A stretch of 64,000 nt of DNA from Thermobaculum sp. Lineage in GTDB: Bacteria > Chloroflexota > Chloroflexia > Thermobaculales > Thermobaculaceae. Position 1 is the stretch's first letter, and each line of letters opens with the position of its first letter. The notes under the pieces are model-generated. The model did no database searches. It was given only the letters and a program-made list of their open reading frames with translations, and was not told the origin of the DNA. Of this stretch, positions 1 through 64,000 are shown one piece after another. The translations under genes were made by a program, and so were the position numbers. Location: contig JADDPA010000178.1 of NCBI GenBank assembly GCA_016782125.1, positions 42,547-106,546 of the forward strand, in the 5' to 3' direction.

Positions 1-1265
1 CCTTTCGCACCCGGCGGGTCATCCACGAGCGCGGTCAATAGCAGGTCTACGAGATCCGGCATGGCGCGAATCGACCCAGCAGGGTATCCGGGTGCGTCGG
101 CGAGAAGCTGCCGCAGGCGCGGGAGGTGACTCAGCGCCTCGCCAATCGCACGAAGCTCGCGGGGGGTGATGCTCCCGTGAACGGCGCGGTTGACGAGGCG
201 TTCCAGGTCAGCGACCTGTGAAAGCGCTTCCCGAAGCGCCGCCCGCAGGGACGCACGAGCCACGAACAGTTCCACGCGGTCCAGCCGTTCCTCAAGCTTC
301 TCGCGGTCCAGGAGTGGCTGGTTGATCCAGGTCCGCAAGGTGCGACCGCCCATGGCCGTTGCCGTGTGGTCCAGCACCCAGAGCAGTGACAGAGCGCGCT
401 CGCCACGGGATCCTTCCGTTAGCTCCAGGTTTGCGCGCGTCCGCTCATCGAGCAGCATGTAGTCCGCAAGACCATACGTGCGAACGGTGGTCAGGATTGC
501 GAGGCTCTCGCGGTTCGTAGTCTCGATGTACTGAAGTAGTCCGCCGACTGCCCGAGTGGCGAGCGGGGACGACTCCAGACCGAATCCCTCCAGAGTCGCA
601 GCGCCCGTGTGCTCGAGCACCACCTCCACCGCTTGGTCTGCTTTCCAGCGCCAGCCGTCCGTGGTGGAGATGTGCGCCTCGACGGGCTCCGGCTCGTGCA
701 GCAGCCTCCATTCGGGTGATGGCTCCGCGCTCGAGATGCCTTCGCTGACCACAATCTCCGCAGGGGCAAGCCGCCGGAGTTCTTCTCGCGCACGGGCAGA
801 GAAACCGGCTCCCCGAATCTGCGTGGCAGCGAGCTCGCCGGTGGTGATGTCCGCGTAAGCCACGCCCGCCCCGGATGGCCCAAGCGCCAGTGCCGCAACG
901 TAGTTGTTGCGCTTAGCGTCGAGCATCGCTGGCTCGTCGACCGTGCCAGGCGTCAGGACGCGTTGCACCTTTCGCTCGACAACGTCCTTACCCGTCGGCT
1001 CACCAACCTGCTCGCACACCGCGACTTTGTGGCCGGCGGCGACGAGCCGCGCCAAATAGCTGTCTGCGGAGTGGTGCGGCACTCCGGCCATGGGGATCTT
1101 CACGCCCCGGATCTCACGGCTTGTCAGCACGATATCCAGCTCGGAGGCGATAATGCGGGCGTCATCATCGAACGTCTCGTAGAAATCGCCCATGCGGAAA
1201 AAGAGTATCGTGCCGGGATACTGGCGCTTGATCTGCTGGTACTGCTGCCGTACAGGGGTGCTCAT
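1..1265 (-). CDS. mutS: DNA mismatch repair protein MutS, N-terminal ~421 codons (rest of the gene lies beyond the window start)
   Basis: Absent from the ORF track because it is open at the window edge. My reverse-strand translation from ATG 1265 reads MSTPVRQQYQQIKRQYPGTILFFRMGDFYETFDDDARIIASELDIVLTSREI...GVPHHSADSYLARLVAAGHKVAVCEQ, the classical MutS domain I. The frame stays open to base 1 (...PDLVDLLLTALVDDPPGAK). Confidence 0.9.
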   Translation of the reverse strand, partial: MSTPVRQQYQQIKRQYPGTILFFRMGDFYETFDDDARIIASELDIVLTSREIRGVKIPMAGVPHHSADSYLARLVAAGHKVAVCEQVGEPTGKDVVERKVQRVLTPGTVDEPAMLDAKRNNYVAALALGPSGAGVAYADITTGELAATQIRGAGFSARAREELRRLAPAEIVVSEGISSAEPSPEWRLLHEPEPVEAHISTTDGWRWKADQAVEVVLEHTGAATLEGFGLESSPLATRAVGGLLQYIETTNRESLAILTTVRTYGLADYMLLDERTRANLELTEGSRGERALSLLWVLDHTATAMGGRTLRTWINQPLLDREKLEERLDRVELFVARASLRAALREALSQVADLERLVNRAVHGSITPRELRAIGEALSHLPRLRQLLADAPGYPAGSIRAMPDLVDLLLTALVDDPPGAK

Positions 1266-1318
1266 AGGTGGTCTGACTGTATCACGGACGGCGTGCCAGA
1301 GGGAACCACCGCGCGATG

Positions 1319-1597
1319 TTAGCGCGAGATCGTGGCGCTGAGGCCGTATCCCTCCAAGCGGTCACGATACAGTTCGGCAACTTCCTTAGCGCCGGTCCAG
1401 GCAATGGTCTTGCCGTTGGTGTGCACATCGAGCATGATCGAGGCGGCAGCTTCTGTATCGACCGGTATTGTGCGAACGAGCGCGAGCACGACGTAATCCA
1501 TACTATGGTGGTCGTCGTTCCAGAGAATCACGTTCCAACCGGTCAGGGTCGTGCTCTCGGTGGCCTCCAGGCGCTCCAGTAGCTGTTCCATTGTCAT
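1319..1597 (-). CDS. clpS: ATP-dependent Clp protease adaptor ClpS
   Basis: ORF 1319..1657. ClpS core WNVILWNDDHHSMDYVVLALVRTIP...AASIMLDVHTNGK. Start moved to ATG 1597 (MTMEQLL), with GGAG about 11 nt upstream. Confidence 0.85.
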   Translation of the reverse strand: MTMEQLLERLEATESTTLTGWNVILWNDDHHSMDYVVLALVRTIPVDTEAAASIMLDVHTNGKTIAWTGAKEVAELYRDRLEGYGLSATISR

Positions 1598-1757
1598 AAA
1601 GATCGCGACTCCGTGTTTGCTCCACTCCTCCAAATAATGCCCGCCTTGCCCGTGCAAGCAAGCGATAACGATGCAGCCCGCATTGTAGCACGCACTGGTT
1701 TCAGTGTCAGCCCTTGCGGGTCGAATTGGGCTTGGGTAAGCTTGCGGGCTGGGAAAG

Positions 1758-2513
1758 GTGGATGCCGTGTACTCAGAACCTGTGACGGAACTCTATGACC
1801 TCGAACATAGGGGTTTCCTGCACGACCTGCACCTCTACCGTTCGTACGCGATACTGTCCGGCGGTCCGTTGCTGGACCTGGGATGTGGAACAGGTAGACT
1901 GATGCTCCCGCTGGCGACTGCGGGCTATGAAGTTGTTGGGGTAGACTCATCACCCGCGATGCTCGCCCGTGCGCGACAAGCGCTCGAGGCGGCCAATGTG
2001 CGCTCGTTCTCGCTGATCAATGCACCATTGTCAGCGTTATCTGCACTGTCCGATGAACACTTTGGGATGGCGTACTGCGCACTAAACACGTGGGCCCATC
2101 TTACTGACGCCACCGAAGCGCTCGCAACGCTCAACGCAGTTCACCGTGCCGTCCGCCCCGCTGGCTTGCTGATCATCGACCTCGAAGATCCGGAGCGCCG
2201 GTCACCCGGCAGGGGAGAGCTTCTGCTGGGGGGGGTGTTCAGTGACGGGGAGGAGACCGTCACTAAGCTGGTGTCGAGCAGTTCAGATCCGGCATCTGGT
2301 GTCGAGCACGTTACGATCTTCTGGGACAGACTGCGTGCCGGGACGGTCCATCGGACCATGGTCCAGACAGAGATGCGGTACTGGTCACGGGGTGAGATGG
2401 AGCAGTTGCTGCAGCGCACCGGTTTCGCGGTGCGCGAATCTCTGGGCTCGTGGGAGTTGGAAGAGTACGCGGGTCGAGGTGACCGTCTGATTCTCATCGC
2501 GACCCGCGTCTGA
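1758..2513 (+). CDS. Class I SAM-dependent methyltransferase
   Basis: 251-aa ORF with motif I LLDLGCGTGRLMLPLA and a typical post-I acidic residue (VVGVDSS). Confidence 0.8.
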   Translation: MDAVYSEPVTELYDLEHRGFLHDLHLYRSYAILSGGPLLDLGCGTGRLMLPLATAGYEVVGVDSSPAMLARARQALEAANVRSFSLINAPLSALSALSDEHFGMAYCALNTWAHLTDATEALATLNAVHRAVRPAGLLIIDLEDPERRSPGRGELLLGGVFSDGEETVTKLVSSSSDPASGVEHVTIFWDRLRAGTVHRTMVQTEMRYWSRGEMEQLLQRTGFAVRESLGSWELEEYAGRGDRLILIATRV

Positions 2514-2525
2514 GGCCGAACGAGG

Positions 2526-2834
2526 TTAGGCAGGCTCCGCGTCTTCGAGTTGCATCGGACCACGTGGCGCGGTTTCGAGGAACGACTGTACCTCGTTCTC
2601 GTCGTAACCGGCAGCCACCAGAATCATCTCCGCAGCAAGTCGAAGCACATCGCCACCCGAGAAATCATCTGTATCGCCGGGATCGAACTCCATGCCCTCG
2701 ATCGTGTCGATGAAGCCGTCGATGCCATCCTCTTCACGGGTGAGGGTAACGATCACCTTCGCCTCGTTGGCGGCGATCTCTTCCTCGTCGTCTGCCGCTT
2801 CCATGCCATCTGCTCTGTTTTCGTCGTAGCTCAC
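2526..2834 (-). CDS. Small, very acidic hypothetical protein (~102 aa)
   Basis: ORF 2526..2882. Start moved to GTG 2834, which lies 5 nt after a GGAGGA Shine-Dalgarno. D/E-rich, no recognisable motif. Confidence 0.5.
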   Translation of the reverse strand: MSYDENRADGMEAADDEEEIAANEAKVIVTLTREEDGIDGFIDTIEGMEFDPGDTDDFSGGDVLRLAAEMILVAAGYDENEVQSFLETAPRGPMQLEDAEPA

Positions 2835-2993
2835 TAATTCCTCCTGGTGACCGCTGCAATACGCGGCAGTATACGCAACCACTCAGCCGAGGGTCAAACA
2901 CACGGTGGGGTGCACGCTGAATGTTGACGCTATAATTGGGGCGGGTGCTCGTGGTGCCCCAAGTACGCGCAATGTTACAGGAAGGATTGGTCC

Positions 2994-4307
2994 GTGATCC
3001 GAGCCCGGCGTGCCCGGCTAGTCGAGCTTGAGCTGCTCCTGATCCCATCCCTCCTCATTCTCGGTGGACTGCTCCTTGTGGTGCTCGTCGACCGGGGCAA
3101 CCTGCTGTTCTCCTGGCAGGACATCTATGTCGCCGCGGCGTTTGTCGGTGCCTTGCTGTTCGTGCACACATATCTATCCCTAACCCGATTCCGCGGGGAT
3201 CAGATGCTGTTCCCAACGGTGGCCCTGCTCACGTGTATCGGCCTGGTTATGATGCAACGCTTCAGTATCATCAACGCCGAGGACTCGGACCTCGCCGGGG
3301 TGGCGGTCAAGCAAACGATCTGGGTGTTTTTGGGGGTCGCAGTCCTGCTGGCGACCGTCGTATTCTTCGATCAAATAAACAAGTTGCGTCGCTACAAATA
3401 CACGTTTGTGGTGCTCGGTCTACTGCTTATGCTGGGTCTGCTCGTTCCCGGCCTAGGGCAGGAGATCAACGGCGCCCGGCTTTGGTACCGCCTCGGCCCT
3501 GTGCTGTTCCAGCCGTTCGAAATCGTGAAGGTTCTGCTCGTGGTGTTTCTCGCCGCGTACTTGGACGAGCGCCGCGACTTGCTTGCTTCCGAGTACCGTG
3601 TGGGACCGCTTCGCCTGCCACCTTTGCCCTACCTCGCCCCGATGGCGGCCATCTGTGTCGGCAGTTTGCTCATCCTCGTCGTGCTGAAGGATCTGGGCAG
3701 TGCGCTCCTCTTCTTCGGCGTCTTTGTCGCGCTGCTGTACACCATCACCGGTCGCGTGCTCTATGTATGGGTGCTAGGAGGCTTCTTCCTCCTGGGCGCG
3801 GTGGTTGCCTACCAGACGTTTGGCCACGTGCAAGTCCGGGTGAACACGTGGCTCGATCCCTTCTCGGACGTTGAGAACACCGGATTCCAGATCGCGCAAT
3901 CGCTGTTCGCGCTCGGCAGCGGCGGGCTGTATGGCAGTGGCCTCGGATACGGCACACCTGCGGAGATTCCGTATGTGGAGACGGACATGGTGTTCTCCGC
4001 GATCGGCGAGGAGTTTGGGTTGATCGGCTCCCTTGCCGTGCTTGGCGTGTACCTGGTGCTCGTTTATCGTGGCTTTTTCATCTCGCTCCGTGCACGCCGC
4101 GGCTTTTATCAGTTGCTCGGCATCGGGCTCACCACAATCTTCGGCCTGCAGTCTCTGATCATCATCGCCGGTGTAGTGAAGCTCATACCCCTTACCGGCT
4201 TGACGCTTCCGTTTATTTCCTATGGCGGTAGCTCGCTGTTGGCAAACTTCCTAATGACCGGGCTTTTGCTCGGGATCAGCGCAGACACGCGAGAGGGTGG
4301 TAAATGA
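2994..4307 (+). CDS. rodA: SEDS-family peptidoglycan glycosyltransferase (FtsW/RodA/SpoVE)
   Basis: 437-aa polytopic membrane ORF with SEDS C-terminal signatures (ETDMVFSAIGEEFG, LTGLTLPFISYGGSS). AGGAAGGA SD before GTG 2994. 4-nt overlap with the downstream class B PBP. The RodA versus FtsW assignment rests on context outside a dcw cluster. Confidence 0.85.
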   Translation: MIRARRARLVELELLLIPSLLILGGLLLVVLVDRGNLLFSWQDIYVAAAFVGALLFVHTYLSLTRFRGDQMLFPTVALLTCIGLVMMQRFSIINAEDSDLAGVAVKQTIWVFLGVAVLLATVVFFDQINKLRRYKYTFVVLGLLLMLGLLVPGLGQEINGARLWYRLGPVLFQPFEIVKVLLVVFLAAYLDERRDLLASEYRVGPLRLPPLPYLAPMAAICVGSLLILVVLKDLGSALLFFGVFVALLYTITGRVLYVWVLGGFFLLGAVVAYQTFGHVQVRVNTWLDPFSDVENTGFQIAQSLFALGSGGLYGSGLGYGTPAEIPYVETDMVFSAIGEEFGLIGSLAVLGVYLVLVYRGFFISLRARRGFYQLLGIGLTTIFGLQSLIIIAGVVKLIPLTGLTLPFISYGGSSLLANFLMTGLLLGISADTREGGK

Positions 4308-5917
4308 GAGCGTTTCTGCGCCTCCTGGCCTTCGCGTCCGCGGTCGCCCTGCTGGTCTATGGCGTCTTGAGTGGGACGGACACCGTATGGCTGATGACGC
4401 TGTATGCGGCGACCGTGCCGATCGGCTATATCTTCTTCTCCATGGTCCCACGCGAAACCATCGGTTGGCGGCGGAATACCTGGAAGATCGCCGCCGTGCT
4501 TGTCATCGGCTTCATCATGCTCAGTATGCAGGTACTCCGGCAGCAATTCATCGTCGCAGCGGACATCATCGACCACCCGAACAATCCGCGCAAAGTGACG
4601 CAGGAATTGCGAACGCAGCGTGGCCGAGTGTTCGACCGAAACGGCACGGAGATCGCGGGCCGGAAGATCGCCCCGAATGGCTACGTGACCCGCACCTATC
4701 CGGAGCCCGCGTCCAGCTACGTGGTGGGATACTACTCCGCAACCATCTACGGCGCGGACCGCTTGGAAGAACGGTACGACGATTATCTTTCTGGCGAGCG
4801 TGGAGATCCGCTGGAGCGAACACGGGGCAACGTGCTGCACCGTCCCTTGCGTGGTAATGATCTGTATCTGACGTTGGATGCCCGACTCCAGCGGATTGGG
4901 CAGGAGTTGCTTGGCGAGCGCAAGGGCTCCATTGTGGCGATGAACCCGCGCACCGGTGAGATCCTGGCGATGGTGAACAACCCCACGTACAACAGCGCCG
5001 ATCTTGTGTTCGATCCATCGCGTCCGAATCAGGAGGCGGCGGCGCGAGTGCGTGCGGCATACAACGCGCTGATCGAGGCAGGAGACGCCCGACTGGTGAA
5101 TCGCGCCATCCAGGGGTTGTACCAACTGGGCTCTACCTTCAAGACCGTCACCGCTGCGGGGGCACTCGATACTGGCGTGGCAACACCCGACAAGCAGTAC
5201 CAGGACACCGGCGTGCTTTCTGTCGGCGGGTTCGTCATTCGCGACCCGAACCGGCCAGACGAGAACAAGGTGCAGTGGACCTTCTCCGAGGGCTATATGT
5301 ATTCCTTGAACGCCGTGTTCGCACAGGTTGGACTCAACGTGAAGAGCGCGGGAATGCGAGAGTATGCACGCCGCTTTTACTTCGAGCGCGAGATTCCCTT
5401 TGACCTCCCAGTGACGCCGAGCCAGGTACAGAGGGAGCCCGATTTCCTGACGGATCAGTTAGGCCTCGCGTCAACGGCGATTGGTCAGGGGCAACTGCTG
5501 GCGACTCCGCTGCAGGTTGTGATGACGAGCGCGGCGATCGCGAACGGGGGCGTGATGCCCCGTCCATACCTCGTCGCGAATATCAAGACGCCAGGTGGGC
5601 GCACGGTGGAAAGCCAACAGCCCGAGCAACTAGAAGCTGTGGTTAAACCCGAAGTTGCGGCGCAAATGACGGAGATCATGCAGAAAACTGTGAACGACGG
5701 CACGGGCAGACAGGCGCAGATTCCAGGTGTGCCCGTAGCTGGCAAGACCGGCACGGCACAGCTCGGGGAGAATCAGGACCCGCACGCGTGGTTTACCGGC
5801 TTTGCGCCGGCTGATGACCCGAAGATCGCCGTCGCCGTGCTCGTGGAGAACGGCGGTCAGGGCTCCGAGGTCGCAGCACCGATCGCCCGTGAGGTGATCG
5901 AGGCGCATCTGCGGTGA
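4304..5917 (+). CDS. Class B penicillin-binding protein (PBP2/PbpA-like D,D-transpeptidase)
   Basis: 537-aa ORF with an N-terminal TM segment and motifs STFK (LGSTFKTV), SLN and KTGTA. ATGA overlap with the SEDS gene. Confidence 0.9.
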   Translation: MRAFLRLLAFASAVALLVYGVLSGTDTVWLMTLYAATVPIGYIFFSMVPRETIGWRRNTWKIAAVLVIGFIMLSMQVLRQQFIVAADIIDHPNNPRKVTQELRTQRGRVFDRNGTEIAGRKIAPNGYVTRTYPEPASSYVVGYYSATIYGADRLEERYDDYLSGERGDPLERTRGNVLHRPLRGNDLYLTLDARLQRIGQELLGERKGSIVAMNPRTGEILAMVNNPTYNSADLVFDPSRPNQEAAARVRAAYNALIEAGDARLVNRAIQGLYQLGSTFKTVTAAGALDTGVATPDKQYQDTGVLSVGGFVIRDPNRPDENKVQWTFSEGYMYSLNAVFAQVGLNVKSAGMREYARRFYFEREIPFDLPVTPSQVQREPDFLTDQLGLASTAIGQGQLLATPLQVVMTSAAIANGGVMPRPYLVANIKTPGGRTVESQQPEQLEAVVKPEVAAQMTEIMQKTVNDGTGRQAQIPGVPVAGKTGTAQLGENQDPHAWFTGFAPADDPKIAVAVLVENGGQGSEVAAPIAREVIEAHLR

Positions 5918-7062
5918 AGGAGGCACTCAACCCCGCGATGGCGCGCAGTGTCTCCTCCTTGCCGGAGCAGGTCACTGCGCTGTCCGTAGCGGACCGAGAT
6001 CGTTTCGAGCGACTGTTTTCGCTGACTCGCAGCGTCGGTCATACCGTGCCGCCCGCGGAGATGGCGGCGTGGATCGAACGGGCGTTCGGCGCTGTCGATG
6101 CGGTCAAACACCAGACCATCATCAAGATCCACAACCGCTGGACGCTGGAAGGTACCCTCTACAACGACCTGCGAGCCCGGCGCCCCATACAGGGTCGCTT
6201 GGCGGACGCGAGACCGGACCTCGGCGGCGATGGGACGGATCCGTTTTGCGCCCCCTTGACCGGCACCCCGGCGGATACCTTTGGCCGCATTACGGGCCAG
6301 CACTCCGTCACCGCGAGCAACGTCGCCAAGTACGACGGCCTGCACTCCGTGGTGATTCTGAATGAGCATAACCCGCTGCGTTGGAACGAGGAAAGCGTCG
6401 TGGACGCGCTGACAACTGCAGAGCGTTGGTTGCGCCGTGCGCATCAGGCGCAGCCCTCGGCCGTCTATCCCTTCGTCATGTGGAACTGCCTGCCCCGGAG
6501 CGGCGCCTCCATCCTGCACGCGCACATGCAGACCGCGCTCAGCGAGGAGTACGCATACGCGCGGATTGAGTCGTGGCGCAGGGCGGCGCAAGCCTACCGT
6601 GAGCAGCACTCAGCACCGTACTTGGCGGATTTCTTTGACGCACATTCTGCCTTGGACTTGACGGGAGAGTTCGGGAAAGTGCGGTGGCTCGCACATCTGA
6701 CGCCGATCCGCGAGAAAGAGGTGTTGCTCGTCGCCGACCGGCTGGACACGGAACTGTTTCGGGCGATACACCGCGTGCTGCGATCATGGGTGGATGGCTT
6801 GGGTGTGCAGGCGTTCAATCTGGCAGTTTATCTCCCACCGATGGCTCCGGTAGCAGAGGACTGGTCAGCGTTTCCGGTGGTGGTCCGCTTCGTGGATCGC
6901 GGCGATCCCGCGAGCGCGACGAGCGACGTCGGTGCGATGGAACTTTTCGCGCAACCGGTGGTGTCATCCGATCCGTGGAGGGTTGCCTCGGTCCTGCGGA
7001 CGAAGCTCCAGTCTGGCGCGGACGGGGGCGAAACATCAGAGACGCTAGGCGACCGAGGATAG
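5914..7062 (+). CDS. GalT/Apa-branch HIT-superfamily nucleotidyltransferase/phosphorylase-like protein
   Basis: 382-aa ORF. HxHxQ motif (ILHAHMQT) and an upstream DPFCAP element resemble galactose-1-phosphate uridylyltransferase-like enzymes. GTGA overlap with the PBP stop. Exact activity unknown. Confidence 0.6.
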   Translation: MKEALNPAMARSVSSLPEQVTALSVADRDRFERLFSLTRSVGHTVPPAEMAAWIERAFGAVDAVKHQTIIKIHNRWTLEGTLYNDLRARRPIQGRLADARPDLGGDGTDPFCAPLTGTPADTFGRITGQHSVTASNVAKYDGLHSVVILNEHNPLRWNEESVVDALTTAERWLRRAHQAQPSAVYPFVMWNCLPRSGASILHAHMQTALSEEYAYARIESWRRAAQAYREQHSAPYLADFFDAHSALDLTGEFGKVRWLAHLTPIREKEVLLVADRLDTELFRAIHRVLRSWVDGLGVQAFNLAVYLPPMAPVAEDWSAFPVVVRFVDRGDPASATSDVGAMELFAQPVVSSDPWRVASVLRTKLQSGADGGETSETLGDRG

Positions 7063-7139
7063 CGTATTTCCCCGCCTGCGGCGGCTGGGTGCGGGACTGA
7101 AGTGCCGTTCAGCTTATAACAGCAAACAGAAGGGACACA

Positions 7140-7979
7140 GTGATGCCAAGCACCGAGAAGAAGCGGGTTCTGGCGACCGGTGCAACAGGCTATATAGCTC
7201 AGCAGCTCTTGCCCGTGTTGCGCGAGCGGTACGAGCTTCGTTTGGTGGATATAAAATCCGCGGACCGTGCCGGGCATCCGGTCGCAGGGGTGGAGTCTTT
7301 GGACTTGCTTTCTGCGGACACCTTGACCCTTCAGCGCTTATTTCGGGGCGTGGACACGGTTGTCCACTGTGGCTATCACCGCCCGACTGGTGACGACCCG
7401 CAGTCACAGTATGATGACGAGAAGCTGAACGTGGATATGATGCAGCGGGTGTACCAGCACGCACTGGATGCTGGCGTGCGCCGAGTCGTGGCGGCGAGCA
7501 CGAACCAGGCGGCCAAGTGGTACGAGCAGCCGTATTACCAGGGGCTGAAGGACCGTGTGCTACCCGAGGACTACCCGCGAGCAGATAACTTCTACGGGTG
7601 GGCGAAGGCGTCATACGAGGCGCTCGGGTTTCTTTATGCGTGCGGATCTTTGGGCAGCAAGCTCGAGGTCGTACAGATCCGCATCGTCGTGCCGCGCGAC
7701 GTGGATGCGGCCAGGTTCGAGGATCTTCCTCGTGAGCGATATGTGCGGGACCTCGCGGGGTACATCAGTGAGCGCGATCTCCAGCAATTGTTCACGAAGA
7801 GCATTGAGACCGAGGTCATCGACGATGAGTTCGGCATACCGTTCCAGATTTTCTACGGCGTCTCTAACAACGCGCGCAAGTTTTGGAGCATCACGAACGC
7901 GCGCAAAGTGATCGGCTATGCCCCGGAGGACGACTCCGAGGTGCGCTTCGCGGACGGTGTCGACCGGCTCCTTCGGTAG
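7140..7979 (+). CDS. NAD(P)-dependent epimerase/dehydratase family protein
   Basis: 279-aa ORF. Rossmann motif VLATGATGYIAQQL and a YxxxK-like YGWAK. Confidence 0.8.
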   Translation: MMPSTEKKRVLATGATGYIAQQLLPVLRERYELRLVDIKSADRAGHPVAGVESLDLLSADTLTLQRLFRGVDTVVHCGYHRPTGDDPQSQYDDEKLNVDMMQRVYQHALDAGVRRVVAASTNQAAKWYEQPYYQGLKDRVLPEDYPRADNFYGWAKASYEALGFLYACGSLGSKLEVVQIRIVVPRDVDAARFEDLPRERYVRDLAGYISERDLQQLFTKSIETEVIDDEFGIPFQIFYGVSNNARKFWSITNARKVIGYAPEDDSEVRFADGVDRLLR

Positions 7980-7995
7980 AGGAAGGGGAGCGGAC

Positions 7996-8454
7996 GTGAG
8001 CAGCATTCAGAGAAACGGCTATGCGGCTGCGCTCATCGGCGTATGGTGTGGTGCCATTCCGGTGGCGTCAGTCTCTGCGCTTCTCAGTTGGTGGCTGTTC
8101 ACTCGTGAGTGGGTGGAACCGGGTCAGGTGCGCGGTATGGGAGCTGTTTTTCTCGCCGCCGTTATTGGCACCATGATGCTTACTGCCGTCCTTGGTGGCT
8201 ACTGGGGAAGTTGCATGAGTGCTGTTCTGGGGTGCTGGTTGGCTCTCGAACTGCGCGGGCATCGCTTGGCTGGCTATACGGCTGGCATGCTGTTCGCCCT
8301 CTTGACGGTTGCCTCGCTGATTTTTGTCATTGTGTGGAGTGAGACGGAGTCGATGAGGTCGGTGCCCTTTGTTCTGGGTGTCTTCGCCTTCAATCTCTTT
8401 GTTGCACCAGTGGTCGCACGGGGAATTGCGCTGCTGGTGGATGCCGCCGACTGA
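7996..8454 (+). CDS. Hypothetical integral membrane protein (4-5 TM)
   Basis: ORF 7918..8454. Start moved to GTG 7996 after GGAAGGGGAG. Hydrophobic segments throughout. Confidence 0.6.
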   Translation: MSSIQRNGYAAALIGVWCGAIPVASVSALLSWWLFTREWVEPGQVRGMGAVFLAAVIGTMMLTAVLGGYWGSCMSAVLGCWLALELRGHRLAGYTAGMLFALLTVASLIFVIVWSETESMRSVPFVLGVFAFNLFVAPVVARGIALLVDAAD

Positions 8455-8507
8455 GACACAAGCGGATCGTTGCCGTCACCGACGCTCGCTTTGTATTGGA
8501 CGTAGAC

Positions 8508-8536
8508 TTGTTACCGGTCCAATCCGCCCCTATAAT
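8508..8536 (+). promoter_or_regulatory. Sigma-70-type promoter of the pyr operon (TTGTTA-17 nt-TATAAT)
   Basis: -35 TTGTTA at 8508-8513, 17-nt spacer, -10 TATAAT at 8531-8536, upstream of the PyrR leader. Confidence 0.55.
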
Positions 8537-8543
8537 TCAGGCA

Positions 8544-8580
8544 GGCCTTTAAAGACAGTCCTGTGAGGCTGGCAAGGCGA
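8544..8580 (+). promoter_or_regulatory. PyrR-binding loop (anti-antiterminator) of the pyr leader RNA
   Basis: AGTCCTGTGAGGCTGG (8557-8572) matches the PyrR binding-loop consensus (A-R-U-C-C-A-G-A-G-A-G-G-C-U) and is closed by GGCCTT/AAGGC. Confidence 0.7.
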
Positions 8581-8607
8581 GTCCGTACCGTTCCGCGCGT
8601 ACGTTCA

Positions 8608-8643
8608 CTCCTGCCTACCTTCTGGACGGCAGGAGTTTTCTTT
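8608..8643 (+). terminator. pyr leader attenuator terminator that also occludes the pyrR SD
   Basis: CTCCTGCC (8608-8615) pairs with GGCAGGAG (8628-8635), followed by TTTTCTTT. The GGAG inside the 3' arm sits 6 nt before the TTG start at 8642. Confidence 0.7.
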
Positions 8644-9205
8644 GTCCCTGACGACCCGAACTGGCAGTTCCGCGGTACTCCTCGATAGCACCGCCATCTC
8701 GCGCGCGCTCACGCGCATCGCTCACGAGATACGGGAGCAGAACCCGAACCTCGGCTCAGTAGCGCTGGTCGGCGTCCGCACTCGAGGTCTGCCCATTGCC
8801 GAGCGGATCGCCACTGTATTGCACCGCTCCACCGGCACCGATGTGCCCGTGGGAGCGATCGATGTTACCCGCTATCGCGACGACGTCTCGAAGGACGAGG
8901 CGACCCACCTAGTTGACACGTCTCAAATCGGATTCGCCGTGGCTGGCAAGACCGTTATCCTCATCGATGACGTCCTCTGCACGGGCCGCACCGCACGGGC
9001 AGCGCTTGACGCGCTCGTAGACCGGGGCAGGCCAAGCCGGGTGCAGCTCGCGGTCCTCGTCGACCGCGGCCATCGGGAACTTCCGATACGGCCGGATTAC
9101 GTCGGGCGGAACCAGCCGACCGAGCGGGCTCAGGAGGTGCGCGTGCAGCTACGAGAAACCGATGGCACGGACAGGGTCCTGTTACTGAGTGGTGAGGAGA
9201 CCTAG
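8642..9205 (+). CDS. pyrR: Bifunctional pyr operon regulator / uracil phosphoribosyltransferase PyrR
   Basis: 187-aa ORF with the PRPP-binding motif VILIDDVLCTGRTARAA. TTG start. Cognate leader upstream. Confidence 0.92.
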   Translation: MSLTTRTGSSAVLLDSTAISRALTRIAHEIREQNPNLGSVALVGVRTRGLPIAERIATVLHRSTGTDVPVGAIDVTRYRDDVSKDEATHLVDTSQIGFAVAGKTVILIDDVLCTGRTARAALDALVDRGRPSRVQLAVLVDRGHRELPIRPDYVGRNQPTERAQEVRVQLRETDGTDRVLLLSGEET

Positions 9206-9209
9206 AGCA

Positions 9210-10604
9210 ATGGCGATGCATACAGATATGGAATCCCCGATGGTTGTGGCCTACCCGGAAACGCGCTTGCCACTGATCAAGACGGTTGCGCTGGGGATCC
9301 AGCATGTCTTGGCCATGTTCGGGGCGACGGTGCTGGCTCCGCTGATCATGGGGTTCGACCCGAGCCTCGCGATTCTGTTCTCCGGCGTGGGAACCCTACT
9401 GTTCATCGCAATTACCCGCGGGCGGGTGCCTTCTTACCTCGGCAGCTCGTTCGCATTTATCGCGCCGGTCATCGCCGCCCAGTCACAGGGCGGAATCCCG
9501 GCTGCTCTCGGCGGCATCATCGCGGCGGGTGTCGTGTACGGCATCATTGGTCTGATCGTGATGCGCACGGGTGTGGGTTGGGTTGAGTACCTGATGCCTC
9601 CGGTAGTCACTGCCGCGGTCGTCGCCGTGATCGGCCTTGCGCTCGCGCATGTCGCGGTGGATCTTGCTGCGCGAAACGTTTGGCTCGCGCTGGTCAGCTT
9701 CTCAGTCGCGGCGCTCGTGGCGGTGGGAGCACGAGGTTTTCCACGGCTAATCCCGATCCTGATCGGCGCCATCGCCGGGTATGTCGTCGCCCTCTTGACT
9801 GGGAACGTTGACCTCGCTGCCGTGCGGGACGCCGCGTGGGTCGGCGTGCCTAATTTCGTAACACCCACCTTCAACTGGCGGGCCATCTCGCTGATCGCGC
9901 CGGTTGCCCTGGTGCTCGTGGCTGAGAATACCGGGCATATCAAGGCACTCTCCTCTAGCATGGACCGGAACCTGATGCCATACCTGGGCCACGGATTCCT
10001 CGGCGACGCAGTGGGGACGATCGTCTCGGCGCTCGGCGGTGGGACGGGGCAGACAACCTATGCCGAGAACATCGGGGTGATGGCGATGACCCGCGTGTAC
10101 AGCATCGTGGTCTTCGTCGCTGCCGGCGTGACGGCGATCGTACTCGGATTCAGCCCGAAGTTTGGCGCTCTCATCAACTCCATCCCGCCCGGTGTGATGG
10201 GAGGGCTCGCGATTCTCCTCTTTGGTCTGATTGCCGCCACCGGCGGAAAGATTATCAGGGACGGCGGCGTCGACTTCTCGAAGCCCCGCACCCTGATTGT
10301 GCTGGGTTCGACGCTCGCGATTGGTGTTGGGAGCGCCGCGCTGGAGTGGGCGCACACGACCGTCGCGAATACGCTGCGCAATAACGATCTGCCATTGACG
10401 GCGCTCGATGCTGTACCCACCGGGACTCTGGATGTGGGCGTCGGTGGATACTCGTTCGCGATCGGGAACATCGCGCTTGCCACGTTCGCGGCCATCATCG
10501 TGAATCAGATCCTGCTCTATGTTGAGCGCTTCAGTAAGGAACGCAGTCCCGTACAGCAAGCGGAACCGGTGCAGCAGCGTCCCGTTCAGGGAGTGCGGAC
10601 GTAA
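9210..10604 (+). CDS. pyrP: Uracil permease (NCS2 family)
   Basis: ORF 9189..10604. Start moved to ATG 9210, 9 nt after GAGGAG. NCS2-like polytopic protein (GIQHVLAMFGATV, AENTGHI) in the pyrP position of a Bacillus-type operon. Confidence 0.85.
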   Translation: MAMHTDMESPMVVAYPETRLPLIKTVALGIQHVLAMFGATVLAPLIMGFDPSLAILFSGVGTLLFIAITRGRVPSYLGSSFAFIAPVIAAQSQGGIPAALGGIIAAGVVYGIIGLIVMRTGVGWVEYLMPPVVTAAVVAVIGLALAHVAVDLAARNVWLALVSFSVAALVAVGARGFPRLIPILIGAIAGYVVALLTGNVDLAAVRDAAWVGVPNFVTPTFNWRAISLIAPVALVLVAENTGHIKALSSSMDRNLMPYLGHGFLGDAVGTIVSALGGGTGQTTYAENIGVMAMTRVYSIVVFVAAGVTAIVLGFSPKFGALINSIPPGVMGGLAILLFGLIAATGGKIIRDGGVDFSKPRTLIVLGSTLAIGVGSAALEWAHTTVANTLRNNDLPLTALDAVPTGTLDVGVGGYSFAIGNIALATFAAIIVNQILLYVERFSKERSPVQQAEPVQQRPVQGVRT

Positions 10605-11576
10605 GTGAGCGCTCAGTCCAGCATAGCTCCGATCGAGGTTCAGGCTTCCCCCATGCCCCACCTGTTAGATATCGACGCGCTGACGGCGGATGGTGTCGGA
10701 CAGATTCTCGATGAGGCGGAGCGGCTGTCGGACTCGTCGGATATGCCACTACGCGGCAAGCACATCATCAACTTCTTCGCCGAGGCGAGCACGCGGACGC
10801 GCGTCTCCTTCGAGATTGCCGCCAGCCGACTAGGCGCACAGGTCGTCAACATTGCGGCGGGCGGTAGCAGTCTTGAAAAGGGTGAGTCGCTGGTTGACAC
10901 GGTCCGCACATTCCAGGCGGTCGGGGCGCATGCGCTCGTTATTCGGCACGCCGAGCCCGGTGCCCCGTATCTGGCCGCCCGGCACTTCCGCGGTCCGGTG
11001 ATCAACGCGGGTGATGGACGTCACGCGCATCCCACGCAGGCCCTTCTGGATCTGCTGACGATGCGCCAGCGGTTCGGCGCCCTGCAAGGACTCAGGATCG
11101 CCATCGTGGGCGACGTAGCGCACAGCCGGGTGGCCCGCTCCACGACGCTTGCTTTGGTGTTGTGCGGTGCAGACGTGCGCCTGTGTGCCCCACCGACGCT
11201 GTTGCCGGATCCCGGATGGCTGACTGCCCTGCCCTCTTCGAGTACGGGCGGTACGGTATCCCAAACCACCTCGTTGCGTGAGGCCCTCAGCGGGGTCCAG
11301 GTCGTGATGCCTTTGCGGATGCAGGCGGAGCGGCAGCAGGGCGGTCTGTTGCCCGGTCTCAAGGAGTACACACGCATCTATGGGATCACGCGGGAGAAGC
11401 TCGCGGACCTTGCCCCAGATACGCTCGTGATGCATCCCGGCCCCGCCAACGAAGGGGTAGAGATATCGCCCGAGTTGATGACTGGCCCCGCGAGTTTGAT
11501 CGGGCAGCAGGTGGAGAATGGAGTGCTCGTGCGCATGGCAGTTCTGAAATTGCTGCTCGGTGCATCCCGTGAGTAA
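10605..11576 (+). CDS. pyrB: Aspartate carbamoyltransferase catalytic subunit
   Basis: Motifs ASTRTRVSFE, HPTQALLD, HPGPANEG. Confidence 0.95.
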   Translation: MSAQSSIAPIEVQASPMPHLLDIDALTADGVGQILDEAERLSDSSDMPLRGKHIINFFAEASTRTRVSFEIAASRLGAQVVNIAAGGSSLEKGESLVDTVRTFQAVGAHALVIRHAEPGAPYLAARHFRGPVINAGDGRHAHPTQALLDLLTMRQRFGALQGLRIAIVGDVAHSRVARSTTLALVLCGADVRLCAPPTLLPDPGWLTALPSSSTGGTVSQTTSLREALSGVQVVMPLRMQAERQQGGLLPGLKEYTRIYGITREKLADLAPDTLVMHPGPANEGVEISPELMTGPASLIGQQVENGVLVRMAVLKLLLGASRE

Positions 11577-12915
11577 GACGCTTTTCGCAGGCGTCCGTAT
11601 CATCTGTCCGCATACCGGTGTGGACGAGGTCGGTGACGTGCTGGTGGACGATGGCAGGATCGGCCTGCTGCGACTCGGTGGTGGGGTCGACGCGCCGGAT
11701 GCCGAGCGCATTGACGCTTCCGGCATGGTGCTGTCTCCAGGATTCGTGGACCTGCACACCCACCTGCGCGAGCCCGGCGAGGAGCAGAAAGAGACCATAG
11801 AGACGGGCGCAGCGGCGGCGCTCGCCGGCGGTTTCACGACGCTGTGCGCAATGCCGAACACGTATCCCGCACTGGATTCACGCATCTCGATCGAGACCGT
11901 GCGAGAACGAGCCGAAGGGCTCGGTGTCCGTATTGTGCCGATCGGCGCGATAACGGTTGGCCGGATGGGCGAGCAGCTTGCGCCGCACCACGCGTTGGCG
12001 GCTGCAGGAGCGGTCGCCTTCTCCGATGACGGTAGCCCGGTAAGCAGTGCAGGTCTTATGCGCCGCGCGCTTCAGTATAGTGAGCCGACGGGACTGCCCA
12101 TCACATCGCACTGCGAGGACCTGTCGTTGTCTGCGGGCGGCTCCATGCACGAGGGTGCGGTGAGCGCTCGCCTTGGTATCCCTGGCATCCCCGCCTCCGC
12201 CGAGGAGGTCATGGTGCGCCGCGACATCGCGCTCGCGGAGGAGACGGGCGGCCGGCTGCACATTGCGCATATCAGTACCGCCGGCGCGGTATCGGCGCTG
12301 CGCGAAGCGAGGGCGCGAGGGGTGCCCGTCACCGCCGAGGCCACGCCGCACCACTTGCTGCTAACCGATGAGTGGGTGGCGGGCTGGGGGGCGCTGGATG
12401 GCGAGCCGAACGCTGACCGAATCGTGGGTGACGGGGCATACGATACCAGCACGAAGGTCAACCCGCCCCTTCGCTCCGGGGACCACGTGCGCGCGGTACT
12501 GGATGCCGTTCGCGATGGCACCATAGACGTGATCGCGACCGACCACGCCCCGCATGCCCCGACAGACAAAGCGTGCGAGTATGGCTGTGCCGCGTTCGGT
12601 ATCAGCGGGCTGGAGACGGCACTTGGCCTGTTGATGCTCCTTGTGCACCGCGGTGAACTCGACCTGAATCGCCTCGTGCATCTCCTCACGGCTGGACCAG
12701 GCTCCACGTTTGGCCTCAGTGGTCAGGGGATCCGAGAGGGCGCCGTTGCGGACCTGGTGCTCTTCGATCCGGATCAGCCCTGGGTGGTCGATGGGGAGGC
12801 ACTTCTCTCGCGCGGAAAGAACACCCCTCTGCATGGGCACACGCTTCGAGGTAAGGTGCTCATGACGGTGGTAGGTACGCGCACTTACCGGGCAAATCAG
12901 ATGGAGGAACGATGA
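11560..12915 (+). CDS. pyrC: Dihydroorotase
   Basis: Motifs FVDLHTHLREPG and ATDHAPH. An alternative GTG start at 11569 is possible. Confidence 0.92.
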   Translation: MHPVSKTLFAGVRIICPHTGVDEVGDVLVDDGRIGLLRLGGGVDAPDAERIDASGMVLSPGFVDLHTHLREPGEEQKETIETGAAAALAGGFTTLCAMPNTYPALDSRISIETVRERAEGLGVRIVPIGAITVGRMGEQLAPHHALAAAGAVAFSDDGSPVSSAGLMRRALQYSEPTGLPITSHCEDLSLSAGGSMHEGAVSARLGIPGIPASAEEVMVRRDIALAEETGGRLHIAHISTAGAVSALREARARGVPVTAEATPHHLLLTDEWVAGWGALDGEPNADRIVGDGAYDTSTKVNPPLRSGDHVRAVLDAVRDGTIDVIATDHAPHAPTDKACEYGCAAFGISGLETALGLLMLLVHRGELDLNRLVHLLTAGPGSTFGLSGQGIREGAVADLVLFDPDQPWVVDGEALLSRGKNTPLHGHTLRGKVLMTVVGTRTYRANQMEER

Positions 12916-14027
12916 CGGAACCTGCGATCCTGGTGCTCGAGGACGGACGTGCCTTCTATGGCGACAGTTTCGGCGCCCCGCCCGAGGCGGAAGGGGAGGT
13001 AGTGTTCAGCACCTCTATGACGGGCTACCAGGAGATGTGCACCGATCCCTCGTACCACGGGCAGATCCTTTGCCTCACGTACCCAATGATCGGGAACTAC
13101 GGGGTCAGTCCAGAGCACGACCAGTCGGTTCGGCCGTGGGTGTCGGGCCTGATTGTGCGGCAGCACTCCTCGGCTCCGTCGCACTGGGGCAGCATGGGCA
13201 CACTCGACGCATACCTTCGCCGGCACGGTGTCGCCGGGCTCAGCGGCATAGACACGCGTGCGCTCACTCGCCACATCCGAGCTCACGGCTCGCGCCGCGG
13301 CATCATCGTGTTCGGTGATATTGATACGAAAGTCGAAGAGCTGGTGTTGCGCGCGCGGAGTGCGAAGCTGCCTTCGGAGCGCGCGGGGTTGTCGGAGGTC
13401 AGTGGCGGCAGCGGGACCGTTGAGGCAGCGGAGTCCGAGCACCGTAAGCGGATTGTGGTAATCGACTGCGGCCTCAAGACGAACATCCTGCGTGCCTTGG
13501 CGACGCGTGGCACCGAGCCTATCGTCGTGCCGTACAGCGCGACAGCTGAGGACGTTCTCGCGCTCGATCCAGACGGAGTAGTGACGTCCCCAGGTCCGGG
13601 AGACCCGGAGAATGCGCAAACGCCGATTCGCACGGTGAGCGCGTTGCTGGAGCGCAACGTCCCCTTCTTCGGCATCTGTCTAGGCCACCAGATCCTGGGA
13701 CTGGCCATAGGCGGCACGACGAGCAAGCTCAAATACGGGCATCGAGGAGGCAATCATCCGGTGCAGGATGTCGCGACGGGTAGAGTCTACATAACTTCAC
13801 AGAACCACGGATACCAGGTAGATGCCGAGAGCGTGCCACTCAGCCTCGGCTGGCGTATCAGCCACCACAATGTGAGCGATGGCTCCGTGGAAGGGCTGGT
13901 GCACACCGAGAAACCTGCCTTCTCCGTGCAATACCATCCGGAGGGATCGCCGGGTCCGGACGAGAATGCATACCTGTTCGAGAAGTTCGTCGGCAGCATG
14001 CAGCACCGGACGGGGAGGGAGGCGTAG
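12912..14027 (+). CDS. carA: Carbamoyl-phosphate synthase small (glutaminase) subunit
   Basis: GATase triad motif FGICLGHQ. ATGA overlap with pyrC. Confidence 0.95.
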   Translation: MTEPAILVLEDGRAFYGDSFGAPPEAEGEVVFSTSMTGYQEMCTDPSYHGQILCLTYPMIGNYGVSPEHDQSVRPWVSGLIVRQHSSAPSHWGSMGTLDAYLRRHGVAGLSGIDTRALTRHIRAHGSRRGIIVFGDIDTKVEELVLRARSAKLPSERAGLSEVSGGSGTVEAAESEHRKRIVVIDCGLKTNILRALATRGTEPIVVPYSATAEDVLALDPDGVVTSPGPGDPENAQTPIRTVSALLERNVPFFGICLGHQILGLAIGGTTSKLKYGHRGGNHPVQDVATGRVYITSQNHGYQVDAESVPLSLGWRISHHNVSDGSVEGLVHTEKPAFSVQYHPEGSPGPDENAYLFEKFVGSMQHRTGREA

Positions 14028-17000
14028 ATGCTGGAAACAACTAGGGAGAGAACCGTTCTGGTGATCGGCTCCGGTCCCATCATCATCGGTCAGGCGGCGG
14101 AGTTTGATTATGCAGGCACCCAGGCGTGCCGAGCGCTGCGCGAGGAGGGTGTGCGCGTCGTCCTCGTCAACTCGAATCCCGCGACGATTATGACCGACGA
14201 TGAAGTAGCGGACCGCGTGTACATCGAGCCCCTCACCGTCGAGGTGCTGGAGCGGGTAATCGAGCGCGAGCGGCCGTATGGCCTCTTGCCGACGCTCGGC
14301 GGCCAGACCGGGCTGAACCTCGCCGTTGAGCTCGCGAATGCCGGGGTGCTGGAGCGCTGGGATGTGCGCCTGCTGGGCACCCCGCTACACAGCATCCGCG
14401 AGGCAGAGGACCGCGACCTCTTCCGGCAACTGCTCATTCGCATTGATGAACCCTCAATCGACAGCGTTACCGTCCATACGGTTCAGGAGGGACTGACCTT
14501 CGCAGCGAAAGCCGGCCTCCCGTTGATCAGCCGCCCGGCCTACACCCTTGGTGGCACTGGTGGCGGGATGGCGGCAAGCATCCCGGAGCTGACGGCGCTG
14601 CTGGAGCGTAGCCTCCGGGCAAGCCCGATCGGGCAGACGCTTGTCGAGCGGTCCGTGGCCGGTTGGAAGGAGGTGGAGTACGAGGTGCTGCGGGACGGCG
14701 CGGACAACGCCATTACCGTCTGCAACATGGAGAACTTCGATCCTGTGGGTGTGCATACGGGTGATTCCATTGTCGTCGCACCAAGCCAGACCCTATCGGA
14801 CCGGCAGTACCAGATGCTTCGTACAGCGTCGTTGAAGATCGTGCGAGCGCTCGGAATCGAAGGTGGCTGCAACGTACAGTTCGCGCTTGATCCACGTTCT
14901 GACCGCTATTACGTCATCGAGGTGAATCCGCGGGTTAGCCGGTCGTCCGCACTCGCGTCAAAGGCAACGGGTTACCCGATAGCGCGCGTCGCGGCCAAGA
15001 TTGCGTTGGGGAAGCGGCTCGACGAGATTCCAAACGCCGTTACCGCTGGCACGACCGCGGCGATGGAGCCGGCGCTTGACTACTGCGTCGTGAAGATACC
15101 CCGGTGGCCGTTCGATAAGTTCGCGGGCGGAGATCGCCGGGTCGGCACGCAGATGAAGGCGACCGGTGAGGTCATGGCGATCGAGCGCACCTTCGTTGCC
15201 GCCCTCCACAAGGCCGTTCGGTCCCTCGAGCTCGGGGGTAGGACGCTGCTCTGGGAGGCGCCCGAGTGGCAGGACGAGACCGCCCTCTTACAGGCGATCA
15301 GTTCGCCCACGGACATGCGGCTCTGGGCGCTTATGGCGGCGATCCGCAGGGGACACAGCATCGACGACCTGTCCCGCCTCTCGGCGGTGGATCCGTGGTT
15401 CCTCGATGCCCTGCGCTCCATCGCCGACCTTGAGTGCGAATTGCGTACGAGAGGACTGGAGCCGCGTATCCTGCGTCTCGCGAAGCGGAACGGGTTCTCG
15501 GACTCACTCATCGCAGCCCTGGTGGGCGCCAGCGAGGAGGCAGTTCGCGCTCGTCGCCGTCAGCTGGGCGTGATGCCGGTCTGGAAGATGGTGGATACCT
15601 GCGCCGCGGAGTTCGAAGCGACGACGCCGTACTTCTACAGCACGTACGAGCAGGAGAACGAGGCGCTGCCGCTCGGGGGGCACTCGTCCCTCGTGCTCGG
15701 TTCCGGGCCGATTCGAATCGGTCAGGGCATCGAATTCGATTACTGTAGCGTCCACAGCGCGAAGGCGCTGCACGATGCGGGCGTCCGGAGCGTCATGCTC
15801 AACAGCAACCCCGAGACCGTCTCTACCGACTTCGACACGTCGGACCGACTCTACTTCGATCCACTCGATGAGGAGAGTGTCCGTGATATCCTGGAGAACG
15901 AAGGACTTGAGTCACTCAGCACCGGATACCCTGTGCAGGCCAAGCTCGATGGCGGCAGCTGGCCGGTGGCTGGTCCGCCTGTGATCGTGCAGTTCGGCGG
16001 ACAGACGGCGATCAACCTCGCGTCGGGTCTGCATACCGCGGGGTTCAGCGTCCTCGGCAGCTCGCTGGATGCGATCGACCTCGCGGAGGACCGTGAGCGC
16101 TTTGAACAATTCCTGAATGGCCTGGGCATGCGACGTCCGGAGGGGGCGAGCGTTCGTGATGTGCCCGGCGCAATCGCGGCCGCGCGGCGCCTGGGTTATC
16201 CCCTGCTTGTGCGTCCGTCGTACGTGCTTGGCGGCAGGGCGATGCGCATCGTGCACGACGAGGACGATCTCCTGGCGTACATTCACACCGCCGCCGAGAT
16301 TAGCGGTAAGCACCCTGTGCTGATCGACCGCTACATCGCCGGGCGCGAGGTGGAAGTCGACGCGGTGTGCGACGGGGAGCGAGTGCTCATCCCGGGTATT
16401 GTCGAGCACATTGAGCGGGCTGGTGTGCACTCCGGTGACAGCTTCGGGGTGTATCCCCCTGTGGATCTCACGCCGGAGGAGTCGGCTCAGGTCGAGGAGA
16501 TGACCGTACGGATCGGCCTGGGCCTCGGCCTGAAGGGACTGATGAACGTGCAGTACGTCGTTCAGGAGGGCCTGGTATACGTGCTCGAGGTGAACCCTAG
16601 GGCGAGCCGGACGGTACCCTTCATCAGCAAGGTCACTGGGGTGCCGATGGTCGCGCTGGCTACCCGCGTTATGTTAGGTGAGACGCTCGAGGACCTGGGC
16701 TACGAGAGTGGCCTGATGCCCGAGCGGGACCTGTGGGCGGTGAAAGCGCCGGTGTTCAGCATGTCCAAGCTGACGGGCGTCGATACCGCGCTCGGTCCCG
16801 AGATGAAGAGTACCGGCGAGGTGATGGGCATCGACACCCAACTCGGCCCGGCCATGATGAAAGCGATGCTCGCTTCAGGGATCAACCCTCCGGCGGGTGG
16901 TACGGTGCTCCTCTCGGTTGCGGAGCGACACAAAGAGGAGGTCGTCGAGTTGGCTCGCGACCTTGTGGACCTGGGCTACAGCCTCGCATGCACAGAGGGC

Positions 17001-17318
17001 ACATCTACGTTCCTCGAGCAGCGCGGCGTGCGCGTCTCCCAGGTCGTGCATAAGATCGGCTCGGTCCGCCCGGACATCACGGACATAATCCGCCGCCGTC
17101 AGGTGTGCGCTGTGATCAACACCATCAGCCCAAGCAAGAAGCCGGTACGGGATGGTTTCGAGATCCGGCGCGCGGCTGTCGAAGCTGGCATCCCGTGCCT
17201 CACCTCGCTCGATACCGCGCGCTCGCTCGTCCGCGCCTTGCTCGGCCGCGGCGCGTATCACGTCGCGACCGTCACGGAGTATCGCGAGGGCCGTCTCTCT
17301 CTCGTGGAGCAGGCATGA
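14028..17318 (+). CDS. carB: Carbamoyl-phosphate synthase large subunit
   Basis: 1096-aa ORF with two ATP-grasp halves ([24 protein letters not shown] and [22 protein letters not shown]) and a C-terminal MGS-like domain. Confidence 0.97.
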
Positions 17319-18022
17319 GCGGCAATCCGCCCCTGGACGTGGATGCCGTACTCTTCGACCTGGACGGCACGCTTGTCGATACCACGGAGTTGATTATTTC
17401 CTCGCACGAGCACACGCTGGCGCAGCATTACCGCGGGCCACAGCGGCCAACCCGGCGAGAGATTCTGCGCAATCTCGGTCGCTCTCTTCCGGCAACATTG
17501 CGTGAGTATGCGGCTGCGGATCAGGCCGCCCACGCGGGTGAGGCTGCCGAGCAGATGCTGCAGACGTACAGAGATTACCAGCGCGCCAACCATGACAGGA
17601 TGATTCGGCCATTCGAAGGCATACGAGAGACGCTTGACGAATTGGCTCGGCGCGGATACTTGCTCGGCGTGGTGACGAGCAAGATGGAGGCGAACGCACG
17701 CCTCGCGCTTGATATGTACGACCTGGGTGGCAACCTGCCTTTCGGGGTATTCCACGACGACACCGAGCGGCACAAGCCCGATCCCGCCCCGCTGCTTCTC
17801 GCTGCGCAGAAGTACCGGCTGGACGTGTCGCGCACCGCTTATATTGGGGATAGCATCCACGATATGGCCGCTGGACGTGCGGCGGGGATGCGCACTGTGG
17901 CGGCGCTGTGGGGGCCATTTCCCCGCGCGGATCTCGAGGTGGAGCGGCCGGATATCTTCGCGACCACCCTCGATTCGTTGCTGGATATCTTCCCGGCTCG
18001 CACTAGTCCAAGGTCCGTCTGA
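17315..18022 (+). CDS. HAD-superfamily phosphatase (PpaX/Gph-like) embedded in the pyr operon
   Basis: ORF 17105..18022. Start moved to ATG 17315 (ATGA overlap with the carB stop). Motif [10 protein letters not shown], motif II VVTSK, motif IV GDSIHD. Confidence 0.8.
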
Positions 18023-18736
18023 TTGGGTGCCGCTGAGACCGCGACGGTGGTGCAGAGCGCGGCCTTACAGCCTGGACTTTTCGGGTTGCGCCTCGAAGCC
18101 GATGCTCGGCTCGTACAGGCGTGCGAGCCAGGTCGATACCTGATGCTCAGCGTGGGGGATGGAAACGAGCCGTACCTGCCGCGGCCGTACTGGGTGCGCC
18201 GTGTGTCGGCGGTCTGGCTGAATCTGCTCGTAGGCGTCGGTGGAGCCGGCAGCGGTTGGCTGGCGACCCGACGGCCGGGCGACCCTGTGGAGTTCTTCGG
18301 CCCTTTGGGCACCACGTTGATTCCTCCGCCCCGCACGCGCCGGCTCCTGCTCTCGGGGGATCTTCCGGGGCTTAACTGCCTGCTCGCGCTGGCGGATCGT
18401 GCGCTTGCCCGTGATATCGAAGTAGCACTCGTGTTCCATGGCGCGGTCGATACCTCGGCTCGGCTGATTCCCCCTGATGTCGAGCTTCTGACGGAACTGA
18501 ATGCGAGCGCGCTCACGTGGGCTGACGCGCTGTACGCCATCGGCGACCCCAGCGTCGTGCATACGGCGAAGGCCGCGCTCCGAACGGCCGGTAGCCGGAT
18601 TCCAGCCTTCGGCGTGCCGCACGTACCGCTGGCCTGTGGTGTCGGAGCATGCTATGGCTGCCTCGTCGAGACGCGCAGGGGTCCAAAGCTAAGCTGTGTC
18701 AATGGTCCGGCGTTCGGACTCGCGGATTTGTCGTGA
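18023..18736 (+). CDS. pyrK: Dihydroorotate dehydrogenase B electron-transfer subunit-like protein
   Basis: 237-aa ORF directly upstream of, and overlapping, pyrD. C-terminal 2Fe-2S cysteine pattern CGVGACYGC...C. The flavin/NAD motifs look divergent (RPYW, no clear G-rich loop). Confidence 0.72.
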   Translation: MGAAETATVVQSAALQPGLFGLRLEADARLVQACEPGRYLMLSVGDGNEPYLPRPYWVRRVSAVWLNLLVGVGGAGSGWLATRRPGDPVEFFGPLGTTLIPPPRTRRLLLSGDLPGLNCLLALADRALARDIEVALVFHGAVDTSARLIPPDVELLTELNASALTWADALYAIGDPSVVHTAKAALRTAGSRIPAFGVPHVPLACGVGACYGCLVETRRGPKLSCVNGPAFGLADLS

Positions 18737-19680
18737 GCCAGGAGACTTCCGTTACCATTGGTGCCGGTACCCCGCGCCCTCTGACGATGCGCAATCCCGT
18801 GATGTCCGCCGCCGGGACGTTCGGCTACGGCGTCGAATACGCCCGTCTGCTTGATCTGAGCCGTGTTGGGGCGATCGTGACGAAGTCCACAACCGTGCGC
18901 CCACGAGCTGGGGCATCGATGCCTCGCTGGGTAGAGACGCCGTCCGGCGTGCTCAACGCGATCGGTCTGAACAACCCCGGTATCGGTCGTGTCCTGCGGG
19001 AGTACGCTCCAAAGTGGAGCAGCCTTCGTGCGCCGGTTGTGCTGAGCATCGCTGGGGAGTCGGTTGAGGAGTACGTCGAGATCGCCCAAAGAGCCGAGGA
19101 GGCTGAGGCGATCGCTGGGCTCGAGCTCAACGTGTCGTGCCCGAATGTGTCCGAGGGCGGCGCCTTGTTCGGCTCGGACCCCGTCCAGGCTGCGAGCATC
19201 ACTGGGGCCCTGCGCGCGGTGACCAGTTTGCCCCTGATCGTGAAGCTTACGCCGAACGCCGCAAGTGTGGCGGAGGTGGCAATGGCGGTGGAGGCTGCCG
19301 GGGCTGACGCGGTCTCGCTCGTGAACACGATAGCCGGGCTCGTCATTGATGTCGAGGGTCGGCGGCCCTTCCTGGGCAACGGCGGCGGCGGTTTGAGCGG
19401 TCCCGCGATCCGGCCAGTGGCGGTTCGCCTGGTGTGGGACGTGGCGCGGGTGGTCACCGTGCCGGTGGTCGGCCTTGGTGGTATCGCGCGCGTCGAGGAT
19501 GCGCTGCAGTTTATAATGGCCGGAGCCTCTGCGGTGCAGGTCGGCAGCGCCGGGTTTGCCAAGCCAGACACGATCATCAGGGTCGCGGAGGACCTTGCCG
19601 ACTGGATGGCGCGCCACGGTGTAGCCAGCTTAGATGAGATTCGCGGATGTGCCATGCCAGGTTGCGAAGGTCGCGAGTGA
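18733..19680 (+). CDS. pyrD: Dihydroorotate dehydrogenase, catalytic subunit (class 1B)
   Basis: ORF 18649..19680. Start moved to GTG 18733 (GTGA overlap with pyrK). Motifs NPVMSAAGTFGYG, ELNVSCPN, GGGLSGPAIRP. Confidence 0.92.
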   Translation: MSQETSVTIGAGTPRPLTMRNPVMSAAGTFGYGVEYARLLDLSRVGAIVTKSTTVRPRAGASMPRWVETPSGVLNAIGLNNPGIGRVLREYAPKWSSLRAPVVLSIAGESVEEYVEIAQRAEEAEAIAGLELNVSCPNVSEGGALFGSDPVQAASITGALRAVTSLPLIVKLTPNAASVAEVAMAVEAAGADAVSLVNTIAGLVIDVEGRRPFLGNGGGGLSGPAIRPVAVRLVWDVARVVTVPVVGLGGIARVEDALQFIMAGASAVQVGSAGFAKPDTIIRVAEDLADWMARHGVASLDEIRGCAMPGCEGRE

Positions 19681-19731
19681 GCCAGCCGACGACCGAACCA
19701 ATGAAACAAAATGAAACAATAGGATGCTCTC

Positions 19732-20892
19732 TTGAAATACATCTATCCACTTCTCGTGCTGGTGCCCATTGCCTTCATTCTGGAGTTCCTGGTGCATCTA
19801 GGCGCGACGACCATTTTCATTGTCTCCGCACTCGCGCTGATTCCACTTGCCGCAGTCCTTGGTAAGGCCACTGAAGAGCTGGCGATTCATACGGGACCGC
19901 GGATAGGCGGCCTACTAAACGCGACATTAGGCAATGCCGCTGAGCTCATCATCACGATCGTCGCCTTGAATGCGGGGCTCGTGACCCTTGTCAAGGCATC
20001 GATTATCGGTTCCATTTTGGGCAATATCCTGGTCGTCCTCGGCTTGAGTCTGCTGCTGGGTGGACTGAAGAACGGGCCACAGTTTTTCAACCGGACGGAA
20101 GCTGGCGTCGTAGCTGCGCTCCTCCTACTTTCAGTCATCGCCATGGGGGTGCCTACCGCCTTCAGCCGTACCGTAGGATCGGACATCACGACGCTAAGTG
20201 ACGAAGTCGCCTTTGTCATGATCCTGATGTATGTAGCGTACCTGGCTTTCAGCTTTCTCAGTATTAAGGGGCCGGAGCCTGCGCACGCGGCGGCAGGCAG
20301 TGCGGCACGCCAGACGGTTCCGGCATCGGTCGGGGAATCGCACCCTCGCATTGGCGGAGGCTCGACACCACAGGCCCCACAAGATGACACGCGCCATGCG
20401 GACCTAGCCCATGGAGAGGCGCACCAGCCTTCTTGGAGCCTGCCCAAGGCCCTCGTAGTGCTGGCCGTCTCGACACTGGCAATTGTCTTTATGTCCGAGT
20501 TTATAGTCGGTGCCGTGGAAGAGGTGACTGAGCAGTTGCATCTGTCTGAGTTCTTCCTCGGAGTAATGATCATCCCACTTGTCGGTAACGTGGCGGAACA
20601 CATTGTTGGCGTGCAGGTAGCGTACAAGAACCAGATGGATCTTAGCCTTGGCATCTCGCTCGGCAGCAGTCTCCAGATTGCGCTTTTCGTTGCTCCCGTG
20701 CTCGTCTTCCTCAGTCTCTTCATCGGACCCGAGCCGATGGACCTTGTATTTACCACGTTTGAGATGATCGCCCTAATGGCTGCGGTGGTCGTGGGGGTGG
20801 TTGTCAGCCTGGACGGCGAAAGCAACTGGTTGGAGGGTGCGCTGTTGCTAGGTGTCTATCTCATCCTGGGGTTCGCGTTCTTCTATGCCTAA
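19732..20892 (+). CDS. Ca2+/H+ antiporter (CaCA family)
   Basis: 386-aa polytopic ORF with both alpha-repeat signatures, GNAAELIITIVAL and GNVAEHIVGV. TTG start preceded by an AT-rich spacer. Confidence 0.88.
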   Translation: MKYIYPLLVLVPIAFILEFLVHLGATTIFIVSALALIPLAAVLGKATEELAIHTGPRIGGLLNATLGNAAELIITIVALNAGLVTLVKASIIGSILGNILVVLGLSLLLGGLKNGPQFFNRTEAGVVAALLLLSVIAMGVPTAFSRTVGSDITTLSDEVAFVMILMYVAYLAFSFLSIKGPEPAHAAAGSAARQTVPASVGESHPRIGGGSTPQAPQDDTRHADLAHGEAHQPSWSLPKALVVLAVSTLAIVFMSEFIVGAVEEVTEQLHLSEFFLGVMIIPLVGNVAEHIVGVQVAYKNQMDLSLGISLGSSLQIALFVAPVLVFLSLFIGPEPMDLVFTTFEMIALMAAVVVGVVVSLDGESNWLEGALLLGVYLILGFAFFYA

Positions 20893-20893
20893 T

Positions 20894-21463
20894 ATGACGG
20901 ACGCCGAGCGGTTGTTGCGGGAGGCCGGAGCCTTACTCCGCGGACACTTCCTGCTGTCGAGCGGATTGCATAGCGACACGTACGTTGAGAAGTTCGAGCT
21001 TATCCAACACCCGGCGATTACCGTGCAGCTGTGCGTGGGCATAGCGGAGCGCTATCGCGAAGCCGGAGTTCAGACGGTTGCTGGACCGACTACGGGCGGT
21101 GCGATCCTGGCCTTTGAGGTGGCACGCCAGCTCGGAGTGCGATCGATCATCGCGGAGCCAGCAGAGGGCGGTGGGCGGGAGTTCCGGCGTGGCTTTCGCC
21201 TCGATCCCGGAGAGCGGGTGTTGATCGTAGATGACGTGATGACCACTGGTGGCGCGGTCCGGCATACGGTCGAGGCGGTCGAACATCACGGCGCGCTCGT
21301 GCTGGGAGCGGGACTCCTTGTCGACCGCTCAGGCGGGAAAGCAGACGCGCGCACACACGTCTGGGCGGCGTTGACGGTGGATGCCCCCTCGGTCGAACCG
21401 CAGCAATGCCCACAGTGCGCACACGGGCTCGAGCTAACGAAGCGGGGAACGACAGCGCACTAG
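20894..21463 (+). CDS. pyrE: Orotate phosphoribosyltransferase
   Basis: ORF 20852..21463. Start placed at ATG 20894 (MTDAERLLREAGALLRGHFLLSSGLHS, a typical short-type PyrE N-terminus). PRPP motif VLIVDDVMTTGG. ATG 20885 is an alternative. Confidence 0.9.
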   Translation: MTDAERLLREAGALLRGHFLLSSGLHSDTYVEKFELIQHPAITVQLCVGIAERYREAGVQTVAGPTTGGAILAFEVARQLGVRSIIAEPAEGGGREFRRGFRLDPGERVLIVDDVMTTGGAVRHTVEAVEHHGALVLGAGLLVDRSGGKADARTHVWAALTVDAPSVEPQQCPQCAHGLELTKRGTTAH

Positions 21464-21666
21464 ATTGCGGCGCGAATGTCCGGGTGGCTGAGCTGTTGCT
21501 CCAGTTGTGCTAGCTCACCGATGCGCTGACGGATTTGTGCGGTCGTGGCCTCGTTTGGACGCCGCTCGTATTCCGCGCGCAATTCCAGCAGAAGCTGCGC
21601 TATGCGCCCGATTGTACGAACGGTGACGAGATCCGCCTCGTTGTGCGGAACATCGGTGAAGGCCAC
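21460..21666 (-). CDS. Small helical hypothetical protein (~68 aa)
   Basis: ORF 21460..21675. GTG 21666 lies 8 nt after GGAGG. Codon usage looks genic. Stop overlaps the pyrE stop (shared CTAG). No recognisable motif. Confidence 0.4.
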   Translation of the reverse strand: MAFTDVPHNEADLVTVRTIGRIAQLLLELRAEYERRPNEATTAQIRQRIGELAQLEQQLSHPDIRAAI

Positions 21667-21799
21667 GCCGCGCACCTCCGAGAGCCAATCCGGACGCCTT
21701 GTGCGCTAGAGTATACGAGCGAAATGGACACGCGTCAAGACCGCTGCCAACCGCTTTCGTCGGCCGAAGAAAGAACCGACGTTCCTTCGGGAGGGAATC

Positions 21800-23524
21800 G
21801 TGTCACGTGAGAGTGCGCTGCTGGGAGCGGCGGAGGATCTGCTGGCGTGTGGCCCGCTCCCCGAGGACGAGCTGGCGCGCGCACTGTACGGTGCCACGGG
21901 ATCGGTCGCTCCATGGGTGAAGCTGCTTCGGTCGTTGCTCAAGGGGAGTGAGCGGGCACGCCGTCGCGCCGACGGCCGATGGGAACTCATCCGTCTGGAT
22001 GTGGGCCCACCTGTCCTCGTCGCGGGTCGAAGCACGCGAGCCCGGCACGGTCGGTTGCTCGCCCTGGCGATTGCACCGGCCGACAATCCGTGCGCAGTGC
22101 ATCAATGGTGCTTCGAGTCGGACACGCGGCCGGCGCGGTACGTCGCTGAGGCTGACCGGGAGCAACACGATGAACCTGCAGTGCCGTTCGGAGACGCGGC
22201 GGAATCGGTGGGCGAGCTACTTCGCGACCGTGTGATCTGGGTGCTCGATGCGGACGTGCCTGCCCTGATTGCCGCCGAGTTGCAAGAGGTGGGACGGGCC
22301 CGGCCATGGGTCGATGTGCTGGTGTGCCAGAACGACGTGTGGACGGCAGCAGGACGTAAGCGCTCGATGGAAGCGGTCCGCGCCTCGCTTGGCCTCACAC
22401 CGGTTGCCGGAGATGCACTATGCGGCGAGTTGGAAGTCATTGCCCGCGTGGCAACGCGAAGTAGCGTCGGACACTCCACCGAACCTGTTCCGAAACGCGC
22501 TCGTGTCTCAGCGCTTCGATCCGCGGCCGCGGCACTGCCAGAAAGTCCGGGCGTGTACCGGTTTCACGATGCCTCCGGCTCGGTACTCTACGTTGGCTCC
22601 GCTACCAATCTGCGCCGCCGGGCGCTTTCGTACTTTGGTGAGCAGATTACTCTCACTCGTGGGCTGCACGGTCTGCTCGAACGTTCTCACACACTTGAGT
22701 TCGTTCCGGCAGGTACCCATCTCGAATCGGTCGTGCACGAAGCGCGACTAATCGCGGAACTTGAGCCGCCCTACAACGTCCAGCGCCGTGTCTCCGAACG
22801 CCAAGCGTGGCTGCGCATCGGGGCAGAGCAGCCGAAGAACGTCGTGCATGTGGCTTCGGCTCCGCGGACGGACAGGGCGCTCTATCTCGGACCGCTCCCG
22901 AACCGGACGTCCGTGAACGCAGTTGCGGCTGCGATTGCGACGCTGTGGGGTTTTTCGCGAAGAGGCGGAAGTGCACGGGTATCTGAAGCGTCACTCAGCC
23001 GGCTCAACGACATCCGTGAACTACTTGAGCAGCCGGACATATTCTGCGCCGAACTTCGCTCGCGGCTATACACCATGGGGACTGGACTCTCAGATCGGGC
23101 GCGGGCGGTGCTGGCGGAGAACGTCGACCGCACGGAGCGGGCGGTACTCGCGGGCGAACTCCGCCCGATGGACAGCGACCGCCATAGCGCGATCGTTGCC
23201 CGCCCTGACGCCGCGACTGGTGCGGTGTCTCTGCTCCTTGTGCGCCATCTGGTGTGTCACGCATCCGACCAGGTCGATTCGCCCGACGTAACGATGCTTT
23301 CGGAAACTATCAATGAGTTACTCCAATCTATCGCGGCACCAAACGATGCTGTAGCAGCAGAGATGGTGCTGGTGGCTCGCTGGCTTCATGCACACCGGGA
23401 CGACCCCTGGGTGCAGCCGGTGAGTTTGGGGGCGGATCAGATCGCCAATCGCCTCGCGGGCGCCCTGCAGGAGCGGCTGACTGAGGCCGAATCGTTGCAG
23501 TTGCCAGCCGCCGATGAATGGTGA
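21800..23524 (+). CDS. Cho/UvrC-like GIY-YIG nuclease with N-terminal degenerate DEDD (DnaQ-like) region
   Basis: 574-aa ORF. GIY-YIG core PGVYRFHDASGSVLYVGSATNLRRRALSYF ... EARLIAELEPPYN, followed by a UvrC-like LYLGPLP segment. GGGAGGGA SD before GTG 21800. Confidence 0.75.
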   Translation: MSRESALLGAAEDLLACGPLPEDELARALYGATGSVAPWVKLLRSLLKGSERARRRADGRWELIRLDVGPPVLVAGRSTRARHGRLLALAIAPADNPCAVHQWCFESDTRPARYVAEADREQHDEPAVPFGDAAESVGELLRDRVIWVLDADVPALIAAELQEVGRARPWVDVLVCQNDVWTAAGRKRSMEAVRASLGLTPVAGDALCGELEVIARVATRSSVGHSTEPVPKRARVSALRSAAAALPESPGVYRFHDASGSVLYVGSATNLRRRALSYFGEQITLTRGLHGLLERSHTLEFVPAGTHLESVVHEARLIAELEPPYNVQRRVSERQAWLRIGAEQPKNVVHVASAPRTDRALYLGPLPNRTSVNAVAAAIATLWGFSRRGGSARVSEASLSRLNDIRELLEQPDIFCAELRSRLYTMGTGLSDRARAVLAENVDRTERAVLAGELRPMDSDRHSAIVARPDAATGAVSLLLVRHLVCHASDQVDSPDVTMLSETINELLQSIAAPNDAVAAEMVLVARWLHAHRDDPWVQPVSLGADQIANRLAGALQERLTEAESLQLPAADEW

Positions 23525-23526
23525 AT

Positions 23527-24492
23527 CTAGTCCGCGAACACCTGTGTATACATCTGGCCATACGCTCCGCCTCGAACTACGCCGATGCCGACGCGCTCGA
23601 ATAATGGGGAAAGTATGTTGCTCCGGTGTTCGGCGCTGCTCATCAGTACTCGGTGCGCGGTGACAACGTCGGGCTGATACGCCAGGTTTTCCCCGGCGAC
23701 GAGGTAGTCGATCCCCGTAGCTTTCAGGCGGTCGACTGTTGCTCCTGTCCGAGGCGAGTTGTGGGCGAAGTACGACAAGTCAAACATTTCGGCGCTATGT
23801 GCTCGGGCGGTCCTGCGCAGCTGTTCGTCCATCGTCAGCGGCCGCACGCTATTCGCCGCACGTTCTTGGTTGATAAGTTCGAGCATACGCTGCTCAACTG
23901 CTTGATCTTCGGTAACCGTAAGGTTGTTCGGGAAGCTCGGATTTACCGGTTCCATGTTACCCGGCGCGTGCACGCGTAGGAGCGACGGTCGGGAGCCAAA
24001 GGTCAGTAGCCGCTCGGCACTCGGTGCCAGGCGGGTAGTAAGCCCTCCGAAGAATGGGGTAAGCTTGCTCGACTGCGACTGTGCGGCCAGGCTTGCAGAG
24101 ACAGGGAGGACACCGACCGCGGTCGCCACTAATGCAGCTACTACCCCGCCCTGTATTGCACCGAATGAGAGGCCTACCACTGGATTTACCCGCGATGACG
24201 TCCTGGATCGTATGCGGTCGCCCGGCAACGACTGTAGTCCTGAGGATACGAGGACATAGAGCGCGGTCGCGAGAAAGAACAGCGTAAAGAACGCCGCTAG
24301 GTCGGCCGCGTCGCCTGGCAAACGAAGGACTCGTGCGAAGATCGGCGAGAGACCCTGATATCCGGCAAAGCCTACCGCGATAGCTGTGATGATACCTGCC
24401 ACGTCGATGAGGCCGAGCAACAAGCCACGGCGCACGCCCCGGAGAGTGTAGATCAGTATGATCAGAGCGAGCACCAAATCAAGCGCGTTCAT
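23527..24492 (-). CDS. CvpA-family membrane domain fused to a C-terminal CAP/SCP (YkwD-like) domain
   Basis: N-terminus MNALDLVLALIILIYTLRGVRRG plus 4 TM segments (CvpA-like). C-terminus ELINQERAANSVRPL...HSAEM...YFAHNSP...GENLAY...HRSNIL (CAP-superfamily pattern). Confidence 0.72.
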   Translation of the reverse strand: MNALDLVLALIILIYTLRGVRRGLLLGLIDVAGIITAIAVGFAGYQGLSPIFARVLRLPGDAADLAAFFTLFFLATALYVLVSSGLQSLPGDRIRSRTSSRVNPVVGLSFGAIQGGVVAALVATAVGVLPVSASLAAQSQSSKLTPFFGGLTTRLAPSAERLLTFGSRPSLLRVHAPGNMEPVNPSFPNNLTVTEDQAVEQRMLELINQERAANSVRPLTMDEQLRRTARAHSAEMFDLSYFAHNSPRTGATVDRLKATGIDYLVAGENLAYQPDVVTAHRVLMSSAEHRSNILSPLFERVGIGVVRGGAYGQMYTQVFAD

Positions 24493-24515
24493 AAGCGGAG
24501 CGCCCGGTACTCAGG

Positions 24516-25490
24516 CTATCGGTCGCGATTAACCAGCGTCTCGGCCATGTCGTAGAGTGCATTGCGCGCTTCGCCGGACGGCAGCGTGAGCAGCGCAGCG
24601 CATGCCTCGTCCGCCAGCTTCCGCGCTTCCCCGAGGGCAAGATCTACTGCGCCGCAGTCTCGAACGACAGCCACGGCCTTGTCAGCGTTTGCTCCAGGTA
24701 GGCCCGAGAGGACATCCCTGATTGCTTTGGCGTCTACACTGTCGGGCGCGACCAGTTCCAGGGTTATGATCGTCGGCAGTGTTGCGGTGCCATGGGTCAG
24801 ATCACCACCCACTGGTTTGCCCGTCTGCTGGCTGGTCGCGGTGAAGTCCAGTATGTCGTCCACAATCTGATATGCCTGCCCGATCTTCTCACCGTACGTG
24901 CGCAAGGCGATGCGATGATCGTCCGGCGCGTTGGAAAGAAGCGCGCCGATCTCACAGGCCGCGGCGAAAAGTGCGGCGGTCTTAGCATAGATACGTCGGT
25001 AGTACTCCGTACGGCTGACCTGCAGCCGGTGGTTGGCGAGTGCCTGGCGCAACTCGCCGTCCACGATTTCCCGGAGCGTGCGAGCGAAAACGGTGACGAC
25101 CGCCGGGCTACCCGGTGCTGCCGCACAGATCGCGGACTGCGCGAAGATGTAATCGCCCAGGAGGATAGCGCCACTGTTTGGGAGAAAGGAGTTGAGGGTT
25201 GCTTTCCCGCGCCGCGTGGTGGCCTGGTCTATCGTGTCATCGTGGACCAGCGTGGCCGTGTGTAGGAGTTCCGTCGCGATTGCGCCGGGAATGAGCCGCT
25301 CAAGGTCGTACTGGTTACAGCGGGCACAGAGCAAAAGTAACGCGGGCCGGACTCGCTTGCCTCCGGCCTGGATAAGCCCGCCAATGAGGTCCGCAATTTC
25401 CGGGTACTCGGAAGGAACCACCTCCAACAGCGCTCTCTCGACCCTCTGTAGGTCGCTGGCAATCCACGCGAACGCCGTCGATTGTGTCAC
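24516..25490 (-). CDS. Polyprenyl diphosphate synthase (trans-IPPS, medium/long chain)
   Basis: First Asp-rich motif LVHDDTID and second motif IVDDILD. Confidence 0.9.
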   Translation of the reverse strand: MTQSTAFAWIASDLQRVERALLEVVPSEYPEIADLIGGLIQAGGKRVRPALLLLCARCNQYDLERLIPGAIATELLHTATLVHDDTIDQATTRRGKATLNSFLPNSGAILLGDYIFAQSAICAAAPGSPAVVTVFARTLREIVDGELRQALANHRLQVSRTEYYRRIYAKTAALFAAACEIGALLSNAPDDHRIALRTYGEKIGQAYQIVDDILDFTATSQQTGKPVGGDLTHGTATLPTIITLELVAPDSVDAKAIRDVLSGLPGANADKAVAVVRDCGAVDLALGEARKLADEACAALLTLPSGEARNALYDMAETLVNRDR

Positions 25491-25617
25491 TCGCGAACCT
25501 CGCTAAACTTTGTACATTCCTTCACAAAAGTATATACCCACGCCTCTGCACAAGCAAAAGCCAGCCCACGACGGAGCAGTAGGGGTATAGGACTCCGTCT
25601 ACGGCCCGATGCGGTGC

Positions 25618-27111
25618 CTAGGACGGTGCATCGTCGCGACCGACGGTTTCCACGAGCTGGGTCAGCGTGGCCACCCCGACCCCCGTGGGTCCCTTGGCGA
25701 CGTGTGGCGAATCCGTCTCAAGGCGTGCGGTGCCAGCGATGTCCAGATGGACCCATGGCACGCCCCCAGCGAACTCCTGGAGGAACGTCGCGGCGGTGAT
25801 CGCACCCGCCTCGCGGTTGCCCGCATTCGCTATATCCGCGATGTCGCTGTCCATCTGCCGACGATATTCTGGACCAATCGGCATCTGCCACATGCGCTCT
25901 CCCGTGTGCTGTGCGGCCTTCAGGACCGCATCCGTCCATGGTTGATGGTCGCCGAAAACGCCTGTCGTGACGGAGCCGAGCGCCACGACACATGCCCCTG
26001 TCAGGGTCGCCACGTCCACCAAGTGCGTGGCTCCCTGCGACAATGCGTGGAATAGTCCGTCCGCGAGCACCAGGCGTCCTTCAGCATCGGTGTTGAGTAT
26101 CTCGATCGTCTTGCCATTGCCCGCGGTGAGGATGTCGCCGGGTTTCATGGCCGCCGGACCGGGGAGGTTCTCCGAAAGACACAGCACGGCGACAACGTTT
26201 GCCTTTGGCCGGAGCTCTCCAATCGCGCGCATCGCGCCGAGAACCGCCGCCGCCCCGGACATGTCGCCCTTCATCCGGTGCATTTGCGCCGCCGGTTTGA
26301 TCGAGATGCCGCCGCTGTCGAAGGTGATACCTTTCCCGACAAGCCCGATCGTCGCCTCGCCGGTCCCGCCGGAGTAGCGCAGTGTGACCAGCTTCGCCGG
26401 CTCGGCACTCCCACGCGACGTCCCGAGAAGTGCACCATAGCCGCGTTCCTGCATCCCGTCTTCATCGAGCACATCGTATTCGAGCCCGTGGGCGTCGGCG
26501 ACGGCACGGGCACGCTCCGCAAACACCGACGGAGTCAGGATATTGCCTGGCTCGTTCGCGAGAGCGCGTGCCAGATTGGCTGCTTCTCCCATGATCCGAG
26601 CCTTCTCCGCCGCCGTCCGCGCCTCATCCGTGTTGGCCGTCACGAGCACCGTCAGGCTCTCAACGTCGGCATCCTCGGGCTCGTTAGACTTGTACTGCGC
26701 GGTGGAGAAGTTGGCGAGCATCGCGCCGTGCACCGCGCCGGCCACACTCCCGACAATATCGGCGTCTTCGGGAACCGCGAACGTGAGCGCGCTTTGTCGT
26801 GTGCTGCGCGCCTGTCGGACAGCGATGCCGGCAACACTTCGTGCGCGTGCGGCGTCCCAATCGTCCAGCTTTCCCGCGCCGATCAGCAGAACTCGCGTGA
26901 AGGGGAGCATTCCAAAAGTGAGCAGGCTCGATGTGCGGTTCAGCTTTGCCGAGACATGGCCCGCAGTGACGGCGCTCGCGAGCTGGACATTGAGCCGCCG
27001 GTCGATCTCCGCAGTGAGAGGAGATGCCTCCATCCCTTCCTCGAACAGTGGTATCGCGAGTACCTCTGTGCTCACCGCCTCCAGGCCACCGCTCTCCACT
27101 GATACCTGCAT
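25618..27111 (-). CDS. pepA: Leucyl aminopeptidase (M17)
   Basis: 497-aa ORF with the M17 signature NTDAEGRLVLAD and GKGITFDSGG. Confidence 0.93.
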   Translation of the reverse strand: MQVSVESGGLEAVSTEVLAIPLFEEGMEASPLTAEIDRRLNVQLASAVTAGHVSAKLNRTSSLLTFGMLPFTRVLLIGAGKLDDWDAARARSVAGIAVRQARSTRQSALTFAVPEDADIVGSVAGAVHGAMLANFSTAQYKSNEPEDADVESLTVLVTANTDEARTAAEKARIMGEAANLARALANEPGNILTPSVFAERARAVADAHGLEYDVLDEDGMQERGYGALLGTSRGSAEPAKLVTLRYSGGTGEATIGLVGKGITFDSGGISIKPAAQMHRMKGDMSGAAAVLGAMRAIGELRPKANVVAVLCLSENLPGPAAMKPGDILTAGNGKTIEILNTDAEGRLVLADGLFHALSQGATHLVDVATLTGACVVALGSVTTGVFGDHQPWTDAVLKAAQHTGERMWQMPIGPEYRRQMDSDIADIANAGNREAGAITAATFLQEFAGGVPWVHLDIAGTARLETDSPHVAKGPTGVGVATLTQLVETVGRDDAPS

Positions 27112-27238
27112 CTATTCGCTCCCTCGCATCAATCTCTATCCACATCGTTCGCATCACACGCCGTGGCGGGCATTATATCAGGGGACGGAGCGTCGGCTCC
27201 TCTGGACATCGCCGTTTCGCGACAGCTAGCATGGTCAT

Positions 27239-28408
27239 GTGCAAACGCCAGCTAGCCCGACCCCAAAGAAGACCGACCGTGCCGATGCGGGTCTGTACGT
27301 TCACATACCGTTCTGCCGTACCAAGTGCGTCTACTGTGATTTCAATTGCTATGCGGGAGAGAACCATCTCATCCCACAGTACGTCGCTGCTCTCTGCCGC
27401 GAGCTTGAGATGTATGGCCAACGAAGCTGGCGCGCGACAACGCTGTATCTTGGTGGCGGCACTCCCAGTTTGTTGTCCGCGGGACAGGTTGCAGCGATCG
27501 TCGACACTGCACGCACTGCCCTGGACTTTAATCCTGGCGAGGTGACGCTCGAGGCGAACCCGGGAAGTGTGAACGAGGACTACTTTCGCGAATTACTCGA
27601 CGTGGGAGTGAATCGGGTGAGCGTCGGGATCCAGAGCTTCCGCGATGCCGACCTGAAGCGGCTGGCGCGGCATCACTCCGTTGCCGATGCAGTCGATGCA
27701 TTCGCAAGCGCGCGCGCCGCGGGCGTGCCGGATATTAGCCTCGACCTCATCTACGGCTTGCCCGAGCAGTCGCTAGCAGCCTGGCGGGATAACCTCGTCC
27801 AGGCTATGGCGCTGGCACCCGAGCACGTATCTCTCTATGGTCTGGTCGTCGAGGAGGGCACTCCCCTCGCTCGCCAGGTGGCCCGTGGGAAAGTTAGTCC
27901 TCCCGACGATGACCTGATGGCAGACATGTACGAGTTGGCACACGAGGTGTTCAGCGCATCCGGACTTGTGCGTTACGAGGTCAGTAACTGGGCACTAACG
28001 GGTCACGAGGCGCGGCATAACCTGGTGTACTGGAACAACGAGCCGTACATTGGCGCCGGAGCGGGCGCGCACGGATACCTGGGCGGTTGTCGATACAGCA
28101 ATGAGCTCTTGCCGGCACGGTACATCCGGCGTGTTGAGCAAAGCGAGCTCTCCGTGGTCGAACGAGAGCCAATCAGTCATAATCTGGAGCGCGCAGAGAC
28201 GGTGATCCTTGGCCTCAGACTCGATGCAGGCGTGAGCGCGGCCGCCTTCCATGCGCGGTATGGTGAGGACTTGGTCGACTGCTACGGTGCTGTCATCTCA
28301 GAGGCAGAACTCTTTGGTTTGCTTGAGTGGCGGGACAAGCGTTTGTATCTAACCGAGCGGGGTCGCCTGCTCTCAAACGAGGTTTTCCAGCGCCTGCTGC
28401 CGGAATAG
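27239..28408 (+). CDS. hemW: Radical SAM heme chaperone HemW (oxygen-independent coproporphyrinogen oxidase-like)
   Basis: LYVHIPFCRTKCVYCDFN (CxxxCxxC) and a HemN_C-like C-terminus. GTG start. Confidence 0.88.
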   Translation: MQTPASPTPKKTDRADAGLYVHIPFCRTKCVYCDFNCYAGENHLIPQYVAALCRELEMYGQRSWRATTLYLGGGTPSLLSAGQVAAIVDTARTALDFNPGEVTLEANPGSVNEDYFRELLDVGVNRVSVGIQSFRDADLKRLARHHSVADAVDAFASARAAGVPDISLDLIYGLPEQSLAAWRDNLVQAMALAPEHVSLYGLVVEEGTPLARQVARGKVSPPDDDLMADMYELAHEVFSASGLVRYEVSNWALTGHEARHNLVYWNNEPYIGAGAGAHGYLGGCRYSNELLPARYIRRVEQSELSVVEREPISHNLERAETVILGLRLDAGVSAAAFHARYGEDLVDCYGAVISEAELFGLLEWRDKRLYLTERGRLLSNEVFQRLLPE

Positions 28409-28412
28409 CGTG

Positions 28413-28421
28413 TGCTAGAAT
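28413..28421 (+). promoter_or_regulatory. Extended -10 promoter element (TGcTAGAAT) upstream of yggT
   Basis: TGC-TAGAAT at 28413-28421, 35 nt before GTG 28456, which has a GGAGGTGGTG SD. Confidence 0.35.
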
Positions 28422-28455
28422 GGGGTAGCAGGCTTTCTTGCGGAGGTGGTGATAC

Positions 28456-28698
28456 GTGCCTGAAGTCATCCGACTCTTTCTGTCTTTGCTTCTCCAAGCG
28501 CTCTGGTTCGCCGTTCTTGGGCGGGCGATCCTCTCCTGGTTCGATCCCCAGTTCGGCAATCCCATTTCCCGCTTCCTGTTCGACGTGACCGAACCGATCT
28601 TGCAACCGATCCGAAGCATCATGCCCGGTGGAATGATGATCGACTTCTCACCTATGGTGGCGATCGTGATCATCTCGATCCTTCAGAGGGCGATCTAA
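28456..28698 (+). CDS. YggT-family membrane protein
   Basis: 80-aa ORF with two TM segments and the YggT-like pattern GRAILSWFDP...ITEPILQPIR. Confidence 0.8.
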   Translation: MPEVIRLFLSLLLQALWFAVLGRAILSWFDPQFGNPISRFLFDVTEPILQPIRSIMPGGMMIDFSPMVAIVIISILQRAI

Positions 28699-28753
28699 GC
28701 CTGCTCGCACCGGTCCATCCTGGTGGCACGTCTCCGCCAGTCATGATCCTTTC

Positions 28754-29329
28754 TCAAGTGTGCTGCTTGATACTCACCCAGTTCGCGAGTGGCACTGTGA
28801 TCGCCGCGCCGGAGTTGGCCCGCAGCACGACCTCACCGCGAAAAACGCTGATCTCTTCAACAGTCGCCTCGGTGCCCTGATAGGTGACGCGTTGCAGCAA
28901 CTGCGGCAACTCGACTTCCGGGATACGCTCCGACTGATCGCGGACAACCACTGGAATCCTCAATGTGCGCGCCAAGTCCACCGCCAGCCCAGCAACGGCC
29001 TCGTCATCTTTTGCCAGTAAGGCCAACCGCGACCCATCAGGGTGGACACGGCAGTCTGTCTGTGCGACCGAGTCGAGTTGCTGAAGGATCGTTCGGGCAG
29101 GTGCAAGCTCCCTTGCTTCCTCTTCGGTCAGTAATGAGAGGACCTTATAGCCGGGCAGCGGCACGAGTTCTGATGCCAATTGCGCGGAGCCGACAACCAC
29201 GCGCGCTGACCGATCACCCTCCGGGGTACGGAGCAGGCAGAGCGACCCAGAAACAAACTCGGCGTCTCCAGCATCGATCCATAGTACGGGCGATGATGGT
29301 GACAGGCGTACGCCTACGACGGCAGGCAC
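28754..29329 (-). CDS. PSP1/RicT (YaaT)-like protein, short form lacking the Cys-rich region
   Basis: N-terminus AVVGVRLSPSSPVLWIDAGD resembles the YaaT VVGVRF..YYFD segment. Conserved position immediately downstream of holB. 191 aa. Confidence 0.6.
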   Translation of the reverse strand: MPAVVGVRLSPSSPVLWIDAGDAEFVSGSLCLLRTPEGDRSARVVVGSAQLASELVPLPGYKVLSLLTEEEARELAPARTILQQLDSVAQTDCRVHPDGSRLALLAKDDEAVAGLAVDLARTLRIPVVVRDQSERIPEVELPQLLQRVTYQGTEATVEEISVFRGEVVLRANSGAAITVPLANWVSIKQHT

Positions 29330-29334
29330 AGTGG

Positions 29335-30381
29335 TCAGGGAAGATCCAGCAGCAGGGTTTCAATCGCCATTCTGGCGCTCACGTTCGCGTCGAGGTGTGA
29401 GATCGCCTCGAGTGTGCGCGTTGCCGCCCGCGCCGGGGTCTCGACACCATTGGCCGCGAGCTGGTCCACGGTGGATTCGTGCTGCGGGTACAGACCTACG
29501 GGCGCGTTGCCGATGACATGGAGCATCACATAGCGCCAGAAGCCGAGCCAGTCGTACAGCGTCGTGTATATCTCTGCCCGGTGGCCATCGGACCAGCGCT
29601 TGGCCATTTTTTCTGCGAGGCCCAACCGTGCCGTTGCACCGCCAGTGAGCGCCGCGACGAGTGCGTCCACGTGCGTATCATGCTCAACCAGTAATTTGGA
29701 ATCGGCCGCGGCCTGCAGTGCCCAACCGGGCCTTCCAAGCGAAAGGAGCGCGATCCGGGCCAAGGCTTCCTGTGGCAGGTCTGAGCTTGCCTGAAGCAGG
29801 CCCTCGATCTCCGTCGTAGATACAGGCTGCAGGCGGAGAAGCGTACAGCGAGAGCGGATCGTCTCGGGTAATCGCCGGTCTTCCGTGGCTAGCAACAATA
29901 TCGTGGCATACGATGGCGGCTCCTCCAACGTTTTTAGCAGGCCGTTCGCCGCTTCGTCCGTCAAGGCATCCGCGTCTTCTATGATGTACACTTTCCGGTC
30001 CGCTTCGAAGGGCAACAGGTCTATTTCGCGTACGATCTCGCGAATGGTATCGATACCCAGTTCCCGAGAGGCGGCGACTCGATCGGTGCTCGCTGCCTGG
30101 CGCGCGAGGCTGAAGGTCTGCACGTCCGGATGTGTGCCCTGTGCGATCCGTCTACAAGCTCCGCAAATGCCGCACGGCTCGGGCGGGTCAGATGTTGGTT
30201 CCTGACACAGCAGCAATGCGGCGAGCCACCGTGCGAGGGTGCTCTTACCGATCTGCGGTGGACCGCTGAACACGTATGCGTGGGGCAGCCGACCAGCCGT
30301 TATTGCTCGACGTAAGGCGGCGACTGTTCCAGGATTACCTGCGAACGCCGACGACTCTCTGGTCATTCCTCCAGCGGTCAC
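29335..30381 (-). CDS. holB: DNA polymerase III subunit delta prime
   Basis: 348-aa ORF. LPHAYVFSGPPQIGKSTLA Walker-like loop, zinc-module-like C..CG.C..C (CQEP..PEPCGICGACRR), SRC motif TIRSRC. Confidence 0.88.
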   Translation of the reverse strand: MTAGGMTRESSAFAGNPGTVAALRRAITAGRLPHAYVFSGPPQIGKSTLARWLAALLLCQEPTSDPPEPCGICGACRRIAQGTHPDVQTFSLARQAASTDRVAASRELGIDTIREIVREIDLLPFEADRKVYIIEDADALTDEAANGLLKTLEEPPSYATILLLATEDRRLPETIRSRCTLLRLQPVSTTEIEGLLQASSDLPQEALARIALLSLGRPGWALQAAADSKLLVEHDTHVDALVAALTGGATARLGLAEKMAKRWSDGHRAEIYTTLYDWLGFWRYVMLHVIGNAPVGLYPQHESTVDQLAANGVETPARAATRTLEAISHLDANVSARMAIETLLLDLP

Positions 30382-31124
30382 TTTTTGCGTGCTGGTGCCA
30401 CAGGGCTGGTTTCGGGGATCGGTGCGCTGAGGATCTGCTGAACGCTTCGGCGTGTGTCGTCGGAGAGCACCTCGTTCGGGGCGTTGCGCCGGCGGGCAGC
30501 CCAGCCTTCGAGCTGCGCCAGCGTAAGAGCGGTGACCTCGCAGTTGTCGAGGTCAAGAACGACGTTCGGTGCGAGGAACACGACCGCACCCGCGACAGGC
30601 ACATCGGAACAGCCTGCTGCATCGAGATACCTGCGGACGGTGTCCACGCCCTCCGTCACATCGCGTGTCGGATTGCCGAGTGGGGGGATTGGCCCGAAGA
30701 TGCGGCTGATGATGCCTGCCTTGCGGCGCCATTTTTCGCCCTTACAACTGATTTGGCCGGGATGATTGCGCGTAGCAAAGACTTGTACACCCTCGGGTCC
30801 CACAAGGACATTGTTCACGATCACCTTGTTCAGTGGGATGTACGCTCCAAACCAGTAGCGATTGTTCAGGTGCCGAAGTGCTTGTGCGATCCGCTCGTCC
30901 GCCTGAAACCCGGGCCCCCATTCGAACTGCAACTGCTTACTGAGGTTCGTAACCACGAATACCGCGAAGAAGATGGGTGGTAGAAACAGAGTCAAATCCT
31001 GATTAGAGGGAAACAGGAACCAGCTCGCAAACACGATAATGAGCAGTACAAAGCCAGCGATCGAGATGCGCCGCGTCATGCGCTTTCGACTCTGGACGTA
31101 CTCCTCGTTTCTCGCTAGCTGCAC
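30378..31124 (-). CDS. Membrane-anchored NERD-like domain protein
   Basis: Two N-terminal TM segments followed by a NERD-like pattern (ERIAQALRHL..., NNVLVGPEGVQVFATRNHPGQI, W..., NPTRDV). 4-nt overlap with holB. Confidence 0.55.
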   Translation of the reverse strand: MQLARNEEYVQSRKRMTRRISIAGFVLLIIVFASWFLFPSNQDLTLFLPPIFFAVFVVTNLSKQLQFEWGPGFQADERIAQALRHLNNRYWFGAYIPLNKVIVNNVLVGPEGVQVFATRNHPGQISCKGEKWRRKAGIISRIFGPIPPLGNPTRDVTEGVDTVRRYLDAAGCSDVPVAGAVVFLAPNVVLDLDNCEVTALTLAQLEGWAARRRNAPNEVLSDDTRRSVQQILSAPIPETSPVAPARKK

Positions 31125-31127
31125 GGC

Positions 31128-32579
31128 CTAACCTTGGTACTCGCGAAACAGCAACACGGCGTTCTGACCGCCGAAACCGGAGCCGTTCGACATCGCCACT
31201 CGAACGTCCGCCTTACGCGCCTCGTTGGGCACGCAATCGAGATCGCAGGCCGGATCGGGATTCTCGTAGTTGATCGTGGGTGGGATGATATCGGTATGGA
31301 TTGCCATCACACTGGCAACTGCCTCGACCGCGTTGGCGGCACCGAGCAAGTGGCCGGTCATCGACTTCGTCGAGCTCACGGGCAGCTGCTCCGCATACTC
31401 ACCGAACACATGTTTGATTGCCTCGGTCTCCGCCACATCGCCGAGCTGCGTGCTTGTCGCGTGGGCATTGACGTAGTCTACCTCCAGCGGCTGAATGCCC
31501 GCCGTCCTGAGCGCGCGCTGCATCGCCCGCACCAGGCCCGCACCCTGCGGCTGCGGCATGACGGAGTGGTACGCGTCAGAACTCGCACCGTAGCCTACGA
31601 CCTCCGCGTAGATCGTCGCCTCACGCTCGAGGGCGTGGCTCAGCGATTCGAGTACGAGGATCGCCGACCCCTCGGCCGGCACGAAGCCGTCCCGATCCTT
31701 GTCGTACGGCCGGCTCGCCTGGGTGGGCTCGTCATTCCGGGTGCTAAGCGCCCGCATAACGCAGAACGCCGCCAGACCCAACTGGCAGATCGGCGCTTCC
31801 GTGCCACCGGCGAGCATAACCTCAGCGTCTCCACGGCGAATGACCTCGTACGCTTCCCCGATTGCCTGGTTCCCGGCCGCACACGCCGTTACGACGGTGT
31901 TATTGTGCCCGCCAAGCTTGAGGTGCATGGCGACCTGTCCGGCGGGCATGTTCGGCAGCGCGATAGGTGCGAAGAACGGACTGATCCGCATCGGTCCGCG
32001 CTCCATTAGCGTGCGCATTGCGGCCTCCGTGTCCGGGAAGCTTGATGTCCCCGTCCCGAGGACGACGCCCGCATCATCGTTGTCCTCCCCGAGTCGGAGG
32101 TTCGCGTCCTTCACCGCCTGCAGCGCCGCGGTCACCGCGAACTGGCCCGCGCGAGACATCCGCTGTGCAGCCTTTCGATCGAGATGTTGGGCCGGGTCCC
32201 AGCCCTTTACCTCGCCGGCGATCCGAGTCGGATAGCCGGTTACATCGCAGAGAGTGATGGTCGTGATTCCAGACGTTCCAGATGTGAGCGCACCCCAGAA
32301 CTCGTCCACGCCAACACCGACCGAGGAGACCACGCCCATTCCGGTGATCACCACGCGATTGTTCAGTTGTTCGGGCGTTACGCGCACACGCTGCGTCTGG
32401 GTGTCTGGCGCGTCGACCATCATATCGGAGGCGATCTGATGGATCTCCGCATCGACCCTACGCGTCGATGCGTTCTCTTCATGTACGATCCCGGTTCCCG
32501 GCTCGAGGACGATATCGTCGTGCCGCTGTTGTCCGGTACTTGCGGGGGTACTGCGGTCTCTGACCTGTCGCCTGTTCAT
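31128..32579 (-). CDS. fabF: Beta-ketoacyl-ACP synthase II with ~70-aa N-terminal extension
   Basis: Core RVVITGMGVVSSVG, active-site TACAAG Cys, NAHATST and GHLLGAAN His motifs. ATGA overlap with the gcvPB stop supports the long start; an internal Met start cannot be excluded. Confidence 0.88.
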   Translation of the reverse strand: MNRRQVRDRSTPASTGQQRHDDIVLEPGTGIVHEENASTRRVDAEIHQIASDMMVDAPDTQTQRVRVTPEQLNNRVVITGMGVVSSVGVGVDEFWGALTSGTSGITTITLCDVTGYPTRIAGEVKGWDPAQHLDRKAAQRMSRAGQFAVTAALQAVKDANLRLGEDNDDAGVVLGTGTSSFPDTEAAMRTLMERGPMRISPFFAPIALPNMPAGQVAMHLKLGGHNNTVVTACAAGNQAIGEAYEVIRRGDAEVMLAGGTEAPICQLGLAAFCVMRALSTRNDEPTQASRPYDKDRDGFVPAEGSAILVLESLSHALEREATIYAEVVGYGASSDAYHSVMPQPQGAGLVRAMQRALRTAGIQPLEVDYVNAHATSTQLGDVAETEAIKHVFGEYAEQLPVSSTKSMTGHLLGAANAVEAVASVMAIHTDIIPPTINYENPDPACDLDCVPNEARKADVRVAMSNGSGFGGQNAVLLFREYQG

Positions 32580-34045
32580 TTGTTCTCCTGTACGACGCGC
32601 TGCTCGCGCACATACGCGAGGTCGGGCCGCCTCGCAGCGGTTGTTTCATCGAGCCTGCGCAGGTGGGTCTCGTTTGGCGCACTCTTGATCCTACCCGGGG
32701 CAGTCTCCGCCTCGTGTGCGATGGTGCGCATTGCCTCGGCGAATTCGTCCAGAGTCTGCTTGCTCTCACTCTCCGTTGGCTCGATCAGCATCGACTCTTC
32801 GACGATAAGCGGGAAGTAGATCGTCGGCGGATGGAATCCGAAGTCCATGATCCGCTTCGCCATATCGACGGTCCGTACGCCGTGGCGCTTCTGCTTACTG
32901 CCTGAAAGGACGAACTCGTGCATGCACGGGCGGTCGTAGCGTAACTCGTAATCTGCTTTGAGGAGAGATCCGAGGTAGTTGGCGTTGAGCACCGCGTGAA
33001 CACTATTCGCGCGCAAGCCATCCGCACCGTGATGACGCATATACGTGTAGGCGCGGGCGAGCACCGCATAGTTCCCCCAGAGCGATCGAACCTTTCCAAT
33101 GGTTCTCTTGGGCGTGTCGAACGCGTAGTGTGTTCCGTCCTCGGTCGGCTCCGCGCGGATCACCGGATCAGGCAAATACGGGGCAAGGAAGTCTCGGACC
33201 GCGATGGGACCGGCACCCGGCCCACCACCGCCATGCGGCGTCGAGAAGGTCTTGTGGAGATTGAAGTGCAGTACGTCAAATCCCAGGTCGCCCGGCGTCG
33301 CGATGCCGGTCATCGCATTCATGTTTGCCCCATCCCCATACATGAGCCCCCCGGCGTCATGCACGATGCGGCAGACCTCCTCGATATTCTCGTCAAAAAG
33401 GCCGAGAGTGTTCGGGTTCGTGAGCATCATGCCTGCGGTCTCGTGGTCTACGAGGCTCTTGAGTGCATCCAGATCCACGTTTCCGCGTGCGTCGCTCTGC
33501 ACGGTTCGAACCGTGTAGCCAGCCATTGCAGCAGTCGCGGGATTCGTTCCGTGTGCCGAGTCCGCCACAATCACGGTCTGGCGCTGCACGTCGCCACGAT
33601 GCTCGTGATGCGCTCGGATGACGAGCATCCCCGTCAGTTCGCCGTGTGCTCCGGCGGCGGGCAGGAGGGACACCGCATCGAGACCCCCCACTTGCGCAAG
33701 GATGCTTTGGAGGTCGTACATCACTTGCAGTGCGCCCTGGACTTCCGTGCCGGGTGTGTAGGGGTGGACCCGCCGCACGCCGCGCAGGGACGCTACTTCC
33801 TCGTTCACCTTCGGGTTGTACTTCATCGTGCACGAGCCGAGCGGGTAGAAGGCGGTGTCGATCGCGCGGTTCTCTTGTGAGAGTCGCGTGTAGTGCCGAA
33901 CGACCTCGAACTCGCTTACTTCCGGCAGCTCAAGATCTTCTCGTTGGAGCGCCGGATCAAGTGTGACCTCGGGTGTACTGGCGTCGGGCAGGCTATATCC
34001 ACGTCTTCCGGGCGAGCTTCGCTGGAATATCAACGGCTCGGGCAT
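32576..34045 (-). CDS. gcvPB: Glycine dehydrogenase (decarboxylating) subunit 2
   Basis: 489-aa ORF with PLP site HFNLHKTFSTPHGGGGPG and YPLGSCTMKYNPK. Confidence 0.95.
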   Translation of the reverse strand: MPEPLIFQRSSPGRRGYSLPDASTPEVTLDPALQREDLELPEVSEFEVVRHYTRLSQENRAIDTAFYPLGSCTMKYNPKVNEEVASLRGVRRVHPYTPGTEVQGALQVMYDLQSILAQVGGLDAVSLLPAAGAHGELTGMLVIRAHHEHRGDVQRQTVIVADSAHGTNPATAAMAGYTVRTVQSDARGNVDLDALKSLVDHETAGMMLTNPNTLGLFDENIEEVCRIVHDAGGLMYGDGANMNAMTGIATPGDLGFDVLHFNLHKTFSTPHGGGGPGAGPIAVRDFLAPYLPDPVIRAEPTEDGTHYAFDTPKRTIGKVRSLWGNYAVLARAYTYMRHHGADGLRANSVHAVLNANYLGSLLKADYELRYDRPCMHEFVLSGSKQKRHGVRTVDMAKRIMDFGFHPPTIYFPLIVEESMLIEPTESESKQTLDEFAEAMRTIAHEAETAPGRIKSAPNETHLRRLDETTAARRPDLAYVREQRVVQENK

Positions 34046-34090
34046 CTCACCTGCTTTCTTTCAGCAAATGACGCTGTGCGATGGCCGTCG

Positions 34091-34099
34091 ATTATATCA
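34091..34099 (-). promoter_or_regulatory. Extended -10 element (TGaTATAAT on the minus strand) for the gcvPB-fabF string
   Basis: Reverse complement reads TGATATAAT, about 45 nt upstream of gcvPB ATG 34045, which has an AGGTGAG SD. Confidence 0.4.
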
Positions 34100-34118
34100 T
34101 GTCACCTTGGTTCCCCCG

Positions 34119-34148
34119 TTGGACACGGCAGGCGTCCGGAGCTACACT
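34119..34148 (+). promoter_or_regulatory. mutS2 promoter (TTGGAC-18 nt-TACACT), near-leaderless
   Basis: -35 at 34119-34124, -10 at 34143-34148, ATG at 34160 only 11 nt after the -10. No SD. Confidence 0.45.
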
Positions 34149-34159
34149 AGTGCCGCATC

Positions 34160-36532
34160 ATGAACGAGAAAAGCCTGCGAACTCTGGAGTTTCCAAAGGT
34201 GATCGCTGCGCTGAGCGCGCACACCTCGTTCAGCGCCAGCCATGACCTCGCCACGGATCTGACTCCCATCGCTCAGCATGTGGCGGTCCTTCGTGCTCAG
34301 GCGGAAACCTCCGAAGCCCGGCGTATCTTGGAGCTCCGACCCGAGATCACCACGGCGGGCGCGCGCGATGTTCGACCATCGGTGGCCAGGGCGGAACTGG
34401 GGGGCATTGTCGAACCGGCGGAACTCCTCGTTATCGCCGCGACGCTCTCTGCTGCCCGTGGGATGCGCAGGATTATCCTCAAGCTTCGTGAGGTCGGGCA
34501 CGAGCTACCGGCAATCGCCGCAATGGCAGCGCGCCTCCATGATGTTCCAGAGCTGGAGAACCGAATTCACAGTTCGATCAGCGAGCGCGGCGACGTGCTT
34601 GACTCAGCGAGTCCGGCGCTGGGACGCATACGGTCGGAGATGCGTACGGCTCACGACCGGCTGCTTCAGTACCTCCGCAGCATCCTGAACTCCGGGACGT
34701 ATGCGCAGGCGATTCAGGAGCCGATCATCACGATGCGCGAAGGGCGGTACGTGATCCCGGTGAAGTCCGATTTTCGGACGCGCCTTCCCGGAATCGTGCA
34801 CGACACTTCGGGTAGTGGGGCGACCCTCTTTGTCGAGCCGCTCGGCTCCGTAGACGCTGGAAATCGCTGGAGGGAGTTGCAGGGTCGGGAAGCCGAGGAG
34901 GTGGAGCGTGTCCTGCTCGAGCTTGCCGGGCAGATTGCGGACGTCGGTCCCGCCGTCCGGGAGACGGTGAGCGCGCTTGCCAGTATTGACTTCGCACTCG
35001 CGAAGGCCCGTTATGCGAATGCGCTGCGTGCGACACCGCCCGAGATGGTTTCGTTGCCGGACCTGCCGCGGAACGAGCCAGCGATCCGACTGCCCCAGGC
35101 TCGCCATCCCTTGCTCCGTGGGCGGGTCGTGCCCACGACGGTGGAGCTCGGCGGACCATATCGCGTGCTGGTCATCACGGGCCCGAATACAGGGGGGAAG
35201 ACCGTTGCACTCAAGACGGTCGGTCTGCTGGTGCTCATGGCCCAGAGTGGGCTGCACGTGCCGGCACTTCCCGGCGCGCGTCTACCGGTGCTTCGTCACG
35301 TATATGCGGATATCGGCGACGAGCAAAGCATCGAGCAAAGCCTCTCCACGTTCTCCTCGCATATCAGCAACATCGTGGGCATGCTCAAGGAAGCCGCACC
35401 GGACTCGCTCATCTTGCTTGATGAACTCGGTGCGGGCACTGATCCCGAAGAGGGGAGTGCACTCGCACGGGCGATCATCGACTATCTCCTGGATCGCGGA
35501 TGCCTGGCGGTCGGAACGACACACTACACGGAACTGAAAAGCTATGCCCATACCACGCCCGGCGTGCGCAATGCTTCCGTGGAGTTCGACGAGGAGACGC
35601 TTTCCCCGACCTATCGGCTCATCGTCGGGCTGCCGGGCCGCAGTAATGCACTGTCTATTGCTCGTCGCCTCGGGATGCCGGAGGAGATAATCGCAAACGC
35701 GCACGAGCGAGTGCGCCCGGAGAGTCGCGAGCTTAACGATCTGCTCCAGCAGATTCAGGATGAGCGGGATGCGGCGAGTACAAGGCGTGCGCTGGTCGAT
35801 CGCGAGCGGGACGACGCGCGCAGACTGGTGGAGCAGGCCGGGCGGGAGTTGCAGGAGGCGGAGCGGACGCGGGCACGAGCAGCGGACGACGGACGGCGAG
35901 AGGCCGAAGCGGAGCTCGAGGAGTTCCGCAAGGAGCTCGCAACTCTCCGCCGTGAGTTGCAGCGCGCACCGTCGGAGCCCGCGTCGACGCAGTCGGTGCA
36001 AGCGACCGAGGGACGGCTCCGCGAGCTAACGCGTCGCAGCCCGCGGCCGCGACATATCCCGAAAGCTACTCCCCATACTGTGTCCCCCGGAGATACCGTG
36101 CTCGTGCTCGAGCTTGGATCGACGGGGAAGGTATTGAGCGTGCAAGACGGGACCGCAGAGGTCCAGCTCGGTAGTCTCAAGTCGCGGCTGCCGCTTCGCG
36201 ACCTGCAGTTACAGGCGCCAGCGGCCGAGAGGACGGAGCCGACCGGCCGAAGTCGGTACAACCTCGAACCTACCCGTTCAGCTCCTTCGATGGAGTTGGA
36301 TCTGCGCGGGAAGCGCGCCGAGGAAGTGACCCGCGAGCTCGACCGGTACATCGACGACGCGTATCTGGCGGGAATGCCCCTCGTGCGAATCATCCACGGC
36401 AAGGGGACCGGTGCGCTGCGCCAGGTCGTGCGCGAGTTCCTGCGCCAGCACCCGCTCGTAGCGTCCATGCAGGGCGGTGGCGATGCTCAGGGCGGCGAGG
36501 GTGTCACGGTCGCGACGCTGGCAAGTAGCTAA
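34160..36532 (+). CDS. mutS2: Endonuclease MutS2 (MutS domain V ATPase plus C-terminal Smr)
   Basis: 790-aa ORF. Walker A ITGPNTGGKT. C-terminal Smr domain LDLRGKRAEEV...IIHGKGTGALR. Confidence 0.95.
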   Translation: MNEKSLRTLEFPKVIAALSAHTSFSASHDLATDLTPIAQHVAVLRAQAETSEARRILELRPEITTAGARDVRPSVARAELGGIVEPAELLVIAATLSAARGMRRIILKLREVGHELPAIAAMAARLHDVPELENRIHSSISERGDVLDSASPALGRIRSEMRTAHDRLLQYLRSILNSGTYAQAIQEPIITMREGRYVIPVKSDFRTRLPGIVHDTSGSGATLFVEPLGSVDAGNRWRELQGREAEEVERVLLELAGQIADVGPAVRETVSALASIDFALAKARYANALRATPPEMVSLPDLPRNEPAIRLPQARHPLLRGRVVPTTVELGGPYRVLVITGPNTGGKTVALKTVGLLVLMAQSGLHVPALPGARLPVLRHVYADIGDEQSIEQSLSTFSSHISNIVGMLKEAAPDSLILLDELGAGTDPEEGSALARAIIDYLLDRGCLAVGTTHYTELKSYAHTTPGVRNASVEFDEETLSPTYRLIVGLPGRSNALSIARRLGMPEEIIANAHERVRPESRELNDLLQQIQDERDAASTRRALVDRERDDARRLVEQAGRELQEAERTRARAADDGRREAEAELEEFRKELATLRRELQRAPSEPASTQSVQATEGRLRELTRRSPRPRHIPKATPHTVSPGDTVLVLELGSTGKVLSVQDGTAEVQLGSLKSRLPLRDLQLQAPAAERTEPTGRSRYNLEPTRSAPSMELDLRGKRAEEVTRELDRYIDDAYLAGMPLVRIIHGKGTGALRQVVREFLRQHPLVASMQGGGDAQGGEGVTVATLASS

Positions 36533-36551
36533 CAGGTATCCTCGGACGAGC

Positions 36552-39500
36552 TTAGGCGCGTGAGGTAGCGAGCGGTGCATCGTCCGCGCTCTCGGTGTCC
36601 ATGGCATCCGCCATCTCCACCAGTAGCGACCGAAGCTCGCTCATCCAGCGGTCCCGGGTTCCGGCGAACTTGAGCCGCACCTGTCCAGGGACGATGCGGA
36701 TACGAGCGCCGTGCACGCGGGGAGCGCTCGCGGGTGGGCGTGCGACGCGGAGCACCAGGTCGCCTTCAAGCACGGCAATGGCAGTAACGCCCGCCGCGCT
36801 CGCGAGCAGCTTCAGTTCGATGAGGTCGATAAGGTTCCGGGCCGGGTCCGGCACGGAACCAAATCGATCACGTAACTCCTCTTCGATTGTCTTCAGGTCG
36901 CGCTCCGTTGCCGTGTCCGCGAGGCGGCGGTAGAGGCGCAGGCGCGTGTCCCGGTCCGTGACATAGTCCTCAGGCAGCGCGGCTTGCATGGGCAGATCGA
37001 GGCTCACCGCTGGTGGCTCAGGCAACGCCTGGCCGGTGCGGGCCTCCTGCACGGCGCGCTCCAGAAGCCGCGTGTAGAGCTCCAGGCCAACTGCCCCGAC
37101 CTGCCCGCTCTGTTCTGGTCCGAGAAAGTTACCCGCGCCGCGAAGCTCGAGATCTTTCATAGCGATTCGAAAGCCCGCGCCGAGCTCCGTCGCCTCGGAG
37201 ATGGCGTCGAGTCGCTTCTGGGCGTCTTCGGTTATTCGGCCGTGCTGGCGGTACATCAGGTACGCGTACGCCCGGTGCGTCCCCCGTCCCACCCTGCCTC
37301 GGAGTTGGTAGAGTTGTGCGAGACCGAAGTTGACCGCGTCATCCACGATGAGCGTGTTCGCATTTGGAATGTCGAGGCCCGATTCGATGATAGTGGTTGA
37401 CAGAAGGACATCGTTCTCGTGCCGGACGAACGAGAGCATGACGTTTTCGAGTTGGTTGTCCTCCATCTGACCGTGTCCTATGCCGATCCGTGCTTCGGGG
37501 ACGATCTCCTGGAGCTCCCTTGCTGCGCGCGCGATATCATGGACCCGGTTGTGTACGTAGAAAATCTGCCCACCCCGATCCATCTCCCGTAGGATGCTCT
37601 CACGCACAACGGTCTCGCTCTTCGGCGTCACGTACGTCTTGATAGGCAGACGATCCTCTGGCGGGGTCTCGATTACGCTCATGTCGCGCGCGCCGACAAG
37701 TGCCATCTGCAACGTGCGTGGGATCGGCGTCGCCGTCAGCGTGAGCACGTCTACCTCCGTGCGCATCTGCTTCAGGGTTTCCTTGTGGCGCACGCCAAAC
37801 CGCTGTTCCTCATCGACAATGAGCAGCCCCAGGTTGCGGAAGGTGACATCCTTTGAGAGGAGCCGGTGCGTGCCGATTACTACGTCCACCGAACCTGTCC
37901 GTAGACCCTCGACGGTCGCCGTATGTTCCGCTTTGGAGCGCAGTCGTGACAGCATCTCGATCCGAACAGGGAAAGCCGCCATACGGTGTTTGAACGTCTC
38001 GAAGTGCTGCAGTGCGAGCACGGTCGTGGGAACCAGGATGGCGACCTGTTTTCCATCCACGATAGCTTTGAAAGCAGCGCGCAGGGCCACCTCAGTCTTT
38101 CCGTAGCCAACGTCTCCGCACACGAGACGATCCATGGGTCTCGACGACTCCATGTCCGCCTTGACCTCTTCGATAGCACGCTGCTGATCTTCTGTCTCGG
38201 TGTACGGGAAGGTGTCCTCGAACTCGCGCTGGAGTGGACCGTCCGGTGAGTACGCATGGCCCCGCGACACATGGCGGGCCGCGTAGATCCTGAGAAGTTC
38301 CTGGGCTAGTTCGTCAGCGGCGCGTTTGACGCGCCTTTTGGTACGCGCCCAGTCGGCTGTGCCCAGCCGGCTGAGCGAAGGCTCACCTCCTGCACCGATA
38401 TACGTGCTGATGCGATCAACCTGGTCCACCGGCACATACAATTTGTCGCCAGACGCGTATTCCAAGAGCAGGTACTCGCGCTCCGCACCGGGTGCGCCGC
38501 GGGAGACGTTGCCGACGTAACGCGCAATGCCATGGTCGACATGGACAACAAAGCCTCCGGGCTCGAGGTCAGCAAGAAATGTGTGCGTGCGGCGGCGCGG
38601 TCGCGCAGCAGCCCGGCGCGGCTCGACGTATCCCCATAACTCCCCATCGCCCAGCAGCACCGTGTTCAACTCATCGCTCGTCCAGCCCTCCTGCACGCTT
38701 CCGGGCAGGACCGTGATCCTCGCGGCGGGTGGCTCCGTCACCTGCGAGCGGGAGGAGAGTGAGGGCAGGCCGTGTTCGGCGAGCAGGTGCAGGAGCCGGT
38801 TCGCTTGCTGGGTGACAACCACGATGCGGCGGCCTTCATCCACCCACGTTCGCAGTCGCTCGATGATGCGCTCCAGGTTGCCGCCGAGGCTCGTCACGCT
38901 CGCCATCAAGGGAACGTCCGACGGTTCCTCCGCCGGCCGGAGCCGCTGGTGCGTACCTAGTCTCTCGTGCAGCTCATCGAGGATGAGGTAGGGACGGCGC
39001 AGTCGCGGTGGGATCTCGCCGATTTGCTCCAGTTCCTTGCGCTCAGCCTCTGCTTGTGTGTGCAGGGCATGGGCGACCAAGGTCAGGCGCTCCTCGTAGT
39101 CAGTCGATACCACCGTGTCCGGTGGCAGATGCTCCACGAGACTCGCCGTGCCGTCTGGAAAGTAGGTCCCCAGACCTCCGTAGGTCGGCCGCAGTCCGCC
39201 GCTGTCCAGCTCAAGCAGCGTTTGCTCCCACTCCGAGCGAACCTCCGGCCGGAGTGGCGCCAGCTCGAGGCCACGCAGTTCCCGCAGTGCTTCAGACGCG
39301 TTTCCTAACGGGAGTTCAATGGGGGGCACGATGGTGAAGGCGTCGATCGCCAACTCCGACCTCTGGGTAACAGGGTCAAAGGTCCGCATACTTTCCACTT
39401 CGTCGCCGAAGAGCTCAATGCGCACCGGCAGCGAGCGCGACGGCGACCATACGTCAAGGATGCCTCCCCTGCGCGAGAAAGAGCCGGGCGCTTCGACGAG

Positions 39501-40022
39501 GGGTGACGGTCGATACCCCATAGTCACAAGCCGCTGGGCCGTGCGCGGTAGATCGAGTTGGTCCGCAGTGCGGACCGACAGCCGATGATGCTCGAAGTAG
39601 GCGAGGGAGAGGGTATGCTCGCTGAGTGCCTTGACGCTTGTCACGACCACTACCGGCTCGGCGCCCTGCCGCACCCCAAATAGAGCTTCAATCACGCTAA
39701 GACGAGCCGAGGTCGTCTCCAGTTGAATAGCCCCTCGCTCGTATGGCAGGAAGTCATATGCTGGCCAGCGGAGCACCCGCTCGGCCAGGGGTGAGTACAG
39801 CGAGATCGCGTCCGCGACCGAGTCGGTGTCCTCCGGTCGAGGCACAAGTACCAACATGGTACGACGGCTCTCGCCGAACAGTGCCGCCCATAGAACCGGC
39901 CATGTGTGCGGCGCGGCGTCGGGCAGTCGCGTCTCGGCCTCACCCGCCCGAATGGAACTGAGCGCATCGCGGACGGCAGGCGCTCGCAGCAAGAGAGGGG
40001 TCAAATCCATGTTCTGAGCCAT
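36552..40022 (-). CDS. mfd: Transcription-repair coupling factor Mfd
   Basis: ORF 36552..40193. Start moved to ATG 40022 (MAQNMDLTPLL). DEAD/helicase motifs GDVGYGKTEVA, DEEQRFG. TRG and UvrB-homology regions. Confidence 0.95.
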   Translation of the reverse strand: MAQNMDLTPLLLRAPAVRDALSSIRAGEAETRLPDAAPHTWPVLWAALFGESRRTMLVLVPRPEDTDSVADAISLYSPLAERVLRWPAYDFLPYERGAIQLETTSARLSVIEALFGVRQGAEPVVVVTSVKALSEHTLSLAYFEHHRLSVRTADQLDLPRTAQRLVTMGYRPSPLVEAPGSFSRRGGILDVWSPSRSLPVRIELFGDEVESMRTFDPVTQRSELAIDAFTIVPPIELPLGNASEALRELRGLELAPLRPEVRSEWEQTLLELDSGGLRPTYGGLGTYFPDGTASLVEHLPPDTVVSTDYEERLTLVAHALHTQAEAERKELEQIGEIPPRLRRPYLILDELHERLGTHQRLRPAEEPSDVPLMASVTSLGGNLERIIERLRTWVDEGRRIVVVTQQANRLLHLLAEHGLPSLSSRSQVTEPPAARITVLPGSVQEGWTSDELNTVLLGDGELWGYVEPRRAAARPRRRTHTFLADLEPGGFVVHVDHGIARYVGNVSRGAPGAEREYLLLEYASGDKLYVPVDQVDRISTYIGAGGEPSLSRLGTADWARTKRRVKRAADELAQELLRIYAARHVSRGHAYSPDGPLQREFEDTFPYTETEDQQRAIEEVKADMESSRPMDRLVCGDVGYGKTEVALRAAFKAIVDGKQVAILVPTTVLALQHFETFKHRMAAFPVRIEMLSRLRSKAEHTATVEGLRTGSVDVVIGTHRLLSKDVTFRNLGLLIVDEEQRFGVRHKETLKQMRTEVDVLTLTATPIPRTLQMALVGARDMSVIETPPEDRLPIKTYVTPKSETVVRESILREMDRGGQIFYVHNRVHDIARAARELQEIVPEARIGIGHGQMEDNQLENVMLSFVRHENDVLLSTTIIESGLDIPNANTLIVDDAVNFGLAQLYQLRGRVGRGTHRAYAYLMYRQHGRITEDAQKRLDAISEATELGAGFRIAMKDLELRGAGNFLGPEQSGQVGAVGLELYTRLLERAVQEARTGQALPEPPAVSLDLPMQAALPEDYVTDRDTRLRLYRRLADTATERDLKTIEEELRDRFGSVPDPARNLIDLIELKLLASAAGVTAIAVLEGDLVLRVARPPASAPRVHGARIRIVPGQVRLKFAGTRDRWMSELRSLLVEMADAMDTESADDAPLATSRA

Positions 40023-40205
40023 GACAAATCCAGTGTTGTGCGTGCTGAATCGGGAACGTGGCAGTATAACACGCCGCGTTTTGTCCCGACCTTCTGCCGG
40101 TGCACCAAGTCGGTACTTTCCACCGTCACATGGCGCGTGTCCAACGACTTGAACAATCCACTTCGAGTGCCCGCTCGTGGCGGTACGGCACACCGGGCAA
40201 GGTCG

Positions 40206-40790
40206 TCAACTGGTGCCGGTTCCGCGGGTGTTGAACGCGTTCATAGCGGCGAGCAGGCCGCTTTTCAAGACGGCCTCGGCAGCGTCCGCAGCGTCAGATA
40301 CGACTGCGCCCAGATCAGCTTCCTCCTGTGCCGACCAGCGTCCAAGCACGTAGTTGATCCCGCCCCGTCCGGTTGGCCGCCCGATACCCACCCGCACTCG
40401 TGCGAAGTCCTGGGTGCCGAGCGAACCGATAAGCGAGCGCACGCCATTATGCCCGCCGGCGCTGCCATCCGGACGGAGCCGAATCCGGCCAAACGCGAGG
40501 TCGAGGTCGTCGTAAATCACCAGGAGCTCGTCGAGCTCTAGTTTGTAGTAGCGCACAATCGCCGCGACCGACTCGCCACTGAGGTTCATCATTGTCTGCG
40601 GCCACGCCAGCAGGATCTTGCGATCTTCGAGTCGCGCGTCTGCGATAATCGCCCGATGTGCGCGGTATGGCGCTGAGGCTCCGAGCCGGTGTGCGAGCTC
40701 GTCGAGTACGAGGAATCCCAGGTTGTGCCTGCTATTCCGATATTGGGGTCCGGGGTTGCCGAGCCCTACGACGAGTCGAATCTCAACCAC
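40206..40790 (-). CDS. pth: Peptidyl-tRNA hydrolase
   Basis: ORF 40206..40829. Start moved to GTG 40790 (VVEIRLVVGLGNPGPQYRNSRHNLGF). Confidence 0.9.
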   Translation of the reverse strand: MVEIRLVVGLGNPGPQYRNSRHNLGFLVLDELAHRLGASAPYRAHRAIIADARLEDRKILLAWPQTMMNLSGESVAAIVRYYKLELDELLVIYDDLDLAFGRIRLRPDGSAGGHNGVRSLIGSLGTQDFARVRVGIGRPTGRGGINYVLGRWSAQEEADLGAVVSDAADAAEAVLKSGLLAAMNAFNTRGTGTS

Positions 40791-41337
40791 GCTGGATATC
40801 ACGGCAGAGATAGAGTACCACCTCGCCACTCGGTAGATGACGCTCGTTGTATCCGCAGATACGGTATCCCTGTGCTCGAAGGAGTGTTATCGCCGGATAG
40901 TTCTTTGCGGGTGCTGTCGCGAGTAACGATGTGCACTGATTTTCCTCCGCCCAGGCTTGCGCGGCGGATAGCAGATGGGTCGCGATGCCCGCACGCCGGA
41001 CCGATGGCTCGACGGTCAGCCGATCGATGTGTACGATCCCCCGCCGGATGTTTGCACAGAGGAAGGCCACGACCCGTTCCACTTCCGCGACAACAAAGAG
41101 GTCCGTGCTGTCCCACTCCGCCTCCATGTCTGCCGTCGGCGACGGTGGTTTGACGACGCGGTCGCGGGGTAAGCGGATGGTGCGCAGAACCAGGGATAGA
41201 TCGCCAGACTCCATGACGCCCCGTTCTTCCCAGAGTTGCCACGCCTGATCCGTGGTATAGCTCGCGTCGAGAGCGCCGCATATCTCGACATCCGACAGAC
41301 GTGCGAGCCGGAGGGTAATTGGGGGGCTAGAGAGCAT
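40783..41337 (-). CDS. GNAT-family N-acetyltransferase
   Basis: 184-aa ORF. Acetyl-CoA motif A VEPSVRRAGIATHLL. Confidence 0.8.
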   Translation of the reverse strand: MLSSPPITLRLARLSDVEICGALDASYTTDQAWQLWEERGVMESGDLSLVLRTIRLPRDRVVKPPSPTADMEAEWDSTDLFVVAEVERVVAFLCANIRRGIVHIDRLTVEPSVRRAGIATHLLSAAQAWAEENQCTSLLATAPAKNYPAITLLRAQGYRICGYNERHLPSGEVVLYLCRDIQRG

Positions 41338-42643
41338 TCGCGGCCAGCCTCATACCGTGCGTCTGCGCCAGACCGCGCGCGATGGTATCGGAACTGATGA
41401 ACGTCACGTCCAGATCCTCGCTCACTATGAGGCGAGAGAGCTGCTGATACGTATCGTGATGGTGGAGTGCGCTATTCGGGTCGACGTTCAAAACGACGAG
41501 CCGTTTGGCGCCGGTGTACGCCGCCTCCTCGATCCGCTGGATCGGGTTGTCTGTCGCGGAGATGCTGACGACGTACGGCGGCTCACGGCTCAGTATCTTG
41601 ACATACAGGTACTGGCTGATGATGCGGACCACCGCGGCCGCAGGCACGGCGAGAAGCACTCCCAGGATACCGCCGGAGCTCGCTCCGACGAGGAGGGCGA
41701 AGATGACGAGGATGGGATTAAGGTGCACCGCTCGCCCGATGAGCGTTGGGATGATGAGGTTGTCCTCAATCTGCCGAAGGACGAAGTAGCCGACGGCGAC
41801 GACTATCGCGAGCGTGGTGTGACTCCATCCGAACGGGGTGGTGTCCTGGAAAAGTGCCACCGCAACCGCGATGCTCCCGGCACTGTACGGTCCGATGATC
41901 GGGATGAGCTCCAAAAACCCCGTCATGATGCCGAGCACAAGAGCGGACTCGACCTGGATAATCGACAGGAAGATCCATGTGGCGGTACTCATAATCGCGA
42001 TCAGGATCAGCTGACTGCGGAGATACGCACCGAGGGTGTCGTTAATGCGCCGTAGCAGTGTCTCGATTTCGTGCTGATACGGCCTTGGAGCCAGCCCGAT
42101 CAGAAACGCCATGGCCTTCTCAGCGTTGACCAACAGGTAAAACGTTGTCACAAGGAAGATGAACAGACGGATCGACTTGTCCACGACGATCTCGATCACG
42201 GGCAAGGCGACGCGTTCGGCGAGACCGGTGAGGTCAGCGGATCGCTCTTCCACTTCTCGCTGCAGCTGCGTCAGGTCGAGTTCGATCCCCAGGTCTCGCG
42301 TGAGGGGCTGGTCAGCGAGGTACTGTTGCGTCTGTTCCAGAGCGGCTGGACCCTCGTTGATGAGGTTCATGGTTTGCTGGCTGATAACGGGACCCATGTT
42401 CACCACTGCCCACGTGATCCCGGAGAAGAGCGCGATATAGATCAGGATGATCCAGACCGCGCGGGGTACGCCTGTCTGCCGGGCCATGAAGGTGACCAGA
42501 GGATGGAAAATGTACGTGGCGACGACCGCCCATACAAAGGGGGAGAGCAGATGCGCAGTGCGATAAAGCACCAACGCCACCAACACCGCGCAGATCCAGA
42601 TGGTGGTTTCTTTCGCCCGGTTCGAGAAACGGATCTCGCGCAC
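41327..42643 (-). CDS. AI-2E family transporter (PerM/UPF0118) with ~90-aa cytoplasmic C-terminal extension
   Basis: 438-aa polytopic ORF with AI-2E-like motifs (LELIPIIGP, LLAVPAAA). AGGAGGA SD 5 nt before GTG 42643. Confidence 0.85.
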   Translation of the reverse strand: MREIRFSNRAKETTIWICAVLVALVLYRTAHLLSPFVWAVVATYIFHPLVTFMARQTGVPRAVWIILIYIALFSGITWAVVNMGPVISQQTMNLINEGPAALEQTQQYLADQPLTRDLGIELDLTQLQREVEERSADLTGLAERVALPVIEIVVDKSIRLFIFLVTTFYLLVNAEKAMAFLIGLAPRPYQHEIETLLRRINDTLGAYLRSQLILIAIMSTATWIFLSIIQVESALVLGIMTGFLELIPIIGPYSAGSIAVAVALFQDTTPFGWSHTTLAIVVAVGYFVLRQIEDNLIIPTLIGRAVHLNPILVIFALLVGASSGGILGVLLAVPAAAVVRIISQYLYVKILSREPPYVVSISATDNPIQRIEEAAYTGAKRLVVLNVDPNSALHHHDTYQQLSRLIVSEDLDVTFISSDTIARGLAQTHGMRLAANAL

Positions 42644-42808
42644 CCTGTCCTCCTGTCGCGCACTATAGCATAGAGGACAGGCAAGCGGTAGCGCTTGAAC
42701 GGGTCGTGCGGCGGATCATTGCCCTCCGATTTCGTGCGTATCCAGCAACCACGCAGAGTTGCTGCATGCCAAAATGCTCGCCATTGCAGCGGGCTCCTTT
42801 CGGTGCCG

Positions 42809-42814
42809 TATAAT
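42809..42814 (+). promoter_or_regulatory. -10 box TATAAT located 7 nt upstream of a short ORF (leaderless geometry)
   Basis: TATAAT at 42809-42814. A weak TTGCAG lies 19 nt upstream. ATG at 42822. Confidence 0.35.
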
Positions 42815-42821
42815 GCCCGCA

Positions 42822-42905
42822 ATGTTTAGGAATCGCTATACCTGGATCGCGCAACAGCGAGGGCGCTCCAACCTACGCGTTAGTACGCCCGAGTCATTCG
42901 CGTGA
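42822..42905 (+). CDS. Putative leaderless 27-codon upstream ORF (MFRNRYTWIAQQRGRSNLRVSTPESFA)
   Basis: The ATG lies 7 nt after TATAAT. Its TGA stop (42903-42905) overlaps the GTG start of the downstream gene (GTGA). Confidence 0.3.
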   Translation: MFRNRYTWIAQQRGRSNLRVSTPESFA

Positions 42906-43927
42906 TTGATGCGCGTGGGCCCGAGTTCGCACGAGTGCTGGAGCGGTGTACCGTGCTGCTCCGCACCCTGTTTCAGACACAGAACGACGTGCTCGTTTTC
43001 CCCGGTGTTGGGACGGGCGGGTTGGAGTCAGCGGTGGTCAATACCCTTTCGCCCGGCGATCCGGTTCTGGTCGCCACCTGCGGGGTGTTCGGTGATCGAT
43101 TCGCGCGCTTGGCTGAGGCGTTTGGGGTAGATGTGCGGCGGCTATCGATACCGCGAGGTCGGGCTGTTGAGCCCGAGCAGCTGCAGCAAGCCCTGGAGGA
43201 GAACAGCGACGTCGTAGCGGTGCTCCTGACGCACACAGAAACTTCGACAGGAGTTACCAACCCACTCGAAGACCTTGCACCGCTCGTGCGAGAACGCGGG
43301 CACCTGCTGATCGTGGATGCGGTTAGTGCGCTGGCTGCGGTGCCCGTCCAGACCGATGAGCTGGGATTGGATGTAGTCGTCGGCGGATCGCAGCGCGCGT
43401 GGCACATGGAGCCCGGCCTGGTGATGCTGAGCGTGAGCGAGCGGGCCTGGCAGGCATCCAAGCGAGCGCGCCTGCCGCGATTCTACTGGGATTGGCGCCA
43501 CCCGAAGGGAGCCCCCGAGCGGTTTCTGGCGCCGTATATGCCTGCGCTGAGACTGTTCTATTCTTTGGAGAATGGTCTCCGAGAGATCGACGACGAGGGC
43601 CTCCCTCGCGTGTGGGAGCGACATCGGAGGCTGGGTGACTTTGTGCGCGCGGGCGTTACTGAGCGCCGTCTGCAGTTGTTCGCGGACCCCGCTTACGCCT
43701 CGAACACGCTAACGACATTCAAGGTCCCCGACGGCCTGGACGCCGGTGCGTTGCGCGAGCGGTTGGCAGAGGCGCACGGCGTACTCTTGGGCGAGGGCCA
43801 AGCGGAGCTGGCTGGCCGCGTGTTGCGGATTGCGCACGTCGGCTATACGACCGAAGACGAGATGAGCGGAACATTAGATGCCATCCAGATGGCCATCGAA
43901 GTCGAGCTAGCTGAAGCCCGTACCTGA
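42902..43927 (+). CDS. Class V aminotransferase-like protein (AGXT/serine-glyoxylate family), apparently lacking the PLP lysine
   Basis: 341-aa ORF. Family pattern RGPEF..., TSTGV, DAVSALAAVP, GGSQRAW.EPGL, where the canonical sequence is SGSQK.L..PPGL. Begins about 25 residues later than typical family members. Confidence 0.8.
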   Translation: MIDARGPEFARVLERCTVLLRTLFQTQNDVLVFPGVGTGGLESAVVNTLSPGDPVLVATCGVFGDRFARLAEAFGVDVRRLSIPRGRAVEPEQLQQALEENSDVVAVLLTHTETSTGVTNPLEDLAPLVRERGHLLIVDAVSALAAVPVQTDELGLDVVVGGSQRAWHMEPGLVMLSVSERAWQASKRARLPRFYWDWRHPKGAPERFLAPYMPALRLFYSLENGLREIDDEGLPRVWERHRRLGDFVRAGVTERRLQLFADPAYASNTLTTFKVPDGLDAGALRERLAEAHGVLLGEGQAELAGRVLRIAHVGYTTEDEMSGTLDAIQMAIEVELAEART

Positions 43928-43949
43928 CCAAACGGGCGGTATTTCGCGG

Positions 43950-43978
43950 TTGCCTTTGCCGGGGGTATTGACTATAAT
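43950..43978 (+). promoter_or_regulatory. rpsA promoter (TTGCCT-17 nt-TATAAT)
   Basis: -35 at 43950-43955, -10 at 43973-43978. About 80-nt structured leader, then AAGGGAG SD. Confidence 0.5.
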
Positions 43979-44060
43979 TCCGGTATACGGCTCTCGGTAG
44001 CGACACGCGAGGTCGCGGCTTGGAGCCGTTCGTTTTACCAGGACGTTTCAAGGGAGCTAG

Positions 44061-45626
44061 ATGAACAGCATATCGACTCGTGTCGCGAGCGGCGCTGACG
44101 GAGCGCCGGGCGCAGAGCCAACGGAGGAGACTCCCGTGCATGACGGGGAGACTCAGGCCGAGCACGCTCAAGTGCCTAACTTCGTCGAGCAGCACGGCCC
44201 AGCGGCCGAGCAGGAACTCTCCATGGAGCAACTGCTTGCCTCGAGTACCTCGGAGTACAAGACGCTCCGCCGCAATGAGGTGCTCGATGGCACAATCATG
44301 TCTTTAGACCGCGACGGACTCATCGTCGATGTCGGTTCAAAGAGTGAGGGTGTTGTTCCCTCAAGTGAGATGTCCACGGTGAACGCTGAGGAGCGTGACA
44401 CCTTGGTAGAGGGCGCACCCGTCCTCGTCTCGGTTGTGGATGCGAACGACAACAATGACGGGCACATCGTGCTCTCTATCGATCGGGCACGGGCTGAGCG
44501 TTCGTGGCGCAACCTTCAGAAGCAGCTTGATTCGGGCGAGGTTGTTGAAGCTCCGGTTGTTGGCCATAACAAGGGTGGCTTGCTGGTTGAGCTTGGCGGC
44601 GTCCGCGGGTTCGTGCCGGCATCGCAGGTCAGTAACCTCTCCGGTGGCAGCGAGGAGCAGCGGCAGACGGAGCTTGCCGGATACAACGGTCGATCGATTT
44701 CGATGAAGGTGATCGAGGTGAACCGCCGCCGAAATCGTCTTATCCTGTCCGAGCGTCAGGCGACGCAGGAGCGGCGCGAAAGCCGCAAGGAGAAGTTGCT
44801 TGAGGAGTTGCGTGAGGGACAGGTGATCGAAGGCACCGTCACCAGCCTCGCAGATTTCGGAGCATTCGTCGACATCGGTGGGGCGGACGGCCTTATCCAC
44901 CTGTCGGAGCTTTCGTGGAGCAGGGTAAATCACCCGCGTGACGTGCTCAAGCCGAGCGACAAGCTAAGCGTCATGGTCCTCAACGTTGATCGAGAGCATC
45001 GCAAGATCGCCCTCAGTGCGAAGCGCACCCAGCCGGAACCATGGTCGACTGCACTGGACCGATATGAGCTTGGACAGATGGTGTCCGGCACGGTGACGCA
45101 GGTCGCACCGTTCGGCGCGTTTGTCCGCCTCGAGGATGGTATCGAGGGACTGGTTCACGTGTCGGAGCTTTCTGATGCACAGGTAAGCAGCCCGAGCGCG
45201 GTCGTCAAGGAATCGGATGTTCTTCAGCTCAAGGTGATCAGGATTGATACCCAGCGCAAGCGTATCGGCCTAAGCCTCCGCCAGGCGATGGACGAGCTTG
45301 GTCTGGAGCAGATCACAGATACGCAGGCTGCTAGCGCGGAAGAGCCGATGGAGGCAGTTGAGCCAGATACGTCGGGCGATACAGTCGTCGCGAGCAACGC
45401 GAGCGATATCGATCTTCCTCAGACGACGGGTACAACGGAGATGGCCCGTGCGTTCGAGGCAGCGCAGTCCGCGGCGTCGGTGGCCGCTGAGTCTACAGCT
45501 AGCCGCACGCAAGTGGAGGCCTCGCGTCCGGAAGACGTCTCAGAAGCAGCGCCTGACGGTCACGCCATTGCATCTACTGCAGGTGTTGAGGTCACGAATT
45601 CGGAGCAAAATCTGGGCACCCAGTAG
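44061..45626 (+). CDS. rpsA: 30S ribosomal protein S1 (four S1 domains, acidic N- and C-terminal tails)
   Basis: 521-aa ORF with repeated S1 motifs (G.V.S...G..VD.G...G..P.SE, GTVTSLADFGAFVDIGG.DGLIHLSELS). Confidence 0.9.
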   Translation: MNSISTRVASGADGAPGAEPTEETPVHDGETQAEHAQVPNFVEQHGPAAEQELSMEQLLASSTSEYKTLRRNEVLDGTIMSLDRDGLIVDVGSKSEGVVPSSEMSTVNAEERDTLVEGAPVLVSVVDANDNNDGHIVLSIDRARAERSWRNLQKQLDSGEVVEAPVVGHNKGGLLVELGGVRGFVPASQVSNLSGGSEEQRQTELAGYNGRSISMKVIEVNRRRNRLILSERQATQERRESRKEKLLEELREGQVIEGTVTSLADFGAFVDIGGADGLIHLSELSWSRVNHPRDVLKPSDKLSVMVLNVDREHRKIALSAKRTQPEPWSTALDRYELGQMVSGTVTQVAPFGAFVRLEDGIEGLVHVSELSDAQVSSPSAVVKESDVLQLKVIRIDTQRKRIGLSLRQAMDELGLEQITDTQAASAEEPMEAVEPDTSGDTVVASNASDIDLPQTTGTTEMARAFEAAQSAASVAAESTASRTQVEASRPEDVSEAAPDGHAIASTAGVEVTNSEQNLGTQ

Positions 45627-45663
45627 GTTGACCTGCGGGGTCGTTCCATTAAGCCGGGTCCGT

Positions 45664-45692
45664 TTGCAAGGGCATTCACCGGCTGTTACACT
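45664..45692 (+). promoter_or_regulatory. clpC promoter (TTGCAA-17 nt-TACACT)
   Basis: -35 at 45664-45669, -10 at 45687-45692, followed by a GAGGGTT...AACCCTC leader hairpin. Confidence 0.45.
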
Positions 45693-45790
45693 GAGGTCGA
45701 GGGTTTAAGTCGTCTTGCGGCTGAACCCTCGTCATGTCTGAGGCGGCGGATTGGCGCGAGCAGGTCACCGTACGCGAGGGGGAGTTCATC

Positions 45791-48259
45791 ATGAGCGGCG
45801 AGCGAAGTAGTGAGAGATTCGACAAGTTCACGGAGCGGGCGCGCAAGGTACTGAGCCTAGCGCACGAGGAAGCCGCGCGCTTCAACCACAACTATATTGG
45901 CACCGAGCATTTGCTACTGGGTCTCGTGCGCGAGGGCGATGGCGTTGCTGCCCGCGTGCTTGCGAATATGGGCGTGCAGCTTCAGAAGGTGCGGGCTGCT
46001 GTAGAGTTCATTATCGGCCGCGGTGAACGTGCGCCTCAGGGCGAGATCGGGCTGACGCCACGCGCCCGGCGCGTCATTGAGTTGGCGTTCGATGAAGCCC
46101 GGCGGCAGAACCACCACTACATCGGCACTGAGCACCTGCTACTGGGTCTGGTGCGCGAGGGTGAGGGCATTGCGGCGGGGGTGCTGGAAAGTCTCGGCGT
46201 CAGCCTGGAGAAGGTGCGCGCTCAGGTGATCCAGGTGATCAATCAGAGCAGCTCGTACAGCCAGCAGGGCAAGACGGCGACCAAGACGCCATACATTGAC
46301 GCTCTTGGCACCGACCTTACCGAGGCCGCTCGCAACGATAAGCTTTTCCCGGTGGTTGGCCGCCAGGGGGAGATCGAGCGTGTAATGCAGATTCTCTCGC
46401 GGTTGACGAAAAACAACCCGGCGCTCATCGGTGAGCCCGGCGTTGGCAAGACGGCAATTGTCGAAGGTCTCGCCCAGCGCATCGTGAATCACGAGGTCCC
46501 GGAGACGCTGCTGAACAAGCGGGTGCTTGCGCTCGATATGGGTGCGCTGGTCGCCGGCACGAAGTATCGCGGTGAGTTTGAGGAGCGCCTCAAGAAGATC
46601 ATGGCGGAGATTAAGGACTCTGGCGCGATCCTCTTTATTGATGAGCTGCATACTCTGGTTGGCGCCGGAGCGGCAGAAGGTGCCGTTGATGCGGCCAACA
46701 TCCTCAAGCCAGCCCTGTCTCGCGGTGAGGTCCAGGTCATCGGGGCGACGACGCTGGATGAATACCGCAAGTACATCGAGCGCGATGCAGCGCTCGAGCG
46801 CCGGTTCCAGCCCGTCCAGGTAGATGAGCCGGACACGGAGCAGACCGTCGAGATCTTGCGCGGCGTACGCCCTCGGTATGAGGAGCATCACCGCCTGAAG
46901 ATCTCCGATGAGGCGCTGCACGCAGCGTCGCACCTCGCGGCGCGATATGTCCCGGACCGCTTCATGCCGGACAAGGCGATCGACCTGATTGACGAGGCGT
47001 CGAGCCGGGTGCGGATGTACCGAGCGGTGAGTCCGCCCTCTCTGAAGGACGCGATGCGCCACCTCAAGGCCATCCAGGACGAGAAGGAATCCGCGATCAA
47101 CGCGCAGAACTATGAGATGGCTGCAGACTTCCGCATGCGCGAGGAGCGCTTGCAGGAGCGGATCGATCGATTGCAAAGCGCGTGGCAGGAGGAGCAAAGC
47201 ACGGACGAGCCGTTCGTGACTGAGGAGGACATCAGCCAGGTCGTCAGTATGTGGACGGGGATTCCCCTGACCCGCATTGCTGGCGAGGAGTCAGAGCGGC
47301 TGCTTCAGATGGAGGCGGAGCTGCACGAGCGGATCATCGGACAGGAGGAGGCGATAAAGACCGTCGCCCGCGCTGTCCGTCGCTCGCGCACCGGCATGAA
47401 GGATCCACGCCGGCCGGTTGGTAGCTTCATCTTCCTCGGCCCGACTGGCGTGGGTAAGTCGGAGCTCGCCAAGACACTGGCTGAGTTCATGTTCGGCAGC
47501 GAGGACGCCCTCATCAAGATCGACATGTCCGAGTTCATGGAGCGACACGCGGTTGCCCGCCTGGTTGGCGCGCCTCCTGGATACATCGGATACGAGGAGG
47601 GCGGTCAACTCACGGAGGCAGTGCGGCGTAAGAGCTATTCGGTGATCCTGCTCGACGAGATCGAGAAGGCTCATCCCGAGGCCTTCAACATGCTGCTGCA
47701 GATCCTCGAGGATGGCACGCTGACGGACGCGAAGGGCCGTAAGGTCAACTTCCGCAATACGATCATCATCATGACGAGCAACATCGGTGCAGAATACATC
47801 AACCGCAACACTGGTATCGGTTTCTCGCCGCGGGGCGAGACCGCCGAGATGCAGGAGCGGGAGTATGAGGGGATGCGCGAGCGGGTCACGGATCAGCTCA
47901 AGCAGAACTTCCGGCCCGAGTTCCTGAACCGCATCGACGGCGTGATGGTGTTCCATGCGTTGAAGCCGGAAGAGATTCGCCAGATCGCGGATATCCAGAT
48001 ACAGCGAGTCCGCGAGCAGCTTGCCGAGCAGCAGATCACGATAACGCTGACCGATGAGGCGATGGACATGCTGGCGCGCAAGGGCTACGATCACACCTTC
48101 GGTGCGCGGCCCCTCCGCAGGCTCATCCAGAACGTTATCGAAGATCCTCTGGCCGAGGGAGTGCTCGAAGGGCGCTTCCAGGCAGGATCGAGTGTCGTGG
48201 TGGATGTGCAGGATGGCGAGATTGTCCTGCACCCGGCGGACGAACTGGTTCCGGTCTAG
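45791..48259 (+). CDS. clpC: ATP-dependent Clp protease ATP-binding subunit ClpC
   Basis: ORF 45734..48259. Start moved to ATG 45791 after GGGGGAG. Duplicated Clp_N repeats ([13 protein letters not shown] twice), two AAA+ modules ([18 protein letters not shown]), UVR-like linker. Confidence 0.95.
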
Positions 48260-48280
48260 TACAAGCGGACCAAACAACAC

Positions 48281-48326
48281 ATACAATCAAGCGAGGCAGG
48301 GGATAACCCGCCTCGCTTGATTGTAT
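48281..48326 (+). terminator. Long perfect hairpin downstream of clpC (17 bp plus 3 bp stem)
   Basis: ATACAATCAAGCGAGGC (48281-48297) pairs perfectly with GCCTCGCTTGATTGTAT (48310-48326). An inner GGG/CCC pair closes an ATAA loop. No clear U-tract. Confidence 0.5.
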
Positions 48327-48433
48327 TATGCGCTGGAACAGACTCAGAGACTACCACGGCGCGTGATGCAATTGACTGAATCGGTACGCCTCAGGACGGG
48401 GCGTTGGGGTAAACGACAAGCGGTTGGTACGGT

Positions 48434-49819
48434 ATGCCAAAGACAAAGACAGTATACGTTTGTAATAGCTGCGGGACGATCAGCCCGAAATGGCAGGGAC
48501 GGTGCCCGGACTGCGGTGAGTGGAACACCTACGTCGAAACGGCGGATGCTCCCAAGGTGATCGGCGCTTCAACATCTGCGCTGCCCGCCCAAGCGCAGCA
48601 GCTCACCGCCGTTAGTACGGACGGATTGGCACGATATCCAATATCGCTTGGCGAGATGAGCCGTGTGCTCGGCGGCGGCGTCGTACCAGGCTCGCTGGTG
48701 CTTATCGGCGGCGACCCGGGCGTAGGGAAGAGCACACTCCTGCTGCAGGTTGCCTCGCTGATGTGCGCCACACTTCCCAGTGTCCTCTATGTTTCCGGCG
48801 AGGAGTCGATCCACCAGATACGGCTGCGAGCCTCACGCCTTGGGCCGATCCCGGAGAGTTTGTGGGTGCTGTCGGAGACGAGTATTGGTGCGATCGCAGA
48901 TCATATCCAGCGGTCGAGTCCGGGACTGGTCATTGTCGACTCAATTCAAACGATGTACTCGGAGCAAGTCGAATCGGCCGCGGGCAGTGTGAGCCAGGTG
49001 CGGGACTGCACGATGGCGCTGATGCGGCTGGCCAAGGGAAGCGGCGTTCCTATCTTCCTCGTCGGCCACGTCACGAAGGAGGGCGCGATCGCGGGGCCGC
49101 GGGTGCTCGAACACATAGTCGACACCGTGCTCTACCTGGAGGGCGACCGCTTCCACCAGTTCCGCCTGTTGCGCGCCGCAAAGAATCGTTATGGTTCCAC
49201 AAACGAGGTCGGCGTTTTCGAGATGACGCAGGAGGGTCTCGAAGAGGTCCCCAACCCATCCGAGGCATTTCTCTCGGAGCGACCAGAGGACACCGTTGGA
49301 TCATGCGTGGGCGTGCTGATGGAAGGGTCCCGACCGCTGCTCGTGGAGGTGCAGGCCCTGACGAGCTACTCCGGAAGTGGTCTTGCGCGCCGCACGGGGA
49401 ATGGCCTCGACTATAATCGTCTCCTCCTGCTGACCGCGGTACTTGGCAAGCGGGTGGGGGTCGCGCTTGGCGACCAGGATATCTACGTCAACGTTGTCGG
49501 CGGCCTGCGGCTTGAAGAGCCGGCTGCGGACCTTGCGGTAGCGGTTGCCATTGCTTCGAGTGCTTCCGGCCGTGCGGTCCGGCCTGAGACCGTGCACATC
49601 GGTGAGGTCGGGCTATCAGGCGAGTTGCGGAGTGTTCCGCATCTGGAGCGTCGGCTGGCTGAATCGGCGAAACTCGGGTACACGCGTGCCGTGTGCTCGC
49701 GCACAGCACGCAAGCAACAGGCACCGGCGGGACTGCAACTGGTTCAGGCTGCGACGCTGGCTGAGGCGATAGGCCACTCACTGGAAGCGCCACAGCAGGC
49801 GAGACGGATCACCGGGTAG
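48434..49819 (+). CDS. radA: DNA repair protein RadA/Sms
   Basis: N-terminal zinc finger CNSCG...CPDCGEWNT, Walker A GGDPGVGKST, KNRYG motif, Lon-like C-terminus. Confidence 0.95.
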   Translation: MPKTKTVYVCNSCGTISPKWQGRCPDCGEWNTYVETADAPKVIGASTSALPAQAQQLTAVSTDGLARYPISLGEMSRVLGGGVVPGSLVLIGGDPGVGKSTLLLQVASLMCATLPSVLYVSGEESIHQIRLRASRLGPIPESLWVLSETSIGAIADHIQRSSPGLVIVDSIQTMYSEQVESAAGSVSQVRDCTMALMRLAKGSGVPIFLVGHVTKEGAIAGPRVLEHIVDTVLYLEGDRFHQFRLLRAAKNRYGSTNEVGVFEMTQEGLEEVPNPSEAFLSERPEDTVGSCVGVLMEGSRPLLVEVQALTSYSGSGLARRTGNGLDYNRLLLLTAVLGKRVGVALGDQDIYVNVVGGLRLEEPAADLAVAVAIASSASGRAVRPETVHIGEVGLSGELRSVPHLERRLAESAKLGYTRAVCSRTARKQQAPAGLQLVQAATLAEAIGHSLEAPQQARRITG

Positions 49820-49847
49820 GATGCGCCGGCATCAACCAAGTGGCGGA

Positions 49848-50996
49848 TTAGGCAGCACTGCCACCCTTCGAGTGCGCCAAATCGAGGAGCAGGTCGGCGA
49901 TCTTCATCTCAGCGTCCGCGAGTCCAAGTCCCTGCGCGGCTCGAGACATCGCACCGAGCCGGCTGGGGGCGGCCAGTGCGTCACGCACCAGCGAAACCAA
50001 CCGATCTGGTGACATCTCGGACTCCTCGAGTACCAGCGCGGCTCCCGCCTCCGCCAGGCGGCGTGCGTTCTGACGCTGCTCGTCTCCCGCAGCGTGGGGA
50101 AGGGGAATGAGAATCGAGGGCTTGCCGAGGGCGGCAAGCTCATTCACCGTGCCCGCGCCCGCCCTGCCAATCACGAGATTGGCGAGTGCGTACACCTCGC
50201 CAATTTCCTGCCCGACGTATTGAAGCAACGCGTACCGGGACCGGAGTCGGTTGTCGAGCTCGAGCGTCCTGCGGGCAAGCGCCTCGTGGTCGGCGCGTGT
50301 CCCCTCGGAGTCACCGCACTGATGGATCACTTGCGCGGCCCGCAGGAGTGGCTCGAGACCCCTGAGGACCGCCTGGTTTATGGCGTGCGACCCTTGTGCT
50401 CCGCCTGTGATATAAACGGTTGGCTCAGCTGTATCAAACCGAAATCGGCGGGCGGCAGTCTCCCGGTCACCAGCGCGGACAACGGAACGTACCGGATTGC
50501 CGGTGATCACCCAGTTCGCCGTGCGCAGGCGCGCTTCCGAACCCGGGATTGAGAGCGCGATCTTGGTTGCGAATCGGGCGTTGATTCGGTTCGCGAGGCC
50601 GAGTGTACCTGTCTGCTCGTGGATGAGGACCGGTTTGCGTAGTATCCACGCCGCGATAACGGTCGGGACGGAGACGTACCCGCCCGTCGCGAGCACGGCG
50701 TGTGGCCTGAAGCGCAACAGGTGAACAAGGGCCTGGAGGATGCCCAGAGGCACCCGCCCGGTATCGACGAGATTCTCGAATGACGCGTACCTTCGGAGCT
50801 TGCCGGTGCTCACAGCGGCATAGCGCACACCCAGCACCGGGATGATTCGTGCTTCCGTGCCGGACTTGCTCCCAAGATAGAGAATCTGCGGCGACGGTGA
50901 GCGCCGCTGCAGGTTTTCGATCACGGCAACAGCGGGGCTGACGTGTCCCCCGGTGCCGCCACCAGTGATGGCGAGGCGAGGTCGAACGGGCATCAT
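49848..50996 (-). CDS. murG: Lipid II synthase MurG (UDP-GlcNAc transferase)
   Basis: ORF 49848..51023. Start moved to ATG 50996 (MMPVRPRLAITGGGTGGHVSPAVAV) because a TATAAT box lies 6 nt upstream. Confidence 0.9.
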   Translation of the reverse strand: MMPVRPRLAITGGGTGGHVSPAVAVIENLQRRSPSPQILYLGSKSGTEARIIPVLGVRYAAVSTGKLRRYASFENLVDTGRVPLGILQALVHLLRFRPHAVLATGGYVSVPTVIAAWILRKPVLIHEQTGTLGLANRINARFATKIALSIPGSEARLRTANWVITGNPVRSVVRAGDRETAARRFRFDTAEPTVYITGGAQGSHAINQAVLRGLEPLLRAAQVIHQCGDSEGTRADHEALARRTLELDNRLRSRYALLQYVGQEIGEVYALANLVIGRAGAGTVNELAALGKPSILIPLPHAAGDEQRQNARRLAEAGAALVLEESEMSPDRLVSLVRDALAAPSRLGAMSRAAQGLGLADAEMKIADLLLDLAHSKGGSAA

Positions 50997-51002
50997 AGGA
51001 CC

Positions 51003-51008
51003 ATTATA
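51003..51008 (-). promoter_or_regulatory. -10 box TATAAT (minus strand) 6 nt upstream of the murG ATG (leaderless geometry)
   Basis: Plus-strand ATTATA at 51003-51008. No SD between it and ATG 50996. Confidence 0.45.
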
Positions 51009-51042
51009 GAACGCCGCGCCCAAAGGGGGCGTAGGAGCCGTG

Positions 51043-51051
51043 TGTTATAAT
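51043..51051 (+). promoter_or_regulatory. Extended -10 promoter (TGtTATAAT) for the dksA-like/lspA/rluD genes
   Basis: TGT-TATAAT at 51043-51051. GGAGGAG SD 7 nt before ATG 51087. Confidence 0.45.
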
Positions 51052-51086
51052 CCCCAAGCCCAATTACCGTTTGGAGGAGTTGACGC

Positions 51087-51470
51087 ATGGCTATTTCTAC
51101 AGAGCGATACAGCGCGTTGCACACGCGGTTGACTGAAGAGCGGGACCGCCTGACCCAGGAGGTCGGTGACCTCCGGCAGGAGGTGCTTGATTATACCGAG
51201 GATCTCCGGGACGAAGATCGTAGCTACGGCAACCACATGGCCGATGATGCGACGAACACGTTCGAGCAGGAGCGTCAGGCGGCGCTACAGCGTAACCTCG
51301 AGACCGTCCTGATCGAGGTGAATGACGCACTTGCCCGCATGGATGCCGGTACGTATGGGACCTGCGTCGATTGTGGCAAGGAAATCCCTATCGAGCGCCT
51401 CGAGGCACGACCGTATGCGATTCGCTGTATCGAGGATCAGGAGCGAGAGGATCGCCTCGGCAAGCAGTAG
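51087..51470 (+). CDS. TraR/DksA-family C4-type zinc-finger protein (YteA-like)
   Basis: 127-aa ORF. Coiled-coil N-terminus. C-terminus GTCVDCGKEIPIERLEARPYAIRC. Confidence 0.85.
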   Translation: MAISTERYSALHTRLTEERDRLTQEVGDLRQEVLDYTEDLRDEDRSYGNHMADDATNTFEQERQAALQRNLETVLIEVNDALARMDAGTYGTCVDCGKEIPIERLEARPYAIRCIEDQEREDRLGKQ

Positions 51471-51476
51471 GCAGGA

Positions 51477-52019
51477 GTGGTGCGCACACTCATGACCCGG
51501 CGGCCCCTGGTTCTGCTCTATGCTACGGCCCTTATTGTGATCGTGGCGGACCAACTCAGCAAGGCATGGGTGCTGCAGCTTCTCGGCAACCGGGAGGGAA
51601 GTTATCGGCCCGTGCTCGATGATTTGCTCTGGCTGCGGCTGGTCCATAACTCCGGTGCTGCCTTCGGCATGTTGAGCAGCGCGTCTCTGCTTTTCGCCTT
51701 AGCGGCTGCTGGAGTGGCCATTGGCATACTCGTCTATTCCCGACGACTCGCTAACGCCAACTGGCTGGTGCGGATGGGCCTCGGGCTGGAACTCGGCGGG
51801 GCACTCGGGAACCTCATCGACCGTATTCGATTCGGCTATGTGGTCGATTTCATCGATGTCCGTATTGAACCTCGACTCTGGCCGTTCGTGTTCAACGTCG
51901 CGGATGCTGCGATAACAGTCGGGGTGGTGCTCCTGCTCTTTACTGTGTTTAGACCAGAACCTCACGCCAATCCGAGTGCCGCGTCGGGGGAGGCCCGGTC
52001 CGGTGAACGACCAGCCTGA
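51477..52019 (+). CDS. lspA: Lipoprotein signal peptidase II
   Basis: Motifs NSGAAFG and FNVADAAI, four TM segments. Exact start (GTG 51477/51480 or ATG 51492) is uncertain. Confidence 0.88.
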   Translation: MVRTLMTRRPLVLLYATALIVIVADQLSKAWVLQLLGNREGSYRPVLDDLLWLRLVHNSGAAFGMLSSASLLFALAAAGVAIGILVYSRRLANANWLVRMGLGLELGGALGNLIDRIRFGYVVDFIDVRIEPRLWPFVFNVADAAITVGVVLLLFTVFRPEPHANPSAASGEARSGERPA

Positions 52020-52959
52020 GCTGTCTGCAAGATTTCTGGCCGAGCCCGAGACCGCAGACCAGCGGCTAGACGTCGTCATCAGTGCCAAACAAGGTGTGTC
52101 TCGGTCCCAGGCGCGGGCAGCGATTTTGCGCGGCGATGTCCTGCTGAACGGCTCTCCGGTAAAGCCTTCGGTGCGACTACAGCCGGGTGACGAGGTTACG
52201 GTGCTTGGTAATCACTCGGCACTGGCCGTCGCTCGCCTCGAACCCGAGGACATCCCGCTCAAGGTTGTGTACGAGGACGAAGATCTCGTCGTGATCGAGA
52301 AGCCCGCGGGGATGGTCGTGCATCCGTCCGCGGGACACTCGTCCGGCACGCTGGTTCACGCGCTATTGGCCCGCTATCCCGAGTTGCGAAGTGGCGATGC
52401 GCGCCCGGGCGACGAGGAGCGACCGGGGATCGTTCACCGGCTCGACAAGGACACAAGCGGGCTGATGCTCGTCGCGCGCACTCAGCACAGCCTTGGTTAT
52501 CTCCAATCCGCGATGCACGATCGGCGAGTGCTCAAGGAGTATACCCTGCTGTGTTGTGGTCCCCTCGATCCCGCGTCCGCACGAATCGAAGCACCGATTG
52601 GCCGCCATCCCGGAAACCGTCTGAAGATGGCAGTGGTTAGCACGGGACGCCCGTCGGTTACCGAGTATGAAACATTGCAGGCACTGCCGCAGCATACCCT
52701 CACGCTGGCTCGCCTCCACACCGGTCGTACGCACCAGATTCGGGTGCACTTTGCCTCCATTGGTCGCCCGATAGCGGGTGACAGCCTCTATGGTGGCTGT
52801 GCGGCGCCTGGGCTGGACAGACAGTTTCTCCATGCGTCGCGCCTCGGGCTGACGCTCCCCAATGGCCGGTGTGCGGAGTGGCGGAGCGCGCTTCCGGAGG
52901 ACCTTGCAGAGTGCCTGTTGGCAATTGGTGCACAGGTCCCGACCGCCGCGAGCGGGTAA
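52003..52959 (+). CDS. rluD: RluA-family 23S rRNA pseudouridine synthase (RluD-like) with S4 domain
   Basis: ORF 51976..52959. Start moved to GTG 52003, 9 nt after GGGGGAGG. Catalytic motif HRLDKDTSG. Confidence 0.88.
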   Translation: MNDQPELSARFLAEPETADQRLDVVISAKQGVSRSQARAAILRGDVLLNGSPVKPSVRLQPGDEVTVLGNHSALAVARLEPEDIPLKVVYEDEDLVVIEKPAGMVVHPSAGHSSGTLVHALLARYPELRSGDARPGDEERPGIVHRLDKDTSGLMLVARTQHSLGYLQSAMHDRRVLKEYTLLCCGPLDPASARIEAPIGRHPGNRLKMAVVSTGRPSVTEYETLQALPQHTLTLARLHTGRTHQIRVHFASIGRPIAGDSLYGGCAAPGLDRQFLHASRLGLTLPNGRCAEWRSALPEDLAECLLAIGAQVPTAASG

Positions 52960-52967
52960 TCGCGGCG
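52944..52967 (+). terminator. Hairpin spanning the rluD stop codon
   Basis: CGCCGCGA (52944-52951) pairs with TCGCGGCG (52960-52967), loop GCGGGTAA. No U-tract. Confidence 0.3.
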
Positions 52968-53226
52968 ACTCGACGAATGCACCTTTTTCCGATCGATTTG
53001 TGAGGCGCTGTAAAAAGGCGGCTTAGCGGTAACACGAAGTGCACCCGTGTGGTAGCTATCGCGCATTATCACCGTTCCCGTCCGGGCTAGCCGGTGATTG
53101 CGTGACGCAGAACACCTCTTGCTCTATGGGAATAATGCTGGCACTTCATGTGATTAATCTGTGCAGGTCCCCTCGCGATCTCGAGCGTCGCAGGGGCAAC
53201 ATCGAGCGCGATTCAGGAGGAACAAA

Positions 53227-53643
53227 ATGCCCAAGAGAGATAGACTGTCTCCAGGCGCCGTTAGCCTGCTGCAAGAGCCTCAACTGGCGCACATGACCAC
53301 GCTGATGCCCGACGGTTCGCCACAGACGACTCCGGTCTGGGTCGATGTGGAGCCTGATGGTGGCCACGTGCTCGTCAACACCGCGGATACTCGGCTCAAG
53401 GTCGGAAACGTTGAGCGGGATCCAAGGGTCTCGATCACTGTTGCGGATCGGGGCAACGATTGGCGATTCGCCCTGGTGCGCGGCAATGTGGTGGAGCTGC
53501 GGCACGAGGGCGCGGACGAGCATATCGACAAGCTGGCGAAGAAATACCTGGGCCAGGACACGTACCCTTTTCGGAACCCGGCTGAACGACGGGTCATTCT
53601 CCGCATAAAGCCAAATCATGTGCTCGAGCAGGGCACGGGATAG
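53227..53643 (+). CDS. PPOX-class (pyridoxamine 5'-phosphate oxidase-like / F420-dependent) family protein
   Basis: ORF 53161..53643. Start moved to ATG 53227 after AGGAGGAACAAA. Pattern LAHMTTLMPDGSPQTTPVW...NTA..R.K..N...DPRVS. Confidence 0.78.
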   Translation: MPKRDRLSPGAVSLLQEPQLAHMTTLMPDGSPQTTPVWVDVEPDGGHVLVNTADTRLKVGNVERDPRVSITVADRGNDWRFALVRGNVVELRHEGADEHIDKLAKKYLGQDTYPFRNPAERRVILRIKPNHVLEQGTG

Positions 53644-53678
53644 CTAGCGGTCTTCAGAGTCTTCGGCGAAGGAAGTAG

Positions 53679-53720
53679 CACGAACTACGGGCGGTTCTTC
53701 GCAGCCACCCGTAGTTCGTG
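53679..53720 (+). terminator. 13-bp perfect hairpin terminating the PPOX-family gene
   Basis: CACGAACTACGGG (53679-53691) pairs with CCCGTAGTTCGTG (53708-53720), followed by TTCGTTG. Confidence 0.6.
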
Positions 53721-53793
53721 TTCGTTGCACACGGCAGGGCTGATCTCAGATTTGAACACCACCTCGGATGAGGGCAGCTTGTACCGGATCCAT

Positions 53794-53820
53794 GCTTCGG
53801 GCTGCTGGCATAGCCGAAGC
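53794..53820 (+). other. Hairpin abutting the -35 box of the DAHP-synthase leader promoter
   Basis: GCTTCGG(G)CT pairs with AGCCGAAGC (9 bp, one bulge), ending 1 nt before TTGACG. Role unknown (insulating terminator or operator). Confidence 0.35.
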
Positions 53821-53849
53821 TTGACGCGACGCACCGGTGACGCTACACT
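53821..53849 (+). promoter_or_regulatory. Promoter TTGACG-17 nt-TACACT driving the DAHP synthase leader
   Basis: -35 at 53821-53826, -10 at 53844-53849. ATG at 53857 is 7 nt after the -10, so the transcript would start at or next to the start codon. Confidence 0.5.
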
Positions 53850-53856
53850 AACGGCT

Positions 53857-53943
53857 ATGAAGCAGTCCGTGGTAAACGTCAACTATGCATGGTTTACGTT
53901 CCGGCCCGCCCCCGACGGGGTTGGCTGGTCGTTCGTGAGCTGA
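53857..53943 (+). CDS. Candidate leader peptide MKQSVVNVNYAWFTFRPAPDGVGWSFVS (28 codons, 6 aromatic)
   Basis: C-terminal part of track ORF 53725..53943. Run TAT GCA TGG TTT ACG TTC at 53884-53901. Followed by alternative GC-rich pairings and a terminator. Confidence 0.45.
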   Translation: MKQSVVNVNYAWFTFRPAPDGVGWSFVS

Positions 53944-53984
53944 TGATTTAGCCACCGACACCAACCAAACAAGTCGTGGGGGAG

Positions 53985-54009
53985 CAGGGGCAAAAGCCTC
54001 TGTTTTTTT
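53985..54009 (+). terminator. Intrinsic terminator (attenuator) in the DAHP synthase leader
   Basis: CAGGGGC (53985-53991), loop AAAA, GCCTCTG (53996-54002), then seven T (54003-54009), 50 nt upstream of the gene start. Confidence 0.65.
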
Positions 54010-54059
54010 GTGTCCGCGGGATTGGCAACTGCGTGGGCGAGCACAGGGAGGATTGGTCC

Positions 54060-55403
54060 ATGGAAGCCAGCAAGCACGCGATGATGGTGGTTATGCAATC
54101 GGGGACGACCCTGGACGAGATCGAAGAGATTCGGAGACAGGCACGTGAATCGGCTCTCGATGCGGACGTGGTCGTCGGTGTTGAGCAATCAATCATTGTC
54201 GTCACCGGCACCCTGGATCCCGGTTTCGTTGACCGGCTGCACACCCTGCCTGGCGTCGAAGAAGTGGTCCAACGCGGAAACGGCCGCCCGCCGGACACCA
54301 GCGACCTGCGTGTCGAGAGCATACGGCCACTTCTGCCGCCCGCTGTACTCCTCGAGGAGCTGCCACTCACGCGCGACGGCGCGGTGGCGGTAAGCCGGTC
54401 CCGCGATGAGGTGGTACGCATACTGAGTGGCGAGGACGACCGGCTGCTCGTGGTCGTCGGACCATGCTCGATCCACGACCCTGCCGCTGCTGTCGAGTAC
54501 GGACAGAAACTGAAGTTGCTCTCGGATGAGCTTGCGTCCGACCTCTGCATCGTTATGCGCGCGTATTTCGAGAAGCCGCGTACCACGGTCGGATGGAAAG
54601 GGCTCATCAATGACCCACATCTGGACAACAGCTTCGCAGTGAACGACGGCCTGCAGATGACGCGTGCGCTACTGCTGAACCTCATCGCTCTGGGCCTGCC
54701 CGTCGGGTGCGAGTTCCTCGACCCGATCCTGCCGCAGTTCTTCGCGGACCTTGTCACGTGGGGCGCAATCGGCGCGCGCACCACCGAGAGCCAAGTGCAC
54801 CGCCACCTGGCATCAGGGCTTTCCATGCCGGTCGGCTTCAAGAACGGCACGAGCGGGAGCGTGCAAATCGCCATTGATGGCGTGCGCGCTGCGGCCAGTC
54901 CCCATAGTTTTCTGGGCGTGACGGAGCAGGGCATCGCCGCGGTTGTCAGTACTCGTGGGAACCCGGACTGCCACGTTATCTTACGGGGTAGTTCGACGGG
55001 ACCAAACTACGACAGAGCACACGTGAGCCAAACACTGGAGCTGCTGCGAAAGTGTGAACTGCCACCGCGTGTCATGATCGACACCAGCCACGGGAACAGC
55101 GGAAAGGACTTCCGCAAGCAGCCGGTCGCGGCGAGCGAGGTCGGATCGCAGGTTGCTGCAGGCGAGGCGGGCATCGTCGGCCTGTTGATGGAGAGCTTCC
55201 TCGAGAACGGCGCGCAGGAACAGCGACTCGGTCGGGATCTGGTGTACGGGCAGAGCATCACTGACGGCTGCATGGGCTGGGACATGACCGTTCCGGTGCT
55301 TCGTGGCCTGGCCGAGGCGGTGCGTGCACGCCGATCCGGCGCAACGGTATCAGCTAGGGCCCGTAAAGGCGACGCGCTATCCCTTGGAGCGCATCCAGGG
55401 TAG
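54060..55403 (+). CDS. 3-deoxy-7-phosphoheptulonate (DAHP) synthase, type I-alpha (AroG/F/H-like) core with N-terminal ACT/ferredoxin-like domain
   Basis: ORF 53976..55403. Start moved to ATG 54060 after GGGAGGA. The core aligns along its length with my recollection of E. coli AroG (DDRLLVVVGPCSIHDP, YFEKPRTTVGWKGLINDP, WGAIGARTTESQVHR, PVGFKNGT). The first ~85 aa (MMVVMQSGTTLDEIEEIRR...IIVVTG...LPGVEEVV) resemble the FL/ACT domain of Thermotoga-type DAHPS. Confidence 0.92.
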   Translation: MEASKHAMMVVMQSGTTLDEIEEIRRQARESALDADVVVGVEQSIIVVTGTLDPGFVDRLHTLPGVEEVVQRGNGRPPDTSDLRVESIRPLLPPAVLLEELPLTRDGAVAVSRSRDEVVRILSGEDDRLLVVVGPCSIHDPAAAVEYGQKLKLLSDELASDLCIVMRAYFEKPRTTVGWKGLINDPHLDNSFAVNDGLQMTRALLLNLIALGLPVGCEFLDPILPQFFADLVTWGAIGARTTESQVHRHLASGLSMPVGFKNGTSGSVQIAIDGVRAAASPHSFLGVTEQGIAAVVSTRGNPDCHVILRGSSTGPNYDRAHVSQTLELLRKCELPPRVMIDTSHGNSGKDFRKQPVAASEVGSQVAAGEAGIVGLLMESFLENGAQEQRLGRDLVYGQSITDGCMGWDMTVPVLRGLAEAVRARRSGATVSARARKGDALSLGAHPG

Positions 55404-55589
55404 GCCGCATTCGGCACTTCCCCAAACGGGCCGGGTGTCACTGGGCCTCTCTTATCCGGATATACGTCAAATGAGGGATGTCTCACCCTCGCGTGTCGTC
55501 GTAATATGTCACCGAGGGTCCGGAACGTGTCAGGGCACGCTTTGGTGTGTACTCAGCCACTAGCAATCATCGCGGAACAGGGGGGAATC

Positions 55590-56363
55590 GTGCTCGGAGT
55601 AGGCAGGCGTGAAAAGAATGCGGTCGCGCAACCGCAAGCTACGACCGAACAGATGATGGATCAGCCGATCATTGTCGCGAAGGACGTGGAGAAAGTCTAC
55701 GATACGGGAAAGGTACGGGTACACGCCCTTCGCGGCGTGAGCTTGACCATCACTCGGGGCGAGATGGTCGCGATAATGGGGCCGTCAGGATGTGGCAAGA
55801 CAACCCTCCTCAACGTACTGTCCGGTCTCGACGAGGTGTCTGCTGGAACCATCGTGCTCGATGGTCGGCCGATGGAGAGCATGTCGGATAAGCAGCGGAC
55901 GCGTTTTCGCGCCGAGAAGATGGGCTTTATCTTCCAAAGCTATAACCTGATGCCGGTACTCTCAGCCGTTGAAAACGTGGAGTTACCGCTGCTGGTCGCT
56001 GGTTCCAAGAGCCGTGATGCGCGCAAGCGTGCTCTCGAGACACTTGCCCTGGTTGGATTGGCAGATCAGGCGAATCAGCGGCCGGCGGAACTTTCCGGCG
56101 GACAGCAGCAGCGCGTCACGATCGCCCGAGCGCTCGTGAACCATCCTGCGCTCGTCTGGGCAGATGAGCCGACCGGAGCCCTGGACAGCGAAACGAGCGG
56201 CGACATTATGGACCTGCTCTCGCGTTTGAACCGCGAGTACGAGCAGACCTTCGTGCTTGTGACGCACGACCCCTCTGTCGCCGCGCGTGGGGACCGCACC
56301 ATCTTCATGCGCGATGGCGCCATCGAGAGCGACAGGCCCAACCAGCGACCCACGGGGGCATAG
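55590..56363 (+). CDS. ABC transporter ATP-binding protein (MacB/LolD-like)
   Basis: ORF 55506..56363. Start placed at GTG 55590 after GGGGGGA. Walker [10 protein letters not shown], signature LSGGQQQR, Walker B VWADEPT. Confidence 0.9.
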
Positions 56364-56411
56364 AGCACACACCAGACGTCCGTTGTCGTACTGAGTGTGT
56401 GAGGGATAGAC

Positions 56412-59400
56412 ATGCAAGACATTTTCGGTTTGCCGGTACAAACGCTGATGACTGTGCTGCTCGCCCTCTTTCTTGTGGGGGCGGCAATCATCGGCGTGCT
56501 GGCATTGCGCAACACGGTGATGTTCAAGATGGGCGTGCGCAACGTGCCGCGTCGTCGGGCGCAGACCGCATTAATTGTACTCGGCCTTATGTTGGCGACG
56601 CTGCTCTTCTCCGCGTCCTTCACGACCGGTGATACGCTGGTGCATTCCAATCGCGTTCGCGCTCTCAGCACCCTTGGAGAGGTCGACATCCAGGTTCAAT
56701 CAACCCGAGGCGCCGCTTCGCAGCTGGATCAGCTACTCGGCCCTGGCGGGCGAGCCGCCGTCTACTTCGACCAGACGCTGGTGGACCGTGTTCGGCGTGC
56801 ATTGGAAAACGACGCCGAGGTGGAGGGTGTCGCGCCACTGGTTTCGGAATCAGCCCCCGTACTTGCACCCTATAGCAGGCTAAGCGAGCCGCAGGTTAGC
56901 CTGCTCGGTGTCGACGCAGGATCTCAGGCGGGGTTCGATCGGCTCAAGCAGGCGGACGGTGCCGAGCTGTCTGTCCGCTCGCTTGCAGACGGTCAGGTCT
57001 ATATCAGCGAGACGCTCGCCACTGAAATTGGGCTCCGCGTGGGGGACAAGGCGCAAGTCTTCTTGAGTGAAAAGCCAACGCTAGTCACCGTTCGCGGCAT
57101 TTATTCGGAGGGTGGGGTTCCGGCGGCGGAGAACTCACTCGTGATGCCACTGGAGCGCATGCAGGCGTTGACCGGCAACGTGGGCAGGATCAACTCCGTG
57201 TTGATCACCCATAGGGGGGATGAGATCGAGGGCGCCGAGCATACGGATGGGACGCTCGCGGCGCTGCAGCCCCTGCTACGCGGATCCGGCTTGGAGGCGA
57301 GCCCCGTCAAACGCGATGCACTAGAGCGTGCCGACCGCGAAGGTGGCGGCTTTGCGGACATCTTCACCCTCTTTGGCGGCTTCTCGATTGCCGCGGGTGT
57401 GCTTCTGATCTTTCTGATCTTCGTGATGCTCGCCGCCGAGCGGAAGCGCGAGCTCGGTATTGCCCGTGGTGTCGGCATGCAGCGTCGTCATCTCGTTCGA
57501 ATGTTCACGTTTGAGGGCGCGGTCTACTCATTGCTTGCTGCGGCTGTCGGCAGCGTGCTGGGCGTGGCGGTTGGATGGCTGATGGTGCGGGTCATCACGG
57601 CCGCTTTTGCACAGTTCAATCAGGAGATCGTGTTCGACTTCCAATGGTCAAGCCTGGTAATCGCGTACACCCTGGGCATGGTTATCACCTTCGCCGTGGT
57701 GGTCGTGTCGTCGTGGCGAGCGAGCCGCCTGAACATCGTGCGGGCGATACGTGACATCCCCGAGCCGCGAACAAGCCGTCGTACCTGGAAAGGGCTCCTT
57801 GGGACCGCCGCGCTCCTGCTCATTGGGGCTCTACTGACGGTCTCGGGCCTCTCAGCGACGTCCATCGCGCTCTTTATGCTCGGCACCTCGCTGCTCGTCA
57901 TCGGCGCTGCGTTGCTGGTCCGTCGCCTTGGTGTGCCGGACAGGGTAGCCTTCACCGTGGCCGGTGTGACGCTGCTGGTGTGGTGGCTGCTACCTAACTC
58001 CGTGTCTGACGCGATACTCCCCGCTTCACTGGACGATACGGGTGGTATTGAGATGTTCTTCATCTCCGGCATCATGATCGTGATCGCGGCTGTGTGGACG
58101 GTGATCTACAACTCTGACCTGCTCCTGCGCCTGATCGTTGCCCTGTTCGGTCGGGTGCGGGGGCTGCCGCCGGTCCTGAAGACCTCGGTGTCGTATCCGA
58201 TGCAGAACCGCTTCCGCACAGGCATGACGCTCGCGATGATCAGCCTCGTCATGTTCACCCTGGTCGTCATGAGCTTCATCACGAATGCCTTCGCCGGGAT
58301 CTGGGATGACACCCATCGTTGGAGTGGTGGCTTTGACATCCGGGCAAGCACCAGCTACACAAATCCCGTGCCCGACATGACCGCGGCTCTCCGTACCGTC
58401 GATGGATTGAAGCCGGGTGATATCGTCGCCGTGGGAAGCTTCTCCAGCGCTCCGGTGAAGGCTAAGGCGGCCGGGACCGACGGCGAGCCAGCCAATCTCA
58501 ACATCAACGCTGCAGATGATGCGTACACGGACGTCGTTTCTTATGCATTCGGATCACGTGCGGCAGCGTACAAGTCCGACCGCGCGGTATGGCAGGCCCT
58601 GAAGTCGGAAGATGGTACCGCGGTGGTTTCGGCGATCACCGTGCCGGCAAAGGTAAATCAGGAGTTCGGTGAACAGCCCCCGCCGGTGCGGCTGAGCGGT
58701 TTCTTCCGTGAGGACCCGATCGTGCCCGAAAACACGTATATCGAGGCACAGGACCCGCGCATCGGACGAGTTCAGCGACTGAGAGTCATTGGTGTGCTCG
58801 ACGATGTGGCGCTGTCCACGGGCGATGTGCTCGTCTCCCAGCCCACGCTCGAAGGACTGATCCAAGCACCGGTACCGGCAGAGAGCTACTTCTACAAGCT
58901 GCGCCCGGGTGTCGACGCAGTGGCCGCCACTAGGGCACTGGAAGCTGGGTTCCTGGCCAATGGGATGCAGGCGGAGTCGATCCGAGAGGAGATAGATACC
59001 TTCGCAGGTACGAACACGATGATCAACACGCTGCTACAAGGCTTTATGGGACTGGGGCTGATCGTGGGAATTGCGGCGCTTGGCGTGATCGCGGCTCGCG
59101 CGGTTGTCGAACGCAGACAGCAGATCGGTGTGCTGCGCGCGATGGGATTCCAACGCAGTCAGGTGCAGTTGTCGTTCCTGCTGGAGTCGAGCTTCGTGGC
59201 ACTTCTCGGCATAGCCATTGGCATCGCGCTTGGTCTCGGACTCTCGCGCAACGTAATTGGCGGCTTTGCCGAGCAGTTTCCGGGGGTGCGCTACGAGATC
59301 CCGTGGCTGCAGTTACTGGTGCTCGCAGGGTTGGCGTATCTGTCCTCGCTTCTGACCACCTATCTGCCCGCTCGTCAGGCGAGCCGGATACATCCCGCGG

Positions 59401-59420
59401 AAGCGTTGCGCTTCGAGTAG
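56412..59420 (+). CDS. Large FtsX-family ABC permease with two FtsX/MacB-type modules
   Basis: 1002-aa ORF. Two 4-TM FtsX-like blocks, each preceded by a large extracytoplasmic region. Conserved ERKRELGIARGVG and ERRQQIGVLRAMG loops. Confidence 0.9.
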   Translation: MQDIFGLPVQTLMTVLLALFLVGAAIIGVLALRNTVMFKMGVRNVPRRRAQTALIVLGLMLATLLFSASFTTGDTLVHSNRVRALSTLGEVDIQVQSTRGAASQLDQLLGPGGRAAVYFDQTLVDRVRRALENDAEVEGVAPLVSESAPVLAPYSRLSEPQVSLLGVDAGSQAGFDRLKQADGAELSVRSLADGQVYISETLATEIGLRVGDKAQVFLSEKPTLVTVRGIYSEGGVPAAENSLVMPLERMQALTGNVGRINSVLITHRGDEIEGAEHTDGTLAALQPLLRGSGLEASPVKRDALERADREGGGFADIFTLFGGFSIAAGVLLIFLIFVMLAAERKRELGIARGVGMQRRHLVRMFTFEGAVYSLLAAAVGSVLGVAVGWLMVRVITAAFAQFNQEIVFDFQWSSLVIAYTLGMVITFAVVVVSSWRASRLNIVRAIRDIPEPRTSRRTWKGLLGTAALLLIGALLTVSGLSATSIALFMLGTSLLVIGAALLVRRLGVPDRVAFTVAGVTLLVWWLLPNSVSDAILPASLDDTGGIEMFFISGIMIVIAAVWTVIYNSDLLLRLIVALFGRVRGLPPVLKTSVSYPMQNRFRTGMTLAMISLVMFTLVVMSFITNAFAGIWDDTHRWSGGFDIRASTSYTNPVPDMTAALRTVDGLKPGDIVAVGSFSSAPVKAKAAGTDGEPANLNINAADDAYTDVVSYAFGSRAAAYKSDRAVWQALKSEDGTAVVSAITVPAKVNQEFGEQPPPVRLSGFFREDPIVPENTYIEAQDPRIGRVQRLRVIGVLDDVALSTGDVLVSQPTLEGLIQAPVPAESYFYKLRPGVDAVAATRALEAGFLANGMQAESIREEIDTFAGTNTMINTLLQGFMGLGLIVGIAALGVIAARAVVERRQQIGVLRAMGFQRSQVQLSFLLESSFVALLGIAIGIALGLGLSRNVIGGFAEQFPGVRYEIPWLQLLVLAGLAYLSSLLTTYLPARQASRIHPAEALRFE

Positions 59421-59441
59421 GGGCGTTCAACTGAACGCCCC
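59420..59441 (+). terminator. Hairpin immediately after the permease stop
   Basis: GGGGCGTTC, loop AACT, GAACGCCCC (9 bp). No U-tract. Confidence 0.45.
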
Positions 59442-59605
59442 AGGTCTCTGCGTGACTGAACCGAGCGCTCGAACGCTCGTGCTCCACCGTCAGCGTCCCA
59501 CCGCTGCCTATTCGGATGGATCCCAGCTATATGGCATGCGGATTGCTTTACAATGCCGCGACTTGCCATATTGGTGGGTCTGTTCCATATCGAGGAGGGA
59601 TCCGC

Positions 59606-59758
59606 ATGAACGTTCTTGGCATTGGTGGCCTCATTCTCGTAATACTCGGAATCTACATTATCTTTGCGCCGGACGCGTTGAACATCCTGGTGGCGATCAT
59701 ATTCATCTTCGGCGGCGGGTATCTTGCCGCGAAGGGATTTGGCCTCCCGGTCCCCTGA
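59606..59758 (+). CDS. Small hydrophobic protein (50 aa, two TM)
   Basis: Part of track ORF 59516..59758. ATG 59606 lies 6 nt after GAGGAGGGA. MNVLGIGGLILVILGIYIIFAPDALNILVAIIFIFGGGYLAAKGFGLPVP. Followed by a canonical terminator. Confidence 0.6.
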   Translation: MNVLGIGGLILVILGIYIIFAPDALNILVAIIFIFGGGYLAAKGFGLPVP

Positions 59759-59784
59759 GCTATATTATCGGGATCCGCGCATCT

Positions 59785-59808
59785 GGGGAGCCGAACGCTC
59801 CCCTTTTT
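59785..59808 (+). terminator. Canonical intrinsic terminator
   Basis: GGGGAGC, loop CGAAC, GCTCCCC, then TTTTT. Nested inside an outer stem GCGCATC (59777-59783) / GATGCGC (59809-59815). Confidence 0.8.
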
Positions 59809-59900
59809 GATGCGCGCCTGTCGATTTGGTATCAACCGCCAGGTGCCCTCTGGATGGCACACTTTCTGCGCCCCTGGGTCCACGAGTCAGGAGGTACAGC

Positions 59901-60194
59901 GTGGCACAGCGTTTCGAACAGGACTTTCAGGTCATAGGATCTCAGCTTTCGAACGCTCCTGAGGGTGCGCTTGAGGAGCTTGGCGGCGATGAGGGCAAGG
60001 TCGGACAGATGGCGGCCAATGGATTGAGTCTGGATGAAGTCTGTCAGCAACTCAACCTGATGCCCGATCAGGTCTGGGCGTTCCTCAATGAAGCACTCGA
60101 CCGTGTACAAGGGACCAGATGGGCGGAGGGTCCCAGCGGAAATATACGCCCGCTCGACGCGGAGCAGATGCAGCGCCCCGTTCAGGGCATCTAG
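59901..60194 (+). CDS. Small protein with a sigma-70 region 4-like helix-turn-helix (97 aa)
   Basis: Part of track ORF 59826..60194. GTG 59901 lies 6 nt after AGGAGG. The segment ANGLSLDEVCQQLNLMPDQVWAFLNEAL resembles region 4/LuxR-type HTH. Directly upstream of hsp20. Confidence 0.5.
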   Translation: MAQRFEQDFQVIGSQLSNAPEGALEELGGDEGKVGQMAANGLSLDEVCQQLNLMPDQVWAFLNEALDRVQGTRWAEGPSGNIRPLDAEQMQRPVQGI

Positions 60195-60228
60195 AACACA
60201 GCCGGCCAGCATGGAGGAACACCAAAGC

Positions 60229-60675
60229 ATGAGTTATGGACGTTCGTACAACGAGATGTTGAGCCTGCGTGAGGCCATGAACCAATTGATGGAGGAGAGC
60301 TTCATTCGTCCCACACGCGGCCGGCAGGCGGCGGGCGACGACATGCAGTCGGTACCGGTGAACGTCTTCCAGGCAGGTGACAACGTTGTGGTATTCGCCC
60401 CGATGCCGGGCCTGCAGCCCGAAGACATCGAGATTGGTGTTGCCGAGGGCGTACTCACCATACAGGGCAAGAAGCGGGGACATGAGGAACGCCATGAGTT
60501 CTTTCAGCACGAATGGACTGTCGGACCGTACCGCCGCAGCGTCCAACTCCCCGATGACATTGACGCTGAGTCGGCACGCGCGTCGCTCGACAATGGCGTA
60601 CTGGTCATAACATTCAATAAGTCGGGGCGGAGCAAGCCTCAGCGAATTGAAGTGCGATCAGGGCAGGGTCGGTAA
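60229..60675 (+). CDS. Hsp20/alpha-crystallin family small heat-shock protein
   Basis: ORF 60088..60675. Start moved to ATG 60229 after GGAGGAAC. Alpha-crystallin pattern PVNVFQAGDNVVVFAPMPGLQPEDIEIGV.EGVLTIQG...F.R.V.LP..ID......A.L.NGVL.I. Confidence 0.9.
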   Translation: MSYGRSYNEMLSLREAMNQLMEESFIRPTRGRQAAGDDMQSVPVNVFQAGDNVVVFAPMPGLQPEDIEIGVAEGVLTIQGKKRGHEERHEFFQHEWTVGPYRRSVQLPDDIDAESARASLDNGVLVITFNKSGRSKPQRIEVRSGQGR

Positions 60676-60819
60676 ACAAGAAGCGGTGGTCCTCAGGACT
60701 GCAGGTCTTTTCCAGTGGTAGACCGCGTCATAGCGTGACTTCGTTCGTCAAACTGTCCAGCTACCATCATTTGTAGCCCGGGATTGACGGAAGAGAGAAC
60801 GAACCAGTGACAAGTACAG

Positions 60820-61113
60820 ATGGCGATGCGCCCATTTGTGGAAGAGAGAATCATGAAGCAAATTGATCACTTCGACCGGCCGCAGCCGAGGGACGACATG
60901 GAAGAGGGGGCATCGATGGATGATGCGGTCGATGAGGCACTTGCCGCCCGCAAAGTTGATCGCAATGCAGATGTCTCTCAGGGACCGACGGGGGAGATTA
61001 CGAACCCAGAAACTCAGTACGGAGATCACTTCGAAGACAGGCCAGAGACGGATCCGTTTACACCGCAACACCAGGATGTCGAGACGGACGCCGCCATCAC
61101 GAACGACGTATGA
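60820..61113 (+). CDS. Acidic, probably disordered hypothetical protein (97 aa; alternative start ATG 60853)
   Basis: Track ORF. D/E/P/T-rich with no motif. GGAAGAGAGAA precedes ATG 60853. Confidence 0.45.
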   Translation: MAMRPFVEERIMKQIDHFDRPQPRDDMEEGASMDDAVDEALAARKVDRNADVSQGPTGEITNPETQYGDHFEDRPETDPFTPQHQDVETDAAITNDV

Positions 61114-61128
61114 TCCGGGAGGGTAACC

Positions 61129-61500
61129 ATGGACCGGCAGGTCGAAAGGCCACAGGACGAATTCAGCGAAGACCTCAACCCGCAGCCACAAGCGGGGTAC
61201 AACTTTGGTCAGGAGGGTCCGGACACCACGCAGGGAACGCCAGCTTCGGAGATGAAGCAAATGTATACGCGGCTGCCGAACCTCAGTGACGCTGAACTGG
61301 CGGAGTTGTCAGTGGTGGAAACTGGCATGCGCCTGGAGCAAGGCAAGACGTATATCGACCTGAACGATCTGGAGCGAGGCGAGTTCTCGGCGATGGCAAG
61401 TATGGTGGCCGAAGAAACCAACCGTCTGGTGGCGAAGGATGCCGTCAGTTACGACCTCTGGAACAAACTGCGGGGCCACGGGGAACGATCAAACCAGTGA
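61129..61500 (+). CDS. Hypothetical protein (123 aa), disordered N-terminal half and structured C-terminal half
   Basis: GGGAGGG SD 6 nt before ATG 61129. Genic codon usage. No recognisable motif. Confidence 0.55.
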   Translation: MDRQVERPQDEFSEDLNPQPQAGYNFGQEGPDTTQGTPASEMKQMYTRLPNLSDAELAELSVVETGMRLEQGKTYIDLNDLERGEFSAMASMVAEETNRLVAKDAVSYDLWNKLRGHGERSNQ

Positions 61501-61507
61501 TACGGAG

Positions 61508-61627
61508 TCCGGCTGAACGGTAGGGCATCTGTCATTTACAGCGTGGGAGGGATCCGTGGTACAAGCTACGGATCCCTTACTCTGTTCGGAACGCATCCGG
61601 GATGACTGGCACCCTCATTCAGCCGGA
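61508..61627. other. ~120-nt strongly structured intergenic element (possible sRNA or bidirectional terminator)
   Basis: Outer 10-bp stem TCCGGCTGAA (61508-61517) / TTCAGCCGGA (61618-61627). Inner perfect 10-bp hairpin AGGGATCCGT (61548-61557) / ACGGATCCCT (61568-61577). Additional pairing GUCAU/AUGAC and GGG/CCC. Confidence 0.35.
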
Positions 61628-61778
61628 TCGCGTAAAGCACATTCGCCACCATAATGGTGGCATCAGCAGTCCGGTCCCAGAGGCCCGCTGTACCGATCTA
61701 ACGGAGATTTCCCCTACTGATGCTTTGCGCCATCAGAAGGTACGCATTACACCTGGACGTCCATAGCAGCGGACTTGG

Positions 61779-62246
61779 TTAGCGGACGAAGACTGCCCCG
61801 GCGAAGGCGGCCGCATCCTGGATGCGCTCCCGGTGCGTTTCGGCGAAGGGCTCGGGCAAGGCATCCGGCGGGAAGTACCCGAAGTCGATGGTTTCCGCTG
61901 TTCGGCGTAAGGTTCCATGCATCGGCTCGCAGAGGAACATGATGCTTACCACTTGGTAGCGCCGCGCTCCATTCTCGTATGAAATGATTACGTTGGGATT
62001 GGAGTAAATGCCGATCAGGTTTACGGGCTTGACGTGAATGCCCGTCTCCTCCTCAGTCTCACGCACCACCGCCTCAACGACTCGCTCCCCAGGTTCCACA
62101 CCGCCGCCGGGAAGGACCCATTGCTGGTTATCGGCGCGGCGCACGAGCAAGAACCTGCCTTCGGTATCCGGCATGGCGCAGGTGACCGTGAGGCGGATCG
62201 GTGCCGTCGCGCCGATGCGCTCACCAAAAATGAGTTCCGTGGTCAC
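61779..62246 (-). CDS. NUDIX hydrolase
   Basis: Nudix box LPGGGVEPGERVVEAVVRETEEETGI. Confidence 0.88.
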   Translation of the reverse strand: MTTELIFGERIGATAPIRLTVTCAMPDTEGRFLLVRRADNQQWVLPGGGVEPGERVVEAVVRETEEETGIHVKPVNLIGIYSNPNVIISYENGARRYQVVSIMFLCEPMHGTLRRTAETIDFGYFPPDALPEPFAETHRERIQDAAAFAGAVFVR

Positions 62247-63613
62247 GGGCTTTCCCCTTCCTGCAGGGACACTTGTGCGCGCACGATCGTTTCTGCGGTG
62301 CTACGGTCGTCCGGTGCAAGCTCACCGTCGATGACCATATCCAGGAGATGCTGGAGCAGCGGCTTGATCCATGGTCCTGGCGGGCGGTCGAACAGCTGCA
62401 TCAAGTCGTGACCGTCCAGCGGTGGCCGTAGTGCGGCGATACTTGCTTCTTGCTCGAGGCGCTCAATACGTGCCGCAAGTTCCTTGGTTCGTCGAGCTGC
62501 TGCCTCTTTCTTGTAAGTGTGGTAGCTCGTGATATCGGCGCAGGAGAGTTCGAGCAGCGCGTCTAATTGGTCTCCGGCGTCGCGGACAAACCGCCGGACC
62601 GCACCATCCGTCCACTCGGCGTGATAACTATTCGTGTGCGTGTGCATTCCGACCACTTTCGCGACCGCTGCAATCGTGGGGCGATCGTAGCGCAACTCGG
62701 AGAGTGCGCGGCGGGCGATCCGCTCACTGACTTGCTCGTGGCCGTTGAAGTGCAGCTTGCCGTCGGTCCAGCCAACGGTGCGAACCTTACCGGTGTCATG
62801 GAGGACGGCAGCCCAGCGGTGCACCAACTTGGGGGGTACGGCCTGTACGACCTTCAAGGTGTGGGCGAAGATGTCTTTGTGCCGCCCGCCGCCCGTTTCT
62901 ACGGTTCGGAGGGCAAGCAGGTCAGGCAGGATGTACTCCAGCAGGCCCAGATCGGCAAGCATCTGGAGCGCGACATCCGGTGCCGGGCCGACGAGCATGA
63001 GCGACATCTCGTCACGAATGCGTTCGCGGCTGATGAGCTTTAGCTCGTGCGCATGGTCTCGGAGTGAACGCTCCGTCGCCGTCTCGATTTGGAAATCGAG
63101 CATGGAGGCAAAGCGGACGGCGCGGAGCAGACGGAGTGGGTCGTCCCGAAACCGCTCGCCGGGCGGTCCTACGGCACGCACCAGCTTGCGGTCGAGGTCG
63201 CGCTGACCACCGTGCGGGTCTATAAGCATCGTCTGGCCGATCTCGATGGCGATGGCGTTTATCGTGAAGTCGCGCCGAGCCAGATCCTCCGCCAGAGTGG
63301 CGGAAAAGCGTACGTCGGGCTTGCGTGAGCCGGGTTCGTACTGCTCACCGCGGTACGTGGTTATCTCAACGGGGGTGTCTCCCCACAAGGCCCCGATAGT
63401 GCCGAACGTCTCACCAAGCGAGTAGATCGCATCGGGCTCTGCTTGCGCAGCCAGCCGCTTCGTTGTCTCCGGCAGCGCGTCTGTCGTCAGGTCATACTCT
63501 ATAACCGCGCGGCTCAATAACTGGTCCCGTACGCAGCCGCCGACGGCGTAGAGGTCGTGGCCAGCCTCGGTGTACAGCGTCTTGAGACGGTGGATGAAAT
63601 CCGGAAAATGCAT
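62243..63613 (-). CDS. CCA-adding tRNA nucleotidyltransferase / poly(A) polymerase family protein with HD domain
   Basis: 456-aa ORF. Head-domain motif LYAVGGCVRDQLL and DLTT. HD-domain HDTGK. 4-nt overlap with the NUDIX gene. Confidence 0.88.
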   Translation of the reverse strand: MHFPDFIHRLKTLYTEAGHDLYAVGGCVRDQLLSRAVIEYDLTTDALPETTKRLAAQAEPDAIYSLGETFGTIGALWGDTPVEITTYRGEQYEPGSRKPDVRFSATLAEDLARRDFTINAIAIEIGQTMLIDPHGGQRDLDRKLVRAVGPPGERFRDDPLRLLRAVRFASMLDFQIETATERSLRDHAHELKLISRERIRDEMSLMLVGPAPDVALQMLADLGLLEYILPDLLALRTVETGGGRHKDIFAHTLKVVQAVPPKLVHRWAAVLHDTGKVRTVGWTDGKLHFNGHEQVSERIARRALSELRYDRPTIAAVAKVVGMHTHTNSYHAEWTDGAVRRFVRDAGDQLDALLELSCADITSYHTYKKEAAARRTKELAARIERLEQEASIAALRPPLDGHDLMQLFDRPPGPWIKPLLQHLLDMVIDGELAPDDRSTAETIVRAQVSLQEGESP

Positions 63614-63774
63614 GGCGAGAGCAACCGTATCATCGGCGGCGGCTAGTGGTCAAGGCGAACACCGTCGAAACAGCCTGGATCCCTCAGGAAGCCGTGCTGC
63701 TACCTGCACGAGACTGATGGCGCTACACCCCTGTGTTTCAAAGACTGGGCTCATTCCGTTCGTGGTAGTATTGT

Positions 63775-64000
63775 TCGGCGGGGTCTGGTCCACCGCTGGC
63801 GGGTGACCGTTAGAGGAACTTCCCCACTCCCAACCCCGGCTCCTTCGGGGGCTGCGAGGGCACGGGCGCCTGACGAAACAGCAAGTCAGGGCGGGTCGTG
63901 GCGAGAGCCGCGACGACTACAACCCCAACAGAAAACTAACCCGCCGATGGCCTCTACGGGGGAACAGGTAAGGGGTGAAACAGCGGCGGTAAGATCGCCG
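63775..64000 (+). ncRNA. rnpB: RNase P RNA (bacterial type A), 5' portion; continues beyond the window end
   Basis: 63928-64000 reads ACAGAAAACTAACCCGCCGATGGCC...GGTAAGGGGTGAAACAGCGGCGGTAAGATCGCCG, which closely parallels E. coli ACAGAGAGCAAACCGCCGAUGGCC...GGUAAGGGUGAAAGGGUGCGGUAAGAGCGCACC. Upstream P7/P8/P9-like elements are AGGGCACGGGCGCC, CCTGAC...GTCAGG and GTCGTGGC-GAGA-GCCGCGAC. The 5' end is approximate. Confidence 0.7.

Follow-up and report, generated by a model that had tools for sequence, protein, structure and literature searches.

A candidate leaderless, ribosome-mediated transcription attenuator upstream of a DAHP synthase gene in Chloroflexota

How is the DAHP synthase gene in this Thermobaculum DNA controlled, and does the short ORF in front of it take part? 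In the window (the whole 64,000-nucleotide stretch that was analysed), the gene encodes a type I-alpha (aroFGH) enzyme that matches TIGR00034 at 497 bits and carries an N-terminal ferredoxin-like domain, which is likely allosteric. No other aromatic-pathway gene lies within the 64 kb. The original prediction read the DNA upstream of the gene as a possible leader-peptide attenuator, and the sequence-level tests that we ran all agree with this reading. The argument draws on the following parts.

53821-53826, + strand: -35 hexamer TTGACG, from a consensus scan; unchanged in 7/7 loci
53844-53849, + strand: -10 hexamer TACACT (TANNNT type), from the same scan; unchanged in 7/7 loci
53857-53943, + strand: leader ORF, 28 codons plus TGA, MKQSVVNVNYAWFTFRPAPDGVGWSFVS; ATG constant across loci
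53884-53895, + strand: candidate regulatory codons TAT GCA TGG TTT (Tyr10-Ala11-Trp12-Phe13), conserved; the last A-site positions that spare the antiterminator strand
53901-53928, + strand: local hairpin '1:2' (CCGGCC-C-GCCCC / CGAC / GGGGU-U-GGCUGG), the first stable fold during transcription
53903-53991, + strand: antiterminator, hairpin B with an extended base (53903-53913 : 53978-53991), from the fold of truncated RNA
53909-53981, + strand: long imperfect hairpin B, in minimum-energy and centroid folds, -36.2 kcal/mol
53982-54009, + strand: intrinsic terminator, from folding; stem core 53985-53991 / 53996-54002, loop AAAA, U-tract 54003-54009
54010-54059, + strand: spacer with Shine-Dalgarno sequence GGGAGG (54046-54051), far less conserved than the leader
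54060-55403, + strand: DAHP synthase, 447 amino acids, type I-alpha catalytic domain plus N-terminal ferredoxin-like domain (Pfam PF00793, PF18152)

Promoter, leader ORF and their conservation

The unit was predicted to begin with TTGACG and TACACT separated by 17 nt, and both hexamers are present at that spacing. This promoter is one of only two sigma-70-like sites that the consensus scan found within 52500-56500. We compared the window with six related loci from separate samples, giving seven loci, five of them distinct in sequence. The 17-nt spacer varies among the seven while both hexamers stay constant, and the -35 box marks the upstream edge of sequence conservation. From the -10 box to ATG 53857 the distance is 7 nt in every locus. 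A published signature of leaderless genes is TANNNT about 12 nt before the start codon (PMC3160421), and the conserved TACACT 7 nt 5' of a conserved ATG, in front of an ORF that has no Shine-Dalgarno sequence, would fit this signature. Transcription presumably starts at or next to ATG 53857, and the leader ORF is presumably translated.

The ORF that opens at this ATG runs for 28 codons, as had been proposed, and stops at TGA 53941-53943. Its richness in aromatic codons also held up: 6 of 28 codons (21%) are aromatic, against 5.7% in the window's long ORFs (P roughly 0.005 by our own Poisson arithmetic), and Y10, W12, F13 and F15 all fall within 53884-53901. Across the seven loci Tyr10 is retained despite swaps between TAT and TAC, Trp12 and Phe13 are constant, and the distance from ATG to TGG is 33 nt throughout. 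The Phe13 codon is TTT, the rarer of the two (0.67% versus 2.00% for TTC). Around these residues the leader is free to change. Codons 3-9, 11 and 15 vary, with amino acid changes at 3, 5, 7, 8, 9, 11 and 15, and the reading frame stays open in every variant. A gene call at one related locus (L003, 601-723) is not the leader peptide, as it lies in a different frame.

A natural variant separates peptide from RNA in the second half of the leader. In a lineage represented by three independent samples (L002, L104 and L113), insertion of a single C shifts the frame after codon 19. The RNA fold is unaffected, and translation still stops inside the apical stem of hairpin B. What is conserved in the C-terminal half of the leader is therefore the RNA and not the peptide. 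The same lineage bears on where a ribosome would stall, for which the original prediction had raised W24/F26 as a possible site. Neither residue is conserved: both are missing from the frame-shifted lineage, which has Trp at codon 23 in its own frame. F15 is likewise replaced by Ser or Cys in other loci. The relevant stall site is thus Y10/W12/F13. Each aromatic amino acid is represented there by one conserved codon, with no tandem run.

At the nucleotide level, the six related loci show strong conservation over the whole block, from the -35 box through the T-tract. The window shares 87-90% identity with L002 or L003 over leader positions 41-156, whereas third codon positions of DAHP synthase in the same comparisons are 57-59% identical and the intergenic DNA upstream of the block cannot be aligned. 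(Third positions are 57-64% identical in five related loci and 84% in the closest.) Conservation of the RNA at 53890-54009 even exceeds that of codon positions 1 and 2 of DAHP synthase. Variable sites within positions 41-156 fall mostly outside stems: 11 of 16 are unpaired in the fold of hairpin B plus terminator, compared to 25% of all positions (P=3e-4). No compensatory changes occur among the seven aligned loci, because the stems are invariant, and the comparison comprises just four or five distinct sequences. Alignment of relatives, a check named beforehand, thus upheld the ORF start and Y10/W12/F13, but neither F15 nor the hoped-for compensatory changes.

The conserved block is a full promoter-to-terminator unit of about 150 nt, and so it could be a free-standing small gene, for either a small RNA or a peptide of 28-31 amino acids, that acts elsewhere. 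There is precedent for such activity in Sinorhizobium, where attenuator RNAs and leader peptides can act in trans once released (PMC6614838, PMC7298713). However, the leader stands directly in front of DAHP synthase in 7/7 loci, and the consensus scan and the seven-locus alignment revealed no conserved promoter-like site in 54010-54059 that would separate terminator from gene. The leader motif has no second copy within the window. A metagenome scan with an 18-mer matched 26 contigs, of which two carry the leader, both with DAHP synthase next; the other 24 are chance 18-mer matches. In addition, the peptide is not conserved past codon 19, and a role in trans would be an addition to attenuation in cis, not a substitute for it. 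We consider an independent small gene to be quite unlikely.

The gene itself starts at ATG 54060, downstream of GGGAGG. An in-frame upstream extension of DAHP synthase to GTG 53976 was rejected because an indel between the window and its relative L001 breaks the frame. The distribution of the element is narrow. In four orthologues that are 65-69% identical, the leader, the aromatic ORF and the terminator are all absent, which confines the element to a narrow clade. A scan of genome contigs with a DAHP synthase alignment gave no close relatives among the matches listed, which are mostly distant enzymes (53-71% identity) that lack the ferredoxin-like domain.

Alternative folds of the leader RNA

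Each pairing suggested in the original prediction was recovered by folding. The C-rich segment 53901-53913 pairs with 53917-53928 through 11 base pairs with one mismatch and a CGAC loop (-20.2 kcal/mol), and this local hairpin extends to 53891-53941 by pairing of GGUUUACG with CGUGAGCU (-29.1 kcal/mol). Its sequence is unchanged in all loci save for the single-C insertion, and it may serve as a pause hairpin or as an anti-antiterminator. The pairing of GGTTGG..GTCG with CGAC.CCAACC is part of hairpin B. The leader stop codon sits within the apical stem of B, and substitutions between loci cluster in its loop and bulges.

The C-run also pairs with 53978-53991, and this pairing is the minimum-energy fold when the RNA ends before the 3' arm of the terminator. 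Specifically, the antiterminator is the minimum-energy fold for RNA ending at 53991-53995 (-44.3 kcal/mol) and is found in all four sequence variants. Its base takes up GGGGC of the terminator's 5' arm. The terminator, CAGGGGC-AAAA-GCCTCTG followed by T7 (53985-54009), has an energy of -10.4 kcal/mol (-14.3 when extended). Its stem of 7-10 bp is constant across loci, which differ in the loop and carry 6-7 T in the T-tract. Although the consensus scan of 52500-56500 did not list it, no other hairpin in the 64 kb has a T7 run behind it.

Two further hairpins lie nearby. The 13-bp hairpin at 53679-53720, described as separating the unit from the gene upstream, is real, but it occurs only in the window and in L001. 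Hairpin A (53871-53906), which surrounds the aromatic codons, was rejected as a functional part because it is not conserved and changes in its 5' arm are uncompensated.

Two properties of these folds bear on how a switch could work. The stabilisation energy of the antiterminator is unexceptional for G+C-rich sequence, as 12-20% of shuffles equal it. Moreover, the terminator together with hairpin B is always the equilibrium fold, which means that the switch must be kinetic. In E. coli trp the terminator is likewise more stable than the antiterminator.

If the equilibrium fold always contains the terminator, some factor must shift it, and that factor could be a metabolite or a protein instead of a ribosome. 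The conserved 110-nt RNA (53890-54009) would then be a sensor, that is, a riboswitch or a protein-dependent terminator, and the ORF with its aromatic codons would be incidental. Conservation that surpasses codon positions 1 and 2 yet shows no covariation fits such a sensor, as do the unconserved C-terminal peptide and the unexceptional antiterminator energy. However, a ligand pocket would be expected in the bulges and loops of B, and these are the sites that vary (89, 95-98, 107, 115, 119, 128) while the stems stay constant, the reverse of a metabolite riboswitch pattern. Invariant stems are also expected if each strand joins two or three alternative helices. Furthermore, an otherwise variable stretch retains the ATG, the leaderless spacing, Trp12, Phe13 and, despite synonymous changes, Tyr10, and no (G/U)AG repeat run of the TRAP-binding kind is visible in the sequence.

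Matches to known RNA families also fail to point to a sensor. No Rfam family reaches its gathering score in the window, and the Rfam leader families (Trp_leader, Phe_leader and others) give no match at E up to 10 in 53600-54200. In that interval the strongest sub-threshold match is to the Burkholderia small RNA ncS16; it scores 28 bits where the cut-off is 48, and the terminator accounts for most of it. The idea that ncS16 is itself a DAHP synthase leader in Burkholderia was rejected, as there is no ncS16 match at the DAHP synthase loci of Paraburkholderia, Burkholderia and Caballeronia. For a T-box, there is no covariance-model match even at E up to 10, and the leader is just about 150 nt long. 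Weighing both sides, we regard an RNA sensor as unlikely.

Ribosome position and the proposed switch

Under the reading that we favor, in which a translating ribosome sets the fold, formation of the antiterminator should depend on where the ribosome stands. Folding with the ribosome footprint masked shows this dependence. As long as the A site has not passed codon 12, the antiterminator is stabilised by -7 to -10 kcal/mol. Once the A site reaches codons 13-14, this drops to -0.7 to -2.4 kcal/mol in all four variants, and with the ribosome at the stop codon it is -0.7 to -3.8 kcal/mol, depending on the variant and the assumed footprint. The antiterminator is thus possible only while the ribosome is at or before codon 12-13, which is the site of the conserved aromatic codons, and its 5' strand starts just where the front of a ribosome halted on Tyr-x-Trp-Phe would end. 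A ribosome that stalls with Phe13 in its A site is a borderline case if it covers at least 12 nt downstream. This positional contrast, measured as dependence on nucleotides 53903-53908, is reached by just 0.5% of dinucleotide shuffles. Once the A site has reached codons 22-28, weaker alternative partners become available to the terminator's 5' arm, worth up to about -6.6 kcal/mol in some variants.

The estimated barrier to refolding into the antiterminator is 13.3 kcal/mol without a ribosome and 3-9 kcal/mol with a stalled one. In two crude simulations of co-transcriptional folding, the outcome depended on the barrier threshold; they were not robust, and we do not rely on them. The only stable outcome was that a running ribosome allows the terminator to form.

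These results suggest the following model, in which the kinetics and the effect of amino acid supply are predictions. Transcription would begin at or beside ATG 53857, and a ribosome would translate the 28-codon leader while RNA polymerase makes a further 100 nt. With an ample supply of charged Tyr-, Trp- and Phe-tRNA, translation would continue over codons 14-28 to the stop codon atop hairpin B, where the ribosome would occupy or separate the 5' strand required for the antiterminator. This would let the terminator at 53985-54009 form, and transcription would end about 50 nt before the gene. When one aromatic tRNA is scarce, the ribosome would stall at Tyr10, Trp12 or Phe13 with its front edge at about 53902-53905, leaving the C-rich 53903-53913 and the remaining 5' arm of B free. 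Hairpin B would form, its base would extend onto 53978-53991 and sequester the 5' arm of the terminator, and polymerase would read through into the gene. If no ribosome is present, the extended local hairpin 53891-53941 would probably trap the 5' arm, leading to termination.

A stall could also be caused by the peptide itself. TnaC arrests the ribosome in response to tryptophan, and the nascent chain W-F-T-x-R-P-A-P could similarly arrest it upon free aromatic amino acids. If held on codons 16-19, the ribosome would hide the antiterminator strand, which would favor termination. Feedback logic would be consistent with this, since a ribosome at codons 14-21 abolishes the antiterminator, and Trp12-Phe13 and R-P-A-P are kept in all variants. 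However, the invariant C-rich strand that enters two RNA helices is also what encodes R-P-A-P, so constraints on the RNA explain the conservation of these residues. Actinobacterial leaders have P-A-P in a different frame, encoded by a similar CCGGCCC hairpin, so that the motif looks like a by-product. We find peptide-induced arrest very improbable.

Taken together, the following sequence-level properties of a leader-peptide attenuator are present at this locus. Clustered end-product codons lie in a short ORF upstream of a biosynthetic gene, and they are kept while the rest of the leader peptide varies. A terminator stands between the leader ORF and DAHP synthase, with no conserved promoter-like site after it. 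The antiterminator excludes the terminator, though its energy is within the shuffled range, and a stall at the regulatory codons permits the antiterminator while an onward ribosome blocks it, with Phe13 borderline. What the computation itself shows is which parts are present, how they are conserved, how the RNA can refold and how the antiterminator depends on ribosome position. The conserved hexamers, the fixed distance from -10 box to ATG, the Tyr-x-Trp-Phe codons, the terminator, the antiterminator and the aroR-aroF precedent described below support the conclusion that the element is probably a leaderless, ribosome-mediated transcription attenuator of DAHP synthase.

Relatives of the element and what it may mean

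The nearest known system is the aroR leader peptide of C. glutamicum (Phe-Tyr-Phe), which attenuates the aroF DAHP synthase (PMC4046766, PMC11802643). Both systems place a short leader with clustered aromatic codons before DAHP synthase, and both invoke ribosome stalling and transcription attenuation. Unlike the window element, which belongs to Chloroflexota, Corynebacterium is one of the Actinobacteria, and the aroR motif, which we compare by its description alone, has no Trp, whereas the window motif is Tyr-x-Trp-Phe. For the Corynebacterium element, a response to Phe and not to Tyr is reported (Neshat et al., 2014, via PMC11802643). The ilvB leader peptide of C. glutamicum is made without a ribosome-binding site (Morbach 2000, cited in PMC4046766).

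The trpL-trpE and pheL-pheA systems of E. coli share the four-segment logic of the window element, with a local 1:2 hairpin, an antiterminator and a terminator with U-tract, and place their regulatory codons so that a stalled ribosome spares the antiterminator strand. In contrast to the window leader, they have a Shine-Dalgarno sequence, tandem codons for one amino acid and genes of terminal branches. A further difference is that, in the window, the antiterminator's 5' arm contains both strands of the local hairpin. The thr and ilvGMEDA leaders of E. coli are multivalent, in that one peptide reads several amino acids with many codons each. The window leader would also be multivalent, but it represents Tyr, Trp and Phe by a single conserved codon apiece. 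Mycobacterial leaderless polycysteine short ORFs act as amino-acid-responsive attenuators at the start of operon transcripts (bioRxiv 10.1101/834739). They are leaderless, as the window leader is predicted to be, but respond to cysteine and belong to another phylum. To our knowledge, they do not rely on a canonical hairpin-plus-U-tract terminator.

The original prediction pointed to the mixture of all three aromatic amino acids in one peptide. Such a mixture is not unusual, being the rule in the leader ORFs that we found before other DAHP synthases. We surveyed 77 other type I-alpha DAHP synthase loci, drawn from the matches listed in the genome-contig scan, and found a short upstream ORF with an aromatic run in 19, compared to 1/77 in each of two controls. 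A clear terminator follows the ORF in 13 of the 19. These predicted leaders, which come from several phyla, all mix Tyr, Trp and Phe, and no Rfam family covers any of them. Among them are MQRQYWFGRPAPDG in Pseudonocardia, MQRYFWFTKPAPGG in Amycolatopsis and MSAKFYFYFFWHLRPLADREG in Paraburkholderia.

The actinobacterial leaders resemble the window leader in several ways: they look leaderless (TANNNT 6-8 nt before GTG or ATG), and the TGGTTT that they use is followed after 6 nt by a CCGGCC hairpin (after 5 nt in the window leader). However, they lack a U-tract and may instead mask a Shine-Dalgarno sequence, and since the shared P-A-P lies in a different frame, their homology with the window element is unproven. 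The proteobacterial leaders differ in their terminator, CCGCCAG..CTGGCGG-T8.

Leader-peptide attenuation is documented mainly in Proteobacteria, also in Actinobacteria and in a few Firmicutes, and we found no description of it for Chloroflexota in the literature searched. Within that literature, the window element is most likely a further case of the kind already known from aroR-aroF, and the first found in this phylum.

Conservation of 53890-54009 goes beyond the needs of the alternative hairpins, so the element could be more than a passive attenuator. The W-F-T-x-R-P-A-P chain or the RNA might sense free aromatic amino acids or a pathway intermediate, or the RNA of about 150 nt might act in trans like Sinorhizobium rnTrpL. 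We rate this as improbable; if true, it would be a new mode of sensing at the entry point of the shikimate pathway.

If the attenuator reading is correct, a leaderless transcript with one codon for each amino acid would control the committed step common to all three aromatic amino acids, and attenuation would operate beside the likely allosteric ferredoxin-like domain of the enzyme. With aromatic-run leaders before about a quarter of the sampled genes, attenuation of the first shikimate step may be much commoner than the single studied case indicates, which would be relevant to genome annotation and to strain engineering for aromatic compounds.

The leader and its surroundings

All the features listed in the original prediction are present in the sequence. 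The main ones, together with the start of the gene, are:

53821-53826: -35 hexamer TTGACG, followed by a 17-nt spacer
53844-53849: -10 hexamer TACACT, 7 nt before the ATG at 53857
53857 (ATG) to 53941-53943 (TGA): leader ORF of 28 codons, MKQSVVNVNYAWFTFRPAPDGVGWSFVS
53985-54009: terminator CAGGGGC-AAAA-GCCTCTG-T7, -10.4 kcal/mol (-14.3 kcal/mol extended)
54060 (ATG), + strand: start of the DAHP synthase gene, with GGGAGG upstream

The promoter is one of only two sigma-70-like sites in a consensus scan of 52500-56500. Aromatic codons make up 6 of the 28 in the leader ORF, compared to 5.7% in the long ORFs of the window. The terminator is the sole hairpin followed by T7 in the whole 64 kb; a consensus terminator scan missed it, though it seemingly lies within that scan's stated criteria, so negatives from that scan should not be over-read.

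The downstream gene encodes a type I-alpha (aroFGH) DAHP synthase with a ferredoxin-like domain at its N-terminus. This domain (PF18152; residues 8-71, window 54060-54300), known as the allosteric domain of the Thermotoga type I-beta enzyme, is joined to the catalytic domain in an architecture common to many Chloroflexota, Thermomicrobiales and Actinomycetota matches.

The remainder of the window is unremarkable chromosomal DNA (cell-wall genes, a pyrimidine operon, mfd, mutS2, clpC and others), with no further aromatic-pathway gene in it. The DNA comes from a member of the Chloroflexota; among named organisms, Thermobaculum terrenum has the closest ClpC (85% identity). The pyrimidine operon at 9189-19680 comprises a uracil/xanthine permease, pyrB, pyrC, carA and carB, with pyrD further on, and has no Rfam match to a PyrR-binding site. 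Two long ORFs with coding-like GC3, at 5914-7062 (+, 382 aa) and 21800-23524 (+, 574 aa), match nothing in Pfam at E up to 1e-5. Behind an F420-dependent PPOX-class gene lies a perfect hairpin (53679-53720; 13 bp, 16-nt loop). It lacks a T-tract and occurs only in the window and one related locus (L001), being absent from two others (L002 and L003); it may be a lineage-specific terminator or insertion. Two terminator-like hairpins lie elsewhere:

59778-59808 (+): GGGGAGC-CGAAC-GCUCCCC plus T5, after a MacB/FtsX-type permease gene
about 46380-46413 (-): CAAC-CCGGCGCUCAUCGGUGAGCCCGG-GUUG plus T5

Conservation among related loci

The same block lies directly before the DAHP synthase gene in seven loci: the window, four contigs whose DAHP synthases are 81-92% identical to the window's (L001-L004), and two further loci, L104 and L113, that a scan with an 18-mer of the leader recovered. 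The -35 hexamer marks the precise point at which the sequences start to agree. The 17-nt spacer behind it is variable, but the -10 hexamer is constant, as is its spacing from the ATG, and hardly any change occurs from TGG (53890) as far as the T-tract. When the window is compared with L002 or L003, leader RNA positions 41-156 (position 1 is 53850) show 87-90% identity, against just 57-59% at third codon positions of DAHP synthase, and upstream of the promoter the DNA is unalignable, which indicates that the block is under strong selection. A free-standing small RNA or peptide gene is an improbable reading, because the element sits immediately upstream of DAHP synthase in every one of these loci and no promoter follows the terminator. 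A trans role could nevertheless be additional to attenuation in cis.

Within the ORF, many sites differ between the ATG and codon 11, yet indels and stops are absent, and the spacing from ATG to TGG is 33 nt throughout. Tyr10 is retained via TAT/TAC changes, Trp12 and Phe13 are invariant, and neighbouring codons are altered (N7C, V8H, N9I/K, A11T, F15S/C). Variable sites fall on first, second and third codon positions alike, so selection does not act on the peptide sequence as such. What the alignment indicates is selected is only the start, the length and the three aromatic codons, the pattern of a leader peptide. The original prediction had also counted F15, W24 and F26, which are not conserved among the loci, and we regard the presence of only one conserved codon per aromatic amino acid as a weak point of the proposed mechanism. 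In L002, L104 and L113 (three samples), the C-run is one C longer, which changes the reading frame beyond codon 19; the stop becomes TAG, 9 nt further downstream, still within the conserved apical stem of B, a long imperfect hairpin at 53909-53981, which argues that the 3' half is conserved as RNA. That the nascent chain serves as an arrest-peptide sensor is very improbable, since the R-P-A-P codons are already accounted for by RNA constraints.

In DAHP synthase orthologues at 65-69% identity the intergenic region is short and contains neither a short aromatic ORF nor a terminator, and the element is confined to a narrow clade. The motif has no second copy in the window and no family match in Rfam. 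A weak match to the Burkholderia small RNA ncS16 at 53931-54011 (28 bits against a cut-off of 48, E = 0.002) covers mostly the terminator and is taken as chance, because that family misses the Paraburkholderia and Burkholderia DAHP synthase leaders.

Alternative folds and ribosome position

The earliest stable fold in transcription is predicted to be a local hairpin at RNA positions 52-79 (-20.2 kcal/mol), extendable to 42-92 (-29.1 kcal/mol) by pairing GGUUUACG with CGUGAGCU. The full leader forms B (60-132, -36.2 kcal/mol) with the terminator (133-156) immediately behind. In this fold, 11 of the 16 variable sites of positions 41-156 are unpaired, compared to 25% of positions (P = 3e-4), and another, U154C, improves its pair. 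A riboswitch-like or protein-binding RNA is unlikely, as variation falls in bulges and loops whereas the ATG and aromatic codons are retained. The leader stems show no covariation among the loci; compensated change is difficult because most stem nucleotides serve two or three alternative helices. A hairpin around the aromatic codons (22-57) is unsupported, its 5' arm altering without compensation.

When the RNA is truncated before the 3' arm of the terminator (lengths 142-146), the minimum-energy fold is B with an extended base (53903-53991). In this candidate antiterminator, positions 54-64 pair with 129-142 and capture GGGGC of the terminator's 5' arm. Its energy is ordinary, being equalled by 12-20% of 400 dinucleotide shuffles; its dependence on nucleotides 54-59 is equalled by only 0.5%.

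We then masked the RNA under and upstream of a ribosome and folded the downstream remainder. With Trp12 or an earlier codon in the A site, pairing the terminator arm gains -7 to -10 kcal/mol. Once the A site holds Phe13 or Thr14, the gain shrinks to -0.7 to -2.4 kcal/mol in each of the four sequence variants, and for a ribosome on the stop codon it is -0.7 to -3.8 kcal/mol, varying with the variant and the assumed footprint. The conserved aromatic codons would thus be the last stall positions that leave the antiterminator strand free, with Phe13 borderline. Weaker alternative partners for the terminator arm arise with the ribosome at codons 22-28. By path search, the estimated barrier to refolding into the antiterminator is 13.3 kcal/mol for naked RNA and 3-9 kcal/mol with a stalled ribosome, and that from antiterminator to terminator is 5-9 kcal/mol; these figures are compatible with a trp-type kinetic switch without proving one. 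Crude co-transcriptional simulations gave results that were not robust.

Taken together, the conserved block, the constraints on the ORF and the position-dependent antiterminator support a leader-peptide attenuator of DAHP synthase, and the original prediction appears right in essentials. Transcription would start at about 53857, without an untranslated leader. With plentiful charged aromatic tRNAs, the ribosome would reach the stop codon, which lies near the apex of B, and separate the two arms of this hairpin, so that the terminator forms and the transcript ends about 50 nt upstream of the gene. If Tyr-, Trp- or Phe-tRNA is scarce, stalling at codons 10-13 would let B and its extension form, and polymerase would read through. 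In an untranslated transcript, the 5' arm is probably captured by the extended local hairpin, giving termination.

Leader ORFs before other DAHP synthase genes

Elements of this kind are already known. In Corynebacterium glutamicum, the aroR leader peptide (Phe-Tyr-Phe) upstream of aroF attenuates the DAHP synthase gene (PMC4046766; also Neshat 2014, as cited in PMC11802643), and the window element likewise places a putative aromatic leader peptide before this gene. Leaderless short ORFs serve as attenuators in mycobacteria (bioRxiv 10.1101/834739), and some Chloroflexi are predicted to contain leaderless genes in which TANNNT precedes the start by about 12 nt (PMC3160421). In Actinobacteria, a survey from 2005 reported no RNA elements for Phe or Tyr genes (PMC1262725). 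In the literature searched, the window element is the first we could find in Chloroflexota.

We surveyed 80 type I-alpha DAHP synthase loci among the matches listed, 77 of them with enough upstream sequence, for a short ORF lying upstream in which four or more residues out of five are aromatic. Such an ORF precedes the gene in 19 of the 77, from several phyla; two controls gave 1 of 77 each. Examples are L055 (about 2746-2995), L067, L075, L079, L081, L084, L026, L056, L049, L077 and L080. Among these listed matches, a strong conserved CCGCCAG..CTGGCGG-T8 terminator follows the ORF in 13 of the 19 (Burkholderiales, Xanthomonadales and others); MSAKFYFYFFWHLRPLADREG exemplifies the Phe/Tyr/Trp run in Paraburkholderia, Burkholderia and Caballeronia. 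A single peptide that combines Tyr, Trp and Phe is the rule in the leaders surveyed among the matches listed. No Rfam family covers these leaders, and the literature searched held no description of such ORFs.

Pseudonocardia, Amycolatopsis, Nocardia and Antrihabitans have a conserved leader ORF, MQR..Y(F)WF.., before DAHP synthase. The actinobacterial leaders are:

L023: 2840-2995
L035: 2811-2971
L042: 2816-2977
L078: 2815-2992

They look leaderless (e.g. MQRQYWFGRPAPDG), with GTG or ATG 6-8 nt past TANNNT, and these four lack a U-tract. Like the window element, they carry TGGTTT and then a CCGGCC hairpin, one nucleotide out of register. Their consensus fold pairs UGGUUU, the Trp-Phe codons, with the Shine-Dalgarno region of the gene, and CCGGCCC with GGGxCGG; this pairing, without a U-tract, suggests translational rather than transcriptional attenuation. 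Leader-peptide attenuators of DAHP synthase thus look like a widespread, largely unannotated class, and the chief value of the window element is as one instance of it.
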